From Bacteroidales bacterium (GTDB taxonomy: Bacteria; Bacteroidota; Bacteroidia; Bacteroidales; G963667975), in contig OY764079.1 in the NCBI GenBank assembly GCA_963667975.1, positions 1,428,586 to 1,492,585 of the forward strand: DNA of 64,000 bases, written 5' to 3'. Below the pieces are notes generated by a model. It was given only the letters and a program-made list of their open reading frames with translations. It made no database searches and had not been told where the DNA came from. Of this stretch, positions 1-64,000 are shown piece by piece. How positions within the stretch are numbered: position 1 is the first letter of the stretch; every line of letters begins with the position of its first letter. Made by a program: the position numbers and the translations under genes.

Positions 1-37
1 AACGATCACAATCAATAGCAAAATCCATAAACTCCAT
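1..37 (-). CDS. partial 5' end of the next dcw-cluster gene (ftsQ position), runs off the window
   Basis: An ATG at 37 on the minus strand, 13 nt after the murC stop, opens MEFMDFAIDCDR... Only 12 codons are visible, so the call rests on dcw gene order alone. Confidence 0.2.
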   Translation of the reverse strand, partial: MEFMDFAIDCDR

Positions 38-50
38 TTAAGTTTCTTTT

Positions 51-1424
51 TCATAACTTCTCCATTTTTTTACGGAATGCTTCCTCTATCGGGAGCACGA
101 GCTGGTCAATATCGCCGGCACCGAGAGTGAGTAAAACTTCCGGATTAGATTGCAAGAGATTGTCAATAAGTTTTTCTTTTGAAATGAGTTTTTTGGCAGT
201 TTTTCGAATAATATTTAAGAGTGCAGCCGACGTAACTCCTTTGATAGGCCATTCGCGTGCAGGATAGATATCGAGGAGGAAGAGTTCATCTACAAGTTCC
301 AAACTACGTGCAAACTGGTCGGCAAAATCCCGGGTTCGAGTGTAAAGATGTGGTTGAAAAACGGCTGTAATTTTTTTCCCGGGAAAGAGATGGCGCACCG
401 ATTTGATACAAGCTTCCAGTTCTGCAGGATGATGAGCATAATCATCAATGTAGCAGAATGTTGGGGTTTTTAAACGGATATCAAATCTGCGTTTAACCCC
501 TTGGAATTGAGGGAGAGATTCTCTGATTTCGTTGGGAAGAACACCGGCAAGCATTGCCAGAGCAATAGCAGCTACTGCATTTTCGATATTATGTAATCCA
601 GGATAATTCAATTGAAGGTTCTCAAGTTCTCCGAAGGGGGTGATCATATCGAAAAAATAAGAACCATTTTCAACTCTGATTCGGCGTACATGAAAGTCTG
701 CTTTTATGTTTTCCAGCGAGTATGTATAATGTTTCAGATTTTCAGGAAGTTCGGAAAGAAGTCCAATTTTGCGGATGAGAATTCCGCCTGGTTTTATTCT
801 TGAAGCAAAAGCAGAAAAAGCTTCCTGTAGCGAATGATGGTCACCATAAATATCCAGATGGTCAGCATCCATCGAGGAAATAACAGCCATTTCAGGCTCT
901 AATTGTAAAAATGAGCGGTCAAATTCATCGGCCTCAATCACTACGAAAGGACTTTCGGGCGACAGAATAAGATTGCTGTTGTAGTTTTTAGAAATCCCGC
1001 CTAGAAAAGCACTGCACCCTTTTGCAGATTGTTTCATCAAATGTGCAGTAAGTGTAGTAATCGTAGTTTTTCCATGCGTTCCGGCAATCCCAATTCCTTT
1101 TTGGTGACGGGTAAGTAATCCCAGAACTTCACTGCGTTTTTTTAAAGGGATATTATTTTGTTGAAGAAATGCAAATTCGGCATGTTCTTTGGGAATTGCA
1201 GGCGTATAGATAATCAAATCAGCATTTTCAGGAATCAGAGAAGGGTCTTCATGGTAGTGAATCTTCATCCCTTCGGCTTCAAGCTCACGGGTCAGAGGGG
1301 TAGCGGTTTTATCATAACCAGAGACATTAGCTCCTTTGGCATTGAAATAACGTGCAAGTGCACTCATTCCGATGCCACCAATGCCCAGAAAGTAAACTGT
1401 TTTTATCTCTGTTAGTCCGCTCAT
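51..1424 (-). CDS. murC: UDP-N-acetylmuramate--L-alanine ligase
   Basis: 457-aa ORF with the N-terminal GIGGIGMSALARYF fold and the GTHGKTTIT P-loop of Mur ligases. It follows murG in the dcw cluster. Confidence 0.95.
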   Translation of the reverse strand: MSGLTEIKTVYFLGIGGIGMSALARYFNAKGANVSGYDKTATPLTRELEAEGMKIHYHEDPSLIPENADLIIYTPAIPKEHAEFAFLQQNNIPLKKRSEVLGLLTRHQKGIGIAGTHGKTTITTLTAHLMKQSAKGCSAFLGGISKNYNSNLILSPESPFVVIEADEFDRSFLQLEPEMAVISSMDADHLDIYGDHHSLQEAFSAFASRIKPGGILIRKIGLLSELPENLKHYTYSLENIKADFHVRRIRVENGSYFFDMITPFGELENLQLNYPGLHNIENAVAAIALAMLAGVLPNEIRESLPQFQGVKRRFDIRLKTPTFCYIDDYAHHPAELEACIKSVRHLFPGKKITAVFQPHLYTRTRDFADQFARSLELVDELFLLDIYPAREWPIKGVTSAALLNIIRKTAKKLISKEKLIDNLLQSNPEVLLTLGAGDIDQLVLPIEEAFRKKMEKL

Positions 1425-1430
1425 CTTTGT

Positions 1431-2534
1431 TTATTTCTTTTTTTGTTGTGCTAATTTTAGAATTTCCCATGCAATATCGTTGGATGCATTGGGCTTTGCA
1501 AGTTTGGATATGTTTTTCCCAAAGCGATAACGCTGGCCTTCATCTTTAAAGAGATTTACCACGAGAGTTCCAAGTTTCTCAACAGCTTCGTTGTCGCGAA
1601 TTAGCATTGCAGCGTCTTTATTTACCAAAGCCATTGCGTTTTTGGTTTGATGATCTTCCGCAACATTTGGCGAAGGAATTAGAATAGCTGGTTTCCCGAT
1701 TAAGCAAAGTTCCGAAATAGCGATTGCACCTGCTCTGGAAACAATCATATCTGACACCTTGTAAAACTCATTCATTGCAGAAATAAAACTAAACGCTTTT
1801 ACACAGTGAAGATTATGTTGCCTGATAATCTGGTTTGCTTCGTCAATATAAAGTTTTCCGGTTTGCCATAACACCTGAATTCCGTGTTCGGCAAAGAGTT
1901 GTACTGAAGCAGCAATGCTATGGTTAATTGTGCGGGCACCAAGACTTCCTCCAACAACCAGTAAAACAGGTTTGCCAGAATCAAGTCCCAATTCCTGCAA
2001 AATTTCATTCCGATCTTTATCACATTGTGTGATAGATTGTCGTACAGGATTTCCAGTGAAAACTATTTTTGAAGGATTAAAAAATTTCTCCATTCCTTCG
2101 TACGCCACACATATTTTTTCCGCTCTGCGAGCCAGAACTTTATTGGTTATGCCGGGATATGAATTTTGCTCCTGAATTACACAGGGTACTTTTGAAAATG
2201 CTGAAACCCGCAAGGTAGGACCACTCGCGTAGCCTCCCACTCCAATTGCTACATCGGGTTTGAATGATTTCACAATTTGCAAAGCTTTAAGCAAACTTCC
2301 GACAACTTTGAATGGGAAACTGATGTTTTTATACGTAAGGCGACGTTGTAATCCGCTAATCCAAAGTCCTTCAATTTTATAGCCGGCTTCAGGTACCTTT
2401 TCCATTTCCATACGGCCTTTTGCACCGATAAAAAGGATCTCGGCTTCTTTGTCGAGGTCACATAGTGCATTTGCAATTGCAATAGCCGGGAATATATGAC
2501 CTCCGGTTCCACCACCACTTATGATATACCTCAT
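1431..2534 (-). CDS. murG: UDP-GlcNAc:lipid I N-acetylglucosaminyltransferase
   Basis: 367-aa ORF with the SGGGTGGHIFPAIAIANAL motif typical of MurG (GT28). dcw synteny supports the call. Confidence 0.95.
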   Translation of the reverse strand: MRYIISGGGTGGHIFPAIAIANALCDLDKEAEILFIGAKGRMEMEKVPEAGYKIEGLWISGLQRRLTYKNISFPFKVVGSLLKALQIVKSFKPDVAIGVGGYASGPTLRVSAFSKVPCVIQEQNSYPGITNKVLARRAEKICVAYEGMEKFFNPSKIVFTGNPVRQSITQCDKDRNEILQELGLDSGKPVLLVVGGSLGARTINHSIAASVQLFAEHGIQVLWQTGKLYIDEANQIIRQHNLHCVKAFSFISAMNEFYKVSDMIVSRAGAIAISELCLIGKPAILIPSPNVAEDHQTKNAMALVNKDAAMLIRDNEAVEKLGTLVVNLFKDEGQRYRFGKNISKLAKPNASNDIAWEILKLAQQKKK

Positions 2535-3742
2535 ACTTTACCTCCTTCCGGAACGGGTTCAGGCATTAGTGTATTTTTCCCTTCTGAAATTTCTGTTTCA
2601 GCTTTTTTTTCTTTTTCTCGTTCTATTTCAGCACTCACGCTGAGGATGATTCCGATTCCGATGCTGGTAAACCAAAGCGAAGTTCCGCCCATACTTATCA
2701 TGGGTAAAGGTTGCCCGGTTACGGGTAACAGATCGACGGCAACAAGCATGTTTATAAGCGCTTGTAATACAAGAATAAATCCAATTCCAATTGCCAGAAA
2801 TGCTCCAAATGTGCCTGGACTTCCGCGTACAATTTTCATACATCGGTAAAACAAAATAAGATATAGCAAAAGAATAAAAATGCCTCCGATTAATCCATAT
2901 TCTTCAATAATAATTGCATAGATGAAGTCGGAATAGGGGTGAGGCAAATAGTTTCGCTGATTGCTGTTCCCCGGAAGCTTGCCAAATATTTTTCCACTTG
3001 CAATTGCAATTTTGGATTGTTCCATTTGGTAGTCCCCATCGGGACTATTGTCAATGCCAACAAAAGATTCGATACGATTTTGCCATGTTCCGAAACGACC
3101 AACATTCGGATATTGATATATTAAAATAATAAAAAATGTTCCCAGAACAATCCCGACGCCTATCAGTGAAAGCATATACCTCCAGTTTATTCGCCCAATG
3201 AACATCATGATGAAACATGCTAAGAATAATATGGCAGAGGTTGAAAAGTTTGCCGGAAGAATTAACATGCAAACGCCTGCTACGGGTAATATTACCGGAA
3301 TAAAACCTTTTTTGAAATCATCAATATCTTCTTGATTACGAGCCAATACGCGGGCAACATACATCATCAGTGCCAGCTTGGCCAGGTCGGAAGTTTGAAA
3401 AGTAACATTGATTAACGGCAGTGTTAACCAACGGCTTGCCTCGTTAAGATTTGTACCGGTAAACAGTGTAAATACGAGTAGAGGCAATGTGAGAAAAAGT
3501 GCTATTTGAGAAATGCGCGAGTAATAAGTGTACTTTAACTGATGTGTAAAAAACATCAGTCCAAGACCAATAATTAATATCAGAAAATGCTTAATCAGAT
3601 AATATTCGGTATTACCAGCTTGGTATTTGTATGCCAAAGTTCCTGTTGAACTGTACACAGCCAAAATGGAAAAAATGGAGAAAACAAACACAATAAACCA
3701 GATAACCCGGTCGCCTTTCAGATATTTAAACAGCGCATTCAT
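2531..3742 (-). CDS. ftsW: FtsW/RodA/SpoVE (SEDS) family cell-division protein
   Basis: 403-aa polytopic membrane ORF between murD and murG, overlapping murG by 4 nt. Confidence 0.9.
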   Translation of the reverse strand: MNALFKYLKGDRVIWFIVFVFSIFSILAVYSSTGTLAYKYQAGNTEYYLIKHFLILIIGLGLMFFTHQLKYTYYSRISQIALFLTLPLLVFTLFTGTNLNEASRWLTLPLINVTFQTSDLAKLALMMYVARVLARNQEDIDDFKKGFIPVILPVAGVCMLILPANFSTSAILFLACFIMMFIGRINWRYMLSLIGVGIVLGTFFIILIYQYPNVGRFGTWQNRIESFVGIDNSPDGDYQMEQSKIAIASGKIFGKLPGNSNQRNYLPHPYSDFIYAIIIEEYGLIGGIFILLLYLILFYRCMKIVRGSPGTFGAFLAIGIGFILVLQALINMLVAVDLLPVTGQPLPMISMGGTSLWFTSIGIGIILSVSAEIEREKEKKAETEISEGKNTLMPEPVPEGGKV

Positions 3743-3751
3743 CGCTTTGGA

Positions 3752-5101
3752 TTATAGTTCGTTAATTGCTTCTTTGAACTGACGACCACGATCTTCGAAG
3801 TTTTCGAATAAATCGAAACTTGCACAAGCGGGTGAAAGTAATACAACGTTTTCTTCTTCAGCAAGATAGTAGGCTTTTTCTACAGCTTCTTTTGCTGAAC
3901 GTGCTTCCACGATGGTTGGAACCAGCCCCTGAAACTCTTCAATGATTTTTGAATTGTCGACACCCAAACAAATAATGGCTTTCACGCGTTCGCGTACCAA
4001 TGCTTTAAGTGAAGTGTAATCATTTCCTTTGTCTAAACCGCCCGCAATCCAGATTACGGGTTTTGTCATGCTTTCTAAAGCATACCAGGTTGAGTTTACA
4101 TTGGTGGCTTTCGAATCGTTGATAAATTCAATACCGTGTACTTTGGCAACATATTCAAGACGGTGAGGAATGCTTTCAAATTCAGCAAAGCTCTTGCGAA
4201 TTACTGATTTGCGTATTCCCTGAATTCTGCCGGAAATGCCTGCTGCCATCGAATTGTACACATTGTGCTTTCCTTGTAAGGCTAATCGTTCGATGTTCAT
4301 GGTCATCGGGTTTTGATGTATGTTTATAATAAGTTCTTTTTCATTGAGATATGCACCTTCGCCTTCGATTTTTCGTTTGATGGAGAAGGGGTATTGTTTT
4401 GCTTTGGGTTTGAAAAGTTTAAGGCCGTTCAACGTAGCCTCATCATCTGCACAGTAAATAAAAGCATCATTGGCAGTTTGATTTTGCAGAATTCTGAACT
4501 TTGAAGCAGTATACTTTTCAAAGGAGTGGTCATATCTGTCGAGATGATCGGGTGTGATGTTGGTGATGATTGCAATATCAGCTTTGAAGTTATACATGTG
4601 GTCGAGCTGAAAACTGCTGATTTCTAAAATGTAGATATCGTAGTTTTCAGTAGCAACCTGCAACGCAAAGCTTTTTCCTACATTCCCGGCCAGACCGACG
4701 TTAAGTCCTGCATTTTGAAACAGAAAGTGCGTAAGCATGGTTGTTGTGGTTTTTCCATTGCTTCCCGTGATGCAGATTTTTTTTGCAGTGGTGTAGCGTG
4801 CTGCAAATTCCAGTTCGTCAATAATGGGGATGTGATGTGCCGTGATTTTTTGAATCAGAGCAATATGGTCGGGAATTCCGGGACTTTTAATTATTTCGTC
4901 CGCTTCCAGAATTCGGGATTCGGAATGTTTCCCTTCTTCAAACTCAATCTTATATTTTCGGAGTAGTTCCTTATGATCTTCTTTAATTGTTCCTTTATCC
5001 GAAACAAAAACATGATGTCCTTTGCAAGCTGCTAAAACAGCTGCACCGGTACCGCTTTCACCAGCTCCAAGGACTATGATATTTTTGAGTTCGGTATTCA
5101 T
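3752..5101 (-). CDS. murD: UDP-N-acetylmuramoylalanine--D-glutamate ligase
   Basis: 449-aa ORF with the VLGAGESGTGAA dinucleotide fold and the GSNGKTTTT P-loop. dcw synteny supports the call. Confidence 0.95.
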   Translation of the reverse strand: MNTELKNIIVLGAGESGTGAAVLAACKGHHVFVSDKGTIKEDHKELLRKYKIEFEEGKHSESRILEADEIIKSPGIPDHIALIQKITAHHIPIIDELEFAARYTTAKKICITGSNGKTTTTMLTHFLFQNAGLNVGLAGNVGKSFALQVATENYDIYILEISSFQLDHMYNFKADIAIITNITPDHLDRYDHSFEKYTASKFRILQNQTANDAFIYCADDEATLNGLKLFKPKAKQYPFSIKRKIEGEGAYLNEKELIINIHQNPMTMNIERLALQGKHNVYNSMAAGISGRIQGIRKSVIRKSFAEFESIPHRLEYVAKVHGIEFINDSKATNVNSTWYALESMTKPVIWIAGGLDKGNDYTSLKALVRERVKAIICLGVDNSKIIEEFQGLVPTIVEARSAKEAVEKAYYLAEEENVVLLSPACASFDLFENFEDRGRQFKEAINEL

Positions 5102-5105
5102 TTTC

Positions 5106-6359
5106 TTAGCGAAGTTTCAGGGTTACGATGGTTATGATTGCCAGCATAAAGCCGATGATAAAAAAGCGTTGAACGATTTTTGCTTCAGCATATCCTTTTT
5201 TCTGGAAATGATGATGTAATGGGGACATCAGAAAAATACGACGACCTTCTCCATATTTTTTCTTGGTATATTTAAAGTAGCTTACCTGCATCATTACAGA
5301 AATATTTTCGATCAGGAAAATACCACATAAAATCGGGATTAACAGCTCTTTACGGATTAAAATTGCAAATACGGCAATGATTCCGCCGATAGAAAGACTT
5401 CCTGTGTCGCCCATAAATACCTGTGCGGGGTAAGTATTATACCAAAGAAACCCAACGGTTGCTCCTACAAATGCACTGATGAAGATTGCAAGCTCTCCTG
5501 TATTTGGCAGGTACATAATATTCAGATAATCAGAAAATATTATATTTCCCGAAACCCATGAGAGCATAGCCAGCGTCCCTCCGATAATGGCAGAGGATCC
5601 TGCCGCAAGTCCATCAATTCCATCTGTTAGGTTTGCTCCATTTGAAACGGCTGTGATGATAATTACTACCAATGGAATAAATACTAACCATGCATAAGTA
5701 CGGTAATTATTACCAATCCATGCGATAAGCTGTGCATAGTCAAACTCATTATTTTTAACAAAAGGAATGGTTGTTTTGGTTGATTTTACAGTGGTTCTGC
5801 TTAGTTCTTCTTTTGCTTTTTCATATTGAGTTTCGTTCAGAACATTATGCGTTTCAACGTATTGTTGAGTTGATATTTTTTCACGAATCACGATGTCGGG
5901 ATGGAAATACATAGTTGCACCCACAACAAGTCCTAGAACAACTTGTCCCAGTATCTTGAATTTTCCAGCCAGTCCTTTTTTGTCTTTTTTGAATACCTTG
6001 ATGTAATCATCTAAAAATCCGATAAATCCAAGCCAAATGGTGGTGAAAAGCATCAATAGAATATAGATATTATTCAGTTTTGCAAAAAGTAAGGTTGGAA
6101 CCAGAATAGATCCCAGAATAATTAAACCACCCATGGTAGGGGTTCCCTGTTTTTCTAATTGGCCTTGTAACCCTAAATCGCGAACGGTTTCGCCAACTTG
6201 CTTTTTTCGGAGATACAGTATCAGGCTTTTGCCGAATATCATTGAAATGGTTAATGAAACAATTACGGCCATTGCTGCTCTGAATGAGATGTATTGAAAC
6301 ACACCGGCTCCGGGGAAGTCGAAAGTTTTGTCGAGATAGGTGAAAATGTAATATAACAT
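5106..6359 (-). CDS. mraY: phospho-N-acetylmuramoyl-pentapeptide transferase
   Basis: 417-aa membrane ORF with the MraY motifs [18 protein letters not shown] and [13 protein letters not shown]. Confidence 0.95.
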
Positions 6360-6374
6360 CGCTCTCAGTTTTGA

Positions 6375-7847
6375 TTATTGAATATGTTGATTCCGGAGAA
6401 CAAAAAATGCAGCCAGTTCTTCTTTATCATCAAAGTGATGACGAACACCTTTTATTTCCTGATATTTTTCATGTCCTTTGCCGGCAACAAGAATGATATC
6501 ACCTGGTTGAGCCAGCATGTTTGCAGTTTTAATAGCTTCGCGGCGGTTCACGATGGAAAGGACTTTGCGTTGATACGTTAATTCAACCCCTTTCATCATT
6601 TCTTCGAGAATTTCTTCAGGCTCTTCACTACGTGGATTGTCGGAAGTCAGAATAACTTTCTCACTCATTTCGCAGGCTATTTTTGCCATAACCGGGCGTT
6701 TTGCCGCATCGCGGTCACCACCACAGCCAACAACAGTGATAATGCTTTCACCACCGTTACGGATATTGTGAATAGTTGATAATACATTTTGTAGTGCATC
6801 AGGAGTATGTGCATAGTCAACAATGCCGGTAACATCATCCTGAGAACGAATGTACTCGAAACGACCTTCTACGCTGTTCATTGTACTGAGTGCTGTGAGA
6901 ACCTGTTCGCGGTCGGCATTCAGTAAAATCGCGGTAGCATAAACTGCTAGTAAATTGTAAGCATTGAAGCTTCCAACCAAGCGGGTATATATTTCGGTAC
7001 CGTCAACTACTAAATGAAGCCCCTGAAAAGCATTTTCAAGTATTTTGCATTTGAAATCAGCCATGCTTTTCAGGCTGTATGTATGCTTCTCAGCTTTAGT
7101 GTTTTGGAGCATAACCATCCCGTTCCGATCATCAATATTAGTTAAGGCAAACGCAGTTTTGGGCAGATTGTCAAAAAACGCTTTTTTAGCTTTGATATAT
7201 TCATCAAAGGTTTTATGAAAATCAAGATGATCGTGTGTAATGTTGCTGAAAATGCCTCCCTGAAAGGTTAATCCTGCAATGCGTTGTTGCACAACGGAGT
7301 GTGAACTTACTTCCATAAAACAGTAATCGCAACCGTTTTTAATCATTTCGGAAAGAAGTTTGTTGAGCTGCAATGCATCCGGAGTCGTATGTGTTGATGG
7401 AATATCTTTATCAATAATCTTATTTCCAATGGTAGAAAGTAAACCGCAGGCATATCCTAAGTCCGAAAAAAGCCTGTATAAAAGAGTAGCGGTAGTTGTT
7501 TTACCGTTCGTTCCGGTTACTCCTATAAGTTTAAGTTTTGAAGAAGGATTATTGTAATAGTTTGAAGCAAGAATACCCAATGCTTTTGCTGAGTTCCGGA
7601 CTAAAATGTAGCATACATCAGTCTTTAGCTTTTCAGGAAGCTCTTCACAAACAATGGCTGTAGCCCCACGTTCGATGCAGGAATCAATGAATTGATGCCC
7701 GTCCACACGTGTTCCACGTTGGGCAACAAATAATGTTCCCGGCTCAATAACTCTTGAGTCGAAACTGATGGAAGAGACGGATATTGCTGTATTTCCTTCT
7801 GTTTGAACTATTTCAATGGAGTTTAGTATGTTGTTGAGCGCTTTCAC
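6375..7847 (-). CDS. murE: UDP-MurNAc-L-Ala-D-Glu--2,6-diaminopimelate ligase
   Basis: 490-aa ORF with the GVTGTNGKTTT P-loop and a DNPR motif (TSDNPRSEEP), which is characteristic of meso-DAP-adding MurE. Confidence 0.95.
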   Translation of the reverse strand: MKALNNILNSIEIVQTEGNTAISVSSISFDSRVIEPGTLFVAQRGTRVDGHQFIDSCIERGATAIVCEELPEKLKTDVCYILVRNSAKALGILASNYYNNPSSKLKLIGVTGTNGKTTTATLLYRLFSDLGYACGLLSTIGNKIIDKDIPSTHTTPDALQLNKLLSEMIKNGCDYCFMEVSSHSVVQQRIAGLTFQGGIFSNITHDHLDFHKTFDEYIKAKKAFFDNLPKTAFALTNIDDRNGMVMLQNTKAEKHTYSLKSMADFKCKILENAFQGLHLVVDGTEIYTRLVGSFNAYNLLAVYATAILLNADREQVLTALSTMNSVEGRFEYIRSQDDVTGIVDYAHTPDALQNVLSTIHNIRNGGESIITVVGCGGDRDAAKRPVMAKIACEMSEKVILTSDNPRSEEPEEILEEMMKGVELTYQRKVLSIVNRREAIKTANMLAQPGDIILVAGKGHEKYQEIKGVRHHFDDKEELAAFFVLRNQHIQ

Positions 7848-7860
7848 AGTTTCTGGTTTA

Positions 7861-10353
7861 TTATCTTGATTTATTTTTATCGGACTTGTTGGTCTTTTTA
7901 TCTTTCTCAGCTTTTTTAGTACCTTTAGAGGTTTCTTTCTTTTTGTCTTTTGGTTTTTCTGCTTCTTTTTTCTTTTTTATCTTCTCTTCCTTTTTCTTTT
8001 CTGTTAACTTCTTGGATGTGTCGGTTTTTTTCTTTTCGCTTTCCTTTGGCTTCAGAGCCTCTTTTTTGTTTTTTTCGCTCTTTTTCTGATCTTCTGGTTT
8101 TTTCTTTTCCGGTTTTGAGGTTGAGTCGGTGATTACGACTGTTTCGCTGTTTGGTGCTTTTGTAGTGTCGGAAACGGAAAATGAGAAATCATTACTTAAT
8201 CCACAATTTTTGGGAGGAGCCAGTTTTAAAATGATTTTCTGGCCTTTGATAAGAATTGATCCTGGTGGTACACTTTGGTTTACAACTCTTCCACGACCAA
8301 GAGCAGTTGCATTCATTCCCGCTTTTTCGAGAAGATAAATTGCATCACGAACTCCCATCCCTACTACATTTGGAACAGCTCCGCGAGTAATAGCGTATGT
8401 ACTATATTTTGGAATAGAATCCATTTTATTTGCGCTTACCCAAAGTGAGCTAATATCTTCGGTTTCGATGGGTTGTCCTACAAAACGCAGAATGGTTAAT
8501 AAATCAGGCTGATAAGCTGCTCTTACAAAAGGAGGACGAACCTTTATTGAATCAGGATTTTCTTTTGCAGAGATACCTAATTGTGTTGCATACACTTTGT
8601 CGGCAATTTCTTTGAATACAGGTGCTGCGACTTCTCCACCATAGATTTTATTCTTTTTGGGCCCATTCACAACTACAATACAGGAATATTTGGGGTTGTC
8701 GGCAGGAAAATAGCCAACAAAAGAAGCTTTGTAATTGAGAGCTTCATCTTTATTGTAATAGTTAAGTTGAGCAGTACCAGTTTTTCCTGCAATTTTATAG
8801 ACGGATTTACGTAAGCTCTTTGCGGTACCATTTTTGCCGGAAACAACATTCTCAAGAAGCGTTTTTACTTTATTAACAGTGCTTTCGGAGCAAATAGAAC
8901 TCTTGAGTACTACCGGGTCGAATTTTTGGATGAGTTTTCCGGTTAAGCGGATTTCTTTCACAACATGCGGTTTCATGAGCTTTCCATTATTCGCCACAGC
9001 ATTATACAATGCAAGTGTTTGTAATGGTGTAATTTTTAATTCGTAACCTATTGACATCCATGGAAGAGATGTGGCTGACCATGTTTTGCTGTCAGTGTTT
9101 TTTACATAAGGCTTTCCTTCCCCTTTAAGTTCAATTCCTAAAGGTTTATTTAATCCCATCTCATGCAGATGGTCAACGAATTTTTGAGGGTTTTCTGAAA
9201 AACTTTTTACTACAGCTTTTGATATTCCAACGTTTGATGAAACTTCAAAAGCTTTGGCAAGCGTTATATTTCCATAACCTTCTTCGTGCGAATCTTCCAT
9301 TTTACGGTTTGCCATCATCGCAATTCCGGTTGGTACAATGGCATTAGTGTCAAGCTTTCCTTCTTCTAATACTGCAATTGTTGAAGCGAGTTTAAATGTG
9401 GACCCCGGTTCTCCACTTTCCCAGATTGCGTAATTAATATCTTCGCCGTAGCTTCCGTCGGCATGGCGTTTTAGATTGGCAATCGCTCTTATTTCGCCAG
9501 TTGCTACTTCCATTAGAATAGCACAACCATGATCTGCTTCGTTGGAGTCGAGGCATTTCATCAGGGCACTTTCGGCAACATCTTGAATTCGGGTATCAAT
9601 AGTGGTAATGATATCTTTTCCGTTTTCAGGATCCATTTCATTTGCATTTTCTACCTGACGCCATACTCCATTTGCTATTTTACGCATTAGTCGTTTTCCG
9701 CTTACGCCGGCAAGTTCTTTGTGGAAAGCTCCTTCTATTCCAACATAAATATTGTCATGCTCTTTGCGATATCCGATAGTACGGCTTGCCATCATTTTGT
9801 ATGGCATTAAACGGAAGTCTTTTTCTTCAATAATTACGCCTCCTTTGTAACGTCCTTTCCGTAAAATTGGGAATGTACGAAGCTTTTTAAGTTGTGAATA
9901 GTTGATATTTTTGGCAATTAGCAGGTCTCTTTTTTTCTTCTTACGACCGTTTTTAAGGTATTTCTTAAATTCATCTTTTGATTTCTGGGGGAATAATTTT
10001 GACAGACATAGAGCAAGAGAATCCAGATTTTCGCGGAATGTGCTATCAGGAACTACTTTACGATGCATATCCATGCGAACATCAAAAATGGGTACAGAAG
10101 TAGCCAGTAGATTAGAATCGGCAGAAATGATATTTCCACGAATTGCATCTACATTTTCGTAGCGAAGGGTTAAATTTTCGGCACGGCTTCGCCATTTATC
10201 ACCTTCTACAAACTGAATTTTGATAACCCGGAAAACAATAACGATTGCTATTACAAGCAATAACATGTAGATAAGGTAGATACGGCCTAATATGTCTCTT
10301 CTTTCGTCTTTCATGTTCATTTGCCGCCTATTCTTTTTCGGTTGGTTGTACAA
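7861..10353 (-). CDS. ftsI: penicillin-binding protein 3 / FtsI transpeptidase with a PASTA-like domain and a lysine-rich C-terminal tail
   Basis: 830-aa ORF with an N-terminal TM helix and the motifs STFK, SSN and KTGT. A PASTA-like segment (VPNVVGMGVRDAIYLLEKAG...) is followed by a low-complexity tail of about 118 aa. The true start may be the ATG at 10320, after the ftsL stop. Confidence 0.9.
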   Translation of the reverse strand: MYNQPKKNRRQMNMKDERRDILGRIYLIYMLLLVIAIVIVFRVIKIQFVEGDKWRSRAENLTLRYENVDAIRGNIISADSNLLATSVPIFDVRMDMHRKVVPDSTFRENLDSLALCLSKLFPQKSKDEFKKYLKNGRKKKKRDLLIAKNINYSQLKKLRTFPILRKGRYKGGVIIEEKDFRLMPYKMMASRTIGYRKEHDNIYVGIEGAFHKELAGVSGKRLMRKIANGVWRQVENANEMDPENGKDIITTIDTRIQDVAESALMKCLDSNEADHGCAILMEVATGEIRAIANLKRHADGSYGEDINYAIWESGEPGSTFKLASTIAVLEEGKLDTNAIVPTGIAMMANRKMEDSHEEGYGNITLAKAFEVSSNVGISKAVVKSFSENPQKFVDHLHEMGLNKPLGIELKGEGKPYVKNTDSKTWSATSLPWMSIGYELKITPLQTLALYNAVANNGKLMKPHVVKEIRLTGKLIQKFDPVVLKSSICSESTVNKVKTLLENVVSGKNGTAKSLRKSVYKIAGKTGTAQLNYYNKDEALNYKASFVGYFPADNPKYSCIVVVNGPKKNKIYGGEVAAPVFKEIADKVYATQLGISAKENPDSIKVRPPFVRAAYQPDLLTILRFVGQPIETEDISSLWVSANKMDSIPKYSTYAITRGAVPNVVGMGVRDAIYLLEKAGMNATALGRGRVVNQSVPPGSILIKGQKIILKLAPPKNCGLSNDFSFSVSDTTKAPNSETVVITDSTSKPEKKKPEDQKKSEKNKKEALKPKESEKKKTDTSKKLTEKKKEEKIKKKKEAEKPKDKKKETSKGTKKAEKDKKTNKSDKNKSR

Positions 10354-10768
10354 TGATTTTCGAAGGAGGTGCTACCGACTCTTTGATGCCCGTAGAGTCG
10401 AGCCTGTGTGCAACTTCCGACTGCTGACTGTTGTATATCAGGGTCGATTTGGTTGATATGTGTTCAAAACGGAGCTCCTTTAGCTCTTTTTTAATTGATT
10501 CTATTTCACGAACCGTTTTGTCACCCCAGTAACTATTGGCAATATAAAGAATTCCAATTACCGACAAAAAGAGGAAAAACGGTATAAGTTTTAAAACACT
10601 TTCACGTGTAAGAACCGAACCATCCATCACATTAATAACAGCACTTCCAAATGAAGTGTCTTTTGGTTTTGGAATCCGAAATAAACTCTTTCCTTTTTTT
10701 GCTTTCTTTTTCTTTTCGGAAGAGTTATTGCTTGGTTCTGTTGGTGTTATGATTACATTTTTTGCCAT
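10328..10768 (-). CDS. Bacteroidota-type FtsL-like cell-division protein
   Basis: 146-aa ORF with a basic N-terminus, one TM helix and a coiled-coil-like segment (IESIKKELKELRFEH). It lies between rsmH and ftsI. Confidence 0.75.
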   Translation of the reverse strand: MAKNVIITPTEPSNNSSEKKKKAKKGKSLFRIPKPKDTSFGSAVINVMDGSVLTRESVLKLIPFFLFLSVIGILYIANSYWGDKTVREIESIKKELKELRFEHISTKSTLIYNSQQSEVAHRLDSTGIKESVAPPSKIIVQPTEKE

Positions 10769-10769
10769 G

Positions 10770-11665
10770 TTAACGTTTTTCTACAATTCGTAATTTGGCA
10801 CTTCTCGAACGTGGATTCCGTTCAAGTTCTTTTGTTCCGGCAACAATAGGTTTGCGGTTTACAACAGTAAACGGGCTTTCAATATTGCCAAAAAAGTCTT
10901 GTTTTACTTCTCCTTCAAAGTTCCCGGTTTTAAAGAAATTTTTTACGAGCCGGTCTTCAAGGGAATGATAGGACATTACAACAAATCTGCCTCCTGGCTT
11001 CAATGCTTCGAGCCCCTGAATGAGCATTTCCTGTAAAACTTCCAGTTCTTCATTTACTTCAATGCGCAAAGCCTGAAAAATCATGGCAAGCGTTTTTTGC
11101 TCACGGCCTCTGGGAAGCAGATGTTGAATTGCTGCTTTTAAATCATTGGTAGTTTTGATTTCACTATTATTACGTGAAGCACAAAGCGTTGAGGCCAGCT
11201 TTCCTGCATTAGGCAGTTCACCGTAAAGATGAAATATCTTGCGGAGATCGGCTTCTTCATATTGATTTACAATATCTGCTGCAGTCCGGGGATTGTTTAC
11301 ATTCATACGTAAATCCAGATCAGCATCAAAACGAGTAGAAAAACCACGTTCAGGCGTATCAATTTGATGCGATGAAATACCCAAATCAGCAAGAATTCCG
11401 TCAACAGGAAATTGATTGTGATATTTTAGGAAATTGTTGAGAAATCTGAAGTTGTGTTTTACAAAAATGAAATTTGGATCATCCGGAATATTATTTATTG
11501 CATCGTCGTCCTGATCAAACCAACCAGCTTTCCTGTAGTAAGATGTTTTAAAATTTCCCGGGAATGGCCTCCACCACCAAAGGTAACATCAACATAGCTT
11601 CCTTCAGGCTTAATGGCAAGCCCTTCGATACACTCTTGTAACAAAACCGGATCGTGATATATCAT
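10770..11665 (-). pseudogene. rsmH: 16S rRNA (cytosine1402-N4)-methyltransferase RsmH, interrupted by a 1-nt frameshift
   Basis: The ATG at 11665 gives [16 protein letters not shown]...[17 protein letters not shown]. The frame breaks at the A-run 11517-11519. The shifted frame continues FDQDDDAIN...DGILADLGISSHQIDTPERGF into the 204-aa ORF 10770..11384. Confidence 0.85.
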
Positions 11666-11681
11666 AACTTATTCCTCCGGT

Positions 11682-12152
11682 TTATTCGTTATAATTAAAA
11701 CCAATTTGCTCCATAACCTCCATGAGCATTTCCGGAGTAAGCGCTTCAGAAGAATGCTGTTGGTTAAATGTTTCCAAATCCCATATTTCAAGATTTCCGG
11801 CATTACTAATAAGTTTAATATCAGTATTTATGCCTGCATCTTTCTTTAAATCTATTGGGATTAAAAAGCGGTCGCTACTGTCGAGTTCTACAAATACGGC
11901 GGCAGAAAGAACACGTGAGATATTGCTTTGATTCTTATGCCAAAGATTTAATTTGTTGATACGGGAACTTTCTTTTTCCCACATATTCTTTGTGAAGATT
12001 TCCAGACATCCTTTTTCAAAGAAATGTTTACGAACGTAGAACCCATCGGATATTTCCGATAGTAATTGCTTTTTCAATGCAGATGGAAATTTGAATCTTC
12101 CATTGGCATCTACTTTACAACTTTCATTAGCAACTACATTCAACATTGGCAC
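11682..12152 (-). CDS. mraZ: division/cell-wall cluster transcriptional regulator MraZ
   Basis: 156-aa ORF with two SpoVT/AbrB-like repeats (VDANGRFKFPSAL and LDSSDRFLIPIDL). It is the first gene of the dcw cluster. Confidence 0.9.
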   Translation of the reverse strand: MPMLNVVANESCKVDANGRFKFPSALKKQLLSEISDGFYVRKHFFEKGCLEIFTKNMWEKESSRINKLNLWHKNQSNISRVLSAAVFVELDSSDRFLIPIDLKKDAGINTDIKLISNAGNLEIWDLETFNQQHSSEALTPEMLMEVMEQIGFNYNE

Positions 12153-12613
12153 TTGTTAAATTTTCAGGATGTAAAGGTAATGCAAAAAACTTATGAAACC
12201 CATTTTGTTGATAACTTTTGCCATATCTTGCCAGTTAATCCCATTTTTGCCCATTTTTGAAAAGCAACTTTACGATACTAAACTCTTCGGGTTTGTCGAT
12301 TTTTATTGAGGAATCTGAATTCTCTTTAAAAGATGCGGCTAATTGATGGGTAAAATATACTACATCTACTTATTAACAACGGATTCTCTTTTTTTTGGTT
12401 TTCTGAGTTTATCAAAGTGTAGTAATCAAAACGAAACTCGTTGCAAAAGTAAGCATACAAAATACAATTAACCCTCCGGAGTGGTCTTTTTAATCAAGCT
12501 GAAATAGAGAAATGATGTGAATTCTGAAATTTGAGATCTGTATTTCTGAGTGGAGGTTTTAAGACTAGCCAGTCACCTCTATATTCAGTTCGATAAAGTT
12601 AGGTGAATTAAAA

Positions 12614-12884
12614 GTGAATGTAGAGATTGCTGTTTTTATCTCATGCAGCAAAGATGATTCTTCAGACAACAATTCCGCAAATCAAAATAAGATTTGCAAT
12701 GGAGTAACGAGTAACAGCATTATACCTCTTAAACAGGGAGATGCATGGACTTGGACTACATTAGGTTTTGGAAGCATCATTGAAACTGTGGTTGGTAAAA
12801 AAACGATTAACGCTGTAGAGTATTTTGATGTTACGCACCTTGAAACAGCGTTTTCTCAAACAAATCATCATTATTACAGAGTTC
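12614..12884 (+). pseudogene. 5' fragment of a small lipoprotein-like gene disrupted by IS insertion
   Basis: The ORF has a lipobox-like AVFISCSKDD and reads ...QTNHHYYRV before entering IS sequence. It is in frame with the 3' fragment at 16250. The signal peptide is unusually short (GTG start). Confidence 0.6.
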
Positions 12885-12913
12885 TGACTAACGTCAAATT
12901 TTAGTATTAATAA

Positions 12914-14272
12914 TCAATTAGTTACAAATTCAAAGTTTTCTTTTGAAAGTTCAAATTTAGTAATTTGTTTTTGAATACGCTTCACTAATCCCAACTTTCT
13001 TTTTTGGTCGAGATATAAGTATTCTTTTGGATTATAATAAGGCTTGTTTTTGACGACCATATTCCAAATAATCACAGCTAATTTTCTTGCTGTGGCAGAA
13101 ATTGCAGAAACTCGTCCTTTGCGAAAATTTATTTTCTGGAAGAAATCTCTCAATGGGGTTGATTCTTTAAGATTCCCTATTGCATTTGCTGCATTACGCA
13201 AAGCTATCTTAAGTCGATTACTTCCTTTGGGAACTTTGCTCGAGAGAATTTTTCCACCCGAAATTTTATTGTTGGGTGCTAATCTGAGCCAGCTTGCAAA
13301 ATGTTTGGCTGTCGTGAATTGTTTAATTCCTTCTAATCCAACTTCACTCATAATTGATAGAACTGTCGAATAACTCATTCCTTCAATCGCCATCAAATCA
13401 ACACCTTCAAAATACTGATACGATTTCATGTTTAGGTCGATATTCTTTGGTGAGTTCTTATTGATTTTTTTATGTGGCTTTTTCTCGATGTGATGCTGCC
13501 TTTTATTGTCGTCATTTTCAATAATCTTGTCCAGCATTTTCTGAATTTCAATATCGCATTGCCCTATTTTTGTTTGAAACATCTGGTACATATCTAGTTC
13601 TTGTTTCAGGGCAAACAGATAGTCTTCCCGTCCGTTGCTATGAAGGGCTTTAGCTATTTCTTCTCTGGATTTTCGACAGTTGTAATGACGCAATTCGGAT
13701 AATTTCTCAGGATTTGTTTCTCCTTCGCATATCGCTTTTATTATGGCTAATCCGGTTTGTCCGACAATATCATTCACAACCACATCTAAACGCAAATTTA
13801 AAAGCCGCAAATATTTCTGCATTTTCTTGCATGCAGATGCCGACGAATCCAGTAAAAGTGCTCTTTGACGGCAATAGGTTCTTAATTGTTCGGTTTGTTT
13901 GTCGGGTAAAAAACTATTTGACAACAGACCTAAACTATGTAGCTTTTGTATCCACTGGCAGTCTTTTATGTCGGTCTTCTTTCCTTTTATGTTCTTGGTG
14001 AATTTACCATTGCACAATATCACTTCAATACCTTCCGACAATAATACTGCATACAATGATTGCCAATAAGTACCGGTGCTTTCTAATGCAACTGTTTTGA
14101 TTTTGTTCTCCTTAAACCATAATGCCATTCTTTTAAGGTCGTCATTGAATACGCCAAATTCTTGCACTTCATCGGATCTTTGCCCTACGGCTGCCCAGTG
14201 TGAACGACTGCCTATGTCGACTCCCGCCGCATTTGGGTTGACTACTTCCATACTAATCTCTTTTTGTTCCAT
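12914..14272 (-). CDS. IS110-family transposase/recombinase
   Basis: 452-aa ORF with N-terminal AAGVDIGSRSHWAAVG (DEDD RuvC-like domain) and a C-terminal Transposase_20-like region (IEGMSYSTVLSIMSEVG...FASWLRLAPNNKISGGK). Confidence 0.9.
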   Translation of the reverse strand: MEQKEISMEVVNPNAAGVDIGSRSHWAAVGQRSDEVQEFGVFNDDLKRMALWFKENKIKTVALESTGTYWQSLYAVLLSEGIEVILCNGKFTKNIKGKKTDIKDCQWIQKLHSLGLLSNSFLPDKQTEQLRTYCRQRALLLDSSASACKKMQKYLRLLNLRLDVVVNDIVGQTGLAIIKAICEGETNPEKLSELRHYNCRKSREEIAKALHSNGREDYLFALKQELDMYQMFQTKIGQCDIEIQKMLDKIIENDDNKRQHHIEKKPHKKINKNSPKNIDLNMKSYQYFEGVDLMAIEGMSYSTVLSIMSEVGLEGIKQFTTAKHFASWLRLAPNNKISGGKILSSKVPKGSNRLKIALRNAANAIGNLKESTPLRDFFQKINFRKGRVSAISATARKLAVIIWNMVVKNKPYYNPKEYLYLDQKRKLGLVKRIQKQITKFELSKENFEFVTN

Positions 14273-14532
14273 CGTCCTAATTGTTTAAAAATTAACTCAA
14301 TGGAGACGTGCTTTTGGCATGTTGAATTATTCTGATCGGGGTTCCCGAAGTTTCGGGACCGCCACTTTTGTCATCGCATACATCTCAACCAGGATTGCGC
14401 TCGTACTCATGAGTAACAGTTCTAAAATCGGCCTTGCATTGAGCTGTTCTTTCATACGTGTTCCTGACGATTTCGTTAGCTTGATTTGTTAATCTCTTTT
14501 GGTATAGGTAGGATTGCTGCCAACGGCAGTTC
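14273..14532 (-). ncRNA. candidate IS110 bridge/seek RNA encoded in the 5' non-coding end
   Basis: This is a 260-nt non-coding leader upstream of the recombinase. It contains hairpins at 14340-14360 and 14517-14529 and a palindrome TACTCATGAGTA. Three GTTC-containing motifs resemble the target junction and the element end. Confidence 0.45.
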
Positions 14533-16249
14533 GTCTAAAAACCTCCGCTTAGTGCAATTTTTTGCTCAAATTTAAGCCGTTTTAAGGGGATTTCAAAAAT
14601 ATATCTGGAATACTTTTGGTAAAAAAATTGTTTGCTATATTTGAGCTTTTGAAGGGATATAAAGTTGAATAACTGAACAAAACGTAAAACCAGTATCCTT
14701 AGATATTTCTTGAGCATTTCTGTATCAAGAATATTCATTAGTCGACGTAAATTGTACGCAATAAACATAAATCCAACATCGGAACTTGCCCTGTCTTTGC
14801 CTTTCTTTGTTAGAATATAACTAAATCCCCATTGCCTCTTTATCGTTCCGTAAGGATGCTCTACTATTGACTGTCGTTTTTTGTATAAATCCTTATTGTT
14901 CTCAATATTTATTTTGTTGTTTTCTATGTATTTAGCAAATTCACTGCGTTCAAGTACACGCCCATTTCCTCGTATGTTCTTTGTACAAAGACTTAATTTT
15001 GAGCAAATCTTGCATGCTGAAGTCTTGTATTGTTGAACCTTGATATTTGCCCGATATCTTCCCCTGCTTTTGGCGTACCAAGAGCCATTGGTGCTCAAGA
15101 TGCTCCCTTCAGGACATGTATAGGTATTGGCTTGTTCGTTATACGTAAAATTAGCAATATTATATTGGCTATCTGGGGCATTCGATGCTACATTTGGTAC
15201 TGCTACCAGTGCTGTGATGTCTAATTCATGGGCAATTTTCATTTCCGAACCAGTGTGATAGCCTTTGTCGTAAAGTGCCGTAAAGTCATTTGTGCGTAAA
15301 ATGGATTTTGCTCTACGGAGCATCTCGCCCATAGCTTTGCTGTCATTATTGTTGGTTACCTTGTAGTCTATTGGTAAATAGTGATTTGCATCAACCGTGG
15401 TTTGAATATTATAAGCTACTTCGGTTATATTGTTTCGAGTAATCATTTGACGGCTTTCCGGGTCGGATGTTGAAACCTGGGCTTGCCCTGTTTCGCTAAT
15501 TTGTTTTTCGATGGCTTTGTATCCTTGTTTTCGTTGATTTTGTTTGTTGATTTCATTTTCAATTTCTGCTTTTTGATCACCATCGGCAGTAGAAAGCATA
15601 TTGCTATATTCCTCAATTTTATTCTCGATATAGGCTACATGGCGGTCGATTTTATCTTGATTGTAATTGTTTTTTTTGCTGTTTTGTGCTCTGAGTTTGG
15701 TACTGTCGCCAGCAATCAAAGTACCTCCAATCAAATCAAAATGTTGTGCTATTTTAACGGTAGATCTAAACACGTTTTTTATGGCTTTGGGATTGTTTTT
15801 ACGGAAGTTTGATATCGTATTATGGTCGGGTTGCAAGCCTTTTAGTAACCAAATAACTTCGATATTTCGTTTACATTCCTTTTCTAAATCACGAGATGAA
15901 CGTATTTTATTCAAATATCCATAAATGAATAGCTTAAGTAAATCTGCCGGATGGTATGCTGGACGACCATTGTCAACAAATTCCATGTCGAAACCAAATT
16001 CCTCCGGCTTTATACTATCTACAAAAAGGTCAATAGTACGGACTTCATTATCCTTTTCGATGGTTTCGTCCAAACAACGAGTGTTAATCTCTACCTGATG
16101 TCTGTTTATGCCATTTATAAACTTCATAAAAAAATACTGGTTTAATTATATAGCAAATATAATGAAAATCAGATAATTAAATCAAGTACAAATTATAAAT
16201 TATTAACAATCAGAATGTTGATAAAATCAGGCAATGGCGGTTTTTAGAC
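14533..16249 (-). mobile_element. IS1182-family insertion sequence (about 1.72 kb)
   Basis: Terminal inverted repeats are GTCTAAAAACCTCC (14533-) and GGCGGTTTTTAGAC (-16249), with 11 perfect bp and 14 of 16 overall. They flank a single transposase ORF. Confidence 0.85.
14535..16127 (-). CDS. IS1182-family DDE transposase
   Basis: 530-aa ORF. The N-terminal InsH/DUF772-like region reads GRPAYHPADLLKLFIYGYLNKIRSSRDLEKECKRNIEVIWLL, followed by a C-terminal DDE domain. The stop codon lies inside the left IR. Confidence 0.9.
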   Translation of the reverse strand: MKFINGINRHQVEINTRCLDETIEKDNEVRTIDLFVDSIKPEEFGFDMEFVDNGRPAYHPADLLKLFIYGYLNKIRSSRDLEKECKRNIEVIWLLKGLQPDHNTISNFRKNNPKAIKNVFRSTVKIAQHFDLIGGTLIAGDSTKLRAQNSKKNNYNQDKIDRHVAYIENKIEEYSNMLSTADGDQKAEIENEINKQNQRKQGYKAIEKQISETGQAQVSTSDPESRQMITRNNITEVAYNIQTTVDANHYLPIDYKVTNNNDSKAMGEMLRRAKSILRTNDFTALYDKGYHTGSEMKIAHELDITALVAVPNVASNAPDSQYNIANFTYNEQANTYTCPEGSILSTNGSWYAKSRGRYRANIKVQQYKTSACKICSKLSLCTKNIRGNGRVLERSEFAKYIENNKINIENNKDLYKKRQSIVEHPYGTIKRQWGFSYILTKKGKDRASSDVGFMFIAYNLRRLMNILDTEMLKKYLRILVLRFVQLFNFISLQKLKYSKQFFYQKYSRYIFEIPLKRLKFEQKIALSGGF

Positions 16250-16563
16250 AGTCTGACGGAGGTGTCTATCAGAATTTTTCGGAAAATCAAACAAATGAAT
16301 ATTTGTTAATCCCTGTTAATCCAACAGTTGGCCAAAACTGGCAGATTCAGGGGGCTATTTACATGGATAAAAGAACGGTAAAAAGTCTTACAGCAACGGT
16401 AAAAACGTCAAAATGTACATATTCAAATTGCATTGTAATTGACGAATCAAATACAAGCAACGGTTCGGTTATTTCAACTTTATATTATAAAAAGGGTATT
16501 GGATTGGTTAAGTCAACAAGTACTTATATTAATGAAGAGTTGAAGGAAGTAACTTTGAATTAA
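16250..16563 (+). pseudogene. 3' fragment of the IS-disrupted lipoprotein-like gene
   Basis: The frame continues (Q)SDGGVYQNFSENQ... The ATG at 16234 in the ORF track lies inside the IS1182 inverted repeat and is an artefact. Confidence 0.6.
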
Positions 16564-16587
16564 TAGAATCGATAACAGAGTGAAAAT

Positions 16588-16628
16588 GGGGTATGTAAAG
16601 GAAAAACTACATATCCCTTGTTTTTTTT
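16588..16628 (+). terminator. intrinsic terminator after the disrupted gene
   Basis: A 10-bp stem (GGGGTATGTA / TACATATCCC, one G-U pair) is followed by TTGTTTTTTTT. Confidence 0.6.
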
Positions 16629-16665
16629 CAATAAGTTTTTCTTTCAGCGATTATTCATTTTTACC

Positions 16666-16673
16666 TACTTTTG
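16666..16673 (+). promoter_or_regulatory. candidate Bacteroidota -7 promoter box
   Basis: TACTTTTG matches the established Bacteroides -7 consensus TAnnTTTG and lies 37 nt upstream of the gatE-like ATG. Confidence 0.35.
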
Positions 16674-16709
16674 TCAGGTATCCACTTAATCTCATAAATT
16701 TAATTCTAC

Positions 16710-18689
16710 ATGAACCAACCCTTTGATCCCCGAAAGAATTACGAAGAAACCAAAAAATCAATAGGTTATGTAGTTCGAAAACAGGCAAAACAACAGGATT
16801 ATGATCGTATTGGATTCAAGTCCGGTCTTGAAGTTCATCAACAATTGCTCACGAAAGAAAAACTTTTTTGTCGCTGTCCGGCTGGTGTCTATCAGCATCA
16901 TGATGATTTTGATGCTGAAATTATTCGCCACATGCGTCCGACCCTGAGTGAATTAGGTGAGTATGATGGTACAGCTCTGATGGAGTTTAAAACCAAAAAG
17001 GAAATAACCTATCGCCTGAAAAACCGTACTTCCTGTACCTATGAAGTGGATGATACTCCTCCTTTTCCAATCAACCGTGAAGCATTGCAAATTGCGATTG
17101 AAATTTCGCTTCTTTCTAAGCTTAACATTGTAGGAGAAGTACATATTACTCGTAAACAGTATCTGGATGGAAGTATTCCTGCTGGTTTTCAGCGTACAGC
17201 GATTATTGGAGTGGAAGGTGAAATTCAGTTAAAAAATAAAAAGGTACGCCTGATTCAACTTAGTATTGAAGAGGATTCCTGTCGTGAAATTTCCGATATT
17301 GGACACAAACGTATTTATAAGACTGATCGTTTGGGAATGCCTTTGATTGAAACGGTAACTTATCCGGAAATGCTGAATCCAGATGAAGTGAAGGAAGCTT
17401 GTGATTATATTCGCTTTCTGAACAGAAGTACCAATAAAGTCCGTACCGGAATTGGGGCTGGACGACAGGATGTTAATGTTAGCTGTAAAGGTGGTCATCG
17501 TGTTGAAATTAAAGGAGTTGCCCATACAAAATGGATTCCTGAACTTACTCATAATGAATGTTTTCGTCAATGGGCTCTTTTAAATATTCGCAATCTTCTT
17601 TTGAAACAAATCAAAGATGTGAAGAGTTGGACAATTGTTCCGAAAGAGCTTGATTATAAAAAACTTAAATTTCCTTGCGATAGCATAAAAGTCGCTCGTG
17701 AAAACCATGATAAACTTTACGTGGTAAATCTGCCGGGTTTTAAAGGAATCTTATCTCATTTTACCCAACTTGGACAGATGTTTGCAAATGAAATCAGCGA
17801 TCGTTTAAAAGTAATTGCCTGTATTGAGAAACCCAATATGGTTCATTCAGAAGAACTGGATGCTCGTATTTCGGCTGATGATTTGGCAATTATTTGTAAG
17901 CTGGTTAATGCAGAAGAAAATGACGCTCAGATTTTGTTTTGGGGACCCAGAGAGGATATTAAAACCGCATTAGATGTTATTGAAGAACGTTGTAAAATGG
18001 CTTTTGAAGGCGTTCCTCCAGAAACACGTAAATCTTTTGCTGACGGATCTACCATTTTTGAACGTGTACTCCCGGGTGCTGACCGTATGTATCCAGATAC
18101 TGATAGCAAACCCATTCCATTAGCTGATTCTTACATCGAAGAGCTCAGAAAACAGATACCAGAGGAGGTTGTTTATCGCTATCGTCAGTTGCAGGAATGG
18201 AATGTCCCTGAGGATTCCTATTCATTTATACTGAGTAAAAATCTTTATCCTCTCATTGAGAAACTGGTGAATGAACTAACGATGAATCCTGTTTTTGCAG
18301 GAACATTTATAGGCCATACTTACAAACATGTATTGGGACATTACAAAATTGCCGATACGTTTACAAGCGAACATATTTTTGATCTCTTCCAGTATTTGTT
18401 GAAAAATGATCTGGATTTGGCATTAGCTCGCAAAATGATGCCAATAGTTCTGGAACATCCTAAAATGGATTTTGACTCAGTGCTTACGAGCATTAAGTTT
18501 AGACGAACTTCTGCTGGTGAAATCATTTCAAATATTCCTTTCCTGAAAGACAAATTCAGCAAGATACGTCGTGATGCTAGCAAAACAGACCAGATCAACT
18601 GGATTATGGGAGAACTTCAACAACAGGCATTAGGAAACATGCCGTTGGTTGAACTTTATAATAATGTATGTAAGATTATTGAAGAATAA
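16710..18689 (+). CDS. gatE: archaeal-type Glu-tRNA(Gln) amidotransferase subunit E homolog (GatB/GatE family)
   Basis: 659-aa ORF that I judge from memory of GatE motifs to be GatE-like along its length. Motifs include GLEVHQQL..KLFCRC, RPTLSELGEYD, DDTPPFPIN, GFQRT, LSIEEDS, DRLGMPLIE, GAGRQDVNVS, VEIKGV and GVPPETRK. It also has a YqeY-like tail. Confidence 0.8.
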   Translation: MNQPFDPRKNYEETKKSIGYVVRKQAKQQDYDRIGFKSGLEVHQQLLTKEKLFCRCPAGVYQHHDDFDAEIIRHMRPTLSELGEYDGTALMEFKTKKEITYRLKNRTSCTYEVDDTPPFPINREALQIAIEISLLSKLNIVGEVHITRKQYLDGSIPAGFQRTAIIGVEGEIQLKNKKVRLIQLSIEEDSCREISDIGHKRIYKTDRLGMPLIETVTYPEMLNPDEVKEACDYIRFLNRSTNKVRTGIGAGRQDVNVSCKGGHRVEIKGVAHTKWIPELTHNECFRQWALLNIRNLLLKQIKDVKSWTIVPKELDYKKLKFPCDSIKVARENHDKLYVVNLPGFKGILSHFTQLGQMFANEISDRLKVIACIEKPNMVHSEELDARISADDLAIICKLVNAEENDAQILFWGPREDIKTALDVIEERCKMAFEGVPPETRKSFADGSTIFERVLPGADRMYPDTDSKPIPLADSYIEELRKQIPEEVVYRYRQLQEWNVPEDSYSFILSKNLYPLIEKLVNELTMNPVFAGTFIGHTYKHVLGHYKIADTFTSEHIFDLFQYLLKNDLDLALARKMMPIVLEHPKMDFDSVLTSIKFRRTSAGEIISNIPFLKDKFSKIRRDASKTDQINWIMGELQQQALGNMPLVELYNNVCKIIEE

Positions 18690-18907
18690 AATTTCTAAAA
18701 TTATTTTTGAGACTGTTTAAAAAGTCTCTCATCTGGTAAAAAAACTTTTCCCGACTTTTGGGGTCAATATGGCAACTTATTGAATTATAGCTGTCAGGCT
18801 GAGTCCCGAAAGTCGGGAAAATATATTTAAGGTTATGGATTTTTGAATAGCCTCATTTGCTTTTAATTACATGCCTTCAATCAATTTGAAAGTCTGTCAA
18901 AAATGTG

Positions 18908-18915
18908 TATTTTTG
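18908..18915 (+). promoter_or_regulatory. candidate -7 promoter box
   Basis: TATTTTTG matches TAnnTTTG and lies 20 nt upstream of the ATG at 18935. Confidence 0.3.
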
Positions 18916-18934
18916 TCAAAAACTTATCTTTTGA

Positions 18935-20197
18935 ATGGATAATTGGGTTTTAATTGCTGTATCATTGATACTATCTGCATTTTTTTCAGGAATGGAGATC
19001 GCATTTGTTACAGCAAATAAATTAAAAATAGAAGTTGACCGAAGTAAAGGATTGCTCTCTGCTCGTATTATAGCCCGTTTTCAGCAAAATCCTGCTCGTT
19101 TTATCGGAGCATTACTTTTAGGTAATAATATTGCACTGGTTATATATGGATCGGCTATTGCGGCAATATTGGATCCATGGTTGATGAGGACTCTTCCTGT
19201 AACATTTAATGGGGAGTGGATTGTTCTTATATTACAAACAATTATCGCAACATTGATTATTTTAGTTAGTGCAGAGTTTTTACCTAAGGTTTTTTTCAGA
19301 ATAAACCCTAACCGGTGGCTGAATATCTTTGGTATCCCTGTCTGGTTGGTATATTACCTGCTTTATCCTATCATTTGGATTTTTATCGGAATTTCCGAAT
19401 TTATTTTACAGGCCGTTTTTAAAGTGAAGCTTGAAACTCGTTCAAAATCATTTTCAGCGGTTGATATTGACCATTTTCTGGAGGAATTTAGCAAAGGAGA
19501 CGTTGAAGAAAATGAAATTTTACAGGAAATTCAAATGTTTCAGAATGCAATTCAACTTAAGAGTACGAAGTTGAGAGAGTGCATGATTCCTCGTACCGAA
19601 ATTATTGCACACGAAAAACAAGACGAAATTGAGCAGCTTAAACAAAGTTTTATAGAAACAGGTCTTTCAAAAGTACTGATTTATCAAGATAGTATCGACA
19701 ATATAATCGGCTATGTTCATGCGTATGATATTTTCCGAAAACCTCAATCTATTCAGGAAGTATTGCGTTCTGTAGTGTATGCACCTGAGTCAATGCCAGC
19801 AAATCAGTTGCTTAAGCAGTTCTTCGATCAGCAGAAAGGAGTTGCCGTGATTGTAGATGAATTTGGAGGAACTTCAGGTATGCTTACCATGGAAGATGTG
19901 ATGGAAGAAATATTTGGAGAAATCAGAGATGAATTCGATATTAATGATCTTACTGAAAAACAGCTTGCAGAGGACGAATATTTGTTTTCTGCCCGTCTGG
20001 AAATTGATTATCTCAATGAAAATTATCGGCTAAATCTACCCGAATCGGACGATTATGAAACCCTTGGCGGATTTATTTTGCAAAAATACGGAAGTATTCC
20101 AAAGCTTGGCGATGAATTAGAGATTGATAATTACCACTTTAAAATTTTACAGGCTAAAAATAACGGAATAGATAAGGTAAGCCTTAAGTTAAAATAG
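18935..20197 (+). CDS. CNNM/HlyC-CorC family membrane protein (GldE-like)
   Basis: 420-aa ORF with an N-terminal four-TM DUF21 domain, a CBS pair and a C-terminal CorC_HlyC domain (DDYETLGGFILQKYGSIPKLGDELEIDNYHFKIL). Confidence 0.85.
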   Translation: MDNWVLIAVSLILSAFFSGMEIAFVTANKLKIEVDRSKGLLSARIIARFQQNPARFIGALLLGNNIALVIYGSAIAAILDPWLMRTLPVTFNGEWIVLILQTIIATLIILVSAEFLPKVFFRINPNRWLNIFGIPVWLVYYLLYPIIWIFIGISEFILQAVFKVKLETRSKSFSAVDIDHFLEEFSKGDVEENEILQEIQMFQNAIQLKSTKLRECMIPRTEIIAHEKQDEIEQLKQSFIETGLSKVLIYQDSIDNIIGYVHAYDIFRKPQSIQEVLRSVVYAPESMPANQLLKQFFDQQKGVAVIVDEFGGTSGMLTMEDVMEEIFGEIRDEFDINDLTEKQLAEDEYLFSARLEIDYLNENYRLNLPESDDYETLGGFILQKYGSIPKLGDELEIDNYHFKILQAKNNGIDKVSLKLK

Positions 20198-20236
20198 AAA
20201 GTTAAAAAAAATAATTGGGCGGGTTGTAGTTTTTTG

Positions 20237-20244
20237 TATTTTTG
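20237..20244 (+). promoter_or_regulatory. candidate -7 promoter box
   Basis: TATTTTTG matches TAnnTTTG and lies 30 nt upstream of the ATG at 20274. Confidence 0.3.
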
Positions 20245-20273
20245 CCTTCCATTCATAAAAACAGAAGATTAAT

Positions 20274-22412
20274 ATGGCTATCTTAAGTAGAATCAGAAAA
20301 AGATCCGGTTTACTCATTGCTTTAATCGGTGTTGCCATTGCCGGTTTCGTACTCCAGGATGCATTTAATGGTAAAGGCGGATGCAATCGTCGCAGCCAAA
20401 CTAAGTATGTAGGTGAAATTAATGGTGAAGAGATCGGTTACAGAGATTTCGAAGTAAAAGTCGAACAACAAACTGAAGCATACAAGCGTCAAATGCAAAA
20501 AGATAACTTGTCGAATGACGAGTCATTCAATGTTCGCCAGAATACGTGGAGTATCCTTTTGAATGAAATTTTGATGGGAGATCAATATGAAAAAGTTGGA
20601 ATCACTGTTTCTGGTGATGAACTTAGTGACTTATTCTTTGGTAAATTTCCTCATCCGTTTATCATTCAAAACTTTACAAATCCTCAAACCGGACAGATAG
20701 ATCGTAAGCGTGTCACAGACATCGAAAATAATTTCGATCAGTTAAAACCCGAAGAACAAAAACAGTGGAACGATCTGAAACGGATGATCAAAGAAGATCG
20801 TTTACGTACAAAATACAATAACCTGATTGCAAAGTCATTTTACATGCCTCGCGCTTTTGCCAAACGGGCTTATGAAGCTCAAAGTGATATGATGAAAGCT
20901 CGTATGTTTGCAGTAGATTATAACACAATCAAAGACGAAAGCATTAAGCTTACCGATGCTGACTATCAAAAATATTATGACGAACATAAAGCTGAGTTCG
21001 AACAAGAAGATTCGCGTGATATTGACTATGTGGTTTTTGATATTCAACCATCAAAAATTGATATGGAACAACTTACCAAACAAGTAAATGAATATTATCA
21101 GGATTTCCAGACCACAGATAACATCGCTGATTTTGTAAATTCAATTTCCGATACAAAATTTGATAGTGCTTTCATTAAACGTGGTCAGCTTTCATTTCAG
21201 TTGGATTCAATAATGTTTAATTCAGCCCCCGGACGTTTAGTAGCTCCTTTTATTGATAATGATAAATTTGAATTTGCAAAACTTTTGGATGTTCAAATGC
21301 GTCCTGACTCAATGAAAGCATCGCACATTCTGATTGCTTACCAAGGAGCAATGAGAGCAGGTCAAAATGTTGTACGCACAAAAGAACAGGCTGAAAAGCT
21401 GGCTGACAGTTTAAAAGCTGTTGTGTTAGCTAATCCTGCTGGTATCGAGCAAATTGCATTCGCGTCTTCTGATGATGGTTCTGCAAAGGAAAATAAAGGT
21501 GATCTGGGTTGGTTTACAGATGGCTCTATGATTAGAGAATTCAATGATGCAGTTGTAAAAGGTAAGATAGGTGATGTTGTGAAAGTTGAAACTCCTTTTG
21601 GATACCATATCATTAAAATTACTGATAAAAAGGCTCCGGTGAAAAAAGTTCGTGTAGCACTTGCAACTATTGCGATTGAACCTTCTGCAGAAACACAAAA
21701 AACAGTTTTTACGAAAGCGAACAAATTTGCTGCAACAAACCGCACTTATGAAAGCTTTGATAAAGCTGTTCAAAAAGAAGGTCTAAACAAACGCAGTGCA
21801 GAATTTGTTGAGCCAATGTCAAACAATATTCCAGGTCTTGAATCTGCTCGTGAGCTTGTACGTTGGGCATTTGAAGAAAACTCTACAAAAGGAATGGTTT
21901 CTGACAAGCCATTCGAATTCAATCATAAGTATGTAGTTGCTGCAATAAAAGAAGTTCGTGTAAAAGGAATTGCTCCATTAGAACAAATCAAAACTCGTCT
22001 TGAATATGTTGTAAAACGTGAAAAGAAAGCAGAACAGTTAATGGCAAAGTTAAATGCAGAACTTCAGAAAAACAAAGATCTTTATGCTTTAGCTGCAATG
22101 AATAATTCGGCAGTTGATACTGTTGATAATTTGAACTTTGCTTCATTCAATCTAGGTCGCCGTGGCTATGAACCTGAAGTATTGGGTGCTCTCTTTGCTC
22201 AGAAGAAAAACACAATGACTAAAGCGTTAAAAGGCTATAGCGGCGTATATGTTGCTCTGATTGATGATTTAATCAAAGCTCCTGCTGCTGCTGATTTAAC
22301 AATGCTTCGTCGTCAATACGAACAAATGTATATGCAACGTGTTCAAAATGAGGTATTCCGTGCATTACAGGAAAAAGCAGAAATTAAAGATAATCGTTAT
22401 TTCTTCTATTAA
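20274..22412 (+). CDS. ppiD: periplasmic chaperone / peptidyl-prolyl isomerase PpiD-like
   Basis: 712-aa ORF with an N-terminal membrane anchor, a SurA-N-like region and a parvulin domain (ASHILIAY...GDLGWFTDGSM...FGYHIIKITD). Confidence 0.85.
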   Translation: MAILSRIRKRSGLLIALIGVAIAGFVLQDAFNGKGGCNRRSQTKYVGEINGEEIGYRDFEVKVEQQTEAYKRQMQKDNLSNDESFNVRQNTWSILLNEILMGDQYEKVGITVSGDELSDLFFGKFPHPFIIQNFTNPQTGQIDRKRVTDIENNFDQLKPEEQKQWNDLKRMIKEDRLRTKYNNLIAKSFYMPRAFAKRAYEAQSDMMKARMFAVDYNTIKDESIKLTDADYQKYYDEHKAEFEQEDSRDIDYVVFDIQPSKIDMEQLTKQVNEYYQDFQTTDNIADFVNSISDTKFDSAFIKRGQLSFQLDSIMFNSAPGRLVAPFIDNDKFEFAKLLDVQMRPDSMKASHILIAYQGAMRAGQNVVRTKEQAEKLADSLKAVVLANPAGIEQIAFASSDDGSAKENKGDLGWFTDGSMIREFNDAVVKGKIGDVVKVETPFGYHIIKITDKKAPVKKVRVALATIAIEPSAETQKTVFTKANKFAATNRTYESFDKAVQKEGLNKRSAEFVEPMSNNIPGLESARELVRWAFEENSTKGMVSDKPFEFNHKYVVAAIKEVRVKGIAPLEQIKTRLEYVVKREKKAEQLMAKLNAELQKNKDLYALAAMNNSAVDTVDNLNFASFNLGRRGYEPEVLGALFAQKKNTMTKALKGYSGVYVALIDDLIKAPAAADLTMLRRQYEQMYMQRVQNEVFRALQEKAEIKDNRYFFY

Positions 22413-22467
22413 CAGGAGTATACAGTGTACTTTGCTTTAATGAGTTGAGATTTACACTGAAGCAATA

Positions 22468-22522
22468 AACACCGGTTTTGAATTCTGGATGTCTTCCGGA
22501 AAATTCAGAACCGGTGTTTTTA
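22468..22522 (+). terminator. intrinsic terminator after ppiD
   Basis: A 17-bp stem with one mismatch (AACACCGGTTTTGAATT / AATTCAGAACCGGTGTT) is followed by TTTTT. It overlaps the upstream ATG at 22489 listed in the ORF track. Confidence 0.7.
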
Positions 22523-22533
22523 TACCTACAGAA

Positions 22534-22776
22534 ATGGAATGTCGTGAAAAATGTGGTGCCTGTTGTATTGTGCCATCAATATCTTCATCTATCCCCGGAA
22601 TGCCACAGGGAAAACCTGCAGGAGTAAGGTGTGTGCAACTGACCGATGATTATCGTTGCAAGATTTTCGATAATCCGGAACGCCCTAAAGTTTGTGCTGG
22701 ATTTATGGCTGAAGAGCTCTTTTGTGGCAAAAGCAGAGAAGATGCATTCGTAATTCTTGGAGAGTTAGAACGTTAG
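22534..22776 (+). CDS. YkgJ-family cysteine-cluster (zinc/iron-chelating) protein
   Basis: The sequence reads [17 protein letters not shown]...[19 protein letters not shown]. The start is moved to 22534 because codons 1-15 of the 22489 ORF lie within the ppiD terminator hairpin. Confidence 0.75.
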
Positions 22777-22900
22777 TACGGTTGTAATCAGAGTCTCTTT
22801 TTGATTGCCATTGTAATAATGGTAGTTCTTTAACTAATGTAATCTGTCCAAGACGGAGAATGTTCCTTTTGAATTTCGGAAGAGGGGTAATATTCAAAAG

Positions 22901-22961
22901 CATAAGGCTGTTTATGCTATAACACTTTTAAAAAAGATATTATAACATAAACAGCCTTATG
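22901..22961. terminator. 16-bp perfect inverted repeat, probable bidirectional terminator
   Basis: CATAAGGCTGTTTATG (22901-22916) pairs with CATAAACAGCCTTATG (22946-22961), with a 29-nt AT-rich loop. It lies between two convergent genes. Confidence 0.5.
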
Positions 22962-22979
22962 ATCTTATGATCATGCTGC

Positions 22980-25130
22980 TTACTTTCTTGATTCGATCAT
23001 AATATCGAGCATCTTGATTGCTGCATCCGAAATTTTAGTCCCGGGGCCAAAAATAGCAACTGCACCAGCCTGATAGAGATAGTCATAATCCTGTGGAGGG
23101 ATAACCCCACCTACAATTACCATGATATCGTCACGACCTAGTTTCTTCAGCTCTTCAATTACCTGAGGAACCAGTGTTTTATGACCGGCAGCCAGTGAAG
23201 AAACGCCTAAGACATGTACGTCGTTTTCAACCGCTTGTTTTGCAGCTTCGGCAGGAGTTTGGAAGAGTGGTCCCATGTCCACATCAAATCCAATATCGGC
23301 ATAGCCGGTTGCAACAACTTTTGCACCGCGGTCATGACCATCCTGACCCATTTTCGCAATCATAATACGTGGACGACGACCTTCCATCTTTGCAAATTCG
23401 TCGGCCATTGTGCAAGCTTTGCGATAGCTTTCGTTATCCTGAGTTTCTGATGAATACACGCCTGAAATAGTTCTGATTACTGCTTTATAACGTCCGAATA
23501 CTTTTTCCATTGCATAGGAAATTTCGCCTAATGATGCACGTTTGCGGGCTGCATCAATCGAAAGTTCCAACAGATTACCTTTGCCTGTTTCCGCACAAAG
23601 TGTAATCGCTTCGAGAGCTTTTTGTACCTCTTCGTTGTTACGTTCCGCACGAAGTTTTGCTAAACGAATTAACTGCGATTCGCGAACAGCTGTATTGTCA
23701 ACTTCAAGAGTATCAATTGGATCTTCTTTTTCCAAACGATGTTTGTTTACACCCAAAATTGTATCGCGACCAGCATCAATACGAGCCTGTTTACGGGCTG
23801 CAGCTTCTTCGATACGCATTTTCGGAATACCGGTTTCAATAGCTTTAGCCATACCCCCCAACTCTTCTACTTCCTGAATCAGTTTCCATGCATTGTGTGC
23901 AATTTCGTTGGTCAGAGTTTCAATGTAGTAAGAACCAGCCCATGGATCTACTGCGCGACAAACGTTGGTTTCTTCTTGAATATAAATCTGAGTATTCCGT
24001 GCAATACGTGCCGAAAAATCAGTAGGAAGTGCAATTGCTTCATCCAAAGCATTGGTGTGTAATGATTGAGTATGACCCAGTGCTGCCCCCATTGCTTCGA
24101 TACAGGTACGAGCTACATTGTTGAACGGATCTTGTTCGGTTAAACTCCATCCTGAGGTTTGAGAGTGCGTACGCAATGCCAGAGATTTCGGATTTTTCGG
24201 ATTGAATTGTTTTACAATCTTAGCCCAGAGCATACGGGCAGCGCGCATCTTGGCAATTTCCATAAAGTGGTTCATCCCGATAGCCCAGAAGAACGACAAA
24301 CGTGGAGCAAATGCATCAATATCGAGACCTGCTTCTACTCCTTTGCGGAGATATTCCAGACCGTCGGCTAGGGTATAAGCTAGTTCAATGTCGCAGGTAG
24401 CACCGGCTTCCTGCATATGATATCCTGAAATAGAGATTGAGTTGAACTTCGGCATCTTTTGTGAAGTAAACTCAAAAATATCGGCAATAATTTTCATAGA
24501 AGGAAGGGGTGGGTATATGTAGGTATTACGCACCATGAATTCCTTCAGAATATCGTTTTGGATAGTTCCACTCAGCGTGTCCATAGAAACACCCTGCTCT
24601 TCAGCAGCTACGATATAGAATGCCAGAATAGGCAATACAGCCCCATTCATGGTCATCGACACCGACATTTTATCTAATGGAATCTGGTCGAACAGAATTT
24701 TCATGTCCAGAATAGAGTCAATCGCAACACCCGCTTTTCCCACATCACCAACAACACGTTCGTGATCGGAGTCATAACCGCGGTGAGTTGCAAGGTCGAA
24801 TGCTACCGAAAGTCCTTTCTGACCTGCGGCAAGGTTACGACGGTAAAATGCATTCGATTCTTCGGCTGTAGAAAAACCTGCATACTGACGAATCGTCCAA
24901 GGTTTCTGAACATACATGGTCGAATAAGGTCCGCGAAGGAAAGGAGGAAGTCCTGCAGCATAGTTGAGGTGTTCCATACCTTTAAGGTCATCTTCGCTAT
25001 ACGCTGGTTTTACCGGAATTTGCTCAGGCGTTAACCAATCTTTTGAAATACCAGTCTCCTGTTCCCATTTCGAAAAATCTTTTTCCGGGGCAGAAGCCTT
25101 ATAGTCAACGTTCTTAAAATCGGGTCTCAT
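22980..25130 (-). CDS. scpA: methylmalonyl-CoA mutase (large catalytic subunit with B12-binding domain)
   Basis: 716-aa ORF with a mutase TIM-barrel region ([31 protein letters not shown]) and a C-terminal cobalamin domain carrying the DxHxxG motif ([11 protein letters not shown]). Confidence 0.95.
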
Positions 25131-25716
25131 TATTGTGGGTTTAATGATTTTGACTTAAAACTGAAGGGCAAAGGTAAGATTTTTTGCGAAAAGGGAAAGG
25201 ATTTGGTAATTTGAAAATTTGACCTCGATAATTTGGTTGAAAATGAGTTAGCTAGCGCAAAATTTTATAAAATTAATTTTTGAGTTGATAAAGAAACACA
25301 AGGGAGTATTGTAAAAATAGGGAAATTAGAAATATGTTTTGAACATGAATAGATAAATATAAATTGTCTTAGCTATTCAGTATTTCAACACAAAATAAAA
25401 TCAGAAAGCCGGTTGAAGCAATGAGTAGTTGGAACTGGTATTAGAATGATGACTGGTATATTTGAAGGAAAACATATCAAATATTTCCTCCTCTAACAGA
25501 GATCATTTTAATTAAGTAGTTATCAATGAGTATTTAAAATCCTGGTAATAAAAAAGACCAGCCATTTTGTTTATGAAACTATTATATTTGACCTCGGAGA
25601 GGTTGTATGTTTGTGGAAAAAATAATACGATTCCATCCAGAGGGCTTATGGCATCTCCTGCAAGCATTCTTTTATCAATCTCTAATTTTTGGGGATTGAT
25701 AGTAATAAAATAACAA

Positions 25717-25747
25717 ATCCCGGCTGATTGTTAATTTCAGCCAGGAT
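25717..25747. terminator. hairpin terminator downstream of sufD (T-runs on both strands)
   Basis: ATCCCGGCTGA (25717-25727) pairs with TCAGCCAGGAT (25737-25747), an 11-bp stem with one C-A mismatch on the plus strand (a G-U pair on the minus-strand transcript). It is flanked by T-rich tracts in both orientations. Confidence 0.55.
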
Positions 25748-25773
25748 TTTTGTTTTGTTGCTTTATTCTTAAA

Positions 25774-27213
25774 CTAGCAATGACTTTTTCCTGTTTCTCC
25801 GATTTTTGTCATGTCTATTTCGAAACTGTATTGTTTTTCCACATGATCGCAATGAAGAACACATTGATCGCAAATGGTTAATTCGCCCTGCAAGCGTTTC
25901 TTTACCATATCTTCCAAGCGCACTTTTAATGCTTCGATGGCTATTTTTTGGATTACTTCATCAGCAAAGGCATACATCAGTAATGTTCGGGCACTTTGAA
26001 CGCTGATTCCTCTGGAACGCAGGTAAAACATGGCTTCTGTATCGAGCTGTCCGACGGTTGCTCCATGACTGCATTTTACGTCATCGGCATAAATTTCGAG
26101 GAAAGGCTTTGTGTTTACCAATGCCTTGTCGGTAAGCAGTAAGTTTTTATTGCTTTGAAAAGCTTCAATTTTCTGAGCATTAGGCCAAACTTTTACATGT
26201 CCGTTGAAAACGGCTGTTGCTGAATCGTCCAAAATACCCTTAAAAAGTTCGTTACTGGTGGTATGAGGTTTCAGATGGTCGATGTGAACGTAATTATCCA
26301 CATGCTGGCTTTTATCCATCAGATAGAGCCCATAAACATTGGCATTGCTGCCTTCTCCATCCAATTTAATATCAATATTGTTGCGGATAGAGCCTCCGTT
26401 TAAACTTACAGCCATTGAATTTACACGACTATTTGCTTCTTCATGAATGAAAATGGAGTTGATAAGGGTGGTTTCATTATTGAGATTCTGCATCTTGTAA
26501 TGCTCAAAACCAGAGTTTTCTCCAACAATCACTTCGGTAACGACATTGGCAAAACCAGGTGTATGGTTGTAAGAATCGTCACATTGGATTAGTGTAAGCG
26601 AGCTGTTTTTTCCAATAATCACAAGATTGCGAATATTCAGAAATTCAGTGTTTTGCGAACGCATCACATTTACAATCTGTAATGGCATTTCGCAGATTAC
26701 CCCATCCGGAATATAAACGAAGAAACCATCGGTAGCCATTGCAGTGTTGAGAGCGATCAAGCCTTCAGCGCTTTTTTGTGTCATTGAGTCAAAATACGTA
26801 TGGATGAGCTCGGGGTGAAGCTTCATGGCTTCAGCCAAACTTCCGACAATAATTCCTCCTGTAAGTGTTTCCAGTTTTCCGGTTTTTGGATAAAACCATC
26901 CGTTGGCCACTACCATCTGATATGCTTCTAAATGAGGAACATTGCATTGAAGCAGATCTTTTTGATCCTTGAAATCCTGAGGATGAAGCTCTACAGCGTA
27001 ATCTTGGCTTAAAGCATGTGTAAGATCTGTGTTTCGCCATATTTCCTGATTGGGCCGAGGAAATCCTTCTGCAACAAAACGATTAAATGCTTCTTGGCGG
27101 GTTTGCTGTAGAGTCTCAGATTCGTTGGCAAACAATGTTTGCTTTTGAGTTTGAAAAGCTACAATAAGTTTATCTTTCAGCGGAAATTCACGTATTTCCA
27201 TTTCTTGTTTCAT
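25774..27213 (-). CDS. sufD: Fe-S cluster assembly protein SufD with a Cys-containing C-terminal extension
   Basis: 479-aa ORF, last gene after sufB and sufC. It has a SufBD beta-helix core (FLEIYADDVKCSHGATVGQLD) and a tail reading ...ICDQCVLHCDH...GKSHC. Confidence 0.9.
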   Translation of the reverse strand: MKQEMEIREFPLKDKLIVAFQTQKQTLFANESETLQQTRQEAFNRFVAEGFPRPNQEIWRNTDLTHALSQDYAVELHPQDFKDQKDLLQCNVPHLEAYQMVVANGWFYPKTGKLETLTGGIIVGSLAEAMKLHPELIHTYFDSMTQKSAEGLIALNTAMATDGFFVYIPDGVICEMPLQIVNVMRSQNTEFLNIRNLVIIGKNSSLTLIQCDDSYNHTPGFANVVTEVIVGENSGFEHYKMQNLNNETTLINSIFIHEEANSRVNSMAVSLNGGSIRNNIDIKLDGEGSNANVYGLYLMDKSQHVDNYVHIDHLKPHTTSNELFKGILDDSATAVFNGHVKVWPNAQKIEAFQSNKNLLLTDKALVNTKPFLEIYADDVKCSHGATVGQLDTEAMFYLRSRGISVQSARTLLMYAFADEVIQKIAIEALKVRLEDMVKKRLQGELTICDQCVLHCDHVEKQYSFEIDMTKIGETGKSHC

Positions 27214-27261
27214 GTTACCCTTCTTTTGATAAGAGTGATTGAATTAATGATGAATGACGTA

Positions 27262-28014
27262 TTAGAAAGTTCCCTGTTTCAGCCATTCGTACCCCTTGTT
27301 TTCGAGTTCGAGAGCTAATTCTTTGCCTCCTGATTTTACGATTCGTCCTTCGAATAATACATGGACAAAATCGGGGACAATGTAATCGAGCAGACGTTGA
27401 TAATGCGTAATAACTATGGTTGCGTTTTCGGCAGAACGAAGGTTATTTACGCCATTGGCCACAATACGCAGAGCATCGATGTCGAGACCTGAGTCCGTTT
27501 CATCCAGGATAGAGAGAGTTGGTTCGAGCATGGCCATCTGGAATATCTCATTTTTTTTCTTTTCTCCACCCGAAAATCCTTCGTTTACCGAACGATTGGT
27601 TAGCTTAGTTTGGAGTTCAACGAGTTTTTTCTTTTCCTCCATCATGCGAAGAAATTCGCCACCAGGCAATGGATCAAGTCCGCGATATTTGCGCTGTTCG
27701 TTTACAGCCGTACGCATAAAGTTGGTGATACTCACACCCGGAATTTCCACAGGATATTGAAATCCAAGGAAAATACCTTCACTGGCACGTTCTTCTATCG
27801 AAAGGTCGGACAGATTTTTCCCTTTGTAAATAATTTCGCCTTCGGTAACTTCAAATGTTTCTCTTCCGGCAATAACTGAAGCCAGAGTACTTTTCCCGGT
27901 TCCGTTAGGGCCCATGATGGCGTGTACTTCACCTTTGTTCACTTCAAGATTCACCCCTTTCAATATCTGTTTTCCATTAACGGAAGCGTGTAAATTTCTT
28001 ATACGGAGTAACAT
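27262..28014 (-). CDS. sufC: Fe-S cluster assembly ATPase SufC
   Basis: 250-aa ABC ATPase with Walker [10 protein letters not shown], signature FSGGEKKK and Walker [13 protein letters not shown]. Confidence 0.95.
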
Positions 28015-28026
28015 ATATTTCTTTTT

Positions 28027-28281
28027 TTATTTCTTTTTTCCTAATTTACGATTGATATTCCATTGTGCTGTAAAATAACCGAATGTGATAAAAACAATCA
28101 GTCTGAGTAAGGTTTTTACACTCAAGAAGATAGTGAGAATATTGTCGGTAGAGGCTTTCATGTCAATAAAATCGAGCAATGAAACCAAAGCTACCAGGCT
28201 TAATCCCCAAAGTATGGCATAAAACCAGATGTTTTTTTCTCTGGATTTGTTTTTGGAAACTGTTTTTGTTTTTTTCGTCAT
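28027..28281 (-). CDS. small two-TM membrane protein inserted between sufB and sufC
   Basis: 84-aa ORF with a basic N-terminus and two hydrophobic helices. It is tightly packed in the operon, with 11-12 nt gaps on each side. Confidence 0.5.
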   Translation of the reverse strand: MTKKTKTVSKNKSREKNIWFYAILWGLSLVALVSLLDFIDMKASTDNILTIFLSVKTLLRLIVFITFGYFTAQWNINRKLGKKK

Positions 28282-28292
28282 GAGATATTTGA

Positions 28293-29741
28293 TTAACCCA
28301 CGCTGCCTTCGAGGCTGATGGAAAGTAATTTCTGAGCTTCAACGGCAAATTCCATCGGAAGCTTGTTCAGTACTTCTTTTGCATAACCATTCACAATCAG
28401 TCCAATTGCACTTTCAGCACTGATGCCACGTTGTTGGCAGTAGAACAACTGATCTTCCGAAATCTTAGAGGTAGTAGCTTCGTGTTCAACAATAGATGAT
28501 TGATTTCCGGTTTGGATGTAAGGCCATGTATGGGCGCCGCATTGGCTACCAAGTAAGAGCGAGTCACATTGGGAGAAGTTACGTGAATTCAACGCATTTT
28601 TAGTAATCTTTACCAATCCACGGTAGCTATTCTGACTGTGGCCTGCCGAAATCCCTTTGGAGATGATGGTACTTTTGGTGTTTTTCCCGATGTGAATCAT
28701 TTTGCTTCCGGTGTCTGCCTGTTGGTAGTTATTGGTTACCGCTACAGAATAGAATTCTCCTACTGAATTATCACCCATTAGCACAACGCTTGGATATTTC
28801 CAAGTGATAGCAGAGCCGGTTTCAACCTGAGTCCATGAAATTTTGGAGTTGTTTCCTTTGCAAATTCCGCGTTTAGTTACAAAATTGTAGATACCACCTT
28901 CCCCATTTTTATTTCCGGGATACCAGTTTTGAACAGTAGAGTATTTTACTTCAGCATCTTTCATGGTAATGATTTCTACTACTGCAGCGTGGAGTTGATT
29001 TTCATCACGTTGTGGTGCAGTACATCCTTCCATATAGCTGACGTAAGCACCTTCATCTGCGATGATGAGTGTACGCTCAAATTGTCCGGTATTCTTCGCA
29101 TTGATACGGAAATAAGTTGATAATTCAATCGGGCAACGAACTCCTTTCGGAATATACACAAATGAACCATCGCTAAATACCGCTGAATTGAGAGCCGCGA
29201 AAAAGTTATCATGAACCGGAACAGCAGTTCCCAGATATTGTTTTACAAGATCAGGATGTTTTTGCAGAGCTTCACTGATCGGACAGAATATAATTCCTTG
29301 TTTTGCAAGAGTTTCGGTAAATGTTGTTTTTACGGAAACGCTGTCCATTACTGCATCTACAGCTACTCCGCTAAGCATTTTTTGCTCTTCAAGTGAAATG
29401 CCGAGCTTATTGAAGGTATCCAATAGTTCGGGATCTACTTCATCCAGACTGTTCAAAACCTTTTTAGGTTTAGGTGCTGCATAATAGATTATATCCTGAT
29501 AGCTTATCGGAGGATATTTTAGATGAGCCCATTCGGGTTCTTTCATCTCCAGCCATTTTTTAAATGCGTTGAGGCGAAATTCAAGCATAAACTCCGGCTC
29601 ATTTTTCTTGGCTGAGATAAAACGGATGGTATCTTCGGTCAGTCCCGGAGGAGCTGTTTCAGTTTCTATATCCGTGACAAAGCCCCATTTATACTCGCTA
29701 TTGGTTACTTCATTTATTAAATCGTTGGCTTCGGCAGACAT
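28293..29741 (-). CDS. sufB: Fe-S cluster assembly scaffold SufB
   Basis: 482-aa ORF with typical SufB sequence ([42 protein letters not shown]). Confidence 0.95.
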
Positions 29742-29920
29742 TTTCTTATTTTGATTGATTATAAATTACGGCAAAAGTACTTCTTCGTGCATTCTTAACA
29801 AAATCTGATTGGAAAAGTTTGGGTAAGATTCTTGTCTTGCCTGTAAAGAAATAGAAAAACCCATTAGATATTCTTTCGAAAAGGATTTCTAAAATATGCA
29901 TTTCAAATAATACCATAAAA

Positions 29921-30312
29921 CCCAAGGTGGTTTCGTAAGCCGGGTTCTGTTTTGGTTTCTGAGCGAGTCAGAAGCCTAATCTGTCATTTATCTGGGATCG
30001 TCATCACTGGCGACCTCAATCAGCCTACCCCCCGGTATTGGACGAGCCTCCTTAGCACCCGGTATATTTGGCCTTTCAACCCGTAAGGTTTACCCCAGGA
30101 GTATGTTGCCATCCCCTGCGTGAGCTCTTACCTCGCGTTTTCACCCTTATCCTGTTGCGAGCAACAAGACGGTTCTTTTCTGTGGCACTTGCTGTAATCC
30201 AAAGCTTGAGCTTTTGGATTCCTTCCCGTTAGGAAGCACGGTTGCTCTGCGTTGCCCGGACTTTCCTCCCTCTCGCCAAAAGGCGAGACAGCGACAGATC
30301 GAACCACCCTTT
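29921..30312 (-). ncRNA. rnpB: RNase P RNA, bacterial type A
   Basis: The minus strand contains GAGGAAAGTCCGGGC, ACAGAAAAGAACCG, GGTAAGAGCTCAC, CCCAGATAAATGA and ACAGAACCCGGCTTA. P1 pairing joins GGTGGTT (5' end) with AACCACC (3' end). Confidence 0.93.
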
Positions 30313-30377
30313 GTTTTATGGTTATGCAAAGATAGCAATTGCATTGCTATTCATTTTTTGATTTCGAAAAAGTGTAA

Positions 30378-31457
30378 TTATTTCGTATTCTGACTAATAA
30401 ATACTTCTGTAGCTCCAGTCCCATATTTTGCAATGGATGCATCAAAAGCATGTAATCCGCTATAATTCGAAAAAAGCTTACTCATTTCACGTTTCAAAGT
30501 GCCAATTCCTACACCATGTATAAAAATTATTTTTTTAATTCCTCCGGCAATAGCCGCTTCCAGGCATTTCTGCGCATATTCCAATTGTAAATTCAGCATT
30601 TCGGAAGGTTCCAGCATGTAATAATCGGTTGCCAATTCTCCAATGTGTAAATCAACTTCCGCAGTTTCTTCATTAATAAGGTGTTTGGTAAGAATGGTCT
30701 CAGGTTTAAACGAGGTAGTTTTTTCTTCTTTTACGGATAATTCTTCACTTTTATCATTTATGAGGGTTCTGTTCATAGATGTTTCTGATGCTTTCCCCAG
30801 CGTAACAATCAATGCCTTTTCTCTGAGAAAATCAGGACGAATATAGTTGTCTTCCTTCAAAAAACGGGTTGATTTTACTTTGAATTCGGCATTTAGGGGT
30901 AAAGGAATCCGGCTTAGTTCATCTTTGTGAAATAAAACCTGTATGACACCTTGATTCCATTCGTCAATTTCTTCACGATCAATAGATTCAATCAGAATTT
31001 TTTGACGTGGTTCTACTGCATCAAAGTCCATTCCATAGTTAATCTCTTTTTCACCTTTGAGGAAAAAACTATACAGAATATGATAATCAGTGTAATTTAC
31101 AAGATAAACGTCAAGTTTTCCTGAAAATAACCAACGTTGATCCTGAGGTACATATGCCAGATAAATTCCGGCAGAAAGTGCATTTTGTGAAACAATGGCT
31201 TTGTGTAAATCCATTTTACGTTCAGGTAAATCACTTTCTGTTATTTCAGAATGTTGAATTTCCGGCTTTGTTTTGGTATGAATTGATGAAACACTGTTGT
31301 CTGTTTCGGAAACTTTTATCAAATCGCTGGTCAATGTTGGAATTTCGAAACCATCTTCGATAGCTACATTTACCATCATTGGGCTTAGTATTTTTGTAAC
31401 CACACCGCCTCCAATCTGGCTTATAAATTTTACTTTATCTCCGGGTTTAAATTGCAT
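30378..31457 (-). CDS. Smr (MutS2-related) domain protein with a DUF2027-like N-terminal region
   Basis: 359-aa ORF with a C-terminal Smr domain (EVDLHIGEL...KKIIFIHGVGIGTLKREM). Confidence 0.8.
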   Translation of the reverse strand: MQFKPGDKVKFISQIGGGVVTKILSPMMVNVAIEDGFEIPTLTSDLIKVSETDNSVSSIHTKTKPEIQHSEITESDLPERKMDLHKAIVSQNALSAGIYLAYVPQDQRWLFSGKLDVYLVNYTDYHILYSFFLKGEKEINYGMDFDAVEPRQKILIESIDREEIDEWNQGVIQVLFHKDELSRIPLPLNAEFKVKSTRFLKEDNYIRPDFLREKALIVTLGKASETSMNRTLINDKSEELSVKEEKTTSFKPETILTKHLINEETAEVDLHIGELATDYYMLEPSEMLNLQLEYAQKCLEAAIAGGIKKIIFIHGVGIGTLKREMSKLFSNYSGLHAFDASIAKYGTGATEVFISQNTK

Positions 31458-31551
31458 AGCTTAAATTTTTATCAAAGGTACTGCTTTCCTTCCGTTATCA
31501 GATATTTTTGATGCAATAGGAAATGTGTAGTACGTTTTTGAATATTGCGAT

Positions 31552-31585
31552 ATTATTCATTTCAAAATATTTTGAAATGAATAAT
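31552..31585. repeat. 34-bp perfect palindrome (possible terminator for wecB or an operator)
   Basis: ATTATTCATTTCAAAAT followed by ATTTTGAAATGAATAAT. It lies 42 nt downstream of the wecB stop and upstream of the Smr gene. Confidence 0.5.
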
Positions 31586-31626
31586 ATGTTCTAAATTAGT
31601 GTGATATAGATATAAGTTGTATATAA

Positions 31627-32769
31627 TTAGATTGATTGAAGAATTATGCGACATATTTCTTCGGCAGCATGCCCGTTCCCAAATAGCGAAGGATAGTTAA
31701 CAGGGGGATTTTCAGCGTAGAGCTTAAATTTATTGAGAATATTCTGATAGTTTGCATCGGTAATCATAGTACATCCATGCTCTACAATTTCGTTCCATTC
31801 GGTTTCCGGCCTAAGAATTAAACAAGGTTTCTGAAAAAAATAAGCCTCTTTTTGTACTCCGCCTGAATCGGTAATAATGAGAGAACAATGCTTTTCAAGC
31901 AAAATCATCTCTAAAAAAGAAACAGGAGGAACGATGATAATCTGGTCTGATTTTTGAATTTGCTGATAAAGTTTTGTGTCCAGATTTATAGGAAGCATTT
32001 TTGCTGTCCGAGGGTGCAGCGGTAATACTACATGAACCTGATGTTTCTCAGTAATTTCAAGGATAGCCTTGAATATAGAGTTTAATCTTTCAGGATTATC
32101 GGTATTATTATCACGATGGATTGTACATAAAATAAATTCTTTATTGGCTATGTTTAAGTGATTTAGTAGCTCATTTTTTTGCTCTGCCAGTTTAGAAAAA
32201 TAGAGAGAATTATCATACATAATATCTCCTGATAAGAAAATGCCGGGATGATCAATGGTGAAAGGTGCTTTGGTTTGGTCGGAAAATCCTTCATTCAATA
32301 AATTTTTTAATCCAGAGGAAGTTGGCGTAAAAAGCAAAGTTGAACAATGGTCACATACAATACGATTGATTTCTTCGGGCATATTTTTGTTAAATGAACG
32401 CAATCCTGCTTCGATGTGAATAATAGGAGTGTGAACTTTGGAAGCTGCAATAGCTCCAGATAGAGTTGAGTTGGTATCACCATATAGAATGACTGCATCA
32501 GGTTGTAATTCGAATAGGGCTTTTTCAATTCCTTCTATCATTTGGGCTGTTTGAGTTCCATGACTTCCCGAACCGATATTTAAATTAATATTTGGCTGGG
32601 GAATGCCGAGTTCGTGAAAAAAACTATTCGACATATTTTCGTCATAATGCTGACCTGTATGGAGAATAATCTCTTCGATTAAAGAAAAATAATGAGTTCG
32701 AATGGCACGACTTAAGGCTGCAGCTTTTATGATCTGAGGCCTGGTGCCGATTACGGTGAATATCTTCAT
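31627..32769 (-). CDS. wecB: UDP-N-acetylglucosamine 2-epimerase (non-hydrolysing)
   Basis: 380-aa ORF with MKIFTVIGTRPQIIKAAALS, YGDTNSTL and TDSGGVQKEA motifs. Confidence 0.9.
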   Translation of the reverse strand: MKIFTVIGTRPQIIKAAALSRAIRTHYFSLIEEIILHTGQHYDENMSNSFFHELGIPQPNINLNIGSGSHGTQTAQMIEGIEKALFELQPDAVILYGDTNSTLSGAIAASKVHTPIIHIEAGLRSFNKNMPEEINRIVCDHCSTLLFTPTSSGLKNLLNEGFSDQTKAPFTIDHPGIFLSGDIMYDNSLYFSKLAEQKNELLNHLNIANKEFILCTIHRDNNTDNPERLNSIFKAILEITEKHQVHVVLPLHPRTAKMLPINLDTKLYQQIQKSDQIIIVPPVSFLEMILLEKHCSLIITDSGGVQKEAYFFQKPCLILRPETEWNEIVEHGCTMITDANYQNILNKFKLYAENPPVNYPSLFGNGHAAEEICRIILQSI

Positions 32770-32836
32770 GAATGGGATTCCTTAATTTTGAGCAAAGGTA
32801 AAAAAGAATATGCTGTTTGATGGAGGAAGGTCAGGT

Positions 32837-34264
32837 TTAAGGTTGAAAAAAGAACTCTGGAAAAGCAATCAGATAAACATTTACGCGAGCTCGGGTTAGG
32901 GCAGTGTAGAGCCATCGCAAATACTCTCTATCCAGCATTTCTTGGGTAAAATATCCAAGGTCAATAAACACAGTATTCCATTGTCCGCCTTGTGTTTTAT
33001 GGCAGGTTAATGAGTATGCAAATTTAACTTGTAAGGCTTGATAATAAGGGTTATTACGTGTTTTATCGAGCCGTTCTTTCTTTGGAAGATCTTCATAATC
33101 TTTCATGACTTCCTGATAGAGAGTCTTGAATTTTTCCCAAGGAAATGAAGGGGTTTCTACCGATAAAGTATCTAAAAGAATCTTTACTTCAATTTCCTTT
33201 TCATTTGGATAATCTACCAGTCGTAACGAAACATCGGCAAACCGACAATCATACAATTCCTCATATTTACGGATTCGTGTAATTTCAACAAGGTCGCCAT
33301 TGGCAAAAAAACCTGCTTCAGAATCTTTCGGCAGCCAGTAATAATTATTCCGGACAATCATCAGATAATCTCCGGCGGCAATTTCATTGTCCTGAAATAA
33401 TATCCTTTTCCTGATTTCCTGATTAAACATGTTTGCCCGTTTGTTTGAACGACAGATTATTACAACTCCTTCTTTATCATGACTGTTGAATGCTTTGATT
33501 AGCTCTTCTTCAAGTTCAGTTCCGGGCAGATTTACGATGTCAGGAAAGCCATTCGTATCGAATAGAGGAAAATCAGGAGCTTCTGCGATCATTATTTTAC
33601 GTAGAAAAGTAGCATTGTAAAGAATCCCAGAGTCGGAAGCCTGACGAACTACTTCTTTTAACTCATGCATCTGTATATGAGCATTAAAAACAGATGTAAG
33701 GTATTCCGGATTTAATGCAGGACTTATATCAATTCCAACAGGAGGTAACTGTGCGGTATCTCCGGAAATAAGCAATTTGCAACGATAACCAGAATCAACA
33801 TATTCCATCAAATCCTGTAATAAATTTCGTGAGGTAAATAATGAAGGTTCTGCATCCGACTGATAGTCGGGAATCATCGATGCTTCATCTACAATAAACA
33901 GAGTATTCTTGAACATGTTGGGTTGGAGAATAATACGCAGATACCCATCTTTTTGAGTATAAATCTTGTAGATTCGCCTATGAATGGTTGATGCCAGAGA
34001 GCCTGAATAATTTGCCATTACTTTGGCAGCCCTTCCGGTAGGTGCAAGCAGAACGGTTTTTAAACGAAGTTGTGGCAGGCTTTTTACTAAAGATGCAATG
34101 ATTGTGGTTTTGCCTGTTCCGGCATATCCCTTCATTAAAAAAACTGTCTGCTCATCATACTCAAACAGAAAATCAGAGAGTTTTTGCAATAAAATTCGTT
34201 GATCCTGAGTGGGATTATGTTCCAGGTTTTTTTCCAATAATTGCCTGATCTGTGCTGAATCCAT
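32837..34264 (-). CDS. RecD/TraA-like superfamily I DNA helicase
   Basis: 475-aa ORF with Walker A GYAGTGKTT, APTGRAAKVM, Walker B FIVDEASMI and a C-terminal UvrD_C_2-like motif (AYSLTCHKTQGGQW). Confidence 0.85.
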   Translation of the reverse strand: MDSAQIRQLLEKNLEHNPTQDQRILLQKLSDFLFEYDEQTVFLMKGYAGTGKTTIIASLVKSLPQLRLKTVLLAPTGRAAKVMANYSGSLASTIHRRIYKIYTQKDGYLRIILQPNMFKNTLFIVDEASMIPDYQSDAEPSLFTSRNLLQDLMEYVDSGYRCKLLISGDTAQLPPVGIDISPALNPEYLTSVFNAHIQMHELKEVVRQASDSGILYNATFLRKIMIAEAPDFPLFDTNGFPDIVNLPGTELEEELIKAFNSHDKEGVVIICRSNKRANMFNQEIRKRILFQDNEIAAGDYLMIVRNNYYWLPKDSEAGFFANGDLVEITRIRKYEELYDCRFADVSLRLVDYPNEKEIEVKILLDTLSVETPSFPWEKFKTLYQEVMKDYEDLPKKERLDKTRNNPYYQALQVKFAYSLTCHKTQGGQWNTVFIDLGYFTQEMLDREYLRWLYTALTRARVNVYLIAFPEFFFQP

Positions 34265-34438
34265 TTTTCAAAGGTATGGAAAATGGGGGTGATGCAGGAA
34301 CTCAATTTTTTTTAATTTAATTGTTTGTTACATTGATATCGATCAGCATTCAACCAGAATGATTTCGGATAAACGACTTCCCAGATCAACAGGTTGTCAA
34401 TTTTTCGCTCTCTCTTCGTTTCATGCTGTTTCTTTCCT

Positions 34439-34446
34439 TATTTTTG
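34439..34446 (+). promoter_or_regulatory. candidate -7 promoter box
   Basis: TATTTTTG matches TAnnTTTG and lies 45 nt upstream of the galE ATG. Confidence 0.3.
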
Positions 34447-34490
34447 ATGATTCAGAAATAAAAACAATCATATATTAAAAACAGATACTC

Positions 34491-35501
34491 ATGAAAATAC
34501 TTGTAACAGGTGGTATTGGGTACATTGGTTCTCATACAGTTGTAGAATTGATGAATCAGGGTTACACACCATTAATTATTGATAATCTTGTGAATTCTGA
34601 TATTGAAGTAGTTGACAGAATTGAAAAAATAACAGGACAACGTCCTCTTTTTGAGAAAGTTGAGATGTGTAATTTTGAAGAGATGAAAGCTCTTTTCGCA
34701 AAGCACAATGATATTAAGGCTGTGATTCATTTTGCAGCTATTTTGTTGGTGGAAGAATCGGTGGAAAAACCATTGATGTATTATGAAAACAACCTGCTTT
34801 CAACTGTTAATTTATTAAAATGTATGCAGATATACGGTGTAAAACATATTGTATTTTCTTCATCGTGTACTGTTTATGGTCAACCGGACGAACTGCCTGT
34901 AACCGAAAATGCTCCGGTAAAACCAGCAATGTCGCCCTATGGAAATACCAAGCAGATATGTGAAGATATTTTACGTGATTTTTCAAAAGTGAGCGATATT
35001 CAGGTAATTGCATTGCGATATTTCAATCCGATTGGTGCACATGAAACTGCAATTATTGGTGAGTTTCAGGATGGTCCACCCCATCACCTGATGCCATATA
35101 TTACTGAAACAGCATTCGGAAAACGTGAATTTCTGAGAGTTTTCGGAAGCGATTACAATACTCCAGACGGTACCTGTGTGCGCGATTATATCCATGTGGT
35201 GGATGTTGCTACGGCCCATATTTCGGCAATAGACAGATTGGTTTCTGGAAAAGCTGAAGCAAAATTTGAGGTGTTCAATCTGGGAACAGGAATAGGTTAT
35301 TCCGTGTTGGATATGATTAACGCTTTTGAAAAAGCTACCGGAATAAAAATTCCGTATCAATTGGCACCCCGCAGAGCAGGAGATGTAGAAGCTGTTTATG
35401 GTAATACTTCTCTGGCAAATGAAAAGTTAAACTGGAAAGCTGAACGATCACTCGAAGAGATGATGCGTTCAGCGTGGGAATGGGAAAAAGTACAAAAATA
35501 A
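34491..35501 (+). CDS. galE: UDP-glucose 4-epimerase
   Basis: 336-aa ORF with MKILVTGGIGYIGSHT and an SDR catalytic YGNTK. Length is typical of GalE. Confidence 0.92.
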   Translation: MKILVTGGIGYIGSHTVVELMNQGYTPLIIDNLVNSDIEVVDRIEKITGQRPLFEKVEMCNFEEMKALFAKHNDIKAVIHFAAILLVEESVEKPLMYYENNLLSTVNLLKCMQIYGVKHIVFSSSCTVYGQPDELPVTENAPVKPAMSPYGNTKQICEDILRDFSKVSDIQVIALRYFNPIGAHETAIIGEFQDGPPHHLMPYITETAFGKREFLRVFGSDYNTPDGTCVRDYIHVVDVATAHISAIDRLVSGKAEAKFEVFNLGTGIGYSVLDMINAFEKATGIKIPYQLAPRRAGDVEAVYGNTSLANEKLNWKAERSLEEMMRSAWEWEKVQK

Positions 35502-35518
35502 AATTTTGACTTACTTGT

Positions 35519-35559
35519 AAAAAGTCGCTGATTGTTTTGAAATTATCAGCGACTTTTTT
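35519..35559 (+). terminator. intrinsic terminator after galE
   Basis: A 9-bp stem (GTCGCTGAT / ATCAGCGAC) is flanked by AAAA and TTTTTT. Confidence 0.7.
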
Positions 35560-35586
35560 ACTTTCGCACATTTAAAAACCATGTAA

Positions 35587-36306
35587 ATGAAAAAGTATGT
35601 ATCTCTTTTTGGATTTATTTTAGGTATTATTTCCAGTCTTTCAGGGCAGTCTGTTTCTGAATGTTGTGCAAAAGAATTAATTACAAATTGTTTTGTTAGC
35701 CCGAAAATAATTAGCTCTGATAATTTAAGTTTTTTGCTTTCTAAAAATTTGATAGATAGTCAGGAATTGAGACGTAGAAAAAGCCGAAGACGGAAAGCCA
35801 TGGAATCAGGTATGTATGTTGTCGGCTCTCCCTCTTTCAATATTCCAACAGGGAAAATGGCTGACAGAAATAATGTTGGTTTTGGGCTCAATGTTGGCTA
35901 TGGATATAAGTTTACGGAAAATTTTAGTGCCTTTGTTTTGGCTGGATATCAGATGTTTTCAGGAAAAACATTCAGGCAAACACAATATGATCCTATTACC
36001 GGAGCTCCTTTACAAACTCTTACGTATGAATACCCTAAACTCAGTCTTGTTCCGATTGAAGCTGCAGGTAGATATTTCCCTTTTACTGAAGATTGGAAAC
36101 CATATATTCAGATGGGTTTGGGAATATCACTATTATTAACGCAGAATGAATCCTCGACAGAAGAATATATAAGACTGGCAACAGGCTTACTTTATGGTAG
36201 TGGCATTGTATATGGAGTGGAAGCTTCGTTATTGAATCATTATTCCAGTAATATTGGGCATTCAGTTACAATGATTTCAGCAGTTGTAATGTTTCCGTTG
36301 GATTGA
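35587..36306 (+). CDS. small outer-membrane beta-barrel protein with a polybasic linker (paralog 1)
   Basis: 239-aa ORF with a signal peptide, a Cys-containing linker, RRRKSRRRK, and then alternating aromatic/Gly beta-strand pattern (GFGLNVGYGYKF...). Confidence 0.7.
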   Translation: MKKYVSLFGFILGIISSLSGQSVSECCAKELITNCFVSPKIISSDNLSFLLSKNLIDSQELRRRKSRRRKAMESGMYVVGSPSFNIPTGKMADRNNVGFGLNVGYGYKFTENFSAFVLAGYQMFSGKTFRQTQYDPITGAPLQTLTYEYPKLSLVPIEAAGRYFPFTEDWKPYIQMGLGISLLLTQNESSTEEYIRLATGLLYGSGIVYGVEASLLNHYSSNIGHSVTMISAVVMFPLD

Positions 36307-36338
36307 TATTTGAGCTATTTATTTAAAGTATGTAATCT

Positions 36339-37367
36339 ATGAAAAATGTATTATGTGTATGTGTGTTTTTATTTATAAGCATAAGTTATGCTTATAATCA
36401 GGATAATATTGTTTCATCGTATGTATTTAGTAATCAATCTTATAAAACAGATGATGAGAATGATGTTATAAAAATGAAAACAGGAACAACTGTGTTTATT
36501 TGCAGAAGCGAGGAAGAAGAAGAACGAGAAATGATGAATGAAATTTTAAAAGATGTTTGGAAGGTAGGCAATTATGATGTGATTGTAAAAAGTGAACTAA
36601 AAGATTACCTAGAGAAGCCGGGAATTGTTTATGTTTCTTATGAATTAATAGCAGAGTCTTATAAAGCAGGAGCTTTGCAATCACAAAATAAAATGGGAAT
36701 AAATGAATTTATTCCAATGATTCGTTTCTGGATAATAAAAGAAGATAAAAAGAAAGGAACTCCATTTGTAAAACCCCTTGGAAATATTAAACTAATGCTT
36801 GACCGTAAAACGGAGTTAAAGGCTGAAGAAATAGAACGTCAGAATAATAGAGACGCTCAAAAAACATATGAACTGGTTTCGGATTGGGTGGAAAAATATG
36901 GAAGCTATGAAGCATTTAGTTATGCAGTACTGAAACTTTACCTTGGAAATTATTCCAAATTCTTGCTGAATCAATTTCCCAAAACCAAGTTTCCTAAATT
37001 TTCGTACGGAGTTTGTTCTGCTGATTTAAAAAATATTTTAAATGATACGTTGTATATCCCTGAATCAATGTTTATAATCAGAAATTCAAAGTGTATTGAA
37101 ACAAATAAAATGTTAAATATTCAGGAAGAAATTGAGGATTACCCAGGTCCATGTCAAGTTGTGTCTGATGATCAGGTTTTTGAAATCGTAAATAATTCAT
37201 CTGAAAAAGCTCACTACGTATTAATTTGCAAACGAAATAAATTTTATGAGGTGTATAATACAAAAACATTTGAAAGGGTATATTACAGGGAAGGATCAGG
37301 TGAATGTGACTTTAATTATAAAGAATTAAATCATATTTACCAAGATGCTGAAAAGATTAAACAATAG
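36339..37367 (+). CDS. hypothetical secreted protein
   Basis: 342-aa ORF with an N-terminal signal peptide (MKNVLCVCVFLFISISYA). I recognise no domain. Confidence 0.65.
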   Translation: MKNVLCVCVFLFISISYAYNQDNIVSSYVFSNQSYKTDDENDVIKMKTGTTVFICRSEEEEEREMMNEILKDVWKVGNYDVIVKSELKDYLEKPGIVYVSYELIAESYKAGALQSQNKMGINEFIPMIRFWIIKEDKKKGTPFVKPLGNIKLMLDRKTELKAEEIERQNNRDAQKTYELVSDWVEKYGSYEAFSYAVLKLYLGNYSKFLLNQFPKTKFPKFSYGVCSADLKNILNDTLYIPESMFIIRNSKCIETNKMLNIQEEIEDYPGPCQVVSDDQVFEIVNNSSEKAHYVLICKRNKFYEVYNTKTFERVYYREGSGECDFNYKELNHIYQDAEKIKQ

Positions 37368-37595
37368 TTATGGTTATCAGAGTTGGCTATAAGCTATTTG
37401 ATTTCAATTTATTAAACCATTTTTGCATAAATAATATTGGAATTATTGTTTGTAGATGGTTCATTGGGTTTCTTTCAAATCGGTGATCGGCAATAATATG
37501 TAGGACAAGATTAATTTCTTACAATTAATCTCTAAATTAGAAAAGAAAATACTCATAAAGTGTTAAGTTTAACATTTTGGTATTAGTTAATTATT

Positions 37596-37603
37596 TACTT
37601 TTG
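37596..37603 (+). promoter_or_regulatory. candidate -7 promoter box
   Basis: TACTTTTG matches TAnnTTTG and lies 39 nt upstream of the ATG at 37642. Confidence 0.35.
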
Positions 37604-37641
37604 TCTTTAATAACTAATTTTATAACCTAAATTTTACATCT

Positions 37642-38406
37642 ATGAAAAAAGTATTATTTATTGTTTTACTTGTGTTTGTTGCGTCTTTAGCATCAAATGC
37701 ACAAAGTTTTAGCTCGAAGAGCGAAGATAGCTTTTTTAAAGTAAAAAAGAGTCCACTTGCATGTGGATTTAGTCAGAATTTAAAAATGGATGACAAATTT
37801 TCATTTGTACCAGATGACGAAAACGATACAGACAAGAAAAGAAGAAAGAAAAAACGCAGAGGAAGAGGCGGTTCCGACTATTCAAATAGTATTAAAACAA
37901 ATCCACTTTCATTAGTCTTTGGAACGTTTGGTGTAATGTATGAAAGAAAAATTAATGACAATATATCATTAGGATTAACAGGTGGTATTTATTTTAACAG
38001 TACTGACTTACTTGTCGTAAATTACAAATACTCAGGATTTAATATTTCTCCAGAATTCAGATATTATTTTGATGAAGCTATTGAAGGTTGGTATGCAGGA
38101 GCGTTCATATCGGTTACGCTAATTACTGAAAAAATAACAAGTTCAGATGGATCTACGCTAGGGACAAATAGCAATGGTGTAGATTACAATGAATTAAAGA
38201 ATAATCTCACCTTGTTTAATTTTGGAGCAATGGCTGGCCGTCAATGGATATGGGGTGGTTTTACATTAGATGTGTTTGGTGGTTTAGGCTATACTACAGC
38301 AAGTTGGTCTTATGATTCAAACTATGCAGATGGAATGTTTACGGGAGGGTTATCTTTCAAGGGTATTTTACCCGTACTTGGTAGCTCAATTGGATACTCA
38401 TTCTAA
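37642..38406 (+). CDS. small outer-membrane beta-barrel protein with a polybasic linker (paralog 2)
   Basis: 254-aa ORF with a signal peptide, ACGFSQNL, an acidic patch, KKRRKKKRRGRGG, and then a barrel-like region ending in an aromatic residue (GYSF). Confidence 0.75.
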   Translation: MKKVLFIVLLVFVASLASNAQSFSSKSEDSFFKVKKSPLACGFSQNLKMDDKFSFVPDDENDTDKKRRKKKRRGRGGSDYSNSIKTNPLSLVFGTFGVMYERKINDNISLGLTGGIYFNSTDLLVVNYKYSGFNISPEFRYYFDEAIEGWYAGAFISVTLITEKITSSDGSTLGTNSNGVDYNELKNNLTLFNFGAMAGRQWIWGGFTLDVFGGLGYTTASWSYDSNYADGMFTGGLSFKGILPVLGSSIGYSF

Positions 38407-38420
38407 GTGAAATAAACTTA

Positions 38421-38457
38421 AAAAAAACAGCCAATGAATTCCATTGGCTGTTTTTTT
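38421..38457 (+). terminator. intrinsic terminator
   Basis: A 9-bp stem (CAGCCAATG / CATTGGCTG) is flanked by an A7 run and a T7 run. Confidence 0.75.
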
Positions 38458-38530
38458 GTTTATTTTAGCGTAGTTTTTTAATAGTGCAAAGTAATAAATT
38501 CAATATTGCTTTTTTATAAAATTGAATACA

Positions 38531-39304
38531 ATGAAAAAATTAAATCTTATTGCATTGCTTACTCTTATAGCAGCATTTTCAACCAATGCTCAATTTCTCT
38601 CAAAACAGGACTTAAAGAAATCCTGTTCACCCTCTCAAAACCTCTATTTTGAAAATAGTTTTGAAACTGGAAGTGATGCTTCATCTGTTCGCGGAAAACG
38701 CCGTTGGGGTACCGAACGACTGGCTACTGAATTCAAGGGACTTGCTTTTACCGGTTCACTAGGGTTTGCTTCATCTGCTTTGGATACGAATGTAACCATG
38801 GGCTTTGGCGGTAATCTTTCTCTGGAGTATATTTTTAATAGTTTTGGGGTGGGTTTAAATACTGGATTCTTTTTTAGCCCGGGTGAAGAAACTGTGTTTC
38901 TCGAAGATCTTACAGAAACTACTTTTAAAAAAGGAAATCGCATGCAAATTCCAATTTTTGTGCAGGCCAGATTTATGGGATTGAATGATATTATTAAGCC
39001 GTATGCCGGATTTCAAACAGGAGTGATGCTTAATTTTACTGGAAATTATACTACTACTGTTAAAACGCTTGTGCCTACTTCCACTACTTCTTTCAGTGCA
39101 GATGGAACCAGTGATGTCCGGTTTGGAATGGGTCCACGTTGTGGGGTTTTATTTGGAGAAAGGATTCTCTATGGTCTTGATTTTTCATATATTTATCTGT
39201 TCAAGAAAACAAAATCGGAAGAAATTGCAGGTGTAAATGTTGAATATGATTTGCCTTCAATTCATATGATTACAATACAAGCATCGATTGTTGTTCCTTT
39301 TTAA
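38531..39304 (+). CDS. small outer-membrane beta-barrel protein with a basic linker (paralog 3)
   Basis: 257 aa from the ATG at 38531 (the ORF track starts at a TTG at 38522). It has a signal peptide, SCSPSQNL, RGKRRWG, a barrel-like region and a C-terminal VVPF. Confidence 0.75.
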   Translation: MKKLNLIALLTLIAAFSTNAQFLSKQDLKKSCSPSQNLYFENSFETGSDASSVRGKRRWGTERLATEFKGLAFTGSLGFASSALDTNVTMGFGGNLSLEYIFNSFGVGLNTGFFFSPGEETVFLEDLTETTFKKGNRMQIPIFVQARFMGLNDIIKPYAGFQTGVMLNFTGNYTTTVKTLVPTSTTSFSADGTSDVRFGMGPRCGVLFGERILYGLDFSYIYLFKKTKSEEIAGVNVEYDLPSIHMITIQASIVVPF

Positions 39305-39340
39305 AATAAAGATGCTTTTAGCAGTTGATTGTCAATAAAT

Positions 39341-39377
39341 AAAAAAACTGACTGGATTAATAACAGTCAGTTTTTTT
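39341..39377. terminator. bidirectional intrinsic terminator between convergent genes
   Basis: A 7-bp stem (CTGACTG / CAGTCAG) is flanked by an A7 run and a T7 run. It lies between the barrel gene (+) and thiL (-). Confidence 0.65.
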
Positions 39378-39397
39378 ATCTTATTGGGTTCCATTTA

Positions 39398-40438
39398 TTA
39401 TTTTAACCCATCCCAGCCTTGTGCCTGTAATGTGATGGCCGTTCCATTTTCAGGGATGAGATAACATCCTGCAGATACTTCGGTTATATGCCCAATAATC
39501 CGGATGTCATCCTTAAGTTTACCGATCTTTTCAAAATCTTTTTGATTGATAGTGAAAAGTAGTTCATAATCTTCACCTCCGTTTAAAGCTGCAACTGCAG
39601 GCTGAATACCGAATTCTTCTGCTAAGTTTGCGGTAGAAATATCAATTGGGATTTTCTCTTCATAAATATGGCAACCTGTGTTCGATTGTTTACAAATGTG
39701 AAGAATTTCAGATGCTAATCCATCTGAGATATCTATCATTGAGGTTGGAGTGATTCCATTTTCAGCTAAAAGTTTTGTAATATCAATTCTGGCTTCTGGT
39801 TTTAACTGACGTTCAAGCACATAATCATGCCCCTCTAAATCGGGTTGCATATTTGGATTGGCGTTAAATACTTCTTTTTCACGTTCGAGCAGGAGTAAAC
39901 CCATGTAGGCAGCGCCTAGATCTCCAGTTACGCATACTAGATCATTTACTTGTGCAGTATTCCTGCAAACTGGTTTTTCTGCACTTCCCAAAACTGTGAT
40001 TGAGATAAACATTCCACTTGAACTGGACGTAGTATCGCCTCCTATCAGATCAACATTGTATTTTTCACATGCCAAACGCAAACCAGCGTAAAACTCTTCA
40101 ATTGCTTCTAACGGAAAACGACTGGAAACAGCTAATCCTACCAATAATTGACGAGGTGTTCCGTTCATGGCGACGATATCTGAAAAATTTACCACTGCTG
40201 ATTTATATCCAAGATGCTTCAATGGCGTGTACATCAGGTTGAAATGGATATTTTCCACCAACAAATCTTTAGTGACCAGGATTTTTTCGCCACCATAATT
40301 CAGGATAGCAGCATCATCTCCAATTCCTTTTTCGGTAGAAGGCTGACGAAGTTCAATTCCAGATGTAAGATGATCAATCAGTCCGAATTCCCCAAGTTCT
40401 TTTAAATCAGTTTTATGTGGAAGAGAGTTCTCTAGCAT
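39398..40438 (-). CDS. thiL: thiamine-monophosphate kinase
   Basis: 346-aa ORF with AIR-synthase-related N and C domains, including GIGDDAAIL and GGDTTSS motifs. Confidence 0.9.
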   Translation of the reverse strand: MLENSLPHKTDLKELGEFGLIDHLTSGIELRQPSTEKGIGDDAAILNYGGEKILVTKDLLVENIHFNLMYTPLKHLGYKSAVVNFSDIVAMNGTPRQLLVGLAVSSRFPLEAIEEFYAGLRLACEKYNVDLIGGDTTSSSSGMFISITVLGSAEKPVCRNTAQVNDLVCVTGDLGAAYMGLLLLEREKEVFNANPNMQPDLEGHDYVLERQLKPEARIDITKLLAENGITPTSMIDISDGLASEILHICKQSNTGCHIYEEKIPIDISTANLAEEFGIQPAVAALNGGEDYELLFTINQKDFEKIGKLKDDIRIIGHITEVSAGCYLIPENGTAITLQAQGWDGLK

Positions 40439-40721
40439 ATTTTGAATATGTATTTATGTCTGCAAAGGTAAAAAAAGAATCCCAACAAAAATGTTCAACA
40501 TTAATTCATCTCTGTTAGAATGCGATGTCTTTGTGTTTATATATCCCGAAAATACCAAATTTCAACAGCTGATAAACGAATATTAACAGCTCAGCAATTT
40601 TTATAATCAACAAATAGACGAAGCACCTAACTTTACTTATTTACTGTCGATTATGCTATATGTATAATATGTCAGTAATAAAAAATTGTTAAATATTAAC
40701 CCGTGAGTACCATTCTATAAA

Positions 40722-40773
40722 TCAATATTGCGTACATTTGTTACTCAATATTGCATTGTTTACCTGCAATATC
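40722..40773. promoter_or_regulatory. candidate operator array: palindromic CAATATTG boxes
   Basis: TCAATATTGC occurs at 40722-40731 and 40745-40754, 23 bp apart, and its core is a perfect palindrome. An inverted half-site GCAATAT lies at 40766-40772. The array is in the 485-bp gap upstream of the wHTH regulator. Confidence 0.3.
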
Positions 40774-40923
40774 CCTTGTTAGAACACTCTTTGGATTGTG
40801 ACTGACGGGGCGAAGCTGTGAGAAAAACAATAGTTTTTCAACCTTTAAAAGTTTGTATATTTCTGATAATTATTGATTTGCATTTTGTTGTTGTTGATCG
40901 AATTTTAATACATCCCCCCTCAA

Positions 40924-41457
40924 GTGTTAGATACTCTCATTACCAGTAAAACCCGAATAAAACTGCTATTGAAATTTTTTTTAAATAGCCAGACAGAATC
41001 ATACTTACGTGGGTTGGAACAAGAGTTTGATGAGTCTTCCAACTCTATTCGTCAGGAATTGAATCGGTTTGAAAAAGCTGGCTTGCTGACATCCCGAACA
41101 GAAAGTAATCGGAAGCTGTTTCGGGCAAATGCAAAACATCCGCTTTTTCAGAATATTCAGGATCTTGTTCGGAAATATATAGGGATTGACCATATTGTTG
41201 AAAAAGTGATCGGAAAACTGGGCGACCCCGAAGAAGTTTATCTTATCGGTGATTTTGCTAAAGGAATTGATGGACCAATCATTGATTTGATTATCATTGG
41301 GAGCAATATCAATGTTGAAAATCTTGCCCGGCTCTGCCATAAAGCAGAAGAAATAATTAACCGTAAGATCCGTTACATGCTCTATACATCACTCGAATTT
41401 AAAAAACTTAAAATTACCTTGCTTAAGGAAGATGTACTGCTTATCTGGAAAAAATAG
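40924..41457 (+). CDS. winged-helix (ArsR-like) transcriptional regulator with a nucleotidyltransferase-like C-terminal domain
   Basis: 177-aa ORF with a GTG start. The N-terminal wHTH reads SKTRIKLLLKFFLNSQTESYLRGLEQEFDESSNSIRQELNRFEKAGLL. It heads the glycan locus. Confidence 0.7.
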   Translation: MLDTLITSKTRIKLLLKFFLNSQTESYLRGLEQEFDESSNSIRQELNRFEKAGLLTSRTESNRKLFRANAKHPLFQNIQDLVRKYIGIDHIVEKVIGKLGDPEEVYLIGDFAKGIDGPIIDLIIIGSNINVENLARLCHKAEEIINRKIRYMLYTSLEFKKLKITLLKEDVLLIWKK

Positions 41458-41559
41458 AGAAGCCCAAAATTAGAATACAATCGCTCCATTTTCATTTAAT
41501 TGTGTTACTTTGTTCCGTAACACCCGAAGATCCTCTTGTTTTACTAAAAAATAGAATCT

Positions 41560-42837
41560 ATGTCTCATAAAATTTGTATGATTGGCCTTGGTTACGTAGG
41601 TTTGCCTCTGGCCGTGGAATTCGCCAAACATTTTTCTGTAATAGGTTTTGATATTAAGCAGGACCGTATTGATGAACTTAACTTAGGTCATGACAACACT
41701 CTCGAAGTAGAGGACGATAATTTACAATCGGTACTGATGGTGGAAATGCCTAAAGATAAAGGCATGTACCTGACCAGTAAACTGGATGAAATTCGTGACT
41801 GTAATATTTATATTGTAACGGTTCCTACTCCAGTTGATAAAAATAACCATCCGGATTTGACTCCACTCATTAAGGCCAGTGAAACCATAGGAAAGGTAAT
41901 TAAGAAAAATGATATTGTAATCTATGAATCAACAGTTTATCCTGGTTGTACAGAGGAAGATTGCATCCCTGTGATTGAACAAACTGCGGGAATGAAATTG
42001 AATGTGGATTTTTATGCAGGCTATTCTCCTGAACGCATCAATCCTGGTGACAAAGAGCATACTGTAACCACCATCCATAAGGTTACTTCTGGTTCAACTC
42101 CTGAAATAGCTGAAGTAGTGGATCAGCTTTACAAAAAGGTGATTAAGGCAGGTACGCACAAGGCTCCAAGTATTCGTGTGGCAGAAACTGCCAAAGTAAT
42201 AGAAAACTCACAGCGAGACATCAATATCGCCTTTGTAAATGAACTTGCCCGTATCTGCGCACATATGAACCTTGATACTCGTTCTGTACTTGATGCTGCC
42301 AGTACTAAATGGAATTTTCTTAAGTTCTCTCCAGGTTTAGTAGGAGGTCACTGTATAGGAGTAGATCCTTACTACATTGCTCAAAAAGCACAAGAAGTGG
42401 GCTATCATCCTGAGATTATCCTTGCTGGACGTCGTATGAATGATGGAATGGGTGCTTGGGTTGCCGCTCAGATTGTAAAATTGATGATTAAGAAAAATTT
42501 ACCGGTAAATCATGCTCCAGTACTTGTTCTAGGAGTTACCTTTAAAGAAAACTGTCCGGATGTTCGTAACACCAAAGTGGTAGACGTTGTAAATGAATTA
42601 CGCCAGTTTGGGTGTAGAGTAGATATTTATGACCCTTGGGCAAACAAAGCAGATGTAAAGCATGAATATGGGGAAGAGCTAATTGAAAAATATAACATGG
42701 AAAATTATACAACCATTGTATTAGCGGTTTCTCATCGCGAGTTCTTAGAAGTAGACTTTTCAAAACGTAAGAAAGAATCTGTTCTTTATGATATAAAGGC
42801 ACTGTTACCAATAGAAATGGTGGATGGCAGATTATAA
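41560..42837 (+). CDS. UDP-N-acetyl-hexosamine 6-dehydrogenase (TviB/WbpO-like nucleotide-sugar dehydrogenase)
   Basis: 425-aa ORF that I judge TviB-like throughout, including IGLGYVGLPLAVEF, YESTVYPGCTEE, GYSPERINPGDK and GLVGGHCIGVDPYY. Confidence 0.85.
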   Translation: MSHKICMIGLGYVGLPLAVEFAKHFSVIGFDIKQDRIDELNLGHDNTLEVEDDNLQSVLMVEMPKDKGMYLTSKLDEIRDCNIYIVTVPTPVDKNNHPDLTPLIKASETIGKVIKKNDIVIYESTVYPGCTEEDCIPVIEQTAGMKLNVDFYAGYSPERINPGDKEHTVTTIHKVTSGSTPEIAEVVDQLYKKVIKAGTHKAPSIRVAETAKVIENSQRDINIAFVNELARICAHMNLDTRSVLDAASTKWNFLKFSPGLVGGHCIGVDPYYIAQKAQEVGYHPEIILAGRRMNDGMGAWVAAQIVKLMIKKNLPVNHAPVLVLGVTFKENCPDVRNTKVVDVVNELRQFGCRVDIYDPWANKADVKHEYGEELIEKYNMENYTTIVLAVSHREFLEVDFSKRKKESVLYDIKALLPIEMVDGRL

Positions 42838-42865
42838 AGATTAATCCCTAGAAATAGAGACGAAC

Positions 42866-44254
42866 ATGAAAGTCAAAACAATTACCTGTATTGGAGCTGG
42901 TTATGTTGGTGGCCCAACAATGGCTGTTATCGCATTAAAGAACCCTCATCTAAAAGTGAATATTGTTGATATCAACCAGGAAAGAATCGAAGCTTGGAAA
43001 ACAGATAATCTGCCGATTTACGAACCTGGATTATTAGAAGTTGTGAAACAGGTTAGAGATGTAAACCTGTTTTTTTCAACGGATATTAATAGAGCGATTA
43101 AAGAAGCTGAGTTGATTTTCTTAAGTGTAAATACTCCAACAAAAACTTACGGTATTGGAAGAGGTAAGGCTGCTGATTTAAAGTACATTGAGCTTTGTGC
43201 TCGTCAAATTGCAGAGCAAGCGAATGGAAATAAAATCATCGTCGAAAAATCAACCTTGCCTGTCAGAACAGCTGAATCAGTTAAGAGGATTCTTTCAAGT
43301 GTGGAAAGTGGATATAAATTTCAAGTATTATCAAATCCTGAATTTTTAGCAGAAGGTACCGCAATTGAAGATTTAATGGCTCCAGACAGAGTTCTTATAG
43401 GTGGTGATCAAAATAAAGATGGATCGGATGCAATCGAAACTTTAGTTCAAATTTATGCAAGTTGGGTGCCTCGAGAAAGAATTATCACAACAAATGTTTG
43501 GTCGTCAGAATTGAGTAAATTGACAGCTAATGCATTTCTCGCTCAACGAATAAGTAGTATTAATGCAATGTCTGCTTTATGTGAGGTTACAGGTGCGGAT
43601 GTGGAGGAAGTTGCCTATGCAATTGGGATGGATTCCCGGATTGGATCAAAATTTTTAAAAGCTTCTGTAGGTTTTGGAGGAAGCTGTTTCCAAAAGGATA
43701 TTCTGAATCTGGTTTATTTATGTGAACATTTTGGTTTGCCTGAAATTGCTTGTTATTGGGAACAGGTAATTTTAATGAATGATCATCAAAAACAAAGATT
43801 CGCACAAAAAATTATTGATACATTGTTTAATACTGTATCTGGTAAAAAAATCGCATTTTTAGGCTGGGCATTTAAGAAAGACACCAATGATACTCGTGAA
43901 TCTGCGGCAATTTATGTAGCGAATATTTTAATGAATGATCAGGCAAATATTTGTGTGTATGACCCACGTGTTCCGGCAGGAGTGATGTATGCAGATTTAG
44001 ATTATTTAGAAACTCGAAAGTCAGAAGAGAACAAGAAGTTACTTCATGTTGTTTCTAATGCCTATGATGCATGTAAAGATGCACATGCAATTGTAGTTCT
44101 TACGGAGTGGGATGAGTTTAAATCTCTTGATTGGGAACGCATCTATAAAGAGATGAAGAAGCCTGCTTTTTTATTTGATGGCAGGTTGATTTTAGATCAT
44201 GAATTTATGAAAAATATTGGATTTGAACTGTTTAGTATAGGAAAAGATAGATAA
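42866..44254 (+). CDS. UDP-glucose 6-dehydrogenase, long eukaryote-like type
   Basis: 462-aa ORF with [22 protein letters not shown] and the catalytic-Cys motif [18 protein letters not shown], which resembles animal and plant UGDH. Confidence 0.9.
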
Positions 44255-44278
44255 TTACGGTTAATTAATCTGAAACAT

Positions 44279-45208
44279 ATGAAAGCATTTATTTTCCCAG
44301 GTCAGGGATGCCAAAAAGAAGGAATGGGTAAAGATTTATATGAAAACTTCCCTAAAGCAAAGGAACTGTTTGAATATGCAAATGAATTACTTGGAAGAAG
44401 GATATCTGATGTTATGTTTTATGGGAGTGAGTTAGATTTAATGGAAACGAAAAATACCCAGCCATCAGTTTTTTTATATGAGGTAATTTTGGCACTGACA
44501 CAGAACGATTTGCGACCAGATGTTGTCGCTGGACACTCTTTAGGTGAATTTGCAGCATTGGTTGTTAACGGAACACTCAGTTTTGATGATGGCTTAAATT
44601 TGGTTCTTAACCGGGCTTTAATTGCACAAAAAGTTTGTGAAAAATATGACACTGCGATGGGTGCTGTAATTGGATTACCCGAAGACTATATTTCAAGAAG
44701 AATTCAGGAGATTTACAACGAAACAAATGAACCCGTTTATTTTGCAAATTACAATGGCCCTGGTCAAGTAGTTATTACAGGTTCTAGAAAAGGAATAAAA
44801 ATAGCATGTAAAGCATTTAAAGAGGAAGGTGCAAAAAAAGCAATCCCTCTTGCGATAGGTGGATCTTTCCATTCTCCATATATGGAAGAAGCCAGAATTG
44901 AACTCGGTGAAATAATTAAAAAAACGAAATTTAATAATCCTATTTGTCCAATTTACCAATGTGTTGATGCAAAGGCTCATACGAGTCCAGAGGAAATTAA
45001 AAATAACTTGATTGAGCATATTACACACCCCGTTTTATGGACAACGATGACGCAAAATATGGAAACGGATGGAGTTAATGAATATTATGAAGTGGGTACA
45101 GACGATACCCTACAAAAAATAGTGGCAAGAATGTGTCCAGATAAAAAAGTAGATACATTGCTATCAATTCCCCTATATAATGGTTTAATAAAAAATTATT
45201 CACTTTAA
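44279..45208 (+). CDS. fabD: malonyl-CoA:ACP transacylase family protein
   Basis: 309-aa ORF with FPGQGCQKEGMGKDLY and the active-site GHSLGEF. Confidence 0.9.
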   Translation: MKAFIFPGQGCQKEGMGKDLYENFPKAKELFEYANELLGRRISDVMFYGSELDLMETKNTQPSVFLYEVILALTQNDLRPDVVAGHSLGEFAALVVNGTLSFDDGLNLVLNRALIAQKVCEKYDTAMGAVIGLPEDYISRRIQEIYNETNEPVYFANYNGPGQVVITGSRKGIKIACKAFKEEGAKKAIPLAIGGSFHSPYMEEARIELGEIIKKTKFNNPICPIYQCVDAKAHTSPEEIKNNLIEHITHPVLWTTMTQNMETDGVNEYYEVGTDDTLQKIVARMCPDKKVDTLLSIPLYNGLIKNYSL

Positions 45209-45213
45209 AATTA

Positions 45214-45447
45214 ATGATTATGGAACTTAATGAATTTGTACAAGTATTTGCAGAACAGTTTGATGACACTCCTGTAGAAAGTTTTTCCCCATCTACAGTT
45301 TTTATGGAGTTAGAAGAATGGGGTTCGTTGGTTGCCCTTTCAATAATTTCTATGATCGACGATGAATTTGAAAAAAGAGTTACAGGTGCTGATTTGAGAA
45401 GTGTAAAAACGATCGAAGAATTGTATAACTTGATTCTTGCTAAGTAA
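45214..45447 (+). CDS. acyl carrier protein (stand-alone)
   Basis: 77-aa acidic ORF. The candidate phosphopantetheine Ser lies in EEWGSLVALSIISMIDDEF. It is immediately downstream of fabD. Confidence 0.75.
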   Translation: MIMELNEFVQVFAEQFDDTPVESFSPSTVFMELEEWGSLVALSIISMIDDEFEKRVTGADLRSVKTIEELYNLILAK

Positions 45448-45460
45448 TTTGAGCTTAAGG

Positions 45461-45577
45461 GGCTGTTTAAAAAGGCAGAAAATATAAAAAATAGACTTTT
45501 ATTTTGTAATTATTATTATTCTAATTGCAATACTGAATATTGTCGAAGGATATTAGATTTCTGATTTTTAAACAGCC
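45461..45577. repeat. 117-bp intergenic element bounded by 13-bp perfect inverted repeats
   Basis: GGCTGTTTAAAAA (45461-45473) pairs with TTTTTAAACAGCC (45565-45577). It lies in the only sizeable gap (160 bp) of the acyl cassette. Confidence 0.6.
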
Positions 45578-45607
45578 TGATTTTAAAAATATTTAAATCT
45601 CAAGTGT

Positions 45608-46672
45608 ATGTCATATGTAAGTGTAAAAAATGTAAAGATAAAAGGACTGTCTGCTTGTGTACCAGAGAGGGTTGAAGAAAATAGAGATTATGAGTTGATC
45701 CCTAAGGAAGAAATTGAAAAATATATTCAAACAACAGGCGTAGAAAGACGTCACTGTGCAATTCATGATGGCTCAATCTGTACGAGTGATTTATGTCAGA
45801 AAGCAGGTGAAAAACTTTTAGATGACCTTGGGTGGGATAAGTCAGAAATAGATTTATTAGTATTTGTTTCACAATCAGCTGACTATAAGTTGCCTGCTAC
45901 TGCATGCGTACTACAGGATAAGATGGGGCTTCCTACTTCTTGCATGGCGTTTGATATTTCATTTGGATGTTCTGGTTATTTGTATGGGCTTGGTGTAATA
46001 GGAAGCTTATTACAGGGAGGTACTTTTAAGAAAGCATTATTGATGGTGGGAAATACACAATCCGTATTTGCCAGTTATGAAGACAGAAGTATGTATCTGT
46101 TATTAGGCGATGCCGGAACAGTTACAGCGCTTGAGTATTCTCCAGAAGGTGGAGATATAATGGATTTCCATTATATGACAGATGGTTCAGGAAGAGCTTC
46201 TGTAATAGTACCGGATGGAGGAAGCAGGAATCCTGTAAATGAAAAATCATTTATAATGGAAGATTGTGGCGATGGAATTAGACGTACAAGATTGCATGAA
46301 AAAATGGATGGTTTAGAAGTTTTTTCATTTGCAATGGCGAATGTGCCAAAAAGTGTCTCTATGCTTAAAGAAAAGTTCCCTTTTAACGACGAAGAAATTG
46401 ATTACTTTCTGCTTCACCAGGCCAATAAATTTTTATGTGAAAAGTTGAGGAAGAAACTTAAGTTACCTGCAGAAAAGGTACCATATAATTTACATGAATT
46501 TGGAAACACAAGTGCAGCTACAATCCCGTTACTTATGGTTACCAATTTAAAAGAAGAGCTACAGGGAAAAGAGTTAGACTTGATGATGACTGTTATAGGT
46601 GTTGGCTTTTCTTTAGGCTCTGCAAGAGTAAGAATGGGGAAAATTATTTGTTCTGAATTACAAACTTTATAA
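45608..46672 (+). CDS. 3-oxoacyl-ACP synthase III family protein (KASIII-1)
   Basis: 354-aa ORF with a Cys-His-Asn triad context (FGCSGY, LLHQANKF, FGNTSAATIPL). Confidence 0.88.
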   Translation: MSYVSVKNVKIKGLSACVPERVEENRDYELIPKEEIEKYIQTTGVERRHCAIHDGSICTSDLCQKAGEKLLDDLGWDKSEIDLLVFVSQSADYKLPATACVLQDKMGLPTSCMAFDISFGCSGYLYGLGVIGSLLQGGTFKKALLMVGNTQSVFASYEDRSMYLLLGDAGTVTALEYSPEGGDIMDFHYMTDGSGRASVIVPDGGSRNPVNEKSFIMEDCGDGIRRTRLHEKMDGLEVFSFAMANVPKSVSMLKEKFPFNDEEIDYFLLHQANKFLCEKLRKKLKLPAEKVPYNLHEFGNTSAATIPLLMVTNLKEELQGKELDLMMTVIGVGFSLGSARVRMGKIICSELQTL

Positions 46673-46684
46673 TATGTAGTTGTT

Positions 46685-47434
46685 ATGCATAATCCATTTT
46701 CATTAGAAGGCAAAGCGATTTTTATTACAGGAGCTTCTTCTGGTTTAGGAGTAAGTATTGCTCAGGAATGTGCAAATATGGGGTCTCAAATAATTATAAC
46801 AGGGAGAAACCCTGATCGGTTAAATGAAACTTATTTAAGTTTAAGCGGTTCTGGACATAGCCAAATAGTTGGAGATCTTACTCATCAGGATGATATTGAC
46901 TTAATTGTTGATAAACTACCTTGCCTTGATGGATTAGTGCTGAATGCAGGTGTTTTAAAAACCTTACCTGTGAAAAATATTTCTAACGCTGCATTAGAAG
47001 AGGTTTTTAATACAAATATTATTTCATCAATATTGTTGGTTCAGAAATTGCTGAAAAAGAAGAAGATAAATAAGAATGCATCAATTGTTTTTATCTCTTC
47101 GATATCATCTTTCCATGTGAAAATTGGGAATTCTTTGTATTCTGCTACAAAAGGTGCTATTAATTCATTTATGAAAGTACTGGCGCTTGAGTTGGCCTCA
47201 CAGAAAATTACAGTTAATAGTATTCAACCTGGGTTTATTAAAACCAGAGCATTAGATAGCGGAATAATAACAGAAGAACAATTAGAAAGTCATTTTAAAA
47301 TTTATCCACTTGGTATAGGAAAACCATCAGACATTGCATATGCGTGTATTTATCTTTTGTCAGATGCAGCTAGCTGGGTTACCGGTAGCGTTTTTACAAT
47401 TGATGGAGGCGTTACTATAAATGGTGGACATTAA
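46685..47434 (+). CDS. short-chain dehydrogenase/reductase, FabG-like (SDR-1)
   Basis: 249-aa ORF with TGASSGLG, NAG and YSATKGA motifs. Confidence 0.88.
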   Translation: MHNPFSLEGKAIFITGASSGLGVSIAQECANMGSQIIITGRNPDRLNETYLSLSGSGHSQIVGDLTHQDDIDLIVDKLPCLDGLVLNAGVLKTLPVKNISNAALEEVFNTNIISSILLVQKLLKKKKINKNASIVFISSISSFHVKIGNSLYSATKGAINSFMKVLALELASQKITVNSIQPGFIKTRALDSGIITEEQLESHFKIYPLGIGKPSDIAYACIYLLSDAASWVTGSVFTIDGGVTINGGH

Positions 47435-47443
47435 AAAAAAGAT

Positions 47444-48076
47444 ATGAAGAATTTAATTATTATTGGTGCGGGCAATTTTGCAAAAATTCTTTACGAATAT
47501 GCATTGGTAAGCCCCGATTGTAATGTAAAATGGAAAGTAAAAGGATTTATTGATCCAGACATTCATTCATTAGATAATGATCCGGAATTACCACAGGTAC
47601 TCTCTTCAGTTGAAGACTATGACGTATGTGAAGATGATTTATTTATATGTTCATATGTTAATCCTAATGATAGAGAGAAAAGTATCAATATTATCAAATC
47701 CAGAGGTGGAAAGTTTGTGAACCTGATACATCCTACTGCAAATATCAACAGAAGGTCAGTTTTAGGAGAAGGTATTTTTATAGGTGCTTTTACCACATTA
47801 TCTGTAAATACAGTGATAAATGATCATGTGATTATTCAGGATCATTGCAATATTGGTCATGATTCATCTATTGGTAGCTTTTCCCATTTATATGTTAGAT
47901 CTACAGTCTGTGGGAAAAATAATATTGGTAATAAAGTAGCTCTATATACATGCTCTGTAATTTATCCATTAATTAAAGTGTGTGATAGTTCAATAGTAGG
48001 CGCAGGAAGTGTTGTTATGAGAACAGTTAAGGAAGGGACAACAGTTATTGGAAATCCTGCCAAAAAAATGGAATAA
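47444..48076 (+). CDS. NeuD/PglD-family hexapeptide-repeat sugar acyltransferase
   Basis: 210-aa ORF with an N-terminal Rossmann-like LIIIGAGNFAKILYEY followed by a left-handed beta-helix repeat region. Confidence 0.85.
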   Translation: MKNLIIIGAGNFAKILYEYALVSPDCNVKWKVKGFIDPDIHSLDNDPELPQVLSSVEDYDVCEDDLFICSYVNPNDREKSINIIKSRGGKFVNLIHPTANINRRSVLGEGIFIGAFTTLSVNTVINDHVIIQDHCNIGHDSSIGSFSHLYVRSTVCGKNNIGNKVALYTCSVIYPLIKVCDSSIVGAGSVVMRTVKEGTTVIGNPAKKME

Positions 48077-48093
48077 TTAAAAAAGACATAAAA

Positions 48094-48498
48094 ATGCTGA
48101 AAATTGGAGATTCTACGGAAGAGAAAATAAAGTTTACAAAGCAGGAAGTAGTCGATTTTGTGAATCTAATTGGAGATCCGAATCCTGTGCATTTAGATGA
48201 AGAATATGCAAAAAACTCTTACTTTAAAAGATTGGCTGTTCAGGGAATGCATGCAGGATCAAGCTTTTCCAGAGTAATTGGTGCTTATTTTCCAGGAGAA
48301 GGCAGTATTAATATGTATAGAGAGTTTACGTTTATAAGGCCTGTTTTTATTGATGAAGAATACACTATGGCTTTTAAAATTATAGATGTAAATAAAGAAA
48401 CGAATGTTGGTACAATAAGATGTAAATTGATAAATCCACAAGGGAAAATTTGTATTGATTGTACTACGAAAATTAAAAATACAATACAATTTATTTAA
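48094..48498 (+). CDS. MaoC-like (R)-specific enoyl hydratase/dehydratase (hotdog fold)
   Basis: 134-aa ORF with the hydratase motif GDPNPVHLDEEYA. Confidence 0.85.
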   Translation: MLKIGDSTEEKIKFTKQEVVDFVNLIGDPNPVHLDEEYAKNSYFKRLAVQGMHAGSSFSRVIGAYFPGEGSINMYREFTFIRPVFIDEEYTMAFKIIDVNKETNVGTIRCKLINPQGKICIDCTTKIKNTIQFI

Positions 48499-48512
48499 TA
48501 AAATAACACCAT

Positions 48513-49571
48513 ATGGCATTTCTTGAAATTAAAAATGTTGCCTTAAGAGGTGTAGCTGCATGTGTGCCGGCTAAAACCGTTGAAACAAAGGATCTTTCAG
48601 TATTCAAAAAAGATGAAGCGGAAAGATTTACAAAAACTACAGGTATTGAGCGACGCAGAATTGTTGATAATGGTGTTTGCACGTCTGATCTTTGTTTAGC
48701 TGCTGCTGAAAAATTAATTCAGGAGCTACATTGGGATAAATCAGAAATAGATGCATTAATATTTGTTTCAAATACACCTGATTACAGATCCCCGGCAACA
48801 TCTTGTATTCTTCAAAATAGAATGGAATTACCGACTTCATGCCTGACATTCGATATTTCTACAGTATGTGCAGGTTTTCTACAAGGAATTGTAGTGGTGT
48901 CCAGTATATTGTCTTCTGGTACAATAAAAAAAGCATTGCTTCTAGTAGGAGATACAAATTCTCTTACATCCTCTCCAGAAGATAAGTCACGTTACCCGTT
49001 ACTTGGAGATGCCGGAACAGCTTCGGCTTGGGAATATGACGAAACAGCAGATAAAATTTATAGTAATCTATTATCGGATGGTTCATGCTATAAATTTGTA
49101 GGTAGCCCATATAGTGGTTTTCGAAATCAACCCACTCCGGAATCTTTTGTTGTTCAAGATGCGGGAGAAGGAATTAGGAGAGCTCCTATTCACGGAGTTA
49201 TGGATGGAATGGAGGTCTTTTCTTTTGCTATATCAGAATGTCCTAAGGCATTAAAATCTTTGTGCGAACATTACAATATTGATATGCACTCAGGTGTCGA
49301 TTATTATTTGTTCCATCAGGCAAATATGAAGATAAATTCAACTATAATGAAGAAGTTAAAACTTCAAGAAAGTAAAATCCCATCTAATATTAAAGATTTT
49401 GGCAATACAAGCTGTGCAGCAATTCCTCTTTTGATGGTCACTAACATCAAAGAAGAACTTAAAACGCTGGAATTATCTCATATGTTATCTGCTATTGGTT
49501 CAGGATTTGTTTGGGGAAGTATTTATCTTAAAACGAAAAATATAGTTTGTCCGGATCTTTTAGAATTATAG
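48513..49571 (+). CDS. 3-oxoacyl-ACP synthase III family protein (KASIII-2)
   Basis: 352-aa paralog of the ORF at 45608. Triad contexts are STVCAGF, YLFHQANMK and FGNTSCAAIPL. Confidence 0.88.
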   Translation: MAFLEIKNVALRGVAACVPAKTVETKDLSVFKKDEAERFTKTTGIERRRIVDNGVCTSDLCLAAAEKLIQELHWDKSEIDALIFVSNTPDYRSPATSCILQNRMELPTSCLTFDISTVCAGFLQGIVVVSSILSSGTIKKALLLVGDTNSLTSSPEDKSRYPLLGDAGTASAWEYDETADKIYSNLLSDGSCYKFVGSPYSGFRNQPTPESFVVQDAGEGIRRAPIHGVMDGMEVFSFAISECPKALKSLCEHYNIDMHSGVDYYLFHQANMKINSTIMKKLKLQESKIPSNIKDFGNTSCAAIPLLMVTNIKEELKTLELSHMLSAIGSGFVWGSIYLKTKNIVCPDLLEL

Positions 49572-49594
49572 TGGTTGAAATAAATAAATAAATC

Positions 49595-50350
49595 ATGGAA
49601 TACAATCCATTTTCTTTAAAAGATAAAACAATACTTATTACCGGAGCATCCTCTGGAATTGGGAAAGCTGCTGCAATTGAATGCTCCAAGGCTGGAGCTA
49701 GATTGATAATTACGGGTCGGGATGTTGAAAGACTAAATGGTACTTTTTTAGCATTAAATGGTCAGGGACATATGCAAATAACATCTGATATATCTGAAAA
49801 CGATGGGATTGACAAGTTGGTAGATTTTGTTCCTGAATTAGATGGCATGGTAAGTTGTGCCGGCACGGCACGGTATTTATTGACGACTTTTATCAATGAA
49901 AAGGAACTAAATAATACCTTGAGAATTAATACAATCACACCAATTTTGCTTACACAGCGATTGATGAAAAATAAAAAAATAAAAAAATCAGCTTCTTTGG
50001 TTTATGTTTCTTCCGTTGCTGGAAATGAAGTTACTACAGTGGGTTTGGCGATGTATGCAACATCAAAAAGTGGATTAAATGCCTTCGTAAGACATGCAGC
50101 AATAGATTTTGCTTCAAAAAATGTAAGATGTAACAGTGTAAATTTATCCCGGGTTTTTACACCGTTGATTGCTTCGGGAATTATGACGGATGAAAGTCAA
50201 GTTAAAGAAGATTTGAAAGATTATCCTCTTAAAAGGTATGGTCAGCCTGAAGAAATTGCATATGGGATAATTTATTTATTGTCAAATGCAAGTTCTTGGG
50301 TTACGGGAACTTCATTGTTGATAGATGGAGGTTTTTCTCTTAAAAGATAA
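49595..50350 (+). CDS. short-chain dehydrogenase/reductase, FabG-like (SDR-2)
   Basis: 251-aa paralog of the ORF at 46685. Both begin NPFSL..K.I.ITGASSG.G. It carries YATSKSG. Confidence 0.88.
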   Translation: MEYNPFSLKDKTILITGASSGIGKAAAIECSKAGARLIITGRDVERLNGTFLALNGQGHMQITSDISENDGIDKLVDFVPELDGMVSCAGTARYLLTTFINEKELNNTLRINTITPILLTQRLMKNKKIKKSASLVYVSSVAGNEVTTVGLAMYATSKSGLNAFVRHAAIDFASKNVRCNSVNLSRVFTPLIASGIMTDESQVKEDLKDYPLKRYGQPEEIAYGIIYLLSNASSWVTGTSLLIDGGFSLKR

Positions 50351-50368
50351 TCTGTAAAAATAATTTAA

Positions 50369-51058
50369 ATGCTGAATATAACAAGGTTAGTTAATTGCCC
50401 GGTTCCTTCGAATTGTTATATAGTTTCGAGTAACGTAAATAATTCCTGCATAATCATTGATCCTGGTATTGAAGATTGTATTGAACTGATTTCAATATTG
50501 AAAAAAAATCAGCTTTCTCCCGAGTATATTATTTTAACACATGAACATATTGATCATATTGTCGGTATAAACAAGCTAAAGGAAAGCTTTGATATAAAAT
50601 TAGTAACCTCTGCCCAATGTGACCAAAATATAACATCTTCAAAATATAACTTATCCGGCTATTCTGAGAAATATGATGAATATATTGATTTTCCAGCTTC
50701 TGATATAATATTGGAGGATATTAATTATTCATTAAACTGGTGTAATTACAAACTGAAATTTACAAAAGCTGAAGGCCATAGTCTGGGATCTATAATTCTT
50801 AATATTGATAATAATTTATTTACAGGAGATACTTTATTAAAGGGATATAAAACAAATACATCATTTCCGGGAGCCTCTAAGGAAAATCTTTTACATACTT
50901 TAGAAGATATTATAAGTCAATATAATACACTAACAACGATGGTCTATCCAGGTCATGATGATCCTTTCTATTTACATGAAGTTGAACAAGATGTTAGAAA
51001 CCAGATAATTGAACTAAGGTCGAAAATAAATAAAAAACTTAAAAAACTGGTTGAATAA
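50369..51058 (+). CDS. MBL-fold metallo-hydrolase (glyoxalase II-like, possible thioesterase)
   Basis: 229-aa ORF with the HxHxDH motif (THEHIDHIVG). Confidence 0.8.
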   Translation: MLNITRLVNCPVPSNCYIVSSNVNNSCIIIDPGIEDCIELISILKKNQLSPEYIILTHEHIDHIVGINKLKESFDIKLVTSAQCDQNITSSKYNLSGYSEKYDEYIDFPASDIILEDINYSLNWCNYKLKFTKAEGHSLGSIILNIDNNLFTGDTLLKGYKTNTSFPGASKENLLHTLEDIISQYNTLTTMVYPGHDDPFYLHEVEQDVRNQIIELRSKINKKLKKLVE

Positions 51059-51071
51059 AAAATAGAAGAAT

Positions 51072-51482
51072 ATGGGTATCTCGCATATTGAGCATATTGG
51101 AATTGCTGTTAAGTCTCTTGATGATAGCATTCCTGTTTTCGAAAATTTATTAGGAGTAAGGTGTTATGCCATTGAAGAGGTAAAGGAACAATGTGTTAGA
51201 ACAGCTTTTTTTCTGATTGGAGAAACCAAAATTGAATTATTGGAATCTACTTCTTCAGAAGGTCCAATAAGTTCTTTTGTGGAAAAAAATGGTGTGGGCA
51301 TTCACCATATTGCCTTTTGTGTTGATGAAACCAATAGCGCTTTATCATCTGCAAAGGAAAATGGATTTAAATTAATTGATAAAGTTGCAAGAAAAGGAGC
51401 TGAAAATATGAATATAGGATTTTTAAATCCACGATCAACCTTGGGGCTTCTTATAGAGTTTTGTTCAAAAGATAAAGCTTAG
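51072..51482 (+). CDS. mce: methylmalonyl-CoA epimerase (VOC family)
   Basis: 136-aa ORF with HIEHIGIAVKSLDDSIPVFENLLG, KIELLE, GIHHIAFCVDE and LIEFC, the typical MCE pattern. Confidence 0.75.
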   Translation: MGISHIEHIGIAVKSLDDSIPVFENLLGVRCYAIEEVKEQCVRTAFFLIGETKIELLESTSSEGPISSFVEKNGVGIHHIAFCVDETNSALSSAKENGFKLIDKVARKGAENMNIGFLNPRSTLGLLIEFCSKDKA

Positions 51483-51559
51483 TGTCATCTGCTTTTATTT
51501 ACACTGCTCTTTATTAAAATAAATATAATGTATCTAGATAATTAAAAAAATAATTTAAA

Positions 51560-52570
51560 ATGCTGAGTAATAAATCTATATTAATTACTGGAGGTACTGG
51601 CTCTCTTGGTAAGGCTTTGACTAAAACAATATTGGAAAAATGGCCCGACGTAAAACGACTTGTAATTTATTCACGCGATGAGCAGAAACAATTTGTAATG
51701 GATCAGGAGTATCCTCATTCCAAATACCCACAAATTCGCTTCTTTATTGGCGATGTGAGAGATAAAAGTAGACTAGTACGTGCATTGAGTGGCATAGATT
51801 ATGTTATACATGCAGCTGCAATGAAACATGTTCATATAGCAGAGTATAACCCTACAGAGTGTGTGCAAACTAATATTGGAGGTGCTCAAAATGTAATAGA
51901 AGCTTGCCTTGATACAGGAGTTAAAGCTGTTGTAGCTCTTTCTACAGATAAAGCTTGTGCTCCGATAAATCTTTACGGTGCAACAAAACTTACATCTGAT
52001 AAACTTTTTGTTGCAGCAAATAATTATAAAGGGAATAATCCTATAAAATTTTCCGTAGTAAGATATGGAAATGTTATGGGATCTAATGGCTCTGTAATTC
52101 CTTTTTTTATCAATAAAAAAAAGGAAGGTGTGATTCCTATAACGGAACCTAATATGACTCGTTTTAATATTCCAATTCATGAAGGTGTTGAAATGGTTTT
52201 ATTTGCATTAGAAAATGCGTGGGGCGGAGAAATCTTTGTTCCTAAGATTCCTTCTTATAGAATTATGGATGTTGCAAAAGCAATTGCTCCCGAATGTGAA
52301 CATAGAATAATTGGTATTCGGCCAGGTGAAAAAGTTCATGAAGAAATGATTACAGCATCAGATGCTTTTCATACATATGATATTGGTAACTATTATGCAA
52401 TATTGCCCCAAAAACCGACGTGGAAATTAGAAGATTTTATTAGATCTTATAATGCTAAAAAAGTACCGGAGGGATTTCATTATAGCTCAGGTGAGAACTC
52501 CGAATGGGAAACTATTGATGAACTTAGAAGAAAAATTAAGGAATTTGTAGATCACACATTTGAAGTTTAA
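51560..52570 (+). CDS. pseB: UDP-N-acetylglucosamine 4,6-dehydratase (inverting)
   Basis: 336-aa ORF with ILITGGTGSLGKAL, IYSRDEQKQ and YGATKL. It is followed by pseC. Confidence 0.88.
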   Translation: MLSNKSILITGGTGSLGKALTKTILEKWPDVKRLVIYSRDEQKQFVMDQEYPHSKYPQIRFFIGDVRDKSRLVRALSGIDYVIHAAAMKHVHIAEYNPTECVQTNIGGAQNVIEACLDTGVKAVVALSTDKACAPINLYGATKLTSDKLFVAANNYKGNNPIKFSVVRYGNVMGSNGSVIPFFINKKKEGVIPITEPNMTRFNIPIHEGVEMVLFALENAWGGEIFVPKIPSYRIMDVAKAIAPECEHRIIGIRPGEKVHEEMITASDAFHTYDIGNYYAILPQKPTWKLEDFIRSYNAKKVPEGFHYSSGENSEWETIDELRRKIKEFVDHTFEV

Positions 52571-52574
52571 AAAT

Positions 52575-53726
52575 ATGAAAAATATACCATATGGCAGGCA
52601 ATATATTACAGAAGAGGATATTGCAATAGTTGTTGAAACGCTTAAGTCTGATTTTTTGACTCAAGGGCCTCGTATTAAACAATTTGAAGATGCCTTTGCT
52701 GAGTATTGTAATTGCAAATATGCAGTAATGGTAAGTAATGGCACAGCTGCACTTCATTTAGCAGCAATGGCTCTTGGTATTAAACCAGGTGATAAAATAA
52801 TTACGACACCTATCACATTTGTTGCAAGTGCAAACGGCTTTAGATATTGTGGAGCCGATATTACATTTTGCGATATTGATCCCAGAACATACCTACTTGA
52901 TTTAAATAAGTTGGAAGAATTATTAGCTACGTCCCCAAAAGGAACATACAAGGCTGTCGTTCCTGTTGATTTTGCAGGATATCCTATCGATGTGGAACGC
53001 TTACGTGTAATTGCTGATAAGTATGGTTTGGCAATAGTCGAAGATGCTTGCCATGCTCCCGGAGCCTTTTTTTATGATGGAAAAAGGGAGAGACAAATAG
53101 CAGGGAGCAGTAATTATTCTGACATGACCGTCTTCTCTTTTCATCCTGTAAAACATATTGCAACCGGAGAAGGTGGTGCTATTGTGACAAATAATGAGGA
53201 ATTATACAAAAAACTATTGCTTTATAGAACTCATGGGATTACAAAAAATCCGGATGAACTTGAGCAAACAGATGGTGGGTGGTATTATGAGATGCAAGAA
53301 TTGGGATATAATTATCGTATTACAGAAATTCAGGCAGCTCTAGGTATCTCTCAGCTAAAACGTTTGGAATGGAGTGTCGAAAGAAGAAATGAGATTGCAA
53401 GTAAGTATACGAAAGCCTTTGAAGGTACTTCTGTAAAAGCACCTTTCATACAAACAGGTATTCGACATGCTTTTCATTTATATGTTGTACAAGTAGAGAA
53501 ACGAAAAGAATTGTATGAATATTTGAAAGCTCATAATATTTTCTCACAGGTGCTTTATATTCCTGCACATTTAATGCCCTACTATCGCCAATTTGGCTGG
53601 AAACAAGGAGATTTTCCGATTGCCGAAGATTATTATAACCATTGCCTGAGTTTGCCAATGTATCCTTCATTGACAAATGAAGAACAAGATTATGTAATTG
53701 AAAAAATCATAGAATTTATTAATTAA
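52575..53726 (+). CDS. pseC: UDP-4-amino-4,6-dideoxy-N-acetyl-beta-L-altrosamine transaminase
   Basis: DegT/DnrJ/EryC1 family ORF starting MKNIPYGRQYITEEDI, with FHPVKHIATGEGG (PLP Lys). The TTG at 52560 in the ORF track overlaps pseB, so the ATG at 52575 is preferred. Confidence 0.88.
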   Translation: MKNIPYGRQYITEEDIAIVVETLKSDFLTQGPRIKQFEDAFAEYCNCKYAVMVSNGTAALHLAAMALGIKPGDKIITTPITFVASANGFRYCGADITFCDIDPRTYLLDLNKLEELLATSPKGTYKAVVPVDFAGYPIDVERLRVIADKYGLAIVEDACHAPGAFFYDGKRERQIAGSSNYSDMTVFSFHPVKHIATGEGGAIVTNNEELYKKLLLYRTHGITKNPDELEQTDGGWYYEMQELGYNYRITEIQAALGISQLKRLEWSVERRNEIASKYTKAFEGTSVKAPFIQTGIRHAFHLYVVQVEKRKELYEYLKAHNIFSQVLYIPAHLMPYYRQFGWKQGDFPIAEDYYNHCLSLPMYPSLTNEEQDYVIEKIIEFIN

Positions 53727-54589
53727 TGAACTTGACCAGTAAATTAATAATAGGGACTGTCCAGTTTGGATTAAACTATGGGGTTAATAATCAGGGAGGT
53801 AAGGTGCTACAGAGTGAGGTGAATTCTATATTATCTTATGCTGTTACAAAGGGTGTTGATATGCTTGATACCTCTTATGCCTATGGTTCAAGCGAGATTG
53901 CGATTGGTGAAGCTTTGAAGCAAAATTCGATGAGGTATAATATCGTTTCAAAGTATCCCCGATCAGAAAAAAGTGTTTTTGCAATTTTTGAAGAGTCTCT
54001 CAATCGATTGAATCAAACTAACTTATATGGTTATTTGATTCATCATTTTGATTTTTATCAATCAAATCCTCATATATGGACTGATATGCTTAAATTAAGG
54101 GATAATCAAAAGGTTGAAAAAATAGGATTCTCACTTTATACGATTGATCAGTTGCTTTTTTTGCTGAATAATAATGTTGAATTCGATCTTTTGCAGATTC
54201 CATACAATATTTTTGATAGACAATTTGAGGCTTTTTTCCCTGAATTAAAAAAAAGAGGGGTTGAGATACATACCCGATCAGTTTTTCTTCAGGGATTATT
54301 TTTTAAAGATACAGTTACCTTAAGTGAGAAATTGGAACCTCTCAAATATTACCTGGATATGCTTCACAAATATTGTAATGATAATGATTTTGGAGTGGAA
54401 AAATTGGTTTTAAATTATGTAGTTAACAATCCATATGTTGATAGGGTTTTAGTGGGCCTGGATAATTTAGAACAGCTTAAAAAGAATATTTCTATTTTGA
54501 ATTTAGGTGTTTCTCAATATGATATAAATTTTATAGATTCGTTGCATATAAAAGAAAAGGAGTTACTTAATCCTGTTAATTGGAATTAG
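53726..54589 (+). CDS. aldo/keto reductase
   Basis: 287-aa ORF with a GTVQFGLNYG start and an AKR fold pattern (DTSYAYGSSE). Confidence 0.8.
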   Translation: MNLTSKLIIGTVQFGLNYGVNNQGGKVLQSEVNSILSYAVTKGVDMLDTSYAYGSSEIAIGEALKQNSMRYNIVSKYPRSEKSVFAIFEESLNRLNQTNLYGYLIHHFDFYQSNPHIWTDMLKLRDNQKVEKIGFSLYTIDQLLFLLNNNVEFDLLQIPYNIFDRQFEAFFPELKKRGVEIHTRSVFLQGLFFKDTVTLSEKLEPLKYYLDMLHKYCNDNDFGVEKLVLNYVVNNPYVDRVLVGLDNLEQLKKNISILNLGVSQYDINFIDSLHIKEKELLNPVNWN

Positions 54590-54592
54590 ATT

Positions 54593-55378
54593 ATGAATGT
54601 AATTGAAAGTTTCTCCCTGAAAGGGAAAGTTGCTATTATAACTGGTGGTGCGGGGCATTTAGGCACCGCTATGTCTGAAGCTTTAAATGAAGCTGGAGCC
54701 GTAGTTGCAGTGATTGAATTATCTCAGGAGAAATTTGATGAGAAATTTGCCGGAAAAGAAAATTATTTTTTTGTACAGGGTGATATTTCTGATACAGAGA
54801 ATATTAAGAAATGTTACCAGACTGTATTTGATAGATATGGTCGTATTGATGTATTAATAAATAATGCGGTTTATTTAAAGGGAGGGGGATGTTTACCAGA
54901 GCAAATTACAGATGAGATGTGGGCAATAAGTGCCGATGGCGTTTTAGGAAGCGTTTTCCGTTGTATAAGAGAGATAATTCCATATATGGGAAAAAATGGT
55001 GGATCTATTGTAAATATTGCTTCTATGTATGGTGTAGTCATTCCTGATCTGTCTATGTATAATGGAGCATGCAGCCCTTATTTAAATCCAATTAATTATG
55101 GCGCATTAAAAGCGGGAGTAATACAGTTGACAAGATATTTTGGAGCTTATCTGATATCTAAAGATATAAATGTTAATTGCGTAACACCGGGTACATTTCC
55201 ATCACCAAAGGTGCAGGAAAATGTAGAATTTGTCGAAAGATTGTCAGGTAAAAATCCTGCCAACAGAATTGGTAAGCCGGAAGATCTAAAAGGAGCAATA
55301 CTGTTTCTTTCATCAAATGCTTCAAATTATATTGTTGGCCAGAATATTATCATAGATGGGGGATGGACTTTAGCTTAG
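54593..55378 (+). CDS. SDR-family oxidoreductase
   Basis: 261-aa ORF with TGGAGHLG, NNAV and YGALKAG motifs. Confidence 0.85.
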   Translation: MNVIESFSLKGKVAIITGGAGHLGTAMSEALNEAGAVVAVIELSQEKFDEKFAGKENYFFVQGDISDTENIKKCYQTVFDRYGRIDVLINNAVYLKGGGCLPEQITDEMWAISADGVLGSVFRCIREIIPYMGKNGGSIVNIASMYGVVIPDLSMYNGACSPYLNPINYGALKAGVIQLTRYFGAYLISKDINVNCVTPGTFPSPKVQENVEFVERLSGKNPANRIGKPEDLKGAILFLSSNASNYIVGQNIIIDGGWTLA

Positions 55379-55418
55379 AAATTTATATTAACAATAGTGA
55401 TATGTAAAACTATTTAAA

Positions 55419-56435
55419 ATGGAGTTTAGGATAGGTGATAAAACGATTAACGATAATAATTTATATTTTATCGTTGAAGAAGGGCAGGCAAATCAAGGTG
55501 ATTTGAATATTGCTCGGAAAATGATTGAGCTCGCTAAGGATACCGGGGCGGATGCGATTGAGTTTCAGTTAGCAATTGCGGATGATTTCTATATAAGTTC
55601 ACATCCTGTATATGAAAGATATAAGAAAATCGAATTACCATTACAGCATATGGAAAACATTATACATTATGCTCATGAGTGCAAAATCGATTTTATTGCA
55701 GCATCATTAAGCCATAATCTAATTAAATATTTGGTAGACTTTGGGTGTGATGCGTTTAATATAAATGCATCAGATATTAATAATCCATTTATTGTTGATG
55801 AGGTTTGTAAATCTGAATTACCTTTTTTTGTAAGCTTACCACTCGCAAATGAATCTGAAATAGATTGGATTAATAATAGAATTGAAAAAAGAAATGTAAA
55901 TAACTTTACGTTTCTTCATGGGCAGCATTCAATGGCAAGCGGTGTTGATGGTGTTATGCCTGAACATACAAGTTTAGGTTATATAAAGACATTAAAGAAT
56001 AGATATAAAAAACCAGTAGGTTATATAGATCATACTCCTGATATTTGGATGCCGGCATGTGCAGTAGCTTCTGGTGCTAATATTATTTCAAAACATCTTA
56101 TTATTGATAGAGAACTTAAAGGGCCTGATTGGAGAATATGTCTTGAACCGAGTGAAATGAAAGAAGCAATAAATAATGCGAGAAAGATAAATAAAAGCAT
56201 AAGTACGGTTGATAAAATTTTGGCTCCAGGTGAAAATATTGATATCTCTATCATGCGTAGAAGTATTGTATTTAAAAGAGATTTACCGAAAGGTTCTGAA
56301 ATATCAATTGAGGATATTGAATTTAAAAGACCAGGGACAGGTATTGCTCCGAGTGAATATGATTCGATTTTAGGTAAGAGATTAAGTGAAAGTGTAGTAA
56401 AAGATGATATCTTACTGATGAATAATTTATATTAA
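55419..56435 (+). CDS. divergent NeuB-family (sialic-acid-synthase-like) protein with a C-terminal SAF domain
   Basis: 338-aa ORF with NeuB layout but altered motifs: IVEEGQANQGD versus the usual AE.G.NHNG, and FLHGQHS versus LLHC.S.YP. It keeps GYIDHT and ISKHLIID, and has a SAF-like tail. Confidence 0.8.
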   Translation: MEFRIGDKTINDNNLYFIVEEGQANQGDLNIARKMIELAKDTGADAIEFQLAIADDFYISSHPVYERYKKIELPLQHMENIIHYAHECKIDFIAASLSHNLIKYLVDFGCDAFNINASDINNPFIVDEVCKSELPFFVSLPLANESEIDWINNRIEKRNVNNFTFLHGQHSMASGVDGVMPEHTSLGYIKTLKNRYKKPVGYIDHTPDIWMPACAVASGANIISKHLIIDRELKGPDWRICLEPSEMKEAINNARKINKSISTVDKILAPGENIDISIMRRSIVFKRDLPKGSEISIEDIEFKRPGTGIAPSEYDSILGKRLSESVVKDDILLMNNLY

Positions 56436-56452
56436 TATAATTACATAAAATT

Positions 56453-57241
56453 ATGGATTTATACTTAAAGGATAGGGTTGCGATAATTGGAGGTAGTAGT
56501 AAAGGACTTGGGAAAGCCTGTGCTTACAAGCTTGCTTGCGAAGGCGCTAATATTGTACTATGTGCTAATGATTATGATTCTCTTTGTAGAACAGAATCTG
56601 AAATACGTTTATTAGGAGTTGATGTATTACCGTTGATGGTAAATATGTCATCGAAAAATGATAATGAATTCATTGTTAATGAGACAATTAAAAAATTTGG
56701 AAAGATAGATATACTTGTTAATAATTCAGGAGGACCAAAGCCTGGTGCTTTTTTTGATATAAATGAAGAAGATTGGGCAAAAGCATTTGAAGATGTTCTG
56801 CTTTATGCTGTTCGAATGATTAATTTGGTGGCTCCTTACATGAAAGAAAATAATTGGGGGAGAATTGTTAATCTAACTTCATTAACAGTTAAAGAGCCAG
56901 CTCCATCGCTTATTCTTTCTAATGTTTTTAGAACAGGAGTAGTTGCAATGGCAAGGAGTTTGTCGAAAGAATTAATTCGGCATAATATAACAATAAATAA
57001 CATTTGTCCGGGAGCTTTTAAAACAGAAAGAGCAATAGAACTCATGCAAGTAGCTGCAGATAAGCAGAATAAAAGTATTGAGGAAATTGAAAATAATGCA
57101 ATAAGTAAAATGCCGTTAGGACGGTATCAACATCCCAATGAGCTAGGCGATTTAGTAGCTTTTCTTTCATCTGAATTGGCAAAGGGAATAACGGGTACTA
57201 CTATACAAATCGACGGAGGTATTTTTAATGGGCTGCTTTAA
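56453..57241 (+). CDS. SDR-family oxidoreductase (FabG-like)
   Basis: 262-aa ORF with IGGSSKGLG and NNSGG motifs. The usual catalytic Tyr position reads SNVFRTG, so it is atypical. Confidence 0.8.
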   Translation: MDLYLKDRVAIIGGSSKGLGKACAYKLACEGANIVLCANDYDSLCRTESEIRLLGVDVLPLMVNMSSKNDNEFIVNETIKKFGKIDILVNNSGGPKPGAFFDINEEDWAKAFEDVLLYAVRMINLVAPYMKENNWGRIVNLTSLTVKEPAPSLILSNVFRTGVVAMARSLSKELIRHNITINNICPGAFKTERAIELMQVAADKQNKSIEEIENNAISKMPLGRYQHPNELGDLVAFLSSELAKGITGTTIQIDGGIFNGLL

Positions 57242-57262
57242 AAATGTATATATTAAGTAATT

Positions 57263-58237
57263 ATGGATAAGATTAAGTTTATTCCGACTTTAAAGAATAA
57301 TAAAAAATCAGGAGAGTTAATATCACTTGGTGATGATCTTGACTATAATAGACCATGTGATAGTGGGTTAGATTTGAGTGAAATAGAATTACTTGTTAGG
57401 GGGTATAATGTATTAGCTGTTGATAAAAATTCTGGAGAACCATTATATTCTAGTGATTTTAGAAAGGCAAAGATAGCGATCGTAATTGCATGTAGATTAA
57501 GTTCAAAAAGACTTCCTCGAAAAGCATTACTTAATGTTGGATCTTTGTCCTTGGTGGAATTAAGTATAAAGAATAATCTAAAGTTAAAAAATGTTGATTA
57601 TACTATCTTGGCGACTTCTGTAAATCCTGAAGATGCGGAATTATCTGAACACACATATTCCAAAAATGTAATCTTTTTTGCAGGAGATCCAGATGATGTA
57701 ATAAAAAGATATCTGGATGCAGTAGACCCTTTAGGTGTTGATGTAATAGTAAGAAAAACAGCAGATTGTCCATTCCCTTCTTCTGAGATTTTTGATATAC
57801 TGCTTAAAGAACATTTTGTACGAGGAGCTGATTATACTGCAGGTAAAAAAACTACAGTTGGGTTGAATTCAGAAATAATGAATGTGAAATCTTTGAAAAG
57901 AATTAAGGAATATTTTCCAAAGGCTTCTTACTCTGAATATATGACTTGGTACTTTACAAATAATCCAGAGTACTTTAAATTAAATATAGTTGATTTGCCT
58001 GATAAATTTTCGAGAAATTATCGTTTAACAGTTGATTACAAAGAAGATCTGTTGATGTTCGATATCGTGCAAAAATATTTTGAAAGTAATAATTTGGAGT
58101 ATTCTACAGAAAAACTATTCGAATTTCTGGACAAAAATCCAGAAATTAATTCTATTAATTCACATATTCAATTGAAATTTAAATCTGATCAGGAATTGAT
58201 CGATGTTTTGAATCGTGAAACAAAAATGAAACTCTGA
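57263..58237 (+). CDS. pseF: acylneuraminate cytidylyltransferase-family protein (SpsF/PseF-like) with an N-terminal extension of about 70 aa
   Basis: 324-aa ORF. IAIVIACRLSSKRLPRKAL matches the SpsF-type cytidylyltransferase N-motif. It lies within the pse gene set. Confidence 0.7.
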   Translation: MDKIKFIPTLKNNKKSGELISLGDDLDYNRPCDSGLDLSEIELLVRGYNVLAVDKNSGEPLYSSDFRKAKIAIVIACRLSSKRLPRKALLNVGSLSLVELSIKNNLKLKNVDYTILATSVNPEDAELSEHTYSKNVIFFAGDPDDVIKRYLDAVDPLGVDVIVRKTADCPFPSSEIFDILLKEHFVRGADYTAGKKTTVGLNSEIMNVKSLKRIKEYFPKASYSEYMTWYFTNNPEYFKLNIVDLPDKFSRNYRLTVDYKEDLLMFDIVQKYFESNNLEYSTEKLFEFLDKNPEINSINSHIQLKFKSDQELIDVLNRETKMKL

Positions 58238-58270
58238 AAATATTCATACTGTTGCTTTAAAACAGTGTCT

Positions 58271-59245
58271 ATGAAAAAAAATAAAATATTTTTTCGCGCA
58301 GATGCAAGCAAGCAGATAGGTTATGGACACTTCGTTCGCAGCTTGGCTCTTGCGGATATGCTTAAAGATAATTTTGACTGTACATTTTTTACTCAATCGC
58401 CAACTGAGTATCAGAAAAATGAAGTAGAGAGAATCTGTAAATTAGTTGAATTACCTTCTGATGAAACAAAATTTGATGTTTTTCTGAGCTATTTAAGTGG
58501 TGATGAGATTGTTGTTTTGGATAATTCATTTTATTCTACTGATTATCAGGTGAGTATTAGGATTAGGGGTTGTAGGCTGGTTTGTTTGGGTGGAAATGAT
58601 AAACATTATGTTGCGGATTTAATAATCAGTCAGGGTACTTTGGATAGTAGTAGCTTTTCTGCTGAAATATATACGAAGTTTTGTTTAGGCCTTAATTGGG
58701 CGTTGCTTAGGAGGCCTTTTTTGGAAAATAAAAATAAAATAAAAACAGAATCTGCTATTCGTCGTGTTGTTGTTTGCTTTGGCGGGACTGATTTTCACAA
58801 TTTCACAGGTAAAGTGACAAAAATTCTTTGTAAATTACCGTCTATAGAAAAGATAGATATTATTATAGGTGATGTTTACGAAGGCTCCATTGAATCTGAT
58901 TGTATCCCAAAAGTTCAAATGCACAAGAATCTTAGTGCAGAGGAAATTGTTTTGTTGTTTGATCAAAATGATCTTGCTATTCTTTCGTCAAGTTCTATAT
59001 GTATTGAAGCAATGGCTTGCAATATTCCTGTTATCGCGGGCTATTATGTAGATAATCAAGATGCTTTTTATCACATTCTTGAAAAGTCAAATTATATTAT
59101 CGGCATAGGGAGTCTTCTTGATCCAAATATGACAGATAAGCTTCTTAATGCCTTGATTCACAAAAATGAATATTATCTGGTTTCTCCTTTTTCTGATTTA
59201 ACGACTATTTCTAAACGTTATTCCAAAGTATTTAATGAATTATGA
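58271..59245 (+). CDS. pseG: UDP-2,4-diacetamido-2,4,6-trideoxy-beta-L-altropyranose hydrolase
   Basis: The ORF starts MKKNKIFFRADASKQIGYGHFVRSLALADML, typical of PseG. The ORF track starts 6 nt upstream at a GTG. Confidence 0.85.
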   Translation: MKKNKIFFRADASKQIGYGHFVRSLALADMLKDNFDCTFFTQSPTEYQKNEVERICKLVELPSDETKFDVFLSYLSGDEIVVLDNSFYSTDYQVSIRIRGCRLVCLGGNDKHYVADLIISQGTLDSSSFSAEIYTKFCLGLNWALLRRPFLENKNKIKTESAIRRVVVCFGGTDFHNFTGKVTKILCKLPSIEKIDIIIGDVYEGSIESDCIPKVQMHKNLSAEEIVLLFDQNDLAILSSSSICIEAMACNIPVIAGYYVDNQDAFYHILEKSNYIIGIGSLLDPNMTDKLLNALIHKNEYYLVSPFSDLTTISKRYSKVFNEL

Positions 59246-59880
59246 TAATAGACAGAGAGAAAGTATATACTATTAATAATTATGTTTATAAAAATTTCAT
59301 TAGCCTGAGTGAACAGGAATTGATGATGATATTAGAGTGGCGAAATAATGAGGCAATCAGAAAATGGATGACAAATACTGAACCTATTTCACTCGAAAAT
59401 CATTTAAAATTTGTAGGATCTTTATCTTATCGGGATGATTTATTTTATTGGGTTGTATTTAAAGATAATTTACCAGTTGGAGTTGTCGATGTATTTTCGA
59501 TAAATCGGGATGAAGATAGTGCTGAAACCGGGTATTATTTAAATCCAGAGTATCTTGATTCAGGAGTAGGTTTTGAATTTTATTATTACTTTAAGCTATT
59601 TATTCATGATAGTTTAGATATAAAAATAACGAGAGGATTAATGCAGAAAGAAAACATAAAATCATTTATGTTAATTACTTATTTTGGGGGAGAAGCAATT
59701 AAAGTAAAGGATATAGATGGTGATGGCTATTTCTTGATGGAAACGAATAAGAAAGATTTTGAATTAATTAAGGAGAATGCAAATGATGTATTGAAATTTG
59801 CAAAATACATAAGAAGCCATAAAATAGATTTGAACAATCTTTATAAGGAAAAAATATTGAATAGTAGAAATGAAAGATAA
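59242..59880 (+). CDS. pseH: UDP-4-amino-4,6-dideoxy-N-acetyl-beta-L-altrosamine N-acetyltransferase (GNAT)
   Basis: 212-aa ORF with LSEQELMMILEWRNNEAIRKWM, typical of PseH. It overlaps pseG by 4 nt and pseI by 11 nt. Confidence 0.8.
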   Translation: MIIDREKVYTINNYVYKNFISLSEQELMMILEWRNNEAIRKWMTNTEPISLENHLKFVGSLSYRDDLFYWVVFKDNLPVGVVDVFSINRDEDSAETGYYLNPEYLDSGVGFEFYYYFKLFIHDSLDIKITRGLMQKENIKSFMLITYFGGEAIKVKDIDGDGYFLMETNKKDFELIKENANDVLKFAKYIRSHKIDLNNLYKEKILNSRNER

Positions 59881-60877
59881 GGTATTTATTATAGCTGAGA
59901 TGTCGGCAAATCATAATCACAATTTTGATTTGGCGGTGAAAACCATCGAAGCAATGGCAGAGGCAGGAGCTGATGCCGTGAAATTTCAGACTTATAAACC
60001 CGATTCATTAACTCTAAATGTTGATAATGAGTATTTTGGTCCGAGGGAAAGCGGTTTATGGAAGGGGATGACATTATATGATATATATACAGAAGGATCT
60101 ATGCCTTATGAATGGCAACCCAGATTGAAAAAAATTGCAAATGATTTAGGTCTGATATGTTTTTCAACACCTTTTGATATGGAAGGAGTCGATTTTATGG
60201 AAGAAATGCAAATGCCAATTTATAAAATAGCTTCTTTAGAAATTACAGATATTAATCTGATAGGATATGCTGCCTCAAAGAATAAGCCCATGATTATTTC
60301 TACCGGAGTTGCAACGATTGAGGATATAGAGTTGGCAATTAGTACGTGCAAAAAAGCTGGCAATAATGATATTACCTTGTTAAAATGTACAACAGAATAT
60401 CCAGCTCCGATTGAGAAGGCGAATCTTTTGACTATCTCCGATATGAAAGATAGATTTAATGTAAATGTTGGTGTTTCTGATCATTCCATGACGAATACAA
60501 TTCCTATTACCTCTGTGGCTTTAGGAGCTACAGTGGTTGAAAAGCATTTTATTATTGATCGTGCTTTAGGAGGACTGGATTCTGCATTTTCATTAAATAA
60601 AGACGAATTTAAAGCAATGGTAATAGCAATCAGGGACACAGAAAAGGCTCTTGGCAAAATTTCGTATGATTTAGAAGGCAGAGGTGTTACAGGGCGTCGA
60701 TCTCTTTTTGCAAGTGAAGATATTAAAGCAGGGGAGTTATTTACTCAATATAATGTTAAATCAGTTAGACCTGCTGCAGGGTTGCATCCAATGTATTACA
60801 ATGAAATACTAGGGAAACATGCAGTCTCTGACATACGGAAGGGAGATCCATTAAAACTGAATGATATCAGAGCGTAA
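59870..60877 (+). CDS. pseI: pseudaminic acid synthase
   Basis: 335-aa ORF with canonical NeuB/PseI motifs (IIAEMSANHNHNFDLA, GADAVKFQTY, LLKCTTEYPAP, GVSDHS, VEKHFIID) and a SAF tail. Confidence 0.9.
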   Translation: MKDKVFIIAEMSANHNHNFDLAVKTIEAMAEAGADAVKFQTYKPDSLTLNVDNEYFGPRESGLWKGMTLYDIYTEGSMPYEWQPRLKKIANDLGLICFSTPFDMEGVDFMEEMQMPIYKIASLEITDINLIGYAASKNKPMIISTGVATIEDIELAISTCKKAGNNDITLLKCTTEYPAPIEKANLLTISDMKDRFNVNVGVSDHSMTNTIPITSVALGATVVEKHFIIDRALGGLDSAFSLNKDEFKAMVIAIRDTEKALGKISYDLEGRGVTGRRSLFASEDIKAGELFTQYNVKSVRPAAGLHPMYYNEILGKHAVSDIRKGDPLKLNDIRA

Positions 60878-60899
60878 AAAAATAACTTAAATTATATTA

Positions 60900-62357
60900 A
60901 TGAGTTTGTTTAAGCGATTAAAAGTAGCATTACTAAATAAAATTACTTTATATATTATCTCAAGATATTTTGTTTTCTTTATTCAGTTTGTTGCTTCAAT
61001 GTTTCTGGCAGTTAAACTGGGGCCGTATTATTTTGGAATTTGGGGTTTTATCCTCTTATTAATTACATATTTTGATTTGTTTAATTTGGGAATCCCTAAT
61101 TCAACTACAGTTTTACTTGTTCAATACAAGAATGAGACTGTTAAAAACCGTAATATTGAAACAACTTCTGTTTTTCTGATTGCATTGCTCGGAATATTTG
61201 TAGTTGCCTTAGCTTTATATTACTACATTTGGGGCATAAGCTGGTTTAACAAATATCAAGTTGGAAGCTTTTTTTATGGTGTTTGTTTTATAGCAATTTT
61301 AGTATATTTCAATAATTTATTTTCAAAGATTTATCGTGTTAAAGGCAGAATATTTGAAATAGCATTATTCCAATCGATTGTACCTGTCTTGACATTTATT
61401 GTTTTATTCTTTGCTAAGGATCGGGTATTATTATATGTTTTGCTAGGCGCTTACATCTTAGGTCAACTATTTTCTCTTTTAATGTTTGTTAAAGGGAAAA
61501 GGATACAATTTGATGGAGATCCCAGTGTCGGTGATGCGAAGAAAATTTTAACAAAAGGATTTTTTCTCTTTATTTATAGTAGCTGTTTTTATCTGATTGT
61601 ACTTTCTACGCGAACAATAATTAGTGCATATTATAGCGTTGAGGAATTTGGATATTTCACCTTTGCATATACATTGGCGAATTCTGTACTATTGCTTCTT
61701 GAAGCATTTTCTTATCTGATTACACCTAAATTATTGGATAAGGTAAATTCACCCGATGTTAAACAGGTAGAAGCTACGATAAATAGTTTACGTGATAATT
61801 ACGTTTCGCTATCACATGGACTTATGTATCTGGCGATATGTCTTTTCCCGATATTATTGTATTTTATTCCAAAATACTCAAACACTCTGTCTATTATTAA
61901 CTTAATAGCATTAACATTATTATTGTACACTAATTCATTTGGATATATTTCATTGTTAATGGCAAGAAATCGCGAAAAAATAATTGCAATAAATTCTTTT
62001 TTAGTATTAATTTTAAATATATTAATTGCATTTGTATTGGTTAAAATGTTTCATGTGAAATTTAATTATGTTGTGATATCTACTATGTGTAGTTATTTGG
62101 TTTATTCTTATTTATTGGTATTTTTTGGTATGAGAGAGCTTAACCAGTCAAGACATTTTAGAGCAGTTATCAGAAACTGTTTTCCATTAAAATTGCTTAT
62201 CCCTTTTATTGTTGCGTTTGTAATCATCTTATTGGACTTACAAATATTTATTTTTATCCCAGGTACAATATTTGTAATTTTAAATATTAATTCACTTAAG
62301 AGTATATTTAAAATGTCAAAAAAAATAATTAATAATCCTAGTATTATTGATCTTTAG
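60900..62357 (+). CDS. wzx: Wzx-type oligosaccharide flippase (polysaccharide biosynthesis protein family)
   Basis: 485-aa ORF with about 12-14 predicted TM helices, positioned in the glycan operon. Confidence 0.8.
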   Translation: MSLFKRLKVALLNKITLYIISRYFVFFIQFVASMFLAVKLGPYYFGIWGFILLLITYFDLFNLGIPNSTTVLLVQYKNETVKNRNIETTSVFLIALLGIFVVALALYYYIWGISWFNKYQVGSFFYGVCFIAILVYFNNLFSKIYRVKGRIFEIALFQSIVPVLTFIVLFFAKDRVLLYVLLGAYILGQLFSLLMFVKGKRIQFDGDPSVGDAKKILTKGFFLFIYSSCFYLIVLSTRTIISAYYSVEEFGYFTFAYTLANSVLLLLEAFSYLITPKLLDKVNSPDVKQVEATINSLRDNYVSLSHGLMYLAICLFPILLYFIPKYSNTLSIINLIALTLLLYTNSFGYISLLMARNREKIIAINSFLVLILNILIAFVLVKMFHVKFNYVVISTMCSYLVYSYLLVFFGMRELNQSRHFRAVIRNCFPLKLLIPFIVAFVIILLDLQIFIFIPGTIFVILNINSLKSIFKMSKKIINNPSIIDL

Positions 62358-62387
62358 ACGAATAATATTTTATAAAACATAGTTTAT

Positions 62388-63677
62388 ATGGAGCTATTCA
62401 AGAATATAAAAACATTAGATTTTTTTCGCTTTGTGGTAATTGGATTATTATTGTTTTCTAATGCTGTATATCAAAATACAATTCACCAATTATTATATTA
62501 TGAAATTGTAAGTGCCATTTTTATTATAACAGTAGTTTATGTATTGATAAAAACATTAACACCTGGGAAATTTATGAGAGTCAGGTTTAGTCGTAAATTC
62601 TTGATTTGGATATTGCTTTTGTTTTCTTTTTATACACTTCACTATTTTTTAGCACCTCAAAATAAAGAGATTTCAGTTTATAGTATGCTTTCTCAATGTG
62701 TTATTGTGTTGTGTATTATATTGTGGTTGTGTGATTTAGAGTATAAGGGGGCCTTTGATATATTTGTATTTAGTGCGTCTATTGCATCTGTAATAGCTTC
62801 TCTTTATTATGTTTACTATAGTATTGGTGATGTTTTATTGCTTAATATGAGATTAGGAGGAATGACAGATAATGTACTTTCAAACATAAACTATACTTCA
62901 CAAATTGTGTTAATGATTTCATCATTGAGTTTGTATAAAATATTTTTTGAAAAAACACACAATAAATTGTATGTAATTATATTTATTATACAATTTTTAT
63001 TTATTATTTTATCAGGAACAAAGAGGGCAATTATTGGTCTCCCTATTTTTTATATTGTATTTATTTTAATTAAAAATCGCCGATCATTTTTCAGGTATAT
63101 ACTACCGTTAACGATAGGTTTAGGTTTATTTGTTTATATTTTGCTGAATAACGAATTATTATATAACATCGCAGGAGAACGATTGGAAGGAATGTTTTAT
63201 GCACTTGGAATTGTGCAGGATAATAAGTTTGATATTGGGGATAACTCTACGAATATTAGAAAGCAATTATTTAATACTGCCATTGAGATGGTCCCTGAAA
63301 CTCCAATATGGGGGCGGGGACTGGGCTATTTTGAAACTCATTCTGGACTGAATACTCATGTTCAAATTTTTCATTCTCATAATAATTACCTTGAGCTGTA
63401 TTTATGTTATGGATTAATAGGTTTTTTGATGTACTATAGCATCTTTTTCAGAACAACAATCAGGTTGTTTCGCAAGAAGAAAAAGTCAGCTATGGTATAT
63501 TTATTTCTTGCTTTTTTCTTGGTTTTATATGTGATTATTGAGCCCTCTTCAGTAACATTTTATACACTACCGATATATTATCTCTATCTGTATTTTGCAT
63601 ATTTATATTCATGGAAGAGAGATTCTAATATGCCCAATTCGGACATTTCTGTGCAAAATAAATATAGTCAAGTTTGA
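62388..63677 (+). CDS. wzy: O-antigen polymerase/ligase family membrane protein (Wzy-like)
   Basis: 429-aa polytopic ORF with a large loop containing GRGLGYFETH...HSHNNYLE, typical of the Wzy_C / O-antigen ligase family. Confidence 0.8.
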   Translation: MELFKNIKTLDFFRFVVIGLLLFSNAVYQNTIHQLLYYEIVSAIFIITVVYVLIKTLTPGKFMRVRFSRKFLIWILLLFSFYTLHYFLAPQNKEISVYSMLSQCVIVLCIILWLCDLEYKGAFDIFVFSASIASVIASLYYVYYSIGDVLLLNMRLGGMTDNVLSNINYTSQIVLMISSLSLYKIFFEKTHNKLYVIIFIIQFLFIILSGTKRAIIGLPIFYIVFILIKNRRSFFRYILPLTIGLGLFVYILLNNELLYNIAGERLEGMFYALGIVQDNKFDIGDNSTNIRKQLFNTAIEMVPETPIWGRGLGYFETHSGLNTHVQIFHSHNNYLELYLCYGLIGFLMYYSIFFRTTIRLFRKKKKSAMVYLFLAFFLVLYVIIEPSSVTFYTLPIYYLYLYFAYLYSWKRDSNMPNSDISVQNKYSQV

Positions 63678-64000
63678 TATGTGGGTTTGTTTCTGACAAT
63701 AATTATGAGAAAAGTATCTGTAGGAGGTTTAGCTGTCTTGACTGAGGTAATGTTTGTAAATATTTTTTGTTTCTTTTTACCATCAAGATTGCGATAATTG
63801 CTACTCTTTGGAGTAATGTAAATATGTGCTCCTGCTTTATTAATTCCATGTACTGAGAGGAAAATTTTGTTCACCGCTGACAAGTTTAAAAAGCCAGTCT
63901 GATTCCTGTCCTTTTGTTAAAAACTACTTGAATTACTAATACTTATTAATAGATGCTAAATGAATTTAGTTTTTTGAATTTATTATAAGGTTGATATAGT

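Follow-up and report, generated by a model that had tools for sequence, protein, structure and literature searches.

The window, a 64,000-nt stretch of a Bacteroidales bacterium genome (GCA_963667975.1 OY764079.1:1428586-1492585), carries an IS110-family element on its minus strand (Table 1). The protein encoded by its transposase/recombinase gene matched the Pfam domains DEDD_Tnp_IS110 (PF01548, 70.3 bits) and Transposase_20 (PF02371, 42.7 bits) as well as the NCBIfam equivalog NF033542, "IS110 family RNA-guided transposase" (211.7 bits, cutoff 140), thereby exceeding the curated cutoffs for IS110-family membership. A phmmer comparison of the transposase with the PDB sequences returned no match to any solved structure, indicating that IS621 is too distant. 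The next gene upstream, in the same orientation, is the transposase ORF of an IS1182-family element (14535-16127; NCBIfam NF033551, 319.8 bits). Its near limit in Table 1 was taken from the stop codon, and the terminus lies somewhere within 14519-14535. The far end at position 16259 (...CAGTCTGACGG) is where two genomic copies diverge (window 16236-16262, with L102); bases 16250-16259 belong to the IS1182-family element and not to a host gene.

To delimit the IS110-family element, we compared four genomic copies, which are 100% identical and whose flanks differ among themselves. In transposase orientation, the copies diverge directly to the left of TCCTACC... and directly to the right of ...ACGTTAGTCAGAA, and the same ends were aligned in 55 homolog insertions. 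The left end (LE) thus comprises 241 nt (14273-14513). A sequence-only reading of the same DNA had extended the leader to 260 nt, up to position 14532, which is 19 nt too far; the right end (RE), which it had put at 33 nt, measures 32 nt. The ends carry a 7-bp sub-terminal inverted repeat, ACGTTAG in RE and CTAACGT in LE, which is placed asymmetrically at 6 and 33 nt from the respective ends. The GCTAACG of LE is invariant in 41 homologs (columns G34-C39). A hairpin at LE positions 9-22 is weak, with 55% of the cells pairing and two consistent pairs.

In two related loci on 3.5-kb contigs (L048 and L049), RE is abutted directly to LE, so that the RE tip GTCAGAA is followed by the locus's own LE start, TTCCCCCTATACC. 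This would be the expected form of either a tandem copy or an assembled circle junction. RE carries TTGACG and LE carries TATACC (window 12870-12897 and 14501-14506), and an abutted RE-LE junction would place them 17 nt apart, resembling a sigma-70-like junction promoter whose relevance in Bacteroidota is only putative. Transcripts from this putative promoter would begin just before the LE-internal motif M described below.

Table 1. Features of the IS110-family element and its surroundings. Positions refer to the window.
Feature	Position	Strand	Remarks
IS110-family element	12882-14513	-	four 100%-identical copies with different flanks; 55 homolog insertions
RE, 32 nt, sense strand terminates ACGTTAGTCAGAA	12882-12913	-	tip conserved in 58 loci
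ACGTTAG, RE copy of the 7-bp sub-terminal inverted repeat	12888-12894	-	6 nt from the end
Transposase/recombinase gene, 452 aa	12914-14272	-	Pfam, NCBIfam
Conserved bridge-RNA core (predicted), LE positions 70-219, ~150 nt	14295-14444	-	covariation
G4 (AUCAGAAUA), 3' strand of loop 2	14328-14336	-	equals top strand of RE tip + AA + U
Apical stem-loop of loop 2	14337-14364	-	8/11 pairs compensatory
G3, 7-mer UGACAAA, 5' strand of loop 2 (14365-14379)	14367-14373	-	equals LE-internal motif M
P1 helix, 5' strand, partner 14303-14309	14380-14386	-	encloses loop 2
G2 (AGCGCAAUCC), 3' strand of loop 1	14392-14401	-	identical to top strand at left junction
Apical hairpin of loop 1	14402-14418	-	99.5% paired, 3 compensatory pairs
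G1 (AUUUUAGAAC), 5' strand of loop 1	14419-14428	-	complementary to right flank
P0 closing helix, 5' strand, partner 14295-14302	14437-14444	-	7/8 pairs changed on both sides
GCTAACG, LE copy of the 7-bp inverted repeat	14474-14480	-	33 nt from LE tip
M, DNA 7-mer, LE positions 23-29	14485-14491	-	equals G3 sequence
AA junction dinucleotide			one copy assigned to RE side; the other AA at 14514-14515
Left target flank, sense GACGAACUGCCGUUGGCAGCAA	14514-14535	-	outer part of IS1182-family terminal repeat
Neighbouring IS1182-family element	14535-16259	-	left-target source, outside the bridge system

A search for related sequences yielded 80 loci from Bacteroidota plus a few other bins. The sequences upstream of their genes gave a good alignment over the whole distance between LE tip and start codon, and the leader is kept in more than 40 homologous elements. 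For the structure test, we used an alignment of 41 homologous Bacteroidota elements and the fold proposed by RNAalifold, in which a closing helix carries two stem-loops, both of which contain a large internal loop. Helix P1 (GAGAUGU with ACAUCUC), which encloses the second stem-loop, was added. In the resulting structure of 38 pairs, 94.3% of the cells were paired, as compared to 27-46% after sliding of the 3' partners. Compensatory changes on both sides of a pair were found in 22 pairs and 158 cells, versus 41 cells in shuffles; P1 alone occurs as GAGAUG/CAUCUC, GGGAUG/CAUCCC, and GAAAUG/CAUUUC. Five pairs are invariant or nearly invariant G-U or U-G pairs, which would become A-C on the opposite strand, indicating that the RNA is read from the transposase sense strand. 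The structure rests on this covariation, as the single-sequence fold of the leader equals that of shuffles (z = 0.01). The argument from "stable hairpins" made in the sequence-only reading therefore carries no weight on its own. Of its two hairpins, GGTTCCCGAAGTTTCGGGACC at 14340-14360 is present and corresponds to the apical stem of loop 2, whereas CTGCCAACGGCAG at 14517-14529, although present as a sequence, lies outside the element in the flank formed by the IS1182-family inverted repeat. The palindrome TACTCATGAGTA at 14404-14415 was confirmed as part of the apical stem of loop 1.

An Rfam 15 scan of positions 11000-18000 (E <= 10) gave no match in the leader and one chance snoRNA match elsewhere. 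A covariance model built from the core (R1) found five matches in the genome, all of them upstream of IS110 genes. Four are the identical copies, and the fifth, scoring 150 bits, belongs to a 69%-identical IS110 element outside the model, hereafter IS-B.

A Bacteroidota-type -7 box (relaxed TAnnTT[T/C][G/A]) is located within ~14 nt upstream of P0 in ~26 of the 41 homologs, ending 3-4 nt upstream of P0 in ~20 of them, and P0 is followed by a U-tract. Together, the box of the relatives and the U-tract point to a transcript of 150-160 nt. The present element lacks the -7 box and has TATGAAAG where the relatives have TAnnTTTG. The likely promoter lies in an unconserved LE spacer, which also holds two of the three GTTC motifs that had been proposed as guides. 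Both sequences are present, GTTCCTGAC at 14460-14468 (LE positions 46-54) and GCTGTTCTTT one base away from its earlier position, at 14443-14452 (LE ~61-71), but, located as they are in unconserved spacer, they find no support as guides. We conclude that a predicted guide RNA of the bridge/seek type, ~150-160 nt in length and encoded upstream of the gene, is supported by the sequence comparisons. The central proposal of the sequence-only reading is thereby borne out, while the element end, the crossover core, and two of the three guide motifs had been misplaced.

Raw mutual information between the flanks and the RNA columns was dominated by poorly aligned columns and relatedness. In its place, we compared cognate with non-cognate RNA-DNA combinations and shifted the register of the comparison; the permutation tests ignore relatedness and multi-copy families. 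Four unpaired loop strands, G1 to G4, were found to track DNA located outside the RNA gene. The sequence-only reading had overlooked those matching the RE tip, the left junction, and the LE-internal 7-mer. The first of its three motifs, ACAGTTCTAAAAT at 14416-14428, proved to be a real guide: it falls into loop 1 of the covariation-based fold, where it forms G1 in the 5' strand.

G1 matched the right flank at 5.08 of 9 positions for cognate and 4.55 for non-cognate combinations, with the maximum at register 0. Divergent G1 guides have matching right flanks, over 8 nt in L092 and L025 and at 7/8 positions in L082 and L085. The ideal right flank for the present G1 would read TTCTAAAAT; one copy (L003) has TACTAAAA, a match of 7/8. 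G2, on the opposite strand of the same loop, comprises the last left-flank bases, the AA, and the first 3 nt of LE in the manner of a handshake-like extension. Its comparison with the left flank gave a sharp register maximum of 4.25/7, all other registers reaching 2.6 or less, and a cognate excess. Allowing a 1-nt DNA bulge, 3.02 versus 2.46 of 5 positions were matched, with a background that was also higher. In each of the 38 representatives, the base at LE position 2 is the same as that at RNA position 121 (identity 1.00, mutual information 0.98). The divergent cases agree as well: L018 has AUAGAUCC in both places, and the same correspondence holds for CACAA in the L065 family and for the CAUUC/AAUUC variants.

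In loop 2, G3 matches M at 6.44 of 7 positions in cognate and 4.18 in non-cognate combinations, among 15 distinct 7-mers, with an identity of 0.89-1.00 at five positions. A search throughout the element revealed no reverse-complement partner for G3/M. All variants of the RE tip are mirrored in the RNA at G4, namely TCAGAA, TTAGAA, TCGGAA, and TTGGAA, and, in IS-B, TTAGGA. IS-B follows its own DNA in each respect: its G4 (UUAGGA) equals its own RE tip, its G3 (UGAUUUU) its own M, and its handshake UUC its own LE tip, the left flank being AACGTTAAGGACAA. The base after G4 is U, and 28 of 52 sites have T as their first right-flank base. We also searched for a guide that would complement the LE tip and obtained only scattered, family-specific matches without a fixed position (for example, GGAGGAU in L020 and L027), for which reason it was dropped as a general feature.

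The two junctions share AA on the sense strand, and A occupies position -1 in 55 of 56 insertions; only this junction-proximal A is invariant. The motif CGTT is found at positions -12 to -9 of the left flank in 46 of the 56 insertions of the present and related elements, and the right flank is A-rich from +5 onward. Across the family, the target is CGTT-N6-(G)(C/T)AA with an A-rich flank on its right. CGTT occurs at the same distance, 9-12 nt left of the crossover, in RE, that is, in the donor. No segment matching CGTT was found in the RNA core, suggesting that the protein probably reads the motif. At natural sites, the variable guides find only partial matches, typically at 5/9 positions on the right and 4/7 on the left, so that the fixed CGTT and AA may hold much of the specificity. 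GCUAACG might be considered a further RNA guide, directed at the CGTTAG of the target. We do not favour this reading, as GCUAACG lies upstream of the likely transcription start and never varies, which leaves covariation without any bearing on such a role.

The left flanks of six loci (L016, L033, L037, L039, L040, and L050), which belong to different families and genomes, share GTAGCTTCCT(A/C)CGTTAG..GCAA, which suggests a conserved repeated target. In another locus (L086, ~344-390), a typical left-target sequence, AACGTTATATACAA, is fused to LE at M (CAA|TTTCG), and LE positions 1-27 are missing. This looks like the product of a recombination at an internal pseudo-site.

With a probability that we estimate at about 0.82, the region spanning LE positions 70-219 encodes a bridge RNA of ~150 nt for the element's DEDD recombinase. 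In the proposed mechanism, P0 stacked on P1 would carry the two stem-loops with their large internal loops, an arrangement drawn from the covariation-based fold. Loop 1 would read the target, with G2, which has the sequence of the last 4-6 nt of the left flank including AA, able to pair with the bottom strand and to continue into the first 3 nt of the element in the way of the IS621 handshake guide. Loop 2 would read the donor. Since G4 has the sequence of the RE tip, AA, and U, and G3 that of a 7-mer located 23-29 nt inside LE, loop 2 could hold both element ends. Crossover would take place at AA, and CGTT would probably be contacted by the protein. The fold and the relations between guides and DNA are seen in the alignments themselves; transcription, formation of an RNP, and recombination via an RE-LE abutted intermediate are proposed by analogy with IS621, ISEc21, and the IS1111-family systems.

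A bridge RNA has been predicted in 86% of the IS110-group elements (Durrant et al., 2024, PMC11208160), so that its occurrence in an IS110 leader is expected. Only the wiring goes beyond the known kinds. As in IS621, the RNA is encoded in a long LE upstream of the DEDD/Tnp recombinase gene, measures ~150-180 nt, and is composed of two covariation-supported stem-loops with internal loops, of which one matches the target and the other the donor. Guides for the left flank plus core (G2) and for the right flank (G1) are both found in the target loop, and a short crossover core is present at both junctions. In IS621, handshake nucleotides following the 3'-side guide match the other DNA (Hiraizumi et al., 2024, PMC11208158). 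The 3'-side guides of the present RNA likewise have a short handshake-like extension, which in G2 continues into LE positions 1-3. The strand order, however, is reversed. In IS621, the left side of the DNA is recognized on its bottom strand by the 5' strand of each loop, and the right side on its top strand by the 3' strand (PMC11208160). In the target loop of the present RNA, it is the 5' strand that would pair on the right, with the top strand, and the 3' strand that would pair on the left, with the bottom strand. An exact correspondence with the IS621 scheme is obtained for G1 and for G2 and G4, each with its extension, only when the DNA is mirrored.

G3 departs even from the mirrored model, which predicts complementarity to the first LE nucleotides. 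The RE guide of the donor loop is found as G4, but none was found to complement the LE tip; G3 instead corresponds to a site lying 22 nt deeper in LE (positions 23-29) and on the same strand as G4. In the simplest reading of these sequences, G3 is a displaced LE guide, and loop 2 would still hold both ends. Two more differences from IS621 are the CGTT fixed at -12 to -9 in both target and donor and the 452-aa protein, for which phmmer revealed no similarity to solved structures.

In IS1111-family seekRNAs, the complement of the top strand is located 5' of the match to the bottom strand, while ISEc21 and IS621 have the reverse order, with the bottom-strand match 5' of the top-strand match (Siddiquee et al., 2024, PMC11187229). 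The target matches of the present RNA follow the order of the IS1111-family seekRNAs (ISEc11, ISKpn4, ISPa11) and of IS4321 of R751. In the latter, AAAACGGAAA, which is complementary to the top strand to the right of the insertion point, precedes UAUUUUC, which is identical to the top strand across the insertion point. ISEc21, an element of the IS110 type with its target inside IS3-family transposase genes (PMC11187229), shares with the present element the upstream non-coding region, the guide RNA, and the insertion into another IS; its guide order is the opposite one, and the protein similarity amounts to just 33.5 bits.

These observations bear on classification. The element might be an offshoot of the IS1111 lineage, and not a member of the IS110 group, whose seekRNA gene has moved upstream; the RNA guidance would be the same, combined with an end recognition of the IS1111 type. 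In favour of this reading are the order in which the top-strand-pairing guide precedes the bottom-strand-pairing one, as in IS4321, and the presence of a 7-bp sub-terminal inverted repeat. Sub-terminal inverted repeats flanking the donor junction and a tendency to enter the ends of other mobile elements are shared with the IS1111 family; IS4321 enters the terminal repeats of the Tn21 family. Exceptions with upstream non-coding regions are, moreover, known among the relatives of IS1111. The repeat, however, differs from the 11-13 bp found at 3 nt (right) and 7 nt (left) in the IS1111 family, a canonical spacing that IS4321 shows. In addition, the RNA gene lies upstream and not downstream of the transposase gene, RE comprises 32 nt, and the 5' donor guide of IS4321 appears to be complementary to the LE tip, which the present one is not. 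BLASTP gave 41.6 bits against IS4321 and a slightly lower 33.5 bits against ISEc21, yet all of these pairwise scores, including that of ISEc21 against IS4321 (29.3 bits), are near noise level. The lineage thus seems to be about equally far from both. The sequence-only reading had named membership in the IS1111 group as something that would refute its proposal; what we found is a divided picture, with an upstream RNA as in the IS110 type and a guide order of the IS1111 type. All in all, we consider the IS1111 offshoot a possible but rather unlikely origin, and it would leave the RNA guidance itself unchanged.

It is much less probable that the leader serves as a cis-regulatory 5' UTR, acting as an attenuator or in translation control, or that it comprises protein-binding sites without guide function. 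Transposase expression could indeed be attenuated by the stem and U-tract that shortly precede the start codon, and the DNA motifs LE tip, M, and GCTAACG all lie ahead of the likely transcription start. But it is the loop strands, and not the stems alone, that covary with the RE tip, both flanks, and M, and neither a UTR nor a protein site gives a reason for covariation with outside DNA. Hardly tenable is the original version of the guide RNA, with a leader up to 14532, three GTTC-core guide motifs, and loops programmed for the IS1182 inverted repeat: although its first motif lies inside an internal loop, two copies sit beside an IS1182-family end, and GTTC is mildly over-represented in 14273-14532 (5 observed versus 1.5 expected, P about 0.014), the copies of GTTC are unconserved in homologs, the columns of motifs 2 and 3 are unconserved and fall outside the folded core, the element ends at 14513 with AA as the junction dinucleotide, the supposed GTTC at the junctions is a flanking G plus the element's TTC at 12881-12884 and lies 16-19 nt outside the element at 14529-14532, the proposed target AGAGTTC(GT)CTAAAAA was assembled from bases of both flank and element and involves a comparison of the wrong strands, and an IS1182 transposase gene is missing next to the other two copies and almost all homologs.

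Of the four copies, two have the left flank CCGTTGGCAGCAA, one has CCGTTATGGGCTA, and one has GTGTTAGAGGCAA. Two of the copies occupy the same site next to one IS1182-family copy each. Since the DNA bordering the two IS110/IS1182 pairs differs on both sides, two independent insertions are the more likely; another full-length IS1182-family copy, the third, carries no insertion. A homolog from another genome (L061) also sits at an IS1182-family terminus, where it abuts an IS1182-like gene. The claim of IS-end targeting is only partly supported. The remaining two copies are located at the termini of different repeats, which occur 5 and 22 times in the genome. In the latter case, the left flank is a ~140-nt repeat (L004, 1360-1500; G000:C1:1681620-1681764) preceding genes for an HTH_17 protein and a tyrosine recombinase (Phage_int_SAM_5, Arm-DNA-bind_5). 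The element lands in the ends of repeated DNA containing CGTT-N6-GCAA and not in IS1182 specifically.

Bridge and seek RNAs are under development as programmable recombinases, and the wiring types described are those of IS110/IS621 and IS1111. The present clade would mix both, combining an upstream RNA gene with a guide order of the IS1111 type, and would add an LE guide displaced onto the strand of the RE guide as well as a CGTT fixed in donor and target. We regard it as doubtful, albeit conceivable, that the Bacteroidota lineage represents a third wiring type, with an upstream RNA, mirrored polarity, donor guides that both read the bottom strand, a donor module bracketed by 7-bp repeats, and a PAM-like CGTT that the protein would read. 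Same-strand donor guides together with bracketing repeats would fit the recognition of a folded, single-stranded donor circle. If true at the bench, the wiring would bear on how donor ends are recognized, on PAM-like protein contacts as a limit to programmability, and on the evolutionary relation of the IS110 and IS1111 groups. The gains for genome annotation are of an ordinary kind: corrected element limits, a predicted 150-nt RNA gene, and recurrent insertion at the termini of other repeats, in two cases next to the end of an IS1182-family element.

This widespread Bacteroidota clade includes, on a Pontibacter plasmid, a homolog with 61% identity and, on plasmids of enterobacteria, relatives with ~38% identity. 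IS-B, the second IS110 element of the genome, is located on the minus strand of L005 (~1460-3090; G000:C1 ~10.3-11.9 kb) and has its own predicted bridge RNA. Its surroundings are dense with IS1182-like end fragments (L006, L010-L012, and L014). On the E. coli plasmid NZ_CP047278.1, the RNA model has a weak match over its full length (L096, 749-886; 14.8 bits, E = 0.046) just upstream of a gene for a 446-aa IS110-family transposase, which is 38% identical and common on enterobacterial plasmids. The match has a fragment of an IS3-family orfA on one side and an IS66 terminal repeat on the other.

Follow-up and report, generated by a model that had tools for sequence, protein, structure and literature searches.

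Genes for both subunits of an archaeal-type GatDE amidotransferase lie apart in a Bacteroidales genome

Results

The gatE locus

The window (the whole 64,000-nt stretch of DNA that was analysed) carries, at 16710-18689 on the forward strand, an open frame encoding a 659-aa protein. The genes and features at this locus are as follows.

12614-12904, forward strand: 5' half of a small, IS-interrupted gene of unknown function; contiguous with the 3' half in L021, a genome of the same genus
12894-16255, reverse strand: insertion of two IS elements, 3,362 bp, with transposase open reading frames at 12914-14272 and 14535-16127
16234-16563, forward strand: 3' half of the interrupted gene, directly upstream of gatE; contiguous with the 5' half in L021
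16666-16673, forward strand: TACTTTTG, a putative Bacteroidetes -7-type box read from the sequence, 44 nt upstream of the gatE ATG
16710-18689, forward strand: gatE (659 codons and a stop codon), encoding subunit E of the archaeal-type tRNA-dependent amidotransferase GatDE, assigned from GatE-type profile scores, fold and dN/dS
18935-20197, forward strand: CNNM/CBS/CorC_HlyC transporter-type gene (Pfam PF01595, PF00571, PF03471)

Both neighbours are what the original prediction had taken them to be, an IS-disrupted gene on the left, split by two elements, and a CNNM-family gene on the right, recognised by its three Pfam domains. The IS insertion is absent from L021; there the two flanks meet directly, overlapping by 3 bp, and the interrupted gene is a single 202-codon open reading frame; a Pfam search of its 3' half found no family. 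Near-full-length copies of the two elements number 4 and 3 in the genome.

The 659-aa product passed both NCBIfam GatE models (NF003107, 464.4 bits against a cut-off of 456; TIGR00134, 411.5 bits against 319.55), with residues 28-640 covered, and failed all GatB models, the best of which gave 113.6 bits against a cut-off of 314.8. Pfam PF02934 (3e-44) marks a catalytic cradle of the GatB/GatE type. In Foldseek searches with an AF2 model (pLDDT 91), TM-scores were 0.83 to 1ZQ1_C and 0.81 to 2D6F, both archaeal GatE, and lower to GatB chains (target-normalised TM 0.56-0.76, query-normalised 0.34-0.49); the full-length structural matches are GatE chains, not GatB. Phmmer against the archaeal structures 1ZQ1 and 2D6F gave 5e-87 for GatE and 2e-116 for the GatD described below. 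All residues that are invariant in an alignment of 40 bacterial and archaeal GatE sequences are present in the query, and the presumed metal, ATP and substrate motifs are represented among them, for example by H43, E187 E188, R252 D254 N256 S258 and K268. The motifs from which GatE was first recognised (RPTLSELGEYD, DDTPPFP, GFQRT, EEDS, DRLGMPLIE, GRQDVNVS, VEIKGV and GVPPETRK) all occur in the translation, as do GLEVHQQL and KLFCRC, which are separated by a spacer of four residues. The product of 16710-18689 is a genuine GatE of the archaeal type and not a GatB.

Domains of the GatE protein

The coding sequence divides into five parts.

16710-16796, forward strand: N-terminal extension particular to this clade and lacking in archaeal GatE, residues 1-29; the alignment with 2D6F chain C pairs its D2 with D30 of the query
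16797-17609, forward strand: first part of the catalytic cradle, residues 30-300, containing invariant family residues
17610-17999, forward strand: GatE-specific insertion domain, about residues 301-430, marked by a stretched GatB_N profile and a predicted alpha/beta domain
18000-18140, forward strand: cradle domain, second part, about residues 431-477, holding GVPPETRK and the RMYPDTD stretch
18141-18686, forward strand: helical and YqeY-like C-terminal tail, about residues 478-659, from the NF003107 alignment and AF2 helices

The extra N-terminal segment is as predicted, except that the length given for it, about 35 aa, is too great; by the alignment of D30 it measures about 29 residues. Its residue N10 is conserved in 100% of 80 Bacteroidales homologs and Y11, G19, Y20, R23 and Q28 in at least 94%, and AF2 predicts an ordered helix at residues 7-18 (pLDDT about 97). 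Other representatives of the bacterial clade align to the query only from about residue 25-32.

Identity to the query in the first part of the cradle is 77-89% per 30-residue block across the 80 homologs. Invariant in this part among the 40 GatE sequences are G39 E41 H43, K51-C56, R148 K149 D153 G154 and G159-T163, together with E187 E188, P211 L212 E214, R252 D254 N256 S258 and E266 K268 G269. In the second part E438, R440 and R452 are invariant in the same set, and G434, P436, R459-P462, T464 and D465 are nearly so.

An insertion domain is the feature that separates GatE from GatB. The 277 positions of the Pfam GatB_N profile were spread over residues 38-477, and the mid-protein insertion claimed at the outset is therefore present; it also appears in the fold matches to GatE and in the AF2 model, as a confident alpha/beta fold (pLDDT 79-96). 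It is the least conserved part of the protein (31-67% across the 80 homologs). The tail binds the tRNA D-loop in archaeal GatE. A YqeY-like tail is borne out here by the NF003107 alignment, which extends to profile position 607 of 630, and by the model, all helical over about residues 473-658 (pLDDT 88-97); PF02637 (GatB_Yqey) was recorded for several close homologs and was not reported for the query at E <=0.01.

The GatD partner and the split operon

A profile search of the genome detected no gatD in the window or less than 300 kb from gatE, so that the absence of GatD held at the locus. It did not hold for the genome, where an intact gatD of canonical type sits on the same chromosome as gatE, about 339 kb away.

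C1:1105364-1106749, reverse strand: gatD, 461 aa; TIGR02153 499.9 bits (cut-off 324), match at C1:1105439-1106641

The catalytic motifs GTGGTIASR, HGTDT and VRKMH are intact when aligned to 1ZQ1_A and 2D6F_A. GatE scored above cut-off in 15 of 41 order-level relatives and GatD in 14 of those 15. In the remaining genome (G014) GatD is in pieces at the ends of contigs, and a further assembly, G010, which is fragmented, yielded GatD but no GatE. Co-occurrence of the two across relatives is almost perfect, which, together with the distant gatD, contradicts the idea of a GatE without its partner.

The operon is split in this genome. Among 80 related loci compared in the survey of orthologs, gatD directly follows gatE in 61, in most cases after a gap of 6-450 bp, and the two genes are unlinked in all 11 closest relatives. 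Each of five unlinked genomes tested has an intact gatD elsewhere (87-99% identity). The flanks of gatD are common only within the genus, a synteny from which a single translocation is not demonstrable. A split mediated by the IS elements was considered and rejected, since the genes are unlinked in the sister species too, without the IS pair.

An octamer identical to TACTTTTG lies 40 nt upstream of the distant gatD; at the genome-wide rate, a motif of this kind would turn up by chance in about 3% of 45-nt spans. It fits TAnnTTTG, which we take to be the Bacteroidetes -7 promoter consensus, and gatE and gatD thus each apparently have a promoter-like box of their own.

Neighbours of the 80 related loci include OstA/LptD-like, Amidase_3, MlaD, T9SS-tail, amino-acid permease and TauE genes; core envelope genes are operon neighbours in relatives, which speaks for a long residence of GatDE. 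No translation-linked gene and no candidate for an alternative substrate was found in these neighbourhoods.

Selection, ancestry and distribution

Against the same-genus ortholog, dN/dS was 0.028 for gatE and 0.011 for gatD at a dS of 0.25-0.30; against a genome of the split clade the values were 0.083 and 0.056. Both genes are under strong purifying selection, which is even stronger on gatD. Loss of operon linkage has left both genes intact and strongly constrained, an argument that the cell needs the two subunits jointly.

In a FastTree phylogeny the query falls on a bacterial GatE branch, apart from the labelled archaeal sequences; only a few tips of this tree carry an organism label and the rooting is by midpoint, so we claim neither a donor nor a direction of transfer. 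The branch is large and old, and many families contain orthologs at 65-74% identity. GatDE is patchy in the order, requiring at least 4-7 gains or losses. In a Bacteroidales clade of nine genomes GatDE is present in eight, the ninth being the G010 assembly with GatD alone. Horizontal acquisition had been suggested for this gene; a recent event is contradicted by native composition (38.0% GC in gatE against 36.8% in the genome), by the separate bacterial clade and by inheritance within the Bacteroidales clade.

Synthetases, GatCAB and tRNA(Gln)

The wider genome search left open by the original prediction returned GlnRS (747 bits) and AsnRS in addition to GatD. GatA, GatB and GatC were not found by profile search, the only matches to GatB models being gatE itself. 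GlnRS is present in 40 of 41 relatives, and in other classes of Bacteroidota all five GatE-bearing genomes have both GlnRS and GatB. Since GlnRS, with or without GatCAB, always stands beside it, none of the genomes sampled has GatDE as its only source of Gln-tRNA(Gln).

In the only GluRS, Arg392 corresponds to Thermus thermophilus Arg358, the signature of a discriminating enzyme; replacement of Arg358 by Gln makes the T. thermophilus GluRS non-discriminating (PMC2978374). Archaeal GatDE is reported to read the A1-U72 pair of tRNA(Gln) (PMC9499178), and both tRNA(Gln) genes here have the bacterial first pair U1-A72, with discriminator A73. The archaeal pathway operates without GlnRS and with a non-discriminating GluRS, and neither that combination nor an A1-U72 tRNA(Gln) was found in this genome. 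With GlnRS present, GluRS of the discriminating type and tRNA(Gln) starting with U1-A72, the canonical archaeal setting is therefore absent. This bears on the surrounding pathway and leaves the assignment to the GatE family untouched.

A synthetase that co-evolved with GatDE was also looked for, and no signal emerged: all 40 relatives, whether or not they carry GatDE, have Arg at the GluRS position equivalent to Arg358, and no column or indel in the anticodon-binding domain of AspRS tracks GatDE among relatives.

Discussion

The protein resembles the subunit of archaeal GatDE (Methanothermobacter thermautotrophicus, 2D6F with tRNA(Gln); Pyrococcus abyssi, 1ZQ1) in its order of cradle, insertion domain and helical, YqeY-like tail, in all family-invariant residues and in its asparaginase-like GatD with identical catalytic motifs. 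It differs in its bacterial host, its separate branch and an additional conserved helix at the N terminus (about 29 residues), and further in that the genes are unlinked, GlnRS coexists with a discriminating-type GluRS, and tRNA(Gln) has U1-A72 in place of A1-U72. With the gatE-gatD operons of environmental Bacteroidales and other phyla it shares an orthologous group (65-74% identity), the N-terminal extension and the company of GlnRS; the genes are mostly adjacent there, whereas here and in the 11 closest relatives they stand apart, apparently under separate promoters. GatB of GatCAB (3IP4, 3AL0, 3KFU) has a homologous cradle and YqeY-like tail and presumably shares the chemistry, but it lacks the insertion domain and its partners are the amidase GatA and GatC. 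An amidotransferase kept despite both direct synthetases is also seen in Thermus, Deinococcus and Bdellovibrio, where GatCAB stands beside GlnRS and AsnRS (PMC4206432); that enzyme, however, belongs to another family, and a relaxed AspRS and a missing asparagine synthetase are established there.

Reviews up to 2022 place GatDE only in archaea and use this in arguments about how glutamine decoding evolved early on (PMC9499178, PMC8007984, PMC7373986). An old bacterial GatDE branch that accompanies GlnRS, and in some classes GatCAB too, contradicts an archaea-only distribution. Bacterial GatE homologs are automatically annotated as GatE by NCBI and JGI. The original prediction would have yielded to a canonical gatD in a pair already well described for this phylum; the gatD exists, but in the searchable literature we found no paper describing a GatDE pair in Bacteroidota, and GatDE is still called archaea-only. 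The finding raises the question of why selection would favour a second or third amidation system without the usual signature of a mischarging synthetase.

We consider it about an even chance (roughly 0.5) that the split genes encode a working GatDE amidotransferase that serves as an accessory enzyme, most likely on Glu-tRNA(Gln). On the line of descent to this genome an ancestral gatE-gatD operon came apart, leaving each gene with a promoter-like box. By homology with the solved archaeal enzyme, the two products would form a complex in which GatD frees ammonia from Gln or Asn, and GatE would bind an acidic aminoacyl-tRNA, phosphorylate the side-chain carboxylate with ATP and then amidate it. 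The conversion would most likely be Glu-tRNA(Gln) to Gln-tRNA(Gln). Because GlnRS, AsnRS and a discriminating-type GluRS are all present, GatDE would be accessory here, providing backup or clean-up of mischarged tRNA and not the main supply.

Several observations run against the canonical role. Glu-tRNA(Gln) is not obviously made where GluRS is of the discriminating type, as it is in all 40 relatives; nor is GatDE ever the only route, and the tRNA(Gln) first pair is not the archaeal one.

It is conceivable, if short of an even bet, that bacterial GatDE, this split pair included, was kept not for routine supply of Gln-tRNA(Gln) but for a distinct job, for example tRNA-dependent asparagine synthesis, conditional rescue of mischarged tRNA or amidation of another substrate. 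Such a job, if real, would explain why GatDE is never the sole route, why GluRS bears a discriminating signature and why a clade-specific N-terminal helix is held under strong selection.

It is unlikely, though it deserves weight, that bacterial GatDE was recruited away from the routine decoding of Gln or Asn to act on something else, for instance a tRNA-like RNA, a non-tRNA carboxylate or an acidic aminoacyl-tRNA of another kind. GatDE is always extra to complete direct pathways, GluRS is of the discriminating type, the conserved N-terminal helix is absent in archaeal GatE, and the domains that read tRNA in archaea (insertion and tail) are the least conserved parts of a GatE still under strong selection. 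However, GatE keeps its tail domain and every catalytic and family-invariant residue, its partner GatD is retained as well, the neighbourhoods offer neither a candidate substrate nor a linked gene, and the proposal is unspecific.

A role in making asparagine on tRNA, in which a relaxed AspRS would form Asp-tRNA(Asn) for amidation by GatDE, as with GatCAB in Thermus, Deinococcus and Bdellovibrio (PMC4206432), appears improbable. AsnA occurs in 1 of 15 GatDE-positive relatives against 14 of 25 GatDE-negative ones. When AsnB matches were sorted heuristically, an AsnA or AsnB of housekeeping type was counted in 4-5 of the 15 positive and 20 of the 25 negative genomes; five GatDE-positive genomes have no AsnA or AsnB match whatsoever. 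In the source genome AsnA was not found, the AsnB-family paralogs are all long (654-668 aa), and tRNA(Asn), like tRNA(Gln), begins with a U1-A72 pair. When relatedness was controlled with an aaRS tree, though, only 4 independent contrasts remained, with no significant trend of GatDE against AsnA/AsnB, and we therefore claim no association. Three AsnB-family genes of the source genome score above the curated cut-off, the single AspRS has no indel or residue of the anticodon-binding domain that tracks GatDE, GatCAB already stands beside GatDE in other classes, and the archaeal enzyme has been described as acting specifically on Glu-tRNA(Gln) (PMC8007984).

An orphan GatE drawing on free ammonia or another glutaminase would account for the lack of gatD in the window and within 300 kb, but it is very improbable given an intact gatD under even stronger purifying selection, the co-occurrence in relatives and the retention of both genes in every unlinked genome tested. 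The reading as a recent acquisition or a functionless, decaying remnant, to which the active IS elements directly upstream and the patchy distribution (at least 4-7 gains or losses) might point, has almost no probability left, being already contradicted by selection and composition: the IS pair sits in another gene and is absent from the sister species, GC is native, the frame is open at a dN/dS of 0.028, and orthologs at 65-74% identity are found in many families.

For the accessory GatDE favoured here, the split pair offers a natural experiment, with two apparently separately promoted genes that could be manipulated singly. The place that gatD usually holds next to gatE in most relatives is taken at this locus by the CNNM/CBS/CorC_HlyC gene.

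The gatE gene and its gatD partner

The protein under study is a GatE, and its GatD partner is encoded about 339 kb away on the one 3.93-Mb contig (C1) that makes up the genome (estimated completeness 96.9%).

gatE: window 16710-18689 (C1:1445295-1447274), + strand, open frame of 659 codons matching GatE profiles
gatD: C1:1105364-1106749, - strand, canonical gatD with a 461-aa product (499.9 bits against a 324-bit cut-off)

The 659-aa protein passed both curated GatE models (NF003107, 464.4 bits, cut-off 456; TIGR00134, 411.5 bits, cut-off 319.55), and all GatB models scored at most 113.6 bits, below their cut-offs of 314.8 bits or more. Every motif listed in the original prediction was found in the translation, and the mid-protein insertion it had described was confirmed, since the 277-position Pfam GatB_N profile was stretched across residues 38-477. 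Archaeal GatE chains were the top phmmer matches among solved structures (2D6F_C, 5e-87; 1ZQ1_C, 1e-82). An AlphaFold2 model built from a 40-sequence alignment (pLDDT 91, pTM 0.87) best matched the GatE of Pyrococcus abyssi and Methanothermobacter (target-normalised TM 0.83 and 0.81); GatB chains gave 0.56-0.76 (0.34-0.49 query-normalised). Across 80 homologs, identity to the query per 30-residue block was 77-89% in the cradle domain, 31-67% in the insertion domain and 40-59% in the tail. About 4 kb before the window, a separate ORF of roughly 190 aa (C1:1424338-1424643) shows a weak match (21.7 bits) to the GatE model's YqeY-like tail, and similar small ORFs occur in relatives both with and without GatDE.

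The extra N-terminal segment, first put at about 35 aa, measures about 29 residues by phmmer alignment to the solved structures. This stretch, residues 1-29, is conserved across the 80 Bacteroidales homologs (N10 in 100%; Y11, G19, Y20, R23 and Q28 in at least 94%), and residues 7-18 are predicted to form an ordered helix (pLDDT about 97). The extension is clade-specific: the alignment of other bacterial-clade representatives begins only at about residue 25-32 of the query, which is also where archaeal GatE starts. This conserved helix is among the points new here.

The absence of a GatD partner claimed originally is true of the neighbourhood only, because a canonical gatD is present elsewhere in the genome. 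GatD aligns along its length with the GatD of 1ZQ1 (2e-116) and 2D6F (6e-115) and keeps the asparaginase-type active-site stretches GTGGTIASR, HGTDT and VRKMH. The second GatD-model match (209.6 bits) is an ordinary asparaginase-like gene, also present in most relatives. The data establish the family identity, the partner and the selection. By homology, GatD and GatE most likely form a GatDE complex, in which GatD would supply ammonia and GatE would amidate an acidic aminoacyl-tRNA after activating its side-chain carboxylate.

Distribution and phylogeny of bacterial GatE

The nearest match among public records is to a Bacteroidales MAG chromosome, at 98% identity. A relative is encoded by 462 species-level genomes in total, mostly uncultured Bacteroidales, Lentimicrobiaceae, Prolixibacteraceae and Marinilabiliales, and existing NCBI and JGI annotation names these proteins GatE. 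In a set of 41 order-level relatives, with about one from each family, GatE was above cut-off in 15, GatB in none and GlnRS in 40. GatD was above cut-off in 14 of the 15 GatE-positive relatives and lay in pieces at contig ends in the fifteenth (G014); in a 700-contig assembly (G010), GatD was above cut-off and GatE was not found. When 300 further Bacteroidota genomes were sampled evenly, GatE occurred in 12, all of them belonging to other classes, with GlnRS and GatB also above their cut-offs in 5/5 of these GatE genomes. GlnRS, GatB (GatCAB) and GatE, three systems with a bearing on the charging of Gln and Asn tRNAs, coexist in G142, G086, G098, G197 and G288, all of other Bacteroidota classes; in G098 about 1.4 kb separates glnS and gatE.

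GatE was matched by 604 cluster representatives at E <1e-30. A midpoint-rooted FastTree of 125 full-length sequences split into two clades with 99% local support: one of 40 rows, which includes the window GatE and in which the labelled tips are Bacteroidales and a candidate division CSSED10-310 bacterium, and one of 85 rows, in which they are Heimdall-, Thor- and Parvarchaeota. With so few labelled tips and midpoint rooting, we claim a separate bacterial branch only, and no donor. GatDE is described as archaeal or archaea-only in 2020-2022 reviews (PMC7373986, PMC8007984, PMC9499178), and a full-text search, with most subscription journals outside its reach, found no paper describing bacterial GatDE.

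tRNA charging and the substrate of GatDE

The genome encodes GlnRS (747 bits), AsnRS (633 bits), one GluRS and one bacterial-type AspRS. GatA and GatC had no match, and GatB models matched only gatE itself. Both tRNA(Gln) genes (UUG and CUG) carry U1-A72 and A73; the first acceptor pairs are U1-A72 (with G73) in tRNA(Asn), G1-U72 in tRNA(Glu) and G1-C72 in tRNA(Asp). The G1-U72 wobble was read from ARAGORN output for the sole tRNA(Glu) gene (C1:1197160-1197235), outside the window. glnS is followed on its own strand, after about 100 bp, by the tRNA(Gln)-CUG gene (C1:1267929-1269680, also outside), with the GluRS gene 6 kb away, so that direct-pathway genes are loosely clustered.

The canonical GatDE pathway depends on a GluRS whose substrates include tRNA(Gln). 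In Thermus thermophilus GluRS, Arg358 to Gln suffices for a non-discriminating enzyme (PMC2978374). By our reading of the 1J09 alignment, Arg392 of the genome's GluRS aligns with Arg358, and this column is Arg in 40/40 relatives with a complete GluRS gene, GatDE-positive and -negative alike. As a single-residue signature, this is suggestive of, not proof of, a discriminating-type GluRS. Together with the constant presence of GlnRS, the bacterial first pair in tRNA(Gln) and GatCAB in other classes, the signature makes GatDE an accessory. We put Glu-tRNA(Gln), the default GatDE substrate, at about 50%. Action on a different substrate is possible and the next most plausible reading.

Synthesis of asparagine on tRNA is more doubtful. 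AsnA was found in 1 of 15 GatDE-positive against 14 of 25 GatDE-negative genomes, raw counts that look inverse, and five GatDE-positive genomes had neither an AsnA nor an AsnB match. AsnA and an E. coli-type AsnB (about 555 aa) were not found in the source genome; it has three long AsnB-family genes above the curated cut-off (654-668 aa, two adjacent; C1:328928-332622 and C1:2960423-2962213). GatDE compared with AsnA/AsnB on the GluRS and AspRS tree gave only 4 independent contrasts and no significant trend, and no indel or residue in the AspRS anticodon-binding domain tracked GatDE. In relatives, the operon context consists of envelope and housekeeping genes. New here are the signature tests on GluRS and AspRS and the assessment of the asparagine reading under phylogenetic control.

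Separation of gatE and gatD

gatD lies downstream of gatE on the same strand, mostly at 6-450 bp, in 61 of the 80 closest loci. No adjacent gatD was found in any of the 11 loci nearest the window's (GatE 69-98% identical, 2-6 kb of downstream sequence available), and 5/5 of the nearest-locus genomes retain an unlinked, intact gatD (87-99% identity). The 15 GatDE-positive order-level relatives comprise 12 linked and 3 unlinked (G000, G001 and G022). Adjacency thus predominates and is probably ancestral; at family level, the separation is old. That GatE works as an orphan, without GatD, is very improbable.

Strong constraint persists on both genes after the split: dN/dS was 0.028 for gatE (dS 0.295) and 0.011 for gatD (dS 0.245) relative to a species of the same genus, and 0.083 and 0.056 relative to a split-clade genome. 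The composition of gatE is native (38.0% GC, genome 36.8%), and a recent or decaying acquisition is highly unlikely. gatD is somewhat GC-richer (42.4%), exceeding 96% of 2-kb genome windows, which gatE does not, and its flanks are common to genus members only. Across relatives, GatD is more conserved (73-88% identity) than GatE (65-70%). The octamer TACTTTTG precedes both genes (-44 of gatE, -40 of gatD) and fits TAnnTTTG, the Bacteroidetes -7 promoter consensus; a motif of this kind would turn up in that span by chance with a probability of about 3% for each gene. Upstream of gatE and on its strand, several split-clade genomes (L024-L028) carry genes for an amino-acid permease and a TauE-family protein, together with a small conserved ORF (about 155 aa, without a Pfam family). 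What sets this finding apart is the split; the separated arrangement and the selection data for it are new here.

An insertion lies just upstream of gatE:

two-IS insertion: window 12894-16255, 3,362 bp, interrupting a 202-codon gene (whole in the sister species)

Since gatE and gatD are unlinked in the sister species too, which lacks this insertion, the split does not stem from the IS pair. The two elements, which are different and lie side by side, have transposase ORFs of 452 and 530 aa; with 4 and 3 near-full-length copies in the genome, both IS families look active.

Follow-up and report, generated by a model that had tools for sequence, protein, structure and literature searches.

Genes of the cassette and its surroundings

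The window is a 64-kb stretch of DNA whose source is an uncultured Bacteroidales MAG lineage. Ten open reading frames lie at 44279 to 51482, all on the plus strand, in the order FabD, acyl carrier protein (ACP), KASIII-1, SDR-1, LbH acyltransferase, MaoC, KASIII-2, SDR-2, MBL-fold hydrolase, and MCE-like VOC protein. Their positions and Pfam and NCBIfam assignments bear out the co-directional set of a preliminary description. Its "tight packing" holds for intergenic gaps of 5 to 23 nt, but not for a 160-nt spacer between the ACP and KASIII-1 genes, and "self-contained" was an overstatement, as the ten genes include neither a phosphopantetheinyl transferase nor an enoyl reductase. The spacer carries an insertion of ~100 nt (45461 to 45577, unstranded) with 13-bp inverted repeats at its ends (GGCTGTTTAAAAA and TTTTTAAACAGCC). 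The insertion (fold z = -3.3; no match in an Rfam search) is also found in L011, the closest genome, and in L092, and is absent from L012 and L008.

FabD, a malonyl-CoA:ACP transacylase (44279 to 45208), scores above its model cutoff (TIGR00128, 269.3 versus 260.9) and has GHSLG and GSFHS motifs. The dedicated ACP (45214 to 45447; 77 aa; PF00550, PP-binding) has its serine in an EEWGSL site, and the (E/D)EW[GSD]SL serine is invariant across the 18 cassette ACPs compared. KASIII-1 (45608 to 46672) and KASIII-2 (48513 to 49571) both contain ACP_syn_III and ACP_syn_III_C domains; the nearest PDB structure to KASIII-1 is 4efi, followed by FabH enzymes. As previously described, the two are paralogs (49% identity) with an intact triad: Cys112, His244, and Asn274 are invariant in both in an alignment to E. 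coli FabH, and the homologue alignment concurs. The numbering follows a sequence that we take to be the E. coli FabH reference. SDR-1 (46685 to 47434), a FabG-like ketoreductase, and SDR-2 (49595 to 50350), a second ketoreductase, are likewise paralogous (adh_short_C2/KR; 45% identity), and direct reading of the sequences finds YxxxK in both.

The LbH protein (47444 to 48076) is a two-domain acyltransferase of the NeuD/PglD/VioB type (TIGR03570, 161.9 versus 160.8), with VioB, PglD, and PerB as nearest PDB relatives, then LpxD/LpxA; its catalytic His aligns with that of PglD. The MaoC protein (48094 to 48498; PF01575) is a MaoC/PhaJ-type (R)-specific 3-hydroxyacyl-thioester dehydratase with the motif GDPNPVH, and comparison with solved relatives, of which Aeromonas caviae PhaJ (1iq6) and human HTD2 are nearest, finds the Asp and His of DxNPxH retained. 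The MBL protein (50369 to 51058; PF00753; HEHIDH) is closest to glyoxalase II- and YcbL-type structures, which fits the earlier suggestion of a putative thioesterase, as glyoxalase II-type enzymes are thioester hydrolases. The last gene (51072 to 51482) encodes an MCE-like VOC protein (TIGR03081, 126.3 versus 114.95; PDB 3oa4 and human MCEE).

Flanking genes, also on the plus strand, agree with the pseudaminic acid (Pse) setting described earlier. Upstream are two UDP-sugar dehydrogenases: a TviB-like UDP-GlcNAc 6-dehydrogenase (41560 to 42837; NF011729, 553 bits with a cutoff of 592; TIGR03026, 393 versus 190) and a UDP-glucose 6-dehydrogenase (Ugd; 42866 to 44254; TIGR03026, 343 bits). In L011 and L092, FabD directly follows TviB and Ugd is missing. 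The cassette immediately precedes PseB (51560 to 52570; TIGR03589, 509 versus a cutoff of 408) and PseC (52560 to 53726; TIGR03588, 497 versus 424). An aldo/keto reductase, an SDR, a second NeuB-like synthase, another SDR, and an atypical CTP_transf_3 cytidylyltransferase follow (53726 to 58237), then a PseG-like hydrolase (58265 to 59245; TIGR03590, 140, under the cutoff of 154), a PseH-like GNAT as second candidate acyltransferase (59242 to 59880; TIGR03585), PseI (59870 to 60877; TIGR03586, 452 versus 340), and the Wzx flippase and Wzy polymerase (60900 to 63677; PF01943 and PF04932). PseC is the sole aminotransferase seen in 23 kb of operon, and no other DegT gene was found to ~4 kb past Wzy; ~4 kb was recovered downstream of the window, and the locus extends past that.

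Distribution and variants

A co-occurrence search, suggested in the preliminary description, found at least 569 stretches with cassette relatives among species-representative genomes; nearly all relatives examined lie among Wzx, glycosyltransferase, DegT, and Bac_transf genes. Among the best 80 of these at least 569 loci, from which context counts were taken and which are nearly always glycan loci, ACP is present in 75, LbH in 49 (directly adjoining ACP in 34), DegT aminotransferase in 42 of 80, and an initiating Bac_transf in 34. The cassette arrangement is nonrandom, since its gene order is repeated in independent genomes and metagenomes.

The full two-round cassette is rare. It recurs beside FdtA/DegT genes in L008, L012/L139, and L013, where most proteins are 68 to 86% identical to those of the window (MBL, 47 to 49%), and separately in a second, diverged Pse operon (L097/L098). 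There it is placed between a PseH-like gene and pseI and is 54 to 70% identical to the window cassette (FabD, 53 to 54%; MaoC and MBL, <40%). This second occurrence supports a tie between cassette and Pse.

A simpler cassette, with the order Bac_transf, LbH, FabD, ACP, KASIII, SDR, MBL, DegT, is found in Odoribacter laneus and Parabacteroides faecis. It shares the MBL gene with the window, and its core is orthologous to the first window set (KASIII, 64 to 71% identity, with 71% between KASIII-1 and the O. laneus protein; FabD, 51 to 75%; ACP, 56 to 59%; SDR, 54 to 55%). Unlike the window, it has a single KASIII/SDR round, with 3-hydroxybutanoyl as the expected product, and lacks MaoC, MCE, and Pse genes; its LbH, upstream of FabD, belongs to another lineage (31 to 34% identical to the window LbH). 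Because the first set is orthologous to this cassette, the window looks like a one-round core to which a dehydratase and another KASIII/SDR round have been added. KASIII-1, the orthologue of the one-round KASIII, likely performs the first condensation. In the loci examined, KASIII-2 orthologues occur only alongside KASIII-1 orthologues on the same contigs; KASIII-2 is a paralog confined to two-round cassettes and is likely responsible for the second condensation.

Predicted product, transferase, and acceptor

Family assignments and motifs agree with the earlier view of a FAS/PKS-like parts list within a glycan operon, and alignments and direct reading find every part of the proposed line present with intact catalytic motifs. 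The ten genes probably encode a dedicated ACP-bound type II FAS-like line that makes a short (most likely C6) oxygenated chain, to be attached as an N-acyl group to an amino sugar of a Wzx/Wzy-dependent glycan. FabD would charge the cassette ACP with malonate, KASIII-1 would condense acetyl-CoA with malonyl-ACP, and reduction by SDR-1 would yield 3-hydroxybutanoyl-ACP. Another round of condensation and reduction would fall to KASIII-2 and SDR-2, and dehydration by the PhaJ-like MaoC at one stage would give a 3,5-dihydroxyhexanoyl-type or mono-unsaturated hydroxyhexenoyl chain. A. caviae PhaJ prefers C4 to C6 substrates. KASIII enzymes are classically primed by acyl-CoA, and priming of the second round from ACP-bound 3-hydroxybutanoyl is an assumption that counts against this scheme. 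An acyl-ACP-dependent transferase would then move the chain to a nucleotide amino sugar. By family, the PglD/VioB-like LbH is a consistent candidate, and the PseH-like GNAT is an alternative. The glyoxalase II-like MBL and the MCE-like VOC may work as a pair that edits the chain or clears thioesters. The chain would most likely be attached to the 4-amino group of the PseC product, later N7 of pseudaminic acid.

The solved relatives of the LbH (VioB, PglD, and PerB) are all N-acyltransferases of 4-amino-4,6-dideoxy sugar nucleotides. The PseC product belongs to this class, and the sugar-acyltransferase role proposed earlier stands as far as family is concerned. It is weakened by two observations. 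The similarity of the LbH is not linked to sugar context: the window protein is 70% identical to that of L008 (Fdt context) versus 54% to that of L097 (Pse context), and the lineage also occurs in FdtA/DegT loci for 3-amino sugars. Moreover, a PseH-like GNAT is kept in addition to the LbH in both Pse-linked loci, yet the pathway makes a single free amine. The enzyme transferring the chain may accordingly be either LbH or GNAT.

Transfer of the ACP-borne chain to the Pse precursor by the PseH-like GNAT is unlikely overall; the LbH might then serve another acceptor, perform O-acylation like NeuD, or hand on a C4 intermediate while the GNAT moves C6. Two-round cassettes always come with a PseH-family GNAT that fits the sugar context, usually just before FabD: a GNAT188 type with FdtA (L008, L009, L013, and L100) and a PseH-like type with Pse (L097, where a 53% orthologue of the window GNAT is immediately upstream of FabD). 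PseH-family GNATs also adjoin ACP in LbH-less cassettes (L017, L056, L084, L086, and L141; also L035, L039, L047, and L052), with direct GNAT-ACP adjacency in 8 of the best 80 of at least 569 loci. Cassettes of the form FabD-ACP-SDR-KS-KS-MCE-MBL have LbH with an upstream DegT in L140 and L142 and a GNAT188 type with FdtA in L141. The window GNAT itself falls below the PseH cutoff (76.9 versus 93.1). Nevertheless, it lies 7.7 kb from the cassette in the canonical pseG-pseH-pseI order, where an ordinary acetyl-CoA-dependent PseH would be expected, and most cassettes (34 of 80, counted by direct adjacency) have LbH as their sole transferase. To our knowledge, acyl-ACP use has been shown for no GNAT of the PseH-like family, which also counts against it.

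The acceptor could instead be a non-Pse amino sugar whose genes lie beyond the recovered region, with pseB adjacency reflecting modular shuffling of capsule loci. The closely similar cassettes beside FdtA/DegT, the incomplete downstream recovery, and the different local gene content of even the closest genome (no Ugd) favor such an origin. It appears improbable given two independent cassette-Pse junctions, one embedded within a Pse operon, the lack of an aminotransferase other than PseC in the 23 kb, and the fit of the PseC product to the regiochemistry of the solved LbH relatives.

The methylmalonyl supply and methyl branch suggested earlier are more doubtful still. Many Bacteroidales produce methylmalonyl-CoA in propionate fermentation, and the MCE-like protein, which scores above the cutoff of the MCE equivalog model and can be aligned to solved MCEs, might provide (2S)-methylmalonyl-CoA from which FabD and the KASIII enzymes would build a branched chain. 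In PKS acyltransferases, GHSLG and GSFH[ST] mark malonyl specificity. Methyl branching is without support because these malonyl-type FabD motifs do not differ between cassettes that have MCE and those that lack it. In addition, all four sampled ~70% relatives of the MCE-like protein lie in cassettes; three directly adjoin MBL, and the one in L139 starts 83 nt downstream of MBL, a pattern that points to a recurrent MCE-MBL submodule acting as a functional pair rather than in precursor supply. Ordinary fatty acid or lipid A machinery unconnected to the sugar genes, despite the equivalog-level FabD match and the KASIII matches to FabH models, is hardly credible and effectively ruled out by the glycan-locus context of nearly all relatives; the KASIII scores (190 and 179) are far under the FabH cutoff of 292, the ACP site is atypical, and elongating KAS I/II, enoyl reductase, and FabZ are missing from the cassette.

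Comparison with known systems

The window LbH shares the two-domain NeuD/PglB/VioB architecture and aligned catalytic His of PglD, VioB, and PerB (2npo, 3bss, 7txp, and 4ea7), although similarity is remote (best E = 1e-17). The acceptors of these enzymes and the PseC product are of one kind, whereas the donor is acetyl-CoA in the characterized enzymes and a predicted C4 to C6 acyl-ACP in the window. LpxD and LpxA, detectable matches to the window LbH, move 3-hydroxyacyl groups from ACP to the amine or hydroxyl of UDP-sugars, a precedent indicating that LbH enzymes are capable of acyl-ACP use. They differ in their N-terminal domains, in drawing long chains from housekeeping AcpP, and in serving lipid synthesis rather than glycan decoration.

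The tetronate genes of Vibrio cholerae O1 (rfbK-O) form an ACP-containing acyl module with perosamine genes. An ACP and a 3-oxoacyl-ACP reductase located beside or between the pse genes of Aeromonas group II flagellin glycosylation islands are presumed to make a non-acetyl acyl group for a sugar (PMC7874193). Both resemble the window in placing an ACP and a 3-oxoacyl-ACP reductase near pse or perosamine genes for presumed sugar acylation, but their acids are activated by an AMP-ligase/LuxE, LuxC is used as well, and the KASIII, FabD, MaoC, MBL, and VOC of the window are absent.

The closest precedent in logic is the O-antigen of the fish pathogen Flavobacterium psychrophilum, which bears an N-3,5-dihydroxyhexanoyl group credited by its authors to the wfp genes (PMC6519341; also preprint). 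wfpC-wfpG, encoding two KAS, an ACP, a KR, and a PglD homologue, were proposed to form N-(3,5-dihydroxyhexanoyl) on Qui2NAc4N (Cisar et al. 2019, PMC6519341), based on gene-structure correlation, not enzymology. A five-gene set of this kind was found in L074, labeled F. psychrophilum. The preliminary description did not recognize the window combination as a known pathway; the full two-round version is indeed rare, but the logic was proposed in 2019 and the cassette family is widespread, so that the window cassette appears to be an elaborate variant of that proposed type, common in Bacteroidota. Identities to L074 are those of distant relatives (KASIII, 37 to 47%; ACP, 36%; LbH, 27%); the window additionally has a FabD of its own, another SDR, the MaoC dehydratase, the MBL hydrolase, and the MCE-like VOC, and the adjoining sugar pathway is Pse rather than bacillosamine type. 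Both systems combine a dedicated ACP, two FabH-like Cys-His-Asn KASIII enzymes, an SDR ketoreductase, and a NeuD/PglD-type LbH within a Wzx/Wzy glycan locus containing a DegT-family aminotransferase, and both suggest a common logic in which two condensations lead to a C6 hydroxy-acyl amide.

Gene content of the acyl-chain cassette

All ten genes of the cassette (window positions 44279 to 51482) lie on the forward strand, and profile searches against Pfam and NCBIfam bear out the order and families given in the preliminary description. They encode FabD (44279 to 45208; TIGR00128, 269 bits, cutoff 261), a 77-aa acyl carrier protein (ACP; 45214 to 45447; PP-binding, PF00550), KASIII-1 (45608 to 46672), the FabG-like SDR-1 (46685 to 47434), a NeuD/PglD-type left-handed beta-helix acyltransferase (LbH; 47444 to 48076), a 134-aa hot-dog protein of the MaoC type (48094 to 48498), KASIII-2 (48513 to 49571), the FabG-like SDR-2 (49595 to 50350), a metallo-beta-lactamase-fold hydrolase (MBL; 50369 to 51058), and a VOC protein resembling methylmalonyl-CoA epimerase (MCE-like; 51072 to 51482; TIGR03081, 126.3, cutoff 114.95). 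Both KASIII proteins match ACP_syn_III and ACP_syn_III_C. Intergenic gaps are 5 to 23 nt, except that 160 nt separate the ACP gene from that of KASIII-1. Elsewhere, the window contains housekeeping genes, e.g., the dcw and Suf clusters.

The serine of the ACP site EEWGSL is invariant in an alignment of 18 related cassette ACPs, and the Asp and His of the MaoC hydratase-2 motif GDPNPVH are kept in alignment with Aeromonas caviae PhaJ. Reading of the sequences found YxxxK in both SDRs and HEHIDH in the MBL. The parts of a type II fatty acid synthase-like system occur together, as first described, but “self-contained” is slightly too strong because neither a phosphopantetheinyl transferase nor an enoyl reductase is among the ten genes. 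A phosphopantetheinyl transferase was also not found among ten other window ORFs scanned.

The ACP-KASIII-1 spacer (45448 to 45607) carries an extra element of ~100 nt with perfect 13-bp inverted repeats (arms at 45461 to 45473 and 45565 to 45577). The window shares it with its two closest relatives (L011, Bacteroidales MAG chromosome OY781965.2, and L092, a JGI metagenome contig), whereas the orthologous spacers in the related loci L012 and L008 lack it. The element folds better than shuffled sequences (z = -3.3). It has neither an Rfam match nor another copy elsewhere in the window, and scans of the spacer for consensus promoters and terminators remained at background level. A regulatory RNA was rejected on the Rfam and promoter/terminator results and on the restriction of the insertion to this strain lineage; possible explanations of the element are a small insertion of the MITE type and an internal regulatory hairpin.

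Pseudaminic acid operon and candidate acyltransferases

Upstream of the cassette are genes for a TviB-like UDP-GlcNAc 6-dehydrogenase and then Ugd. Downstream, the order is PseB, PseC, aldo/keto reductase, SDR, NeuB-like synthase, SDR, cytidylyltransferase, PseG-like protein, PseH-like GNAT, PseI, Wzx, and Wzy. PseB (509 versus a cutoff of 408), PseC (497 versus 424), and PseI (452 versus 340) are assigned at the equivalog level. The PseG-like (140 versus 153.6) and PseH-like (76.9 versus 93.1) proteins score below cutoff, with the PseG and PseH models, respectively, as their best and only matches. The 324-aa cytidylyltransferase matches Pfam CTP_transf_3, has a 70-aa N-terminal extension, and has no match to a PseF model in NCBIfam. 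No aminotransferase other than PseC was seen in the 23-kb operon of the window and the ~4 kb recovered downstream of Wzy.

The cassette and the pseudaminic acid (Pse) genes are both present in L011 and L092, where cassette proteins are 91 to 100% and downstream proteins 87 to 100% identical to those of the window. A diverged metagenomic Pse operon (L097/L098), the most informative of the relatives, has the cassette between the PseH-like GNAT and PseI genes. There, PseC, aldo/keto reductase, SDR, cytidylyltransferase, PseG, an MBOAT protein, a 309-aa protein, and the PseH-like GNAT are followed by FabD, ACP, KASIII-1, SDR-1, LbH, MaoC, an SDR, KASIII-2, and MBL and then by PseI, Wzx, and Wzy. 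Identities to the window are 54 to 70% for ACP, KASIII-1, SDR-1, LbH, and KASIII-2, 53 to 54% for FabD, and 37 to 40% for MaoC and MBL. This second, independent junction of cassette and Pse genes, at another insertion point, argues for a functional link. Against a link to Pse alone, the same cassette also lies between FdtA-FdtA-GNAT and DegT in four loci (L008, L009, L013, and L100) and is followed directly by DegT in L012/L139. The cassette, which occurs in Fdt/DegT as well as Pse loci, is thus a portable unit that combines with different amino-sugar pathways.

Several further features of these loci were observed. Window positions 53726 to 58237, which encode the aldo/keto reductase, two extra SDRs, the second, NeuB-like synthase (nearer in score to NeuB than to PseI and under both cutoffs), and the cytidylyltransferase, may represent either a second branch toward a nonulosonic acid or a branch that modifies Pse; L097 retains the aldo/keto reductase and first SDR and lacks the second synthase and second SDR. 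In L097, the MBOAT protein (AlgI/DltB-like, 484 aa) and the 309-aa protein without a Pfam match, encoded between PseG and the PseH-like GNAT (3829 to 6210), may be an O-acylation pair. Ugd (window positions 42866 to 44254), between the TviB-like gene and FabD, is absent from L011 and L092 despite 91 to 100% cassette identity, so gene content varies at the strain level at the cassette border. A 177-aa ORF at the operon head (40924 to 41457) has no Pfam or NCBIfam match and is 59% identical to an L008 ORF in the equivalent position, after a NusG-like gene; it is thus a leader gene conserved among these loci, with a possible regulatory role. The glycan locus is immediately preceded by four codirectional ORFs (35587 to 39304), of which two have subthreshold matches to outer-membrane beta-barrel families, one hits DUF3575, and one has no match; a gene for an AIR-synthase-related protein lies on the opposite strand (39398 to 40438).

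Family regiochemistry favors LbH as the enzyme that would move the acyl chain onto the Pse precursor. LbH passes the NeuD/PglB/VioB model TIGR03570 marginally (161.9, cutoff 160.8), its PglD_N match is weak, and its catalytic His aligns with that of PglD. Its solved relatives are VioB, PglD, and PerB, and LpxD and LpxA, which exemplify the use of acyl-ACP by LbH enzymes, were also matched. A serious rival is that the PseH-like GNAT, not LbH, puts the chain on the Pse precursor. This GNAT is intact in both Pse-linked loci (76.9 and 80.5 bits, cutoff 93.1), and in the Fdt-linked loci a distant relative (GNAT188; TIGR03585, E = 2e-5) is encoded ahead of FabD. Five cassettes without any LbH (L017, L056, L084, L086, and L141) have a PseH-family GNAT beside the ACP. 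Among equivalent FabD-ACP-SDR-KASIII-KASIII-MCE-MBL cassettes, LbH is found if DegT is upstream (L140 and L142) and a GNAT188-type protein if FdtA is present (L141). Furthermore, LbH similarity in the lineage with two KASIII/SDR rounds does not track sugar context: identity to the window LbH is 70% for the L008 protein (Fdt) and 54% for the L097 protein (Pse), and the L097 LbH is 67% identical to that of L013 (Fdt). LbH similarity was therefore discarded as a guide to the acceptor. In favor of LbH, VioB, PglD, and PerB all N-acylate 4-amino-4,6-dideoxy sugar nucleotides, the sugar type produced by PseC, and LbH remains the favored candidate. The PseH-family GNATs that replace LbH in FdtA-containing cassettes are about 180 to 190 aa long, and the exchange looks like a natural transferase swap matched to the acceptor sugar.

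Proposed rounds of synthesis and possible thioester processing

KASIII-1 and KASIII-2 are 49% identical and SDR-1 and SDR-2 are 45% identical, in agreement with their description as paralogs. The intact Cys-His-Asn triad ascribed to the KASIII pair was likewise found: Cys112/His244/Asn274, numbered by what we take to be the E. coli FabH sequence, are invariant in both window proteins, in both KASIII proteins of a locus labeled Flavobacterium psychrophilum (L074), and in 19 homologues. A DpsC/CerJ-type acyltransferase role, which the preliminary description had suggested checking, is not supported, as both paralogs keep the triad. PDB matches at E values below 1e-10 were headed by 4efi and FabH-type enzymes, with PqsD, OleA-like, ZhuH-like, and CorB ketosynthases lower and no entry recognized by name as DpsC or CerJ. 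An ordinary fatty acid synthase or lipid A module was rejected on the basis of KASIII scores well under the FabH cutoffs (190 and 179 for TIGR00747, cutoff 292.1; 225 and 216 for NF006829, cutoff 249), the atypical ACP, and the placement of relatives in glycan loci.

Capsule loci of Odoribacter laneus and Parabacteroides faecis end with a simpler set: Bac_transf, LbH, FabD, ACP, KASIII, SDR, MBL, and DegT. Their proteins resemble the first set of the window (KASIII, 64 to 71% identity; FabD, 51 to 75%; ACP, 56 to 59%; SDR, 54 to 55%), and their LbH is of a different lineage (31 to 34%). KASIII-2 orthologues (55 to 86%) occur on contigs that also hold a KASIII-1 orthologue, and the order FabD, ACP, KASIII-1, SDR-1, LbH, MaoC, (SDR), KASIII-2, (SDR-2), MBL recurs in L008/L093, L009, L012/L139, L013, L095, L096, and L097/L098. 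The window cassette fits a putative core round with an added second round that includes a dehydratase. If F. psychrophilum is taken as the model, a pair of KASIII proteins would give a C6 chain. The nearest solved relative of MaoC is A. caviae PhaJ, which prefers C4 to C6 substrates. A dehydratase, if active, together with the lack of an enoyl reductase could leave either 3,5-dihydroxyhexanoyl or a hydroxyhexenoyl variant as the product. Elsewhere in the family, Treponema primitia (L010) has three KASIII genes with MaoC and three SDRs, and a Phocaeicola MAG (L051) has three KASIII genes with MaoC and two SDRs; the three KASIII genes with MaoC suggest chains longer than C6. In L010, a 603-aa protein with Fer4 and FrhB fused to a hexapeptide domain adjoins the ACP.

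The supply of methylmalonyl units proposed in the preliminary description was not borne out. The MCE-like protein aligns with human and bacterial epimerases (human MCEE, E = 5e-17) and passes the equivalog cutoff. Its genomic context is not that of methylmalonyl-CoA metabolism (mutase or decarboxylase genes): the window copy and all four sampled relatives of ~70% identity lie in ACP/KASIII cassettes of glycan loci, next to an MBL gene. The FabD motifs GHSLG and GSFH[ST], which mark malonyl specificity in polyketide synthase acyltransferases, are identical in cassettes with and without MCE, which argues against a methylmalonyl extender. Together with the cassette context of the MCE-like relatives, these motifs favor a VOC-MBL pair. 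The MCE-like gene is directly beside MBL for P0293 (cultured Ancylomarina salipaludis), P0250, and P0279 and 83 nt downstream of it for P0247 (L139). At the level of loci, the two genes adjoin directly in L140 (A. salipaludis), L141, and L142 and are 38 nt apart in L096. Both gene orders occur (MCE-MBL in L096 and MBL-MCE in the window). The nearest solved relatives of the MBL are glyoxalase II and YcbL-type thioester hydrolases; it keeps the HxHxDH motif and falls far below the GloB cutoff (TIGR03413, 56.7 versus 200.8), and by sequence it is not a GloB and may act as a thioester hydrolase. We infer that the VOC-MBL pair acts on pathway thioesters, editing or clearing them, and it may be a conserved two-enzyme submodule. 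The MCE-like gene could be a recent duplicate of a housekeeping epimerase; the four ~70% relatives sampled were all in cassettes and offered no housekeeping copy for comparison.

Distribution and relation to published acyl modules

Relatives were sought by a pattern search and tblastn with a KASIII alignment as query against one genome per species. Gene order recurred; the ten-gene set proved rare and the family as a whole widespread, with at least 569 stretches encoding relatives. ORFs in the best 80 of these loci were labeled by BLASTP against the window proteins, which gives lower bounds. An ACP lies beside KASIII in at least 75 of the 80, an LbH is present in at least 49 (directly adjacent to the ACP in 34) and a PseH-family GNAT in at least 15, and at least 38 have two or more KASIII genes. 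DegT aminotransferases (at least 42) and Bac_transf initiating transferases (at least 34) are common, and the remaining components were found in at least 14 (MBL), 8 (FabD), 5 (MaoC), and 2 (MCE-like) of the 80. Hosts are mostly Bacteroidota (Bacteroidales, Flavobacteriales, Chitinophagales, and Mucilaginibacter), and a few belong to Chlorobiaceae, Treponema, and Chitinivibrionia. From host range and component counts, the cassette type is ordinary in Bacteroidota and the full ten-gene version is rare. Cultured gut and environmental hosts include O. laneus, P. faecis, Butyricimonas synergistica, Bacteroides timonensis, Bacteroides luti, A. salipaludis, and Mucilaginibacter and offer tractable organisms for studying cassette chemistry.

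The cassette is likely to make an ACP-bound short oxygenated acyl chain that would become an N-acyl substituent on one of the sugars of this glycan, probably Pse. Beyond the first reading, the analysis adds the association with Pse genes in a second lineage as well as the window's, the recurrence of the VOC-MBL pair, the LbH and GNAT alternatives, and the cultured hosts. A bolder reading, which we put forward tentatively and consider rather doubtful as a whole, is that Pse bears at N7 a C6 chain of the polyketide type, hydroxylated and perhaps unsaturated, from a private ACP, that the VOC-MBL pair edits ACP or CoA thioesters by a reaction not described before, and that the family is a large source of N-acyl groups. 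If true, the VOC-MBL step, e.g., epimerization followed by selective hydrolysis, would control which chain reaches the sugar, and the capsules of Bacteroidota, human gut species among them, would hold a large unexplored N-acyl diversity. We know of no nonulosonic acid described with such a C6 chain at N7. On surface amino sugars, N-acyl groups act as dominant epitopes, shaping serotype and recognition by phages and the immune system. CoA pools are the assumed origin of most known examples, such as 3-hydroxybutanoyl. To our knowledge, a private ACP acyl line beside sugar genes has been put forward once, on correlative grounds for a fish pathogen, and no reconstitution has been reported; the window holds a richer form, joined to Pse genes.

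Cisar et al. 2019 (PMC6519341) showed that Qui2NAc4N in the O-polysaccharide of F. psychrophilum is N-acylated with 3,5-dihydroxyhexanoyl. They assigned synthesis of the acyl group to wfpC-G, which encode a pair of 3-ketoacyl-ACP synthases, an ACP specific to the O-polysaccharide, a ketoreductase, and a PglD homologue predicted to transfer the acyl group from ACP to the UDP-amino sugar. A 2026 preprint restates the wfp assignment and reports more ACP/KASIII sets in other serotypes. The 3,5-dihydroxyhexanoyl group also occurs in Vibrio cholerae O100, and in Aeromonas flagellin glycosylation islands pse genes flank the genes for an ACP and for a 3-oxoacyl-ACP reductase (PMC7874193). In the literature searched, no enzymology was found for the F. 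psychrophilum, V. cholerae O100, or Aeromonas acyl modules, nor was anything found on acyl-ACP-dependent PglD-like transferase enzymology or Bacteroides cassettes, and a Tenacibaculum O-antigen paper made no mention of such genes. The gene combination, at first not recognized as a characterized pathway, therefore follows a logic already published as genomic inference for wfpC-G.

The cassette is a more elaborate variant of this published type, which is widespread in Bacteroidota; it is neither categorically new nor characterized. Unlike type II polyketide synthases, which have a KS-alpha/KS-beta (CLF) heterodimer, the cassette has KASIII-type condensing enzymes only. It shares with wfpC-G a dedicated small ACP with the phosphopantetheine-attachment serine, two FabH-like KASIII proteins with Cys-His-Asn, and an SDR ketoreductase and NeuD/PglD-type acyltransferase in one operon, all within a Wzx/Wzy glycan locus that also encodes an aminotransferase for a sugar, represented in the window by PseC, Wzx, and Wzy in the same strand run.

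Follow-up and report, generated by a model that had tools for sequence, protein, structure and literature searches.

A Bacteroidales pseudaminic acid operon with four additional genes, one of them encoding a divergent NeuB-family protein

The window, a 64,000-nucleotide stretch of contig OY764079.1 of a Bacteroidales bacterium (assembly GCA_963667975.1), carries an ordinary pathway for pseudaminic acid (Pse) together with four extra genes. They form a single tight operon on the + strand in the order pseB-pseC, AKR, SDR1, NeuB2, SDR2, cytidylyltransferase, pseG, pseH, pseI, with intergenic spacing of -11 to +40 bp from pseB to wzx and an even GC content (0.30-0.37). PseB, the inverting UDP-GlcNAc 4,6-dehydratase (51560..52570), and the aminotransferase PseC (52560..53726) score 509 and 497 bits with TIGR03589 and TIGR03588, respectively (cut-offs 408 and 424). 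At the other end, a pseG-like UDP-sugar hydrolase (58265..59245) falls slightly below the TIGR03590 cut-off (140 bits, 153.6 needed), and a pseH-like N-acetyltransferase with a GNAT domain (59242..59880) scores 77 bits with TIGR03585 (cut-off 93). The pseI gene (59870..60877) encodes a canonical pseudaminic acid synthase, as the earlier note had proposed: all canonical residues are kept, the TIGR03586 score is 452 bits (cut-off 340), and the top match is PDB 8H2C (E 8e-100). Since the wzx flippase and wzy polymerase genes (60900..63677; PF01943, PF04932; + strand) lie next to the operon, this is a Wzy-dependent surface polysaccharide locus. An acyl-chain cassette (KASIII/SDR) is located directly upstream (45608-51482).

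The earlier note had described pseB-pseC as separated from the cytidylyltransferase, pseG, pseH and pseI by an aldo/keto reductase, an SDR, a NeuB-family protein and another SDR, and the ORFs lie exactly where it placed them. These are AKR (53726..54589; PF00248, E 9e-33), the classical short-chain dehydrogenase SDR1 (54593..55378; adh_short_C2, E 2e-42, also matching PRK09186), NeuB2 with a NeuB fold and a SAF domain (55419..56435; PF03102 133 bits, SAF 44 bits), and the atypical SDR2 (56453..57241; adh_short_C2, E 6e-45). The four had been regarded as one block; gene neighbourhoods in other loci instead divide them into two independent pairs, AKR with SDR1 and NeuB2 with SDR2. In our main reading, to which we assign a probability of about 0.45, CMP-Pse would be made by the usual steps and then tailored by the two add-on pairs before the Wzx/Wzy polysaccharide is formed.

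For the first part of this scheme, PseB, PseC, PseH, PseG and PseI would act in turn, followed by a Bacillus-type SAF+SpsF cytidylyltransferase in the role of PseF, yielding CMP-pseudaminic acid. No PseF of the TIGR03584 type reaches the cut-off anywhere in the genome. The cytidylyltransferase of the operon (57263..58237) has a CTP_transf_3 domain at residues 72-247, preceded by about 70 residues that form a degenerate SAF-like domain. Its SpsF-like type and N-terminal extension had been recognized previously, but they do not mark an unusual enzyme: residues 15-322 align, with 34% identity over 95% of the length, with the product of the SAF+CTP_transf_3 gene that follows pseC and precedes pseG in the pse operon of Bacillus thuringiensis, and the extension matches that protein's SAF domain. 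By this alignment, the extension is a degenerate SAF domain common to both proteins, and the enzyme is the PseF equivalent of the locus, the ordinary PseF of that lineage. The biochemical role of the Bacillus pse-operon cytidylyltransferase was reportedly described by Li et al. in J Biol Chem in 2015. The CMP-pseudaminic acid operon of B. thuringiensis (Li et al. 2015, cited in PMC7439481 and PMC5109656) shares with the window the gene order pseC, SAF+CTP_transf_3, pseG, pseH, pseI, whereas all four extra genes are absent from the operon of strain IS5056. Another difference is that Bacillus uses Pen and Pal instead of the PseB found in the window.

The closest known counterpart of the first pair is the EpaA/EpaB system of Acinetobacter baumannii prophages, where EpaA (CTP_transf_3 and AKR domains) and EpaB (a 262-aa adh_short_C2 SDR) convert Pse5Ac7Ac to 8ePse5Ac7Ac, as determined by NMR (Sharar et al. 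2025, PMC12053666). Both systems combine CTP_transf_3, an AKR and an SDR of about 262 aa of the adh_short_C2 family beside a Pse pathway; in the window, however, these are three separate genes within the pse operon, and the cytidylyltransferase has the SAF-like N-terminus. The likeness is one of domain architecture, fusions and synteny, as distinct from measured sequence similarity. AKR relatives with 38-42% identity are fused either to CTP_transf_3 (P0128-P0131; 38-40% identity) or to NeuB2 (P0127). The AKR domain comes first in the CTP_transf_3 fusions, whereas the cytidylyltransferase domain is N-terminal in EpaA. A Vibrio Pse cluster has an SpsF-AKR fusion and a dehydrogenase (PMC7371886). 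The Pse operon on a Priestia plasmid reads pseC-CTP-AKR-SDR1like-pseG-pseH-pseI, and AKR-SDR1like genes adjoin the Pse operon of the Bacillus cereus p1 plasmid. SDR1 is 44-45% identical to the SDRs encoded after AKR in these two loci, and its Tyr-x3-Lys motif is intact (YGALK). From domain content, fusions and synteny we infer that AKR, SDR1 and the cytidylyltransferase constitute a split EpaA/EpaB system, with AKR probably serving as the reductase of an Epa-like module for epimerization at C8 and SDR1 probably as its EpaB-like dehydrogenase. SDR1 would oxidize a Pse hydroxyl, most likely at C8, AKR would reduce the resulting ketone from the opposite face, and the epimer would be activated by the cytidylyltransferase. 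The pair could also act elsewhere, on another Pse hydroxyl, a hexose precursor, or the acyl chain of the adjoining upstream cassette: AKR and SDR are huge families, and the parallel with EpaA/EpaB is drawn from architecture, fusions and synteny. We regard such a role as doubtful, as the AKR-SDR1 pair also accompanies Pse operons without any acyl cassette, on plasmids of Priestia and B. cereus, and fusion to CTP_transf_3, as in EpaA, recurs in this AKR subfamily.

In the second pair, NeuB2 is a truly divergent NeuB-family paralogue, as the earlier note had claimed. All motifs quoted for it were found: EEGQANQGD (residues 20-28), FLHGQHS (165-171), IDHT (203-206) and SKH (224-226). It scores 197 bits with the NeuB model and 150 bits with the PseI model, each below the equivalog cut-off. 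Its predicted AF2 structure (pLDDT 92.5) has the TIM-barrel and SAF fold of the NeuB/PseI/LegI synthases (PF03102+SAF; 1XUZ, 8H2C), with a TM-score of 0.8 to PseI 8H2C and NeuB 1XUU. Tight clustering with PseI had been considered; on the phylogenetic tree, the 22 sampled NeuB2 members form one clade apart from PseI (SH-aLRT 100) on a stem of 1.48 substitutions per site.

Comparison with synthase residues of established role (PMC6795526, PMC8208679) revealed seven replacements that are fixed or nearly fixed among the 22 NeuB2 sequences: K53E, K129N, S132A, E134D, Y186M, S213I and E234S/T. The canonical residues are present at all seven positions in 14 PseI sequences, and six of them (K53, K129, S132, Y186, S213 and E234) are invariant in these and in five other synthase-like sequences. 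The changed sites include the two lysines of the phosphoenolpyruvate (PEP) site and two of its serines, the replacements being acidic or hydrophobic. H30 is also missing, whereas the metal histidines H215 and H236 and the equivalents of Q55, D247, R314 and E25 are retained. The replacement residues E48, N114, D119, Q169, H170 and M172 are themselves invariant. A decaying pseI duplicate, a possibility raised by the earlier note and suggested by scores far under the family cut-offs, is refuted by the conservation data and has a negligible probability: the fold is confidently predicted, the 22-sequence alignment contains 50 invariant columns, and more than 260 full-length homologues exist (47-70% identity among the 120 matches listed). 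Two strains differ in NeuB2 by 17 synonymous and one non-synonymous substitutions; this pN/pS of 0.014 indicates strong purifying selection. Given the kept fold, the seven conserved replacements and this selection, NeuB2 is not a copy in decay, nor is it simply an additional synthase of the ordinary kind.

In a rival reading, which takes up the main idea of the earlier note, NeuB2 would still be a PEP-dependent synthase and make a second 2-keto-3-deoxy acid, whether nonulosonic, octulosonic or with more carbons, from a different aldehyde, with the reductases preparing or finishing the substrate. The retained fold, SAF domain, metal histidines and E25, Q55, D247 and R314 equivalents agree with this, and E134D is common among archaeal and eukaryotic synthases (PMC8208679). 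Moreover, the NeuB-like partner of the SDR2 orthologue in B. cereus keeps most canonical PEP-site residues (K129, S132, Y186 and E234), so a genuine synthase may have been part of the ancestral pair, and PEP binding by NeuB2 might persist in an altered mode. We nevertheless consider such condensation unlikely, since six sites invariant in 19 of 19 synthase-type sequences are altered, every NeuB2 locus also has a bona fide PseI or other NeuB-type synthase, and the locus in the window lacks a further hydrolase or epimerase that would supply another free aldose. The related idea of remodelling the Pse skeleton by PEP condensation plus redox steps fits best in its redox part, given the Epa-like domain content, and is unlikely in its condensation part, given the replaced PEP-site residues.

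The NeuB2-SDR2 pair is a separate conserved module, independent of AKR and SDR1. Beyond the window, it was recovered from 14 loci that span at least five phyla, nearly always beside pseB, pseC or pseI; in 14 of the 15 loci SDR2 is directly 3' of NeuB2, and pseB-pseC usually precede the two. Fusion proteins of the types AKR-NeuB2 and GNAT-NeuB2 were also observed. Several loci contain NeuB2-SDR2 and lack AKR or SDR1, and thus gene content gives no order of action for the two pairs. The reported absence of a catalytic Tyr-x3-Lys from SDR2 was confirmed: the position is occupied by Ser-x3-Arg (S156-N-V-F-R160), and SNVFR is common to all 15 aligned orthologues. The S-N-x-x-R motif also occurs in Burkholderia relatives. 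The nearest solved relative of SDR2 is the NADPH alkenal C=C reductase AerF (6JH7, 174 bits). SDR2 matches AerF and BacG/YwfH (3U49) at full length; both have the SDR fold and use NAD(P)H to reduce the C=C bond of 2-oxo-3-enoic acids. Ser replaces the catalytic Tyr in both SDR2 and AerF, whereas the Lys position is Arg in SDR2 and Asn in AerF, and the context is sugar biosynthesis for SDR2 but prephenate-derived amino acids for AerF and BacG.

We infer the catalytic steps of all four inserted genes from sequence, and for NeuB2 the most likely role is tailoring of the Pse skeleton. As a descendant of a nonulosonate synthase, it keeps the metal site, the sugar-contact residues and the half of the pocket in which they lie, but has lost the PEP half; it would no longer condense PEP and would bind a Pse-pathway sugar instead. 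Its metal may polarize a carbonyl or hydroxyl so that a proton can be abstracted, leading to dehydration to an enone or to epimerization, and SDR2, as an AerF/BacG-type hydride transferase, would finish the step with NAD(P)H. Our most specific guess, held with low confidence, is that the 4-OH is eliminated, giving a 2-oxo-3-enoate whose C=C bond is then reduced to yield a 4-deoxy nonulosonate; we know of no such nonulosonate in nature. K53E would repel a carboxylate, and loss of the carboxylate-binding lysines is awkward if the NeuB2 ligand is a nonulosonate. Similarity to AerF is no proof of C=C reduction by SDR2.

NeuB2 and SDR2 might also be non-catalytic partners that bind or channel Pse intermediates, or stabilize PseI or the cytidylyltransferase, much as stabilization of NeuB has been proposed for NeuD (PMC5109656). 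Loss of residues regarded as catalytic in the two families, E234 and the PEP-site lysines in NeuB2 and Tyr and Lys in SDR2, would suit such pseudoenzymes, but we find this distinctly improbable: invariant replacement residues with kept metal ligands are typical of a new rather than a dead active site, the Rossmann and NNSGGP motifs of SDR2 are intact, and AerF is an active Tyr-less member of the SDR2 group.

The tailoring scheme follows the same logic as the ElaABC and AciA-E systems of Acinetobacter, which yield 8eLeg from Leg, Aci, and 8eAci (PMC13656337, PMC5595891): an add-on dehydrogenase, reductase and cytidylyltransferase turn a finished nonulosonate into a stereoisomer. Unlike the window, Ela employs a Gfo/Idh/MocA oxidase and an SDR acting on CMP-Leg. 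The Epa system has no counterpart of NeuB2 or SDR2, and PMC13656337 and PMC5595891 report no NeuB-fold protein for ElaABC and AciA-E, whereas the window has NeuB2.

Between 51560 and 63677 every gene of the window lies on the plus strand, with intergenic gaps of -11 to +40 bp and an even GC content of 0.30-0.37. Family models identified PseB (509 bits) as the first gene and PseC (497 bits) as the second, followed by an aldo/keto reductase (AKR, 53726-54589), a classical short-chain dehydrogenase (SDR1, 54593-55378), a protein with NeuB and SAF domains (NeuB2, 55419-56435), a second SDR (SDR2, 56453-57241), a cytidylyltransferase of the CTP_transf_3 family (57263-58237), a PseG-like and then a PseH-like gene, the canonical PseI (452 bits, with a cut-off of 340, precisely 340.25 for TIGR03586), and finally Wzx and Wzy. 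The gene block described in the earlier note is thus present as reported, and all the motifs quoted there were found in the window. A near-identical locus occurs in OY781965.2. A recent foreign insertion of the genes between pseC and the cytidylyltransferase was considered and rejected, since the GC content is even, the genes are evenly spaced, and the order pseC-NeuB2-SDR2-cytidylyltransferase recurs in other phyla. A scan for sigma-70 promoters and terminators gave signals at the background level and was uninformative on the operon. Directly upstream of pseB (45608-51482) lies an acyl-chain cassette encoding KASIII, an SDR, a hexapeptide acyltransferase, a MaoC dehydratase, a further KASIII and SDR, an MBL-fold protein, and a glyoxalase/VOC protein.

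Comparison with plasmid loci demonstrated that the four inserted genes are two independent pairs, AKR-SDR1 and NeuB2-SDR2. A plasmid of Priestia megaterium F20 has the order pseC-cytidylyltransferase-AKR-SDR-pseG-pseH-pseI and lacks a NeuB paralogue. Plasmid p1 of B. cereus 21155 carries a plain operon adjoined by two divergently transcribed pairs, AKR-SDR and NeuB-family gene-SDR, and all four extra genes are missing from B. thuringiensis IS5056. The SDRs adjoining the plasmid AKR genes of Priestia and B. cereus are 44-45% identical to SDR1, and SDR2 shares 37% identity and its odd motif with the SDR downstream of the NeuB-family gene in Bacillus. The presence of AKR-SDR and NeuB-like-SDR pairs beside the pse operon varies naturally among plasmids of the B. 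cereus group (L020, positions 9327-13702, compared with L019), which provides a ready with/without comparison in culturable strains.

Known systems account for both the cytidylyltransferase and the AKR-SDR1 pair. The classical PseF model (TIGR03584, cut-off 205.7 bits) has no match to the window cytidylyltransferase, and PseF of this type is absent from the whole genome, where the top score is 41 bits. The window protein is, however, 34% identical (E 8e-57) over residues 15-322 to the protein encoded between pseC and pseG on B. cereus-group plasmids, in the operon order Pen-Pal-PseC-[SAF-CTP]-PseG-PseH-PseI. This alignment includes residues 15-71 of the N-terminal extension, one of the features from which the earlier note had suggested that the enzyme may activate a non-standard sugar acid; the enzyme belongs instead to a known type. 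The N-terminus of the Bacillus protein scores as SAF (24.7 bits, cut-off 21), and the SAF model gives no score on the window protein. As in the Bacillus SAF+SpsF type, the window gene encodes a SAF-like N-terminus joined to CTP_transf_3 and is located between pseC and pseG. Li et al. 2015 reportedly described the biochemistry of the B. thuringiensis CMP-Pse operon. Its gene order is like that of the window, except that the window has four genes added between pseC and the cytidylyltransferase. According to two citing papers (PMC7439481, PMC5109656), the Bacillus operon is the one of that study. The first 210 nucleotides of the window gene (57263-57472), which encode the SAF-like extension, are 100% identical to those of a related genome (L001), and 29 differences fall in the remainder.

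For the first pair, the closest described system is EpaA/EpaB of Acinetobacter baumannii prophages, which turns Pse5Ac7Ac into the 8-epimer, as shown by NMR (Sharar et al. 2025, PMC12053666). EpaA is a fusion of CTP_transf_3 with an aldo/keto reductase, and EpaB is an adh_short_C2 SDR of 262 amino acids (PMC12053666). The same three functions, CTP_transf_3, Aldo_ket_red, and adh_short_C2 SDR, are found in the window, where each is encoded by a separate gene. Relatives of the window AKR fused to CTP_transf_3 were identified at 38-40% identity (P0128, P0129, and P0130) and at 32% (P0131), and a fusion of SpsF with AKR followed by a dehydrogenase was reported without a function in a Vibrio Pse cluster (PMC7371886). 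A complete Pse pathway accompanies the AKR-SDR pair both in the window operon and in those on the plasmids of Priestia and B. cereus. By analogy of architecture, fusions, and synteny, AKR, SDR1, and the cytidylyltransferase are assigned to an Epa-like system with a predicted 8-epi product. A search of the phage collection for EpaA (SBS22546.1) and EpaB (SBS22545.1) retrieved unrelated AKRs alone. Among viral contigs, the SDR2 profile had no match, and the AKR profile found one contig with PseI, PseB, and AKR and without an Epa-like fusion. In this IMG/VR contig (L026, positions 1492-4672) the PseI-like, PseB-like, and AKR-like genes adjoin each other, which suggests that phage carriage of Pse-pathway genes may not be limited to the epaAB prophages of Acinetobacter.

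The second pair has a different character. NeuB2 consists of a NeuB TIM-barrel domain (PF03102, 133 bits) and a C-terminal SAF domain (PF08666, 44 bits), and its AF2 model (pLDDT 92.5) superimposes with TM scores of 0.80-0.82 on PseI of C. jejuni (8H2C) and NeuB of N. meningitidis (1XUU). Nevertheless, it falls under the cut-offs of both equivalog models (TIGR03569 NeuB, 197 vs 399.65; TIGR03586 PseI, 150 vs 340.25). More than 260 homologues were detected, mostly metagenomic and 47-70% identical among the 120 matches listed, and an alignment of 22 of the family's sequences has 50 invariant columns. On the phylogenetic tree the family groups in a single clade (SH-aLRT 100), separate from the PseI clade and with a stem that measures 1.48 substitutions per site. 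The view of the earlier note that the paralogue is unusual is borne out. The possibility that it is a decaying pseI paralogue was rejected: between the window and a related genome the gene has 17 synonymous changes and one non-synonymous change (pN/pS 0.014), a constraint like that on pseB.

The family has a sparse and scattered distribution. When 185,579 species genomes were scanned in a pattern-limited search, 16 loci were found, in Bacteroidota, Omnitrophota, WOR-1, one Deltaproteobacteria MAG, and Verrucomicrobiota, and none of 400 sampled Bacteroidota genomes had a match at E <= 1e-60. Gene neighbourhoods were taken from this one genome-contig scan and from plasmid records. Of the 15 other loci, 14 have SDR2 immediately after NeuB2. 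The genes just before NeuB2 are usually pseB and/or pseC, a SpsF-type cytidylyltransferase usually lies downstream, and PseI or another synthase is present. There are also proteins in which NeuB2 is fused to AKR (P0125-P0127) or to GNAT (P0047). Culturable hosts of the pair include Flaviaesturariibacter flavus and, in a more canonical form, plasmids of the B. cereus group.

Active-site residues were mapped using the numbering of N. meningitidis NeuB and published residue lists (PMC6795526, PMC8208679). The metal-binding histidines H215 and H236 are kept as H205 and H226 of NeuB2, invariant in all 22 members, and E25, Q55, S154, D247, and R314 are kept as well. The HMMER and MAFFT alignments of the N-terminal motif differ by one residue, so that E25 corresponds to either E20 or E21; the Glu is kept under both, and H30 is lost. 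Seven positions have changed in 20-22 of the 22 members (K53E, K129N, S132A, E134D, Y186M, S213I, and E234S/T); all but E134 belong to the set of PEP-site and catalytic residues examined. In NeuB2 numbering, the former PEP pocket now has E48, N114, A117, H170, M172, and I203. Gunawan et al. 2005 are said to have established the roles of K53 and S132. In 14 PseI and five other synthase-like sequences of the same loci the canonical residues at these sites are strictly conserved, apart from E134, which is Asp in two of the five, and S213, with one exception. The position of N184 is filled by an invariant His in NeuB2 and by Ser/Thr or variable residues in the same 19 sequences. An arginine pair of the SAF domain (R280/R281) was considered as a new substitute for the lost lysines and dropped, because PseI carries the same pair.

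SDR2 lacks the Tyr-x3-Lys motif of classical SDRs. All 15 orthologues have Ser-x3-Arg instead (S156-x3-R160), and the nucleotide-binding motifs are intact. The top PDB match, over the full length, is AerF (6JH7, 174 bits, E 4e-50), which also has Ser at the Tyr position, and BacG/YwfH is matched as well. BacG and AerF reduce the C=C bond of 2-oxo-3-enoic acids. Judging by this similarity and the missing Tyr, SDR2 is a predicted C=C reductase of the AerF/BacG type.

NeuB2 is not a copy in decay, nor is it a standard second synthase. Its metal site and the sugar half of its pocket are kept, and the PEP half is rebuilt, less basic and partly hydrophobic, with new invariant Glu and His residues. 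This combination suggests that NeuB2 carries out a different reaction, probably independent of PEP, on a sugar of the Pse pathway, and we are fairly confident that it is not a canonical PEP-aldose synthase. The earlier note had proposed, with a remodelling of the Pse skeleton as the alternative, that the locus may make a second 2-keto-3-deoxy acid; with a probability of roughly 0.6, the NeuB2-SDR2 pair would instead tailor the Pse skeleton. Two observations stand against such tailoring: the loss of carboxylate-binding lysines is awkward if the substrate is a nonulosonate, and most canonical residues are kept in the Bacillus partner protein. As for the chemistry of Pse tailoring, the metal might assist loss of the 4-hydroxyl from an open-chain nonulosonate, yielding a 2-oxo-3-enoate whose C=C bond would then be reduced by SDR2 as an AerF-like partner. 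We consider this specific dehydration-reduction scheme improbable; metal-assisted epimerisation adjacent to the carbonyl would be an alternative. A broader and likewise doubtful reading is that the whole clade comprises former nonulosonate synthases, now PEP-independent metal-dependent tailoring enzymes (dehydratases or keto-enol epimerases), which with an AerF-type SDR would turn pseudaminic acid or a hexose precursor into an undescribed nonulosonic acid, for example a 4-deoxy form or a new stereoisomer, the module being mobile between phyla as a two-gene unit.

The capsules, O-antigens, flagella, and spores of bacteria carry nonulosonic acids as caps, and the exact stereochemistry and substituents of these acids govern recognition by antibodies, phages, and lectins. 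To our knowledge, the routes to the rarer isomers (the Acinetobacter modules Ela and Aci, and Epa) use dehydrogenase/reductase pairs only. If confirmed, a conserved pair with a repurposed synthase fold at its core would represent a new way of diversifying these sugars, and would clearly exemplify how a TIM barrel that condenses PEP can acquire another reaction. A genome-based predictor that encounters a second "NeuB" gene would be misled into calling two sugar acids, and would also overlook an Epa-like pair whose functions are encoded separately. Conserved across phyla and uncharacterised, the NeuB2-SDR2 module merits experiment, and the culturable hosts and natural with/without comparisons make the question directly testable.

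Several related loci contain additional genes. A class-III aminotransferase of 436 amino acids, which resembles glutamate-1-semialdehyde aminomutase and GntE, is encoded in seven of 15 NeuB2 loci (L004, L007, L008, L011, L012, L013, and L016; for example, L008, positions 13462-14772) but not in the window block; this enzyme may aminate the tailored sugar. The WOR-1 NeuB2-SDR2 locus (L008, positions 3991-6420) further encodes a Gfo/Idh/MocA oxidoreductase, a CTP_transf_3 protein, and an SDR, a trio that resembles the ElaA/ElaB/ElaC 8-epimerisation module of Acinetobacter. An Omnitrophota locus (L012) encodes two fusions, an RmlD-like reductase with PseC (725 aa, positions 3891-6068) and GNAT with NeuB2 (526 aa, positions 7369-8949), the GNAT part being weakly PseH-like (27.6 bits). 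Finally, the genome from which the window comes has, outside the window, a further cluster (L025, positions 2811-10602, corresponding to G000:C1:3908811-3916602) that contains its third NeuB-family gene, one whose product lacks the SAF domain, together with genes for a NeuC-like epimerase, CTP_transf_3, a transketolase-like protein of 658 amino acids, a class-III aminotransferase, an SDR, and a HAD phosphatase; this cluster looks like a second, unusual ulosonic-acid pathway.
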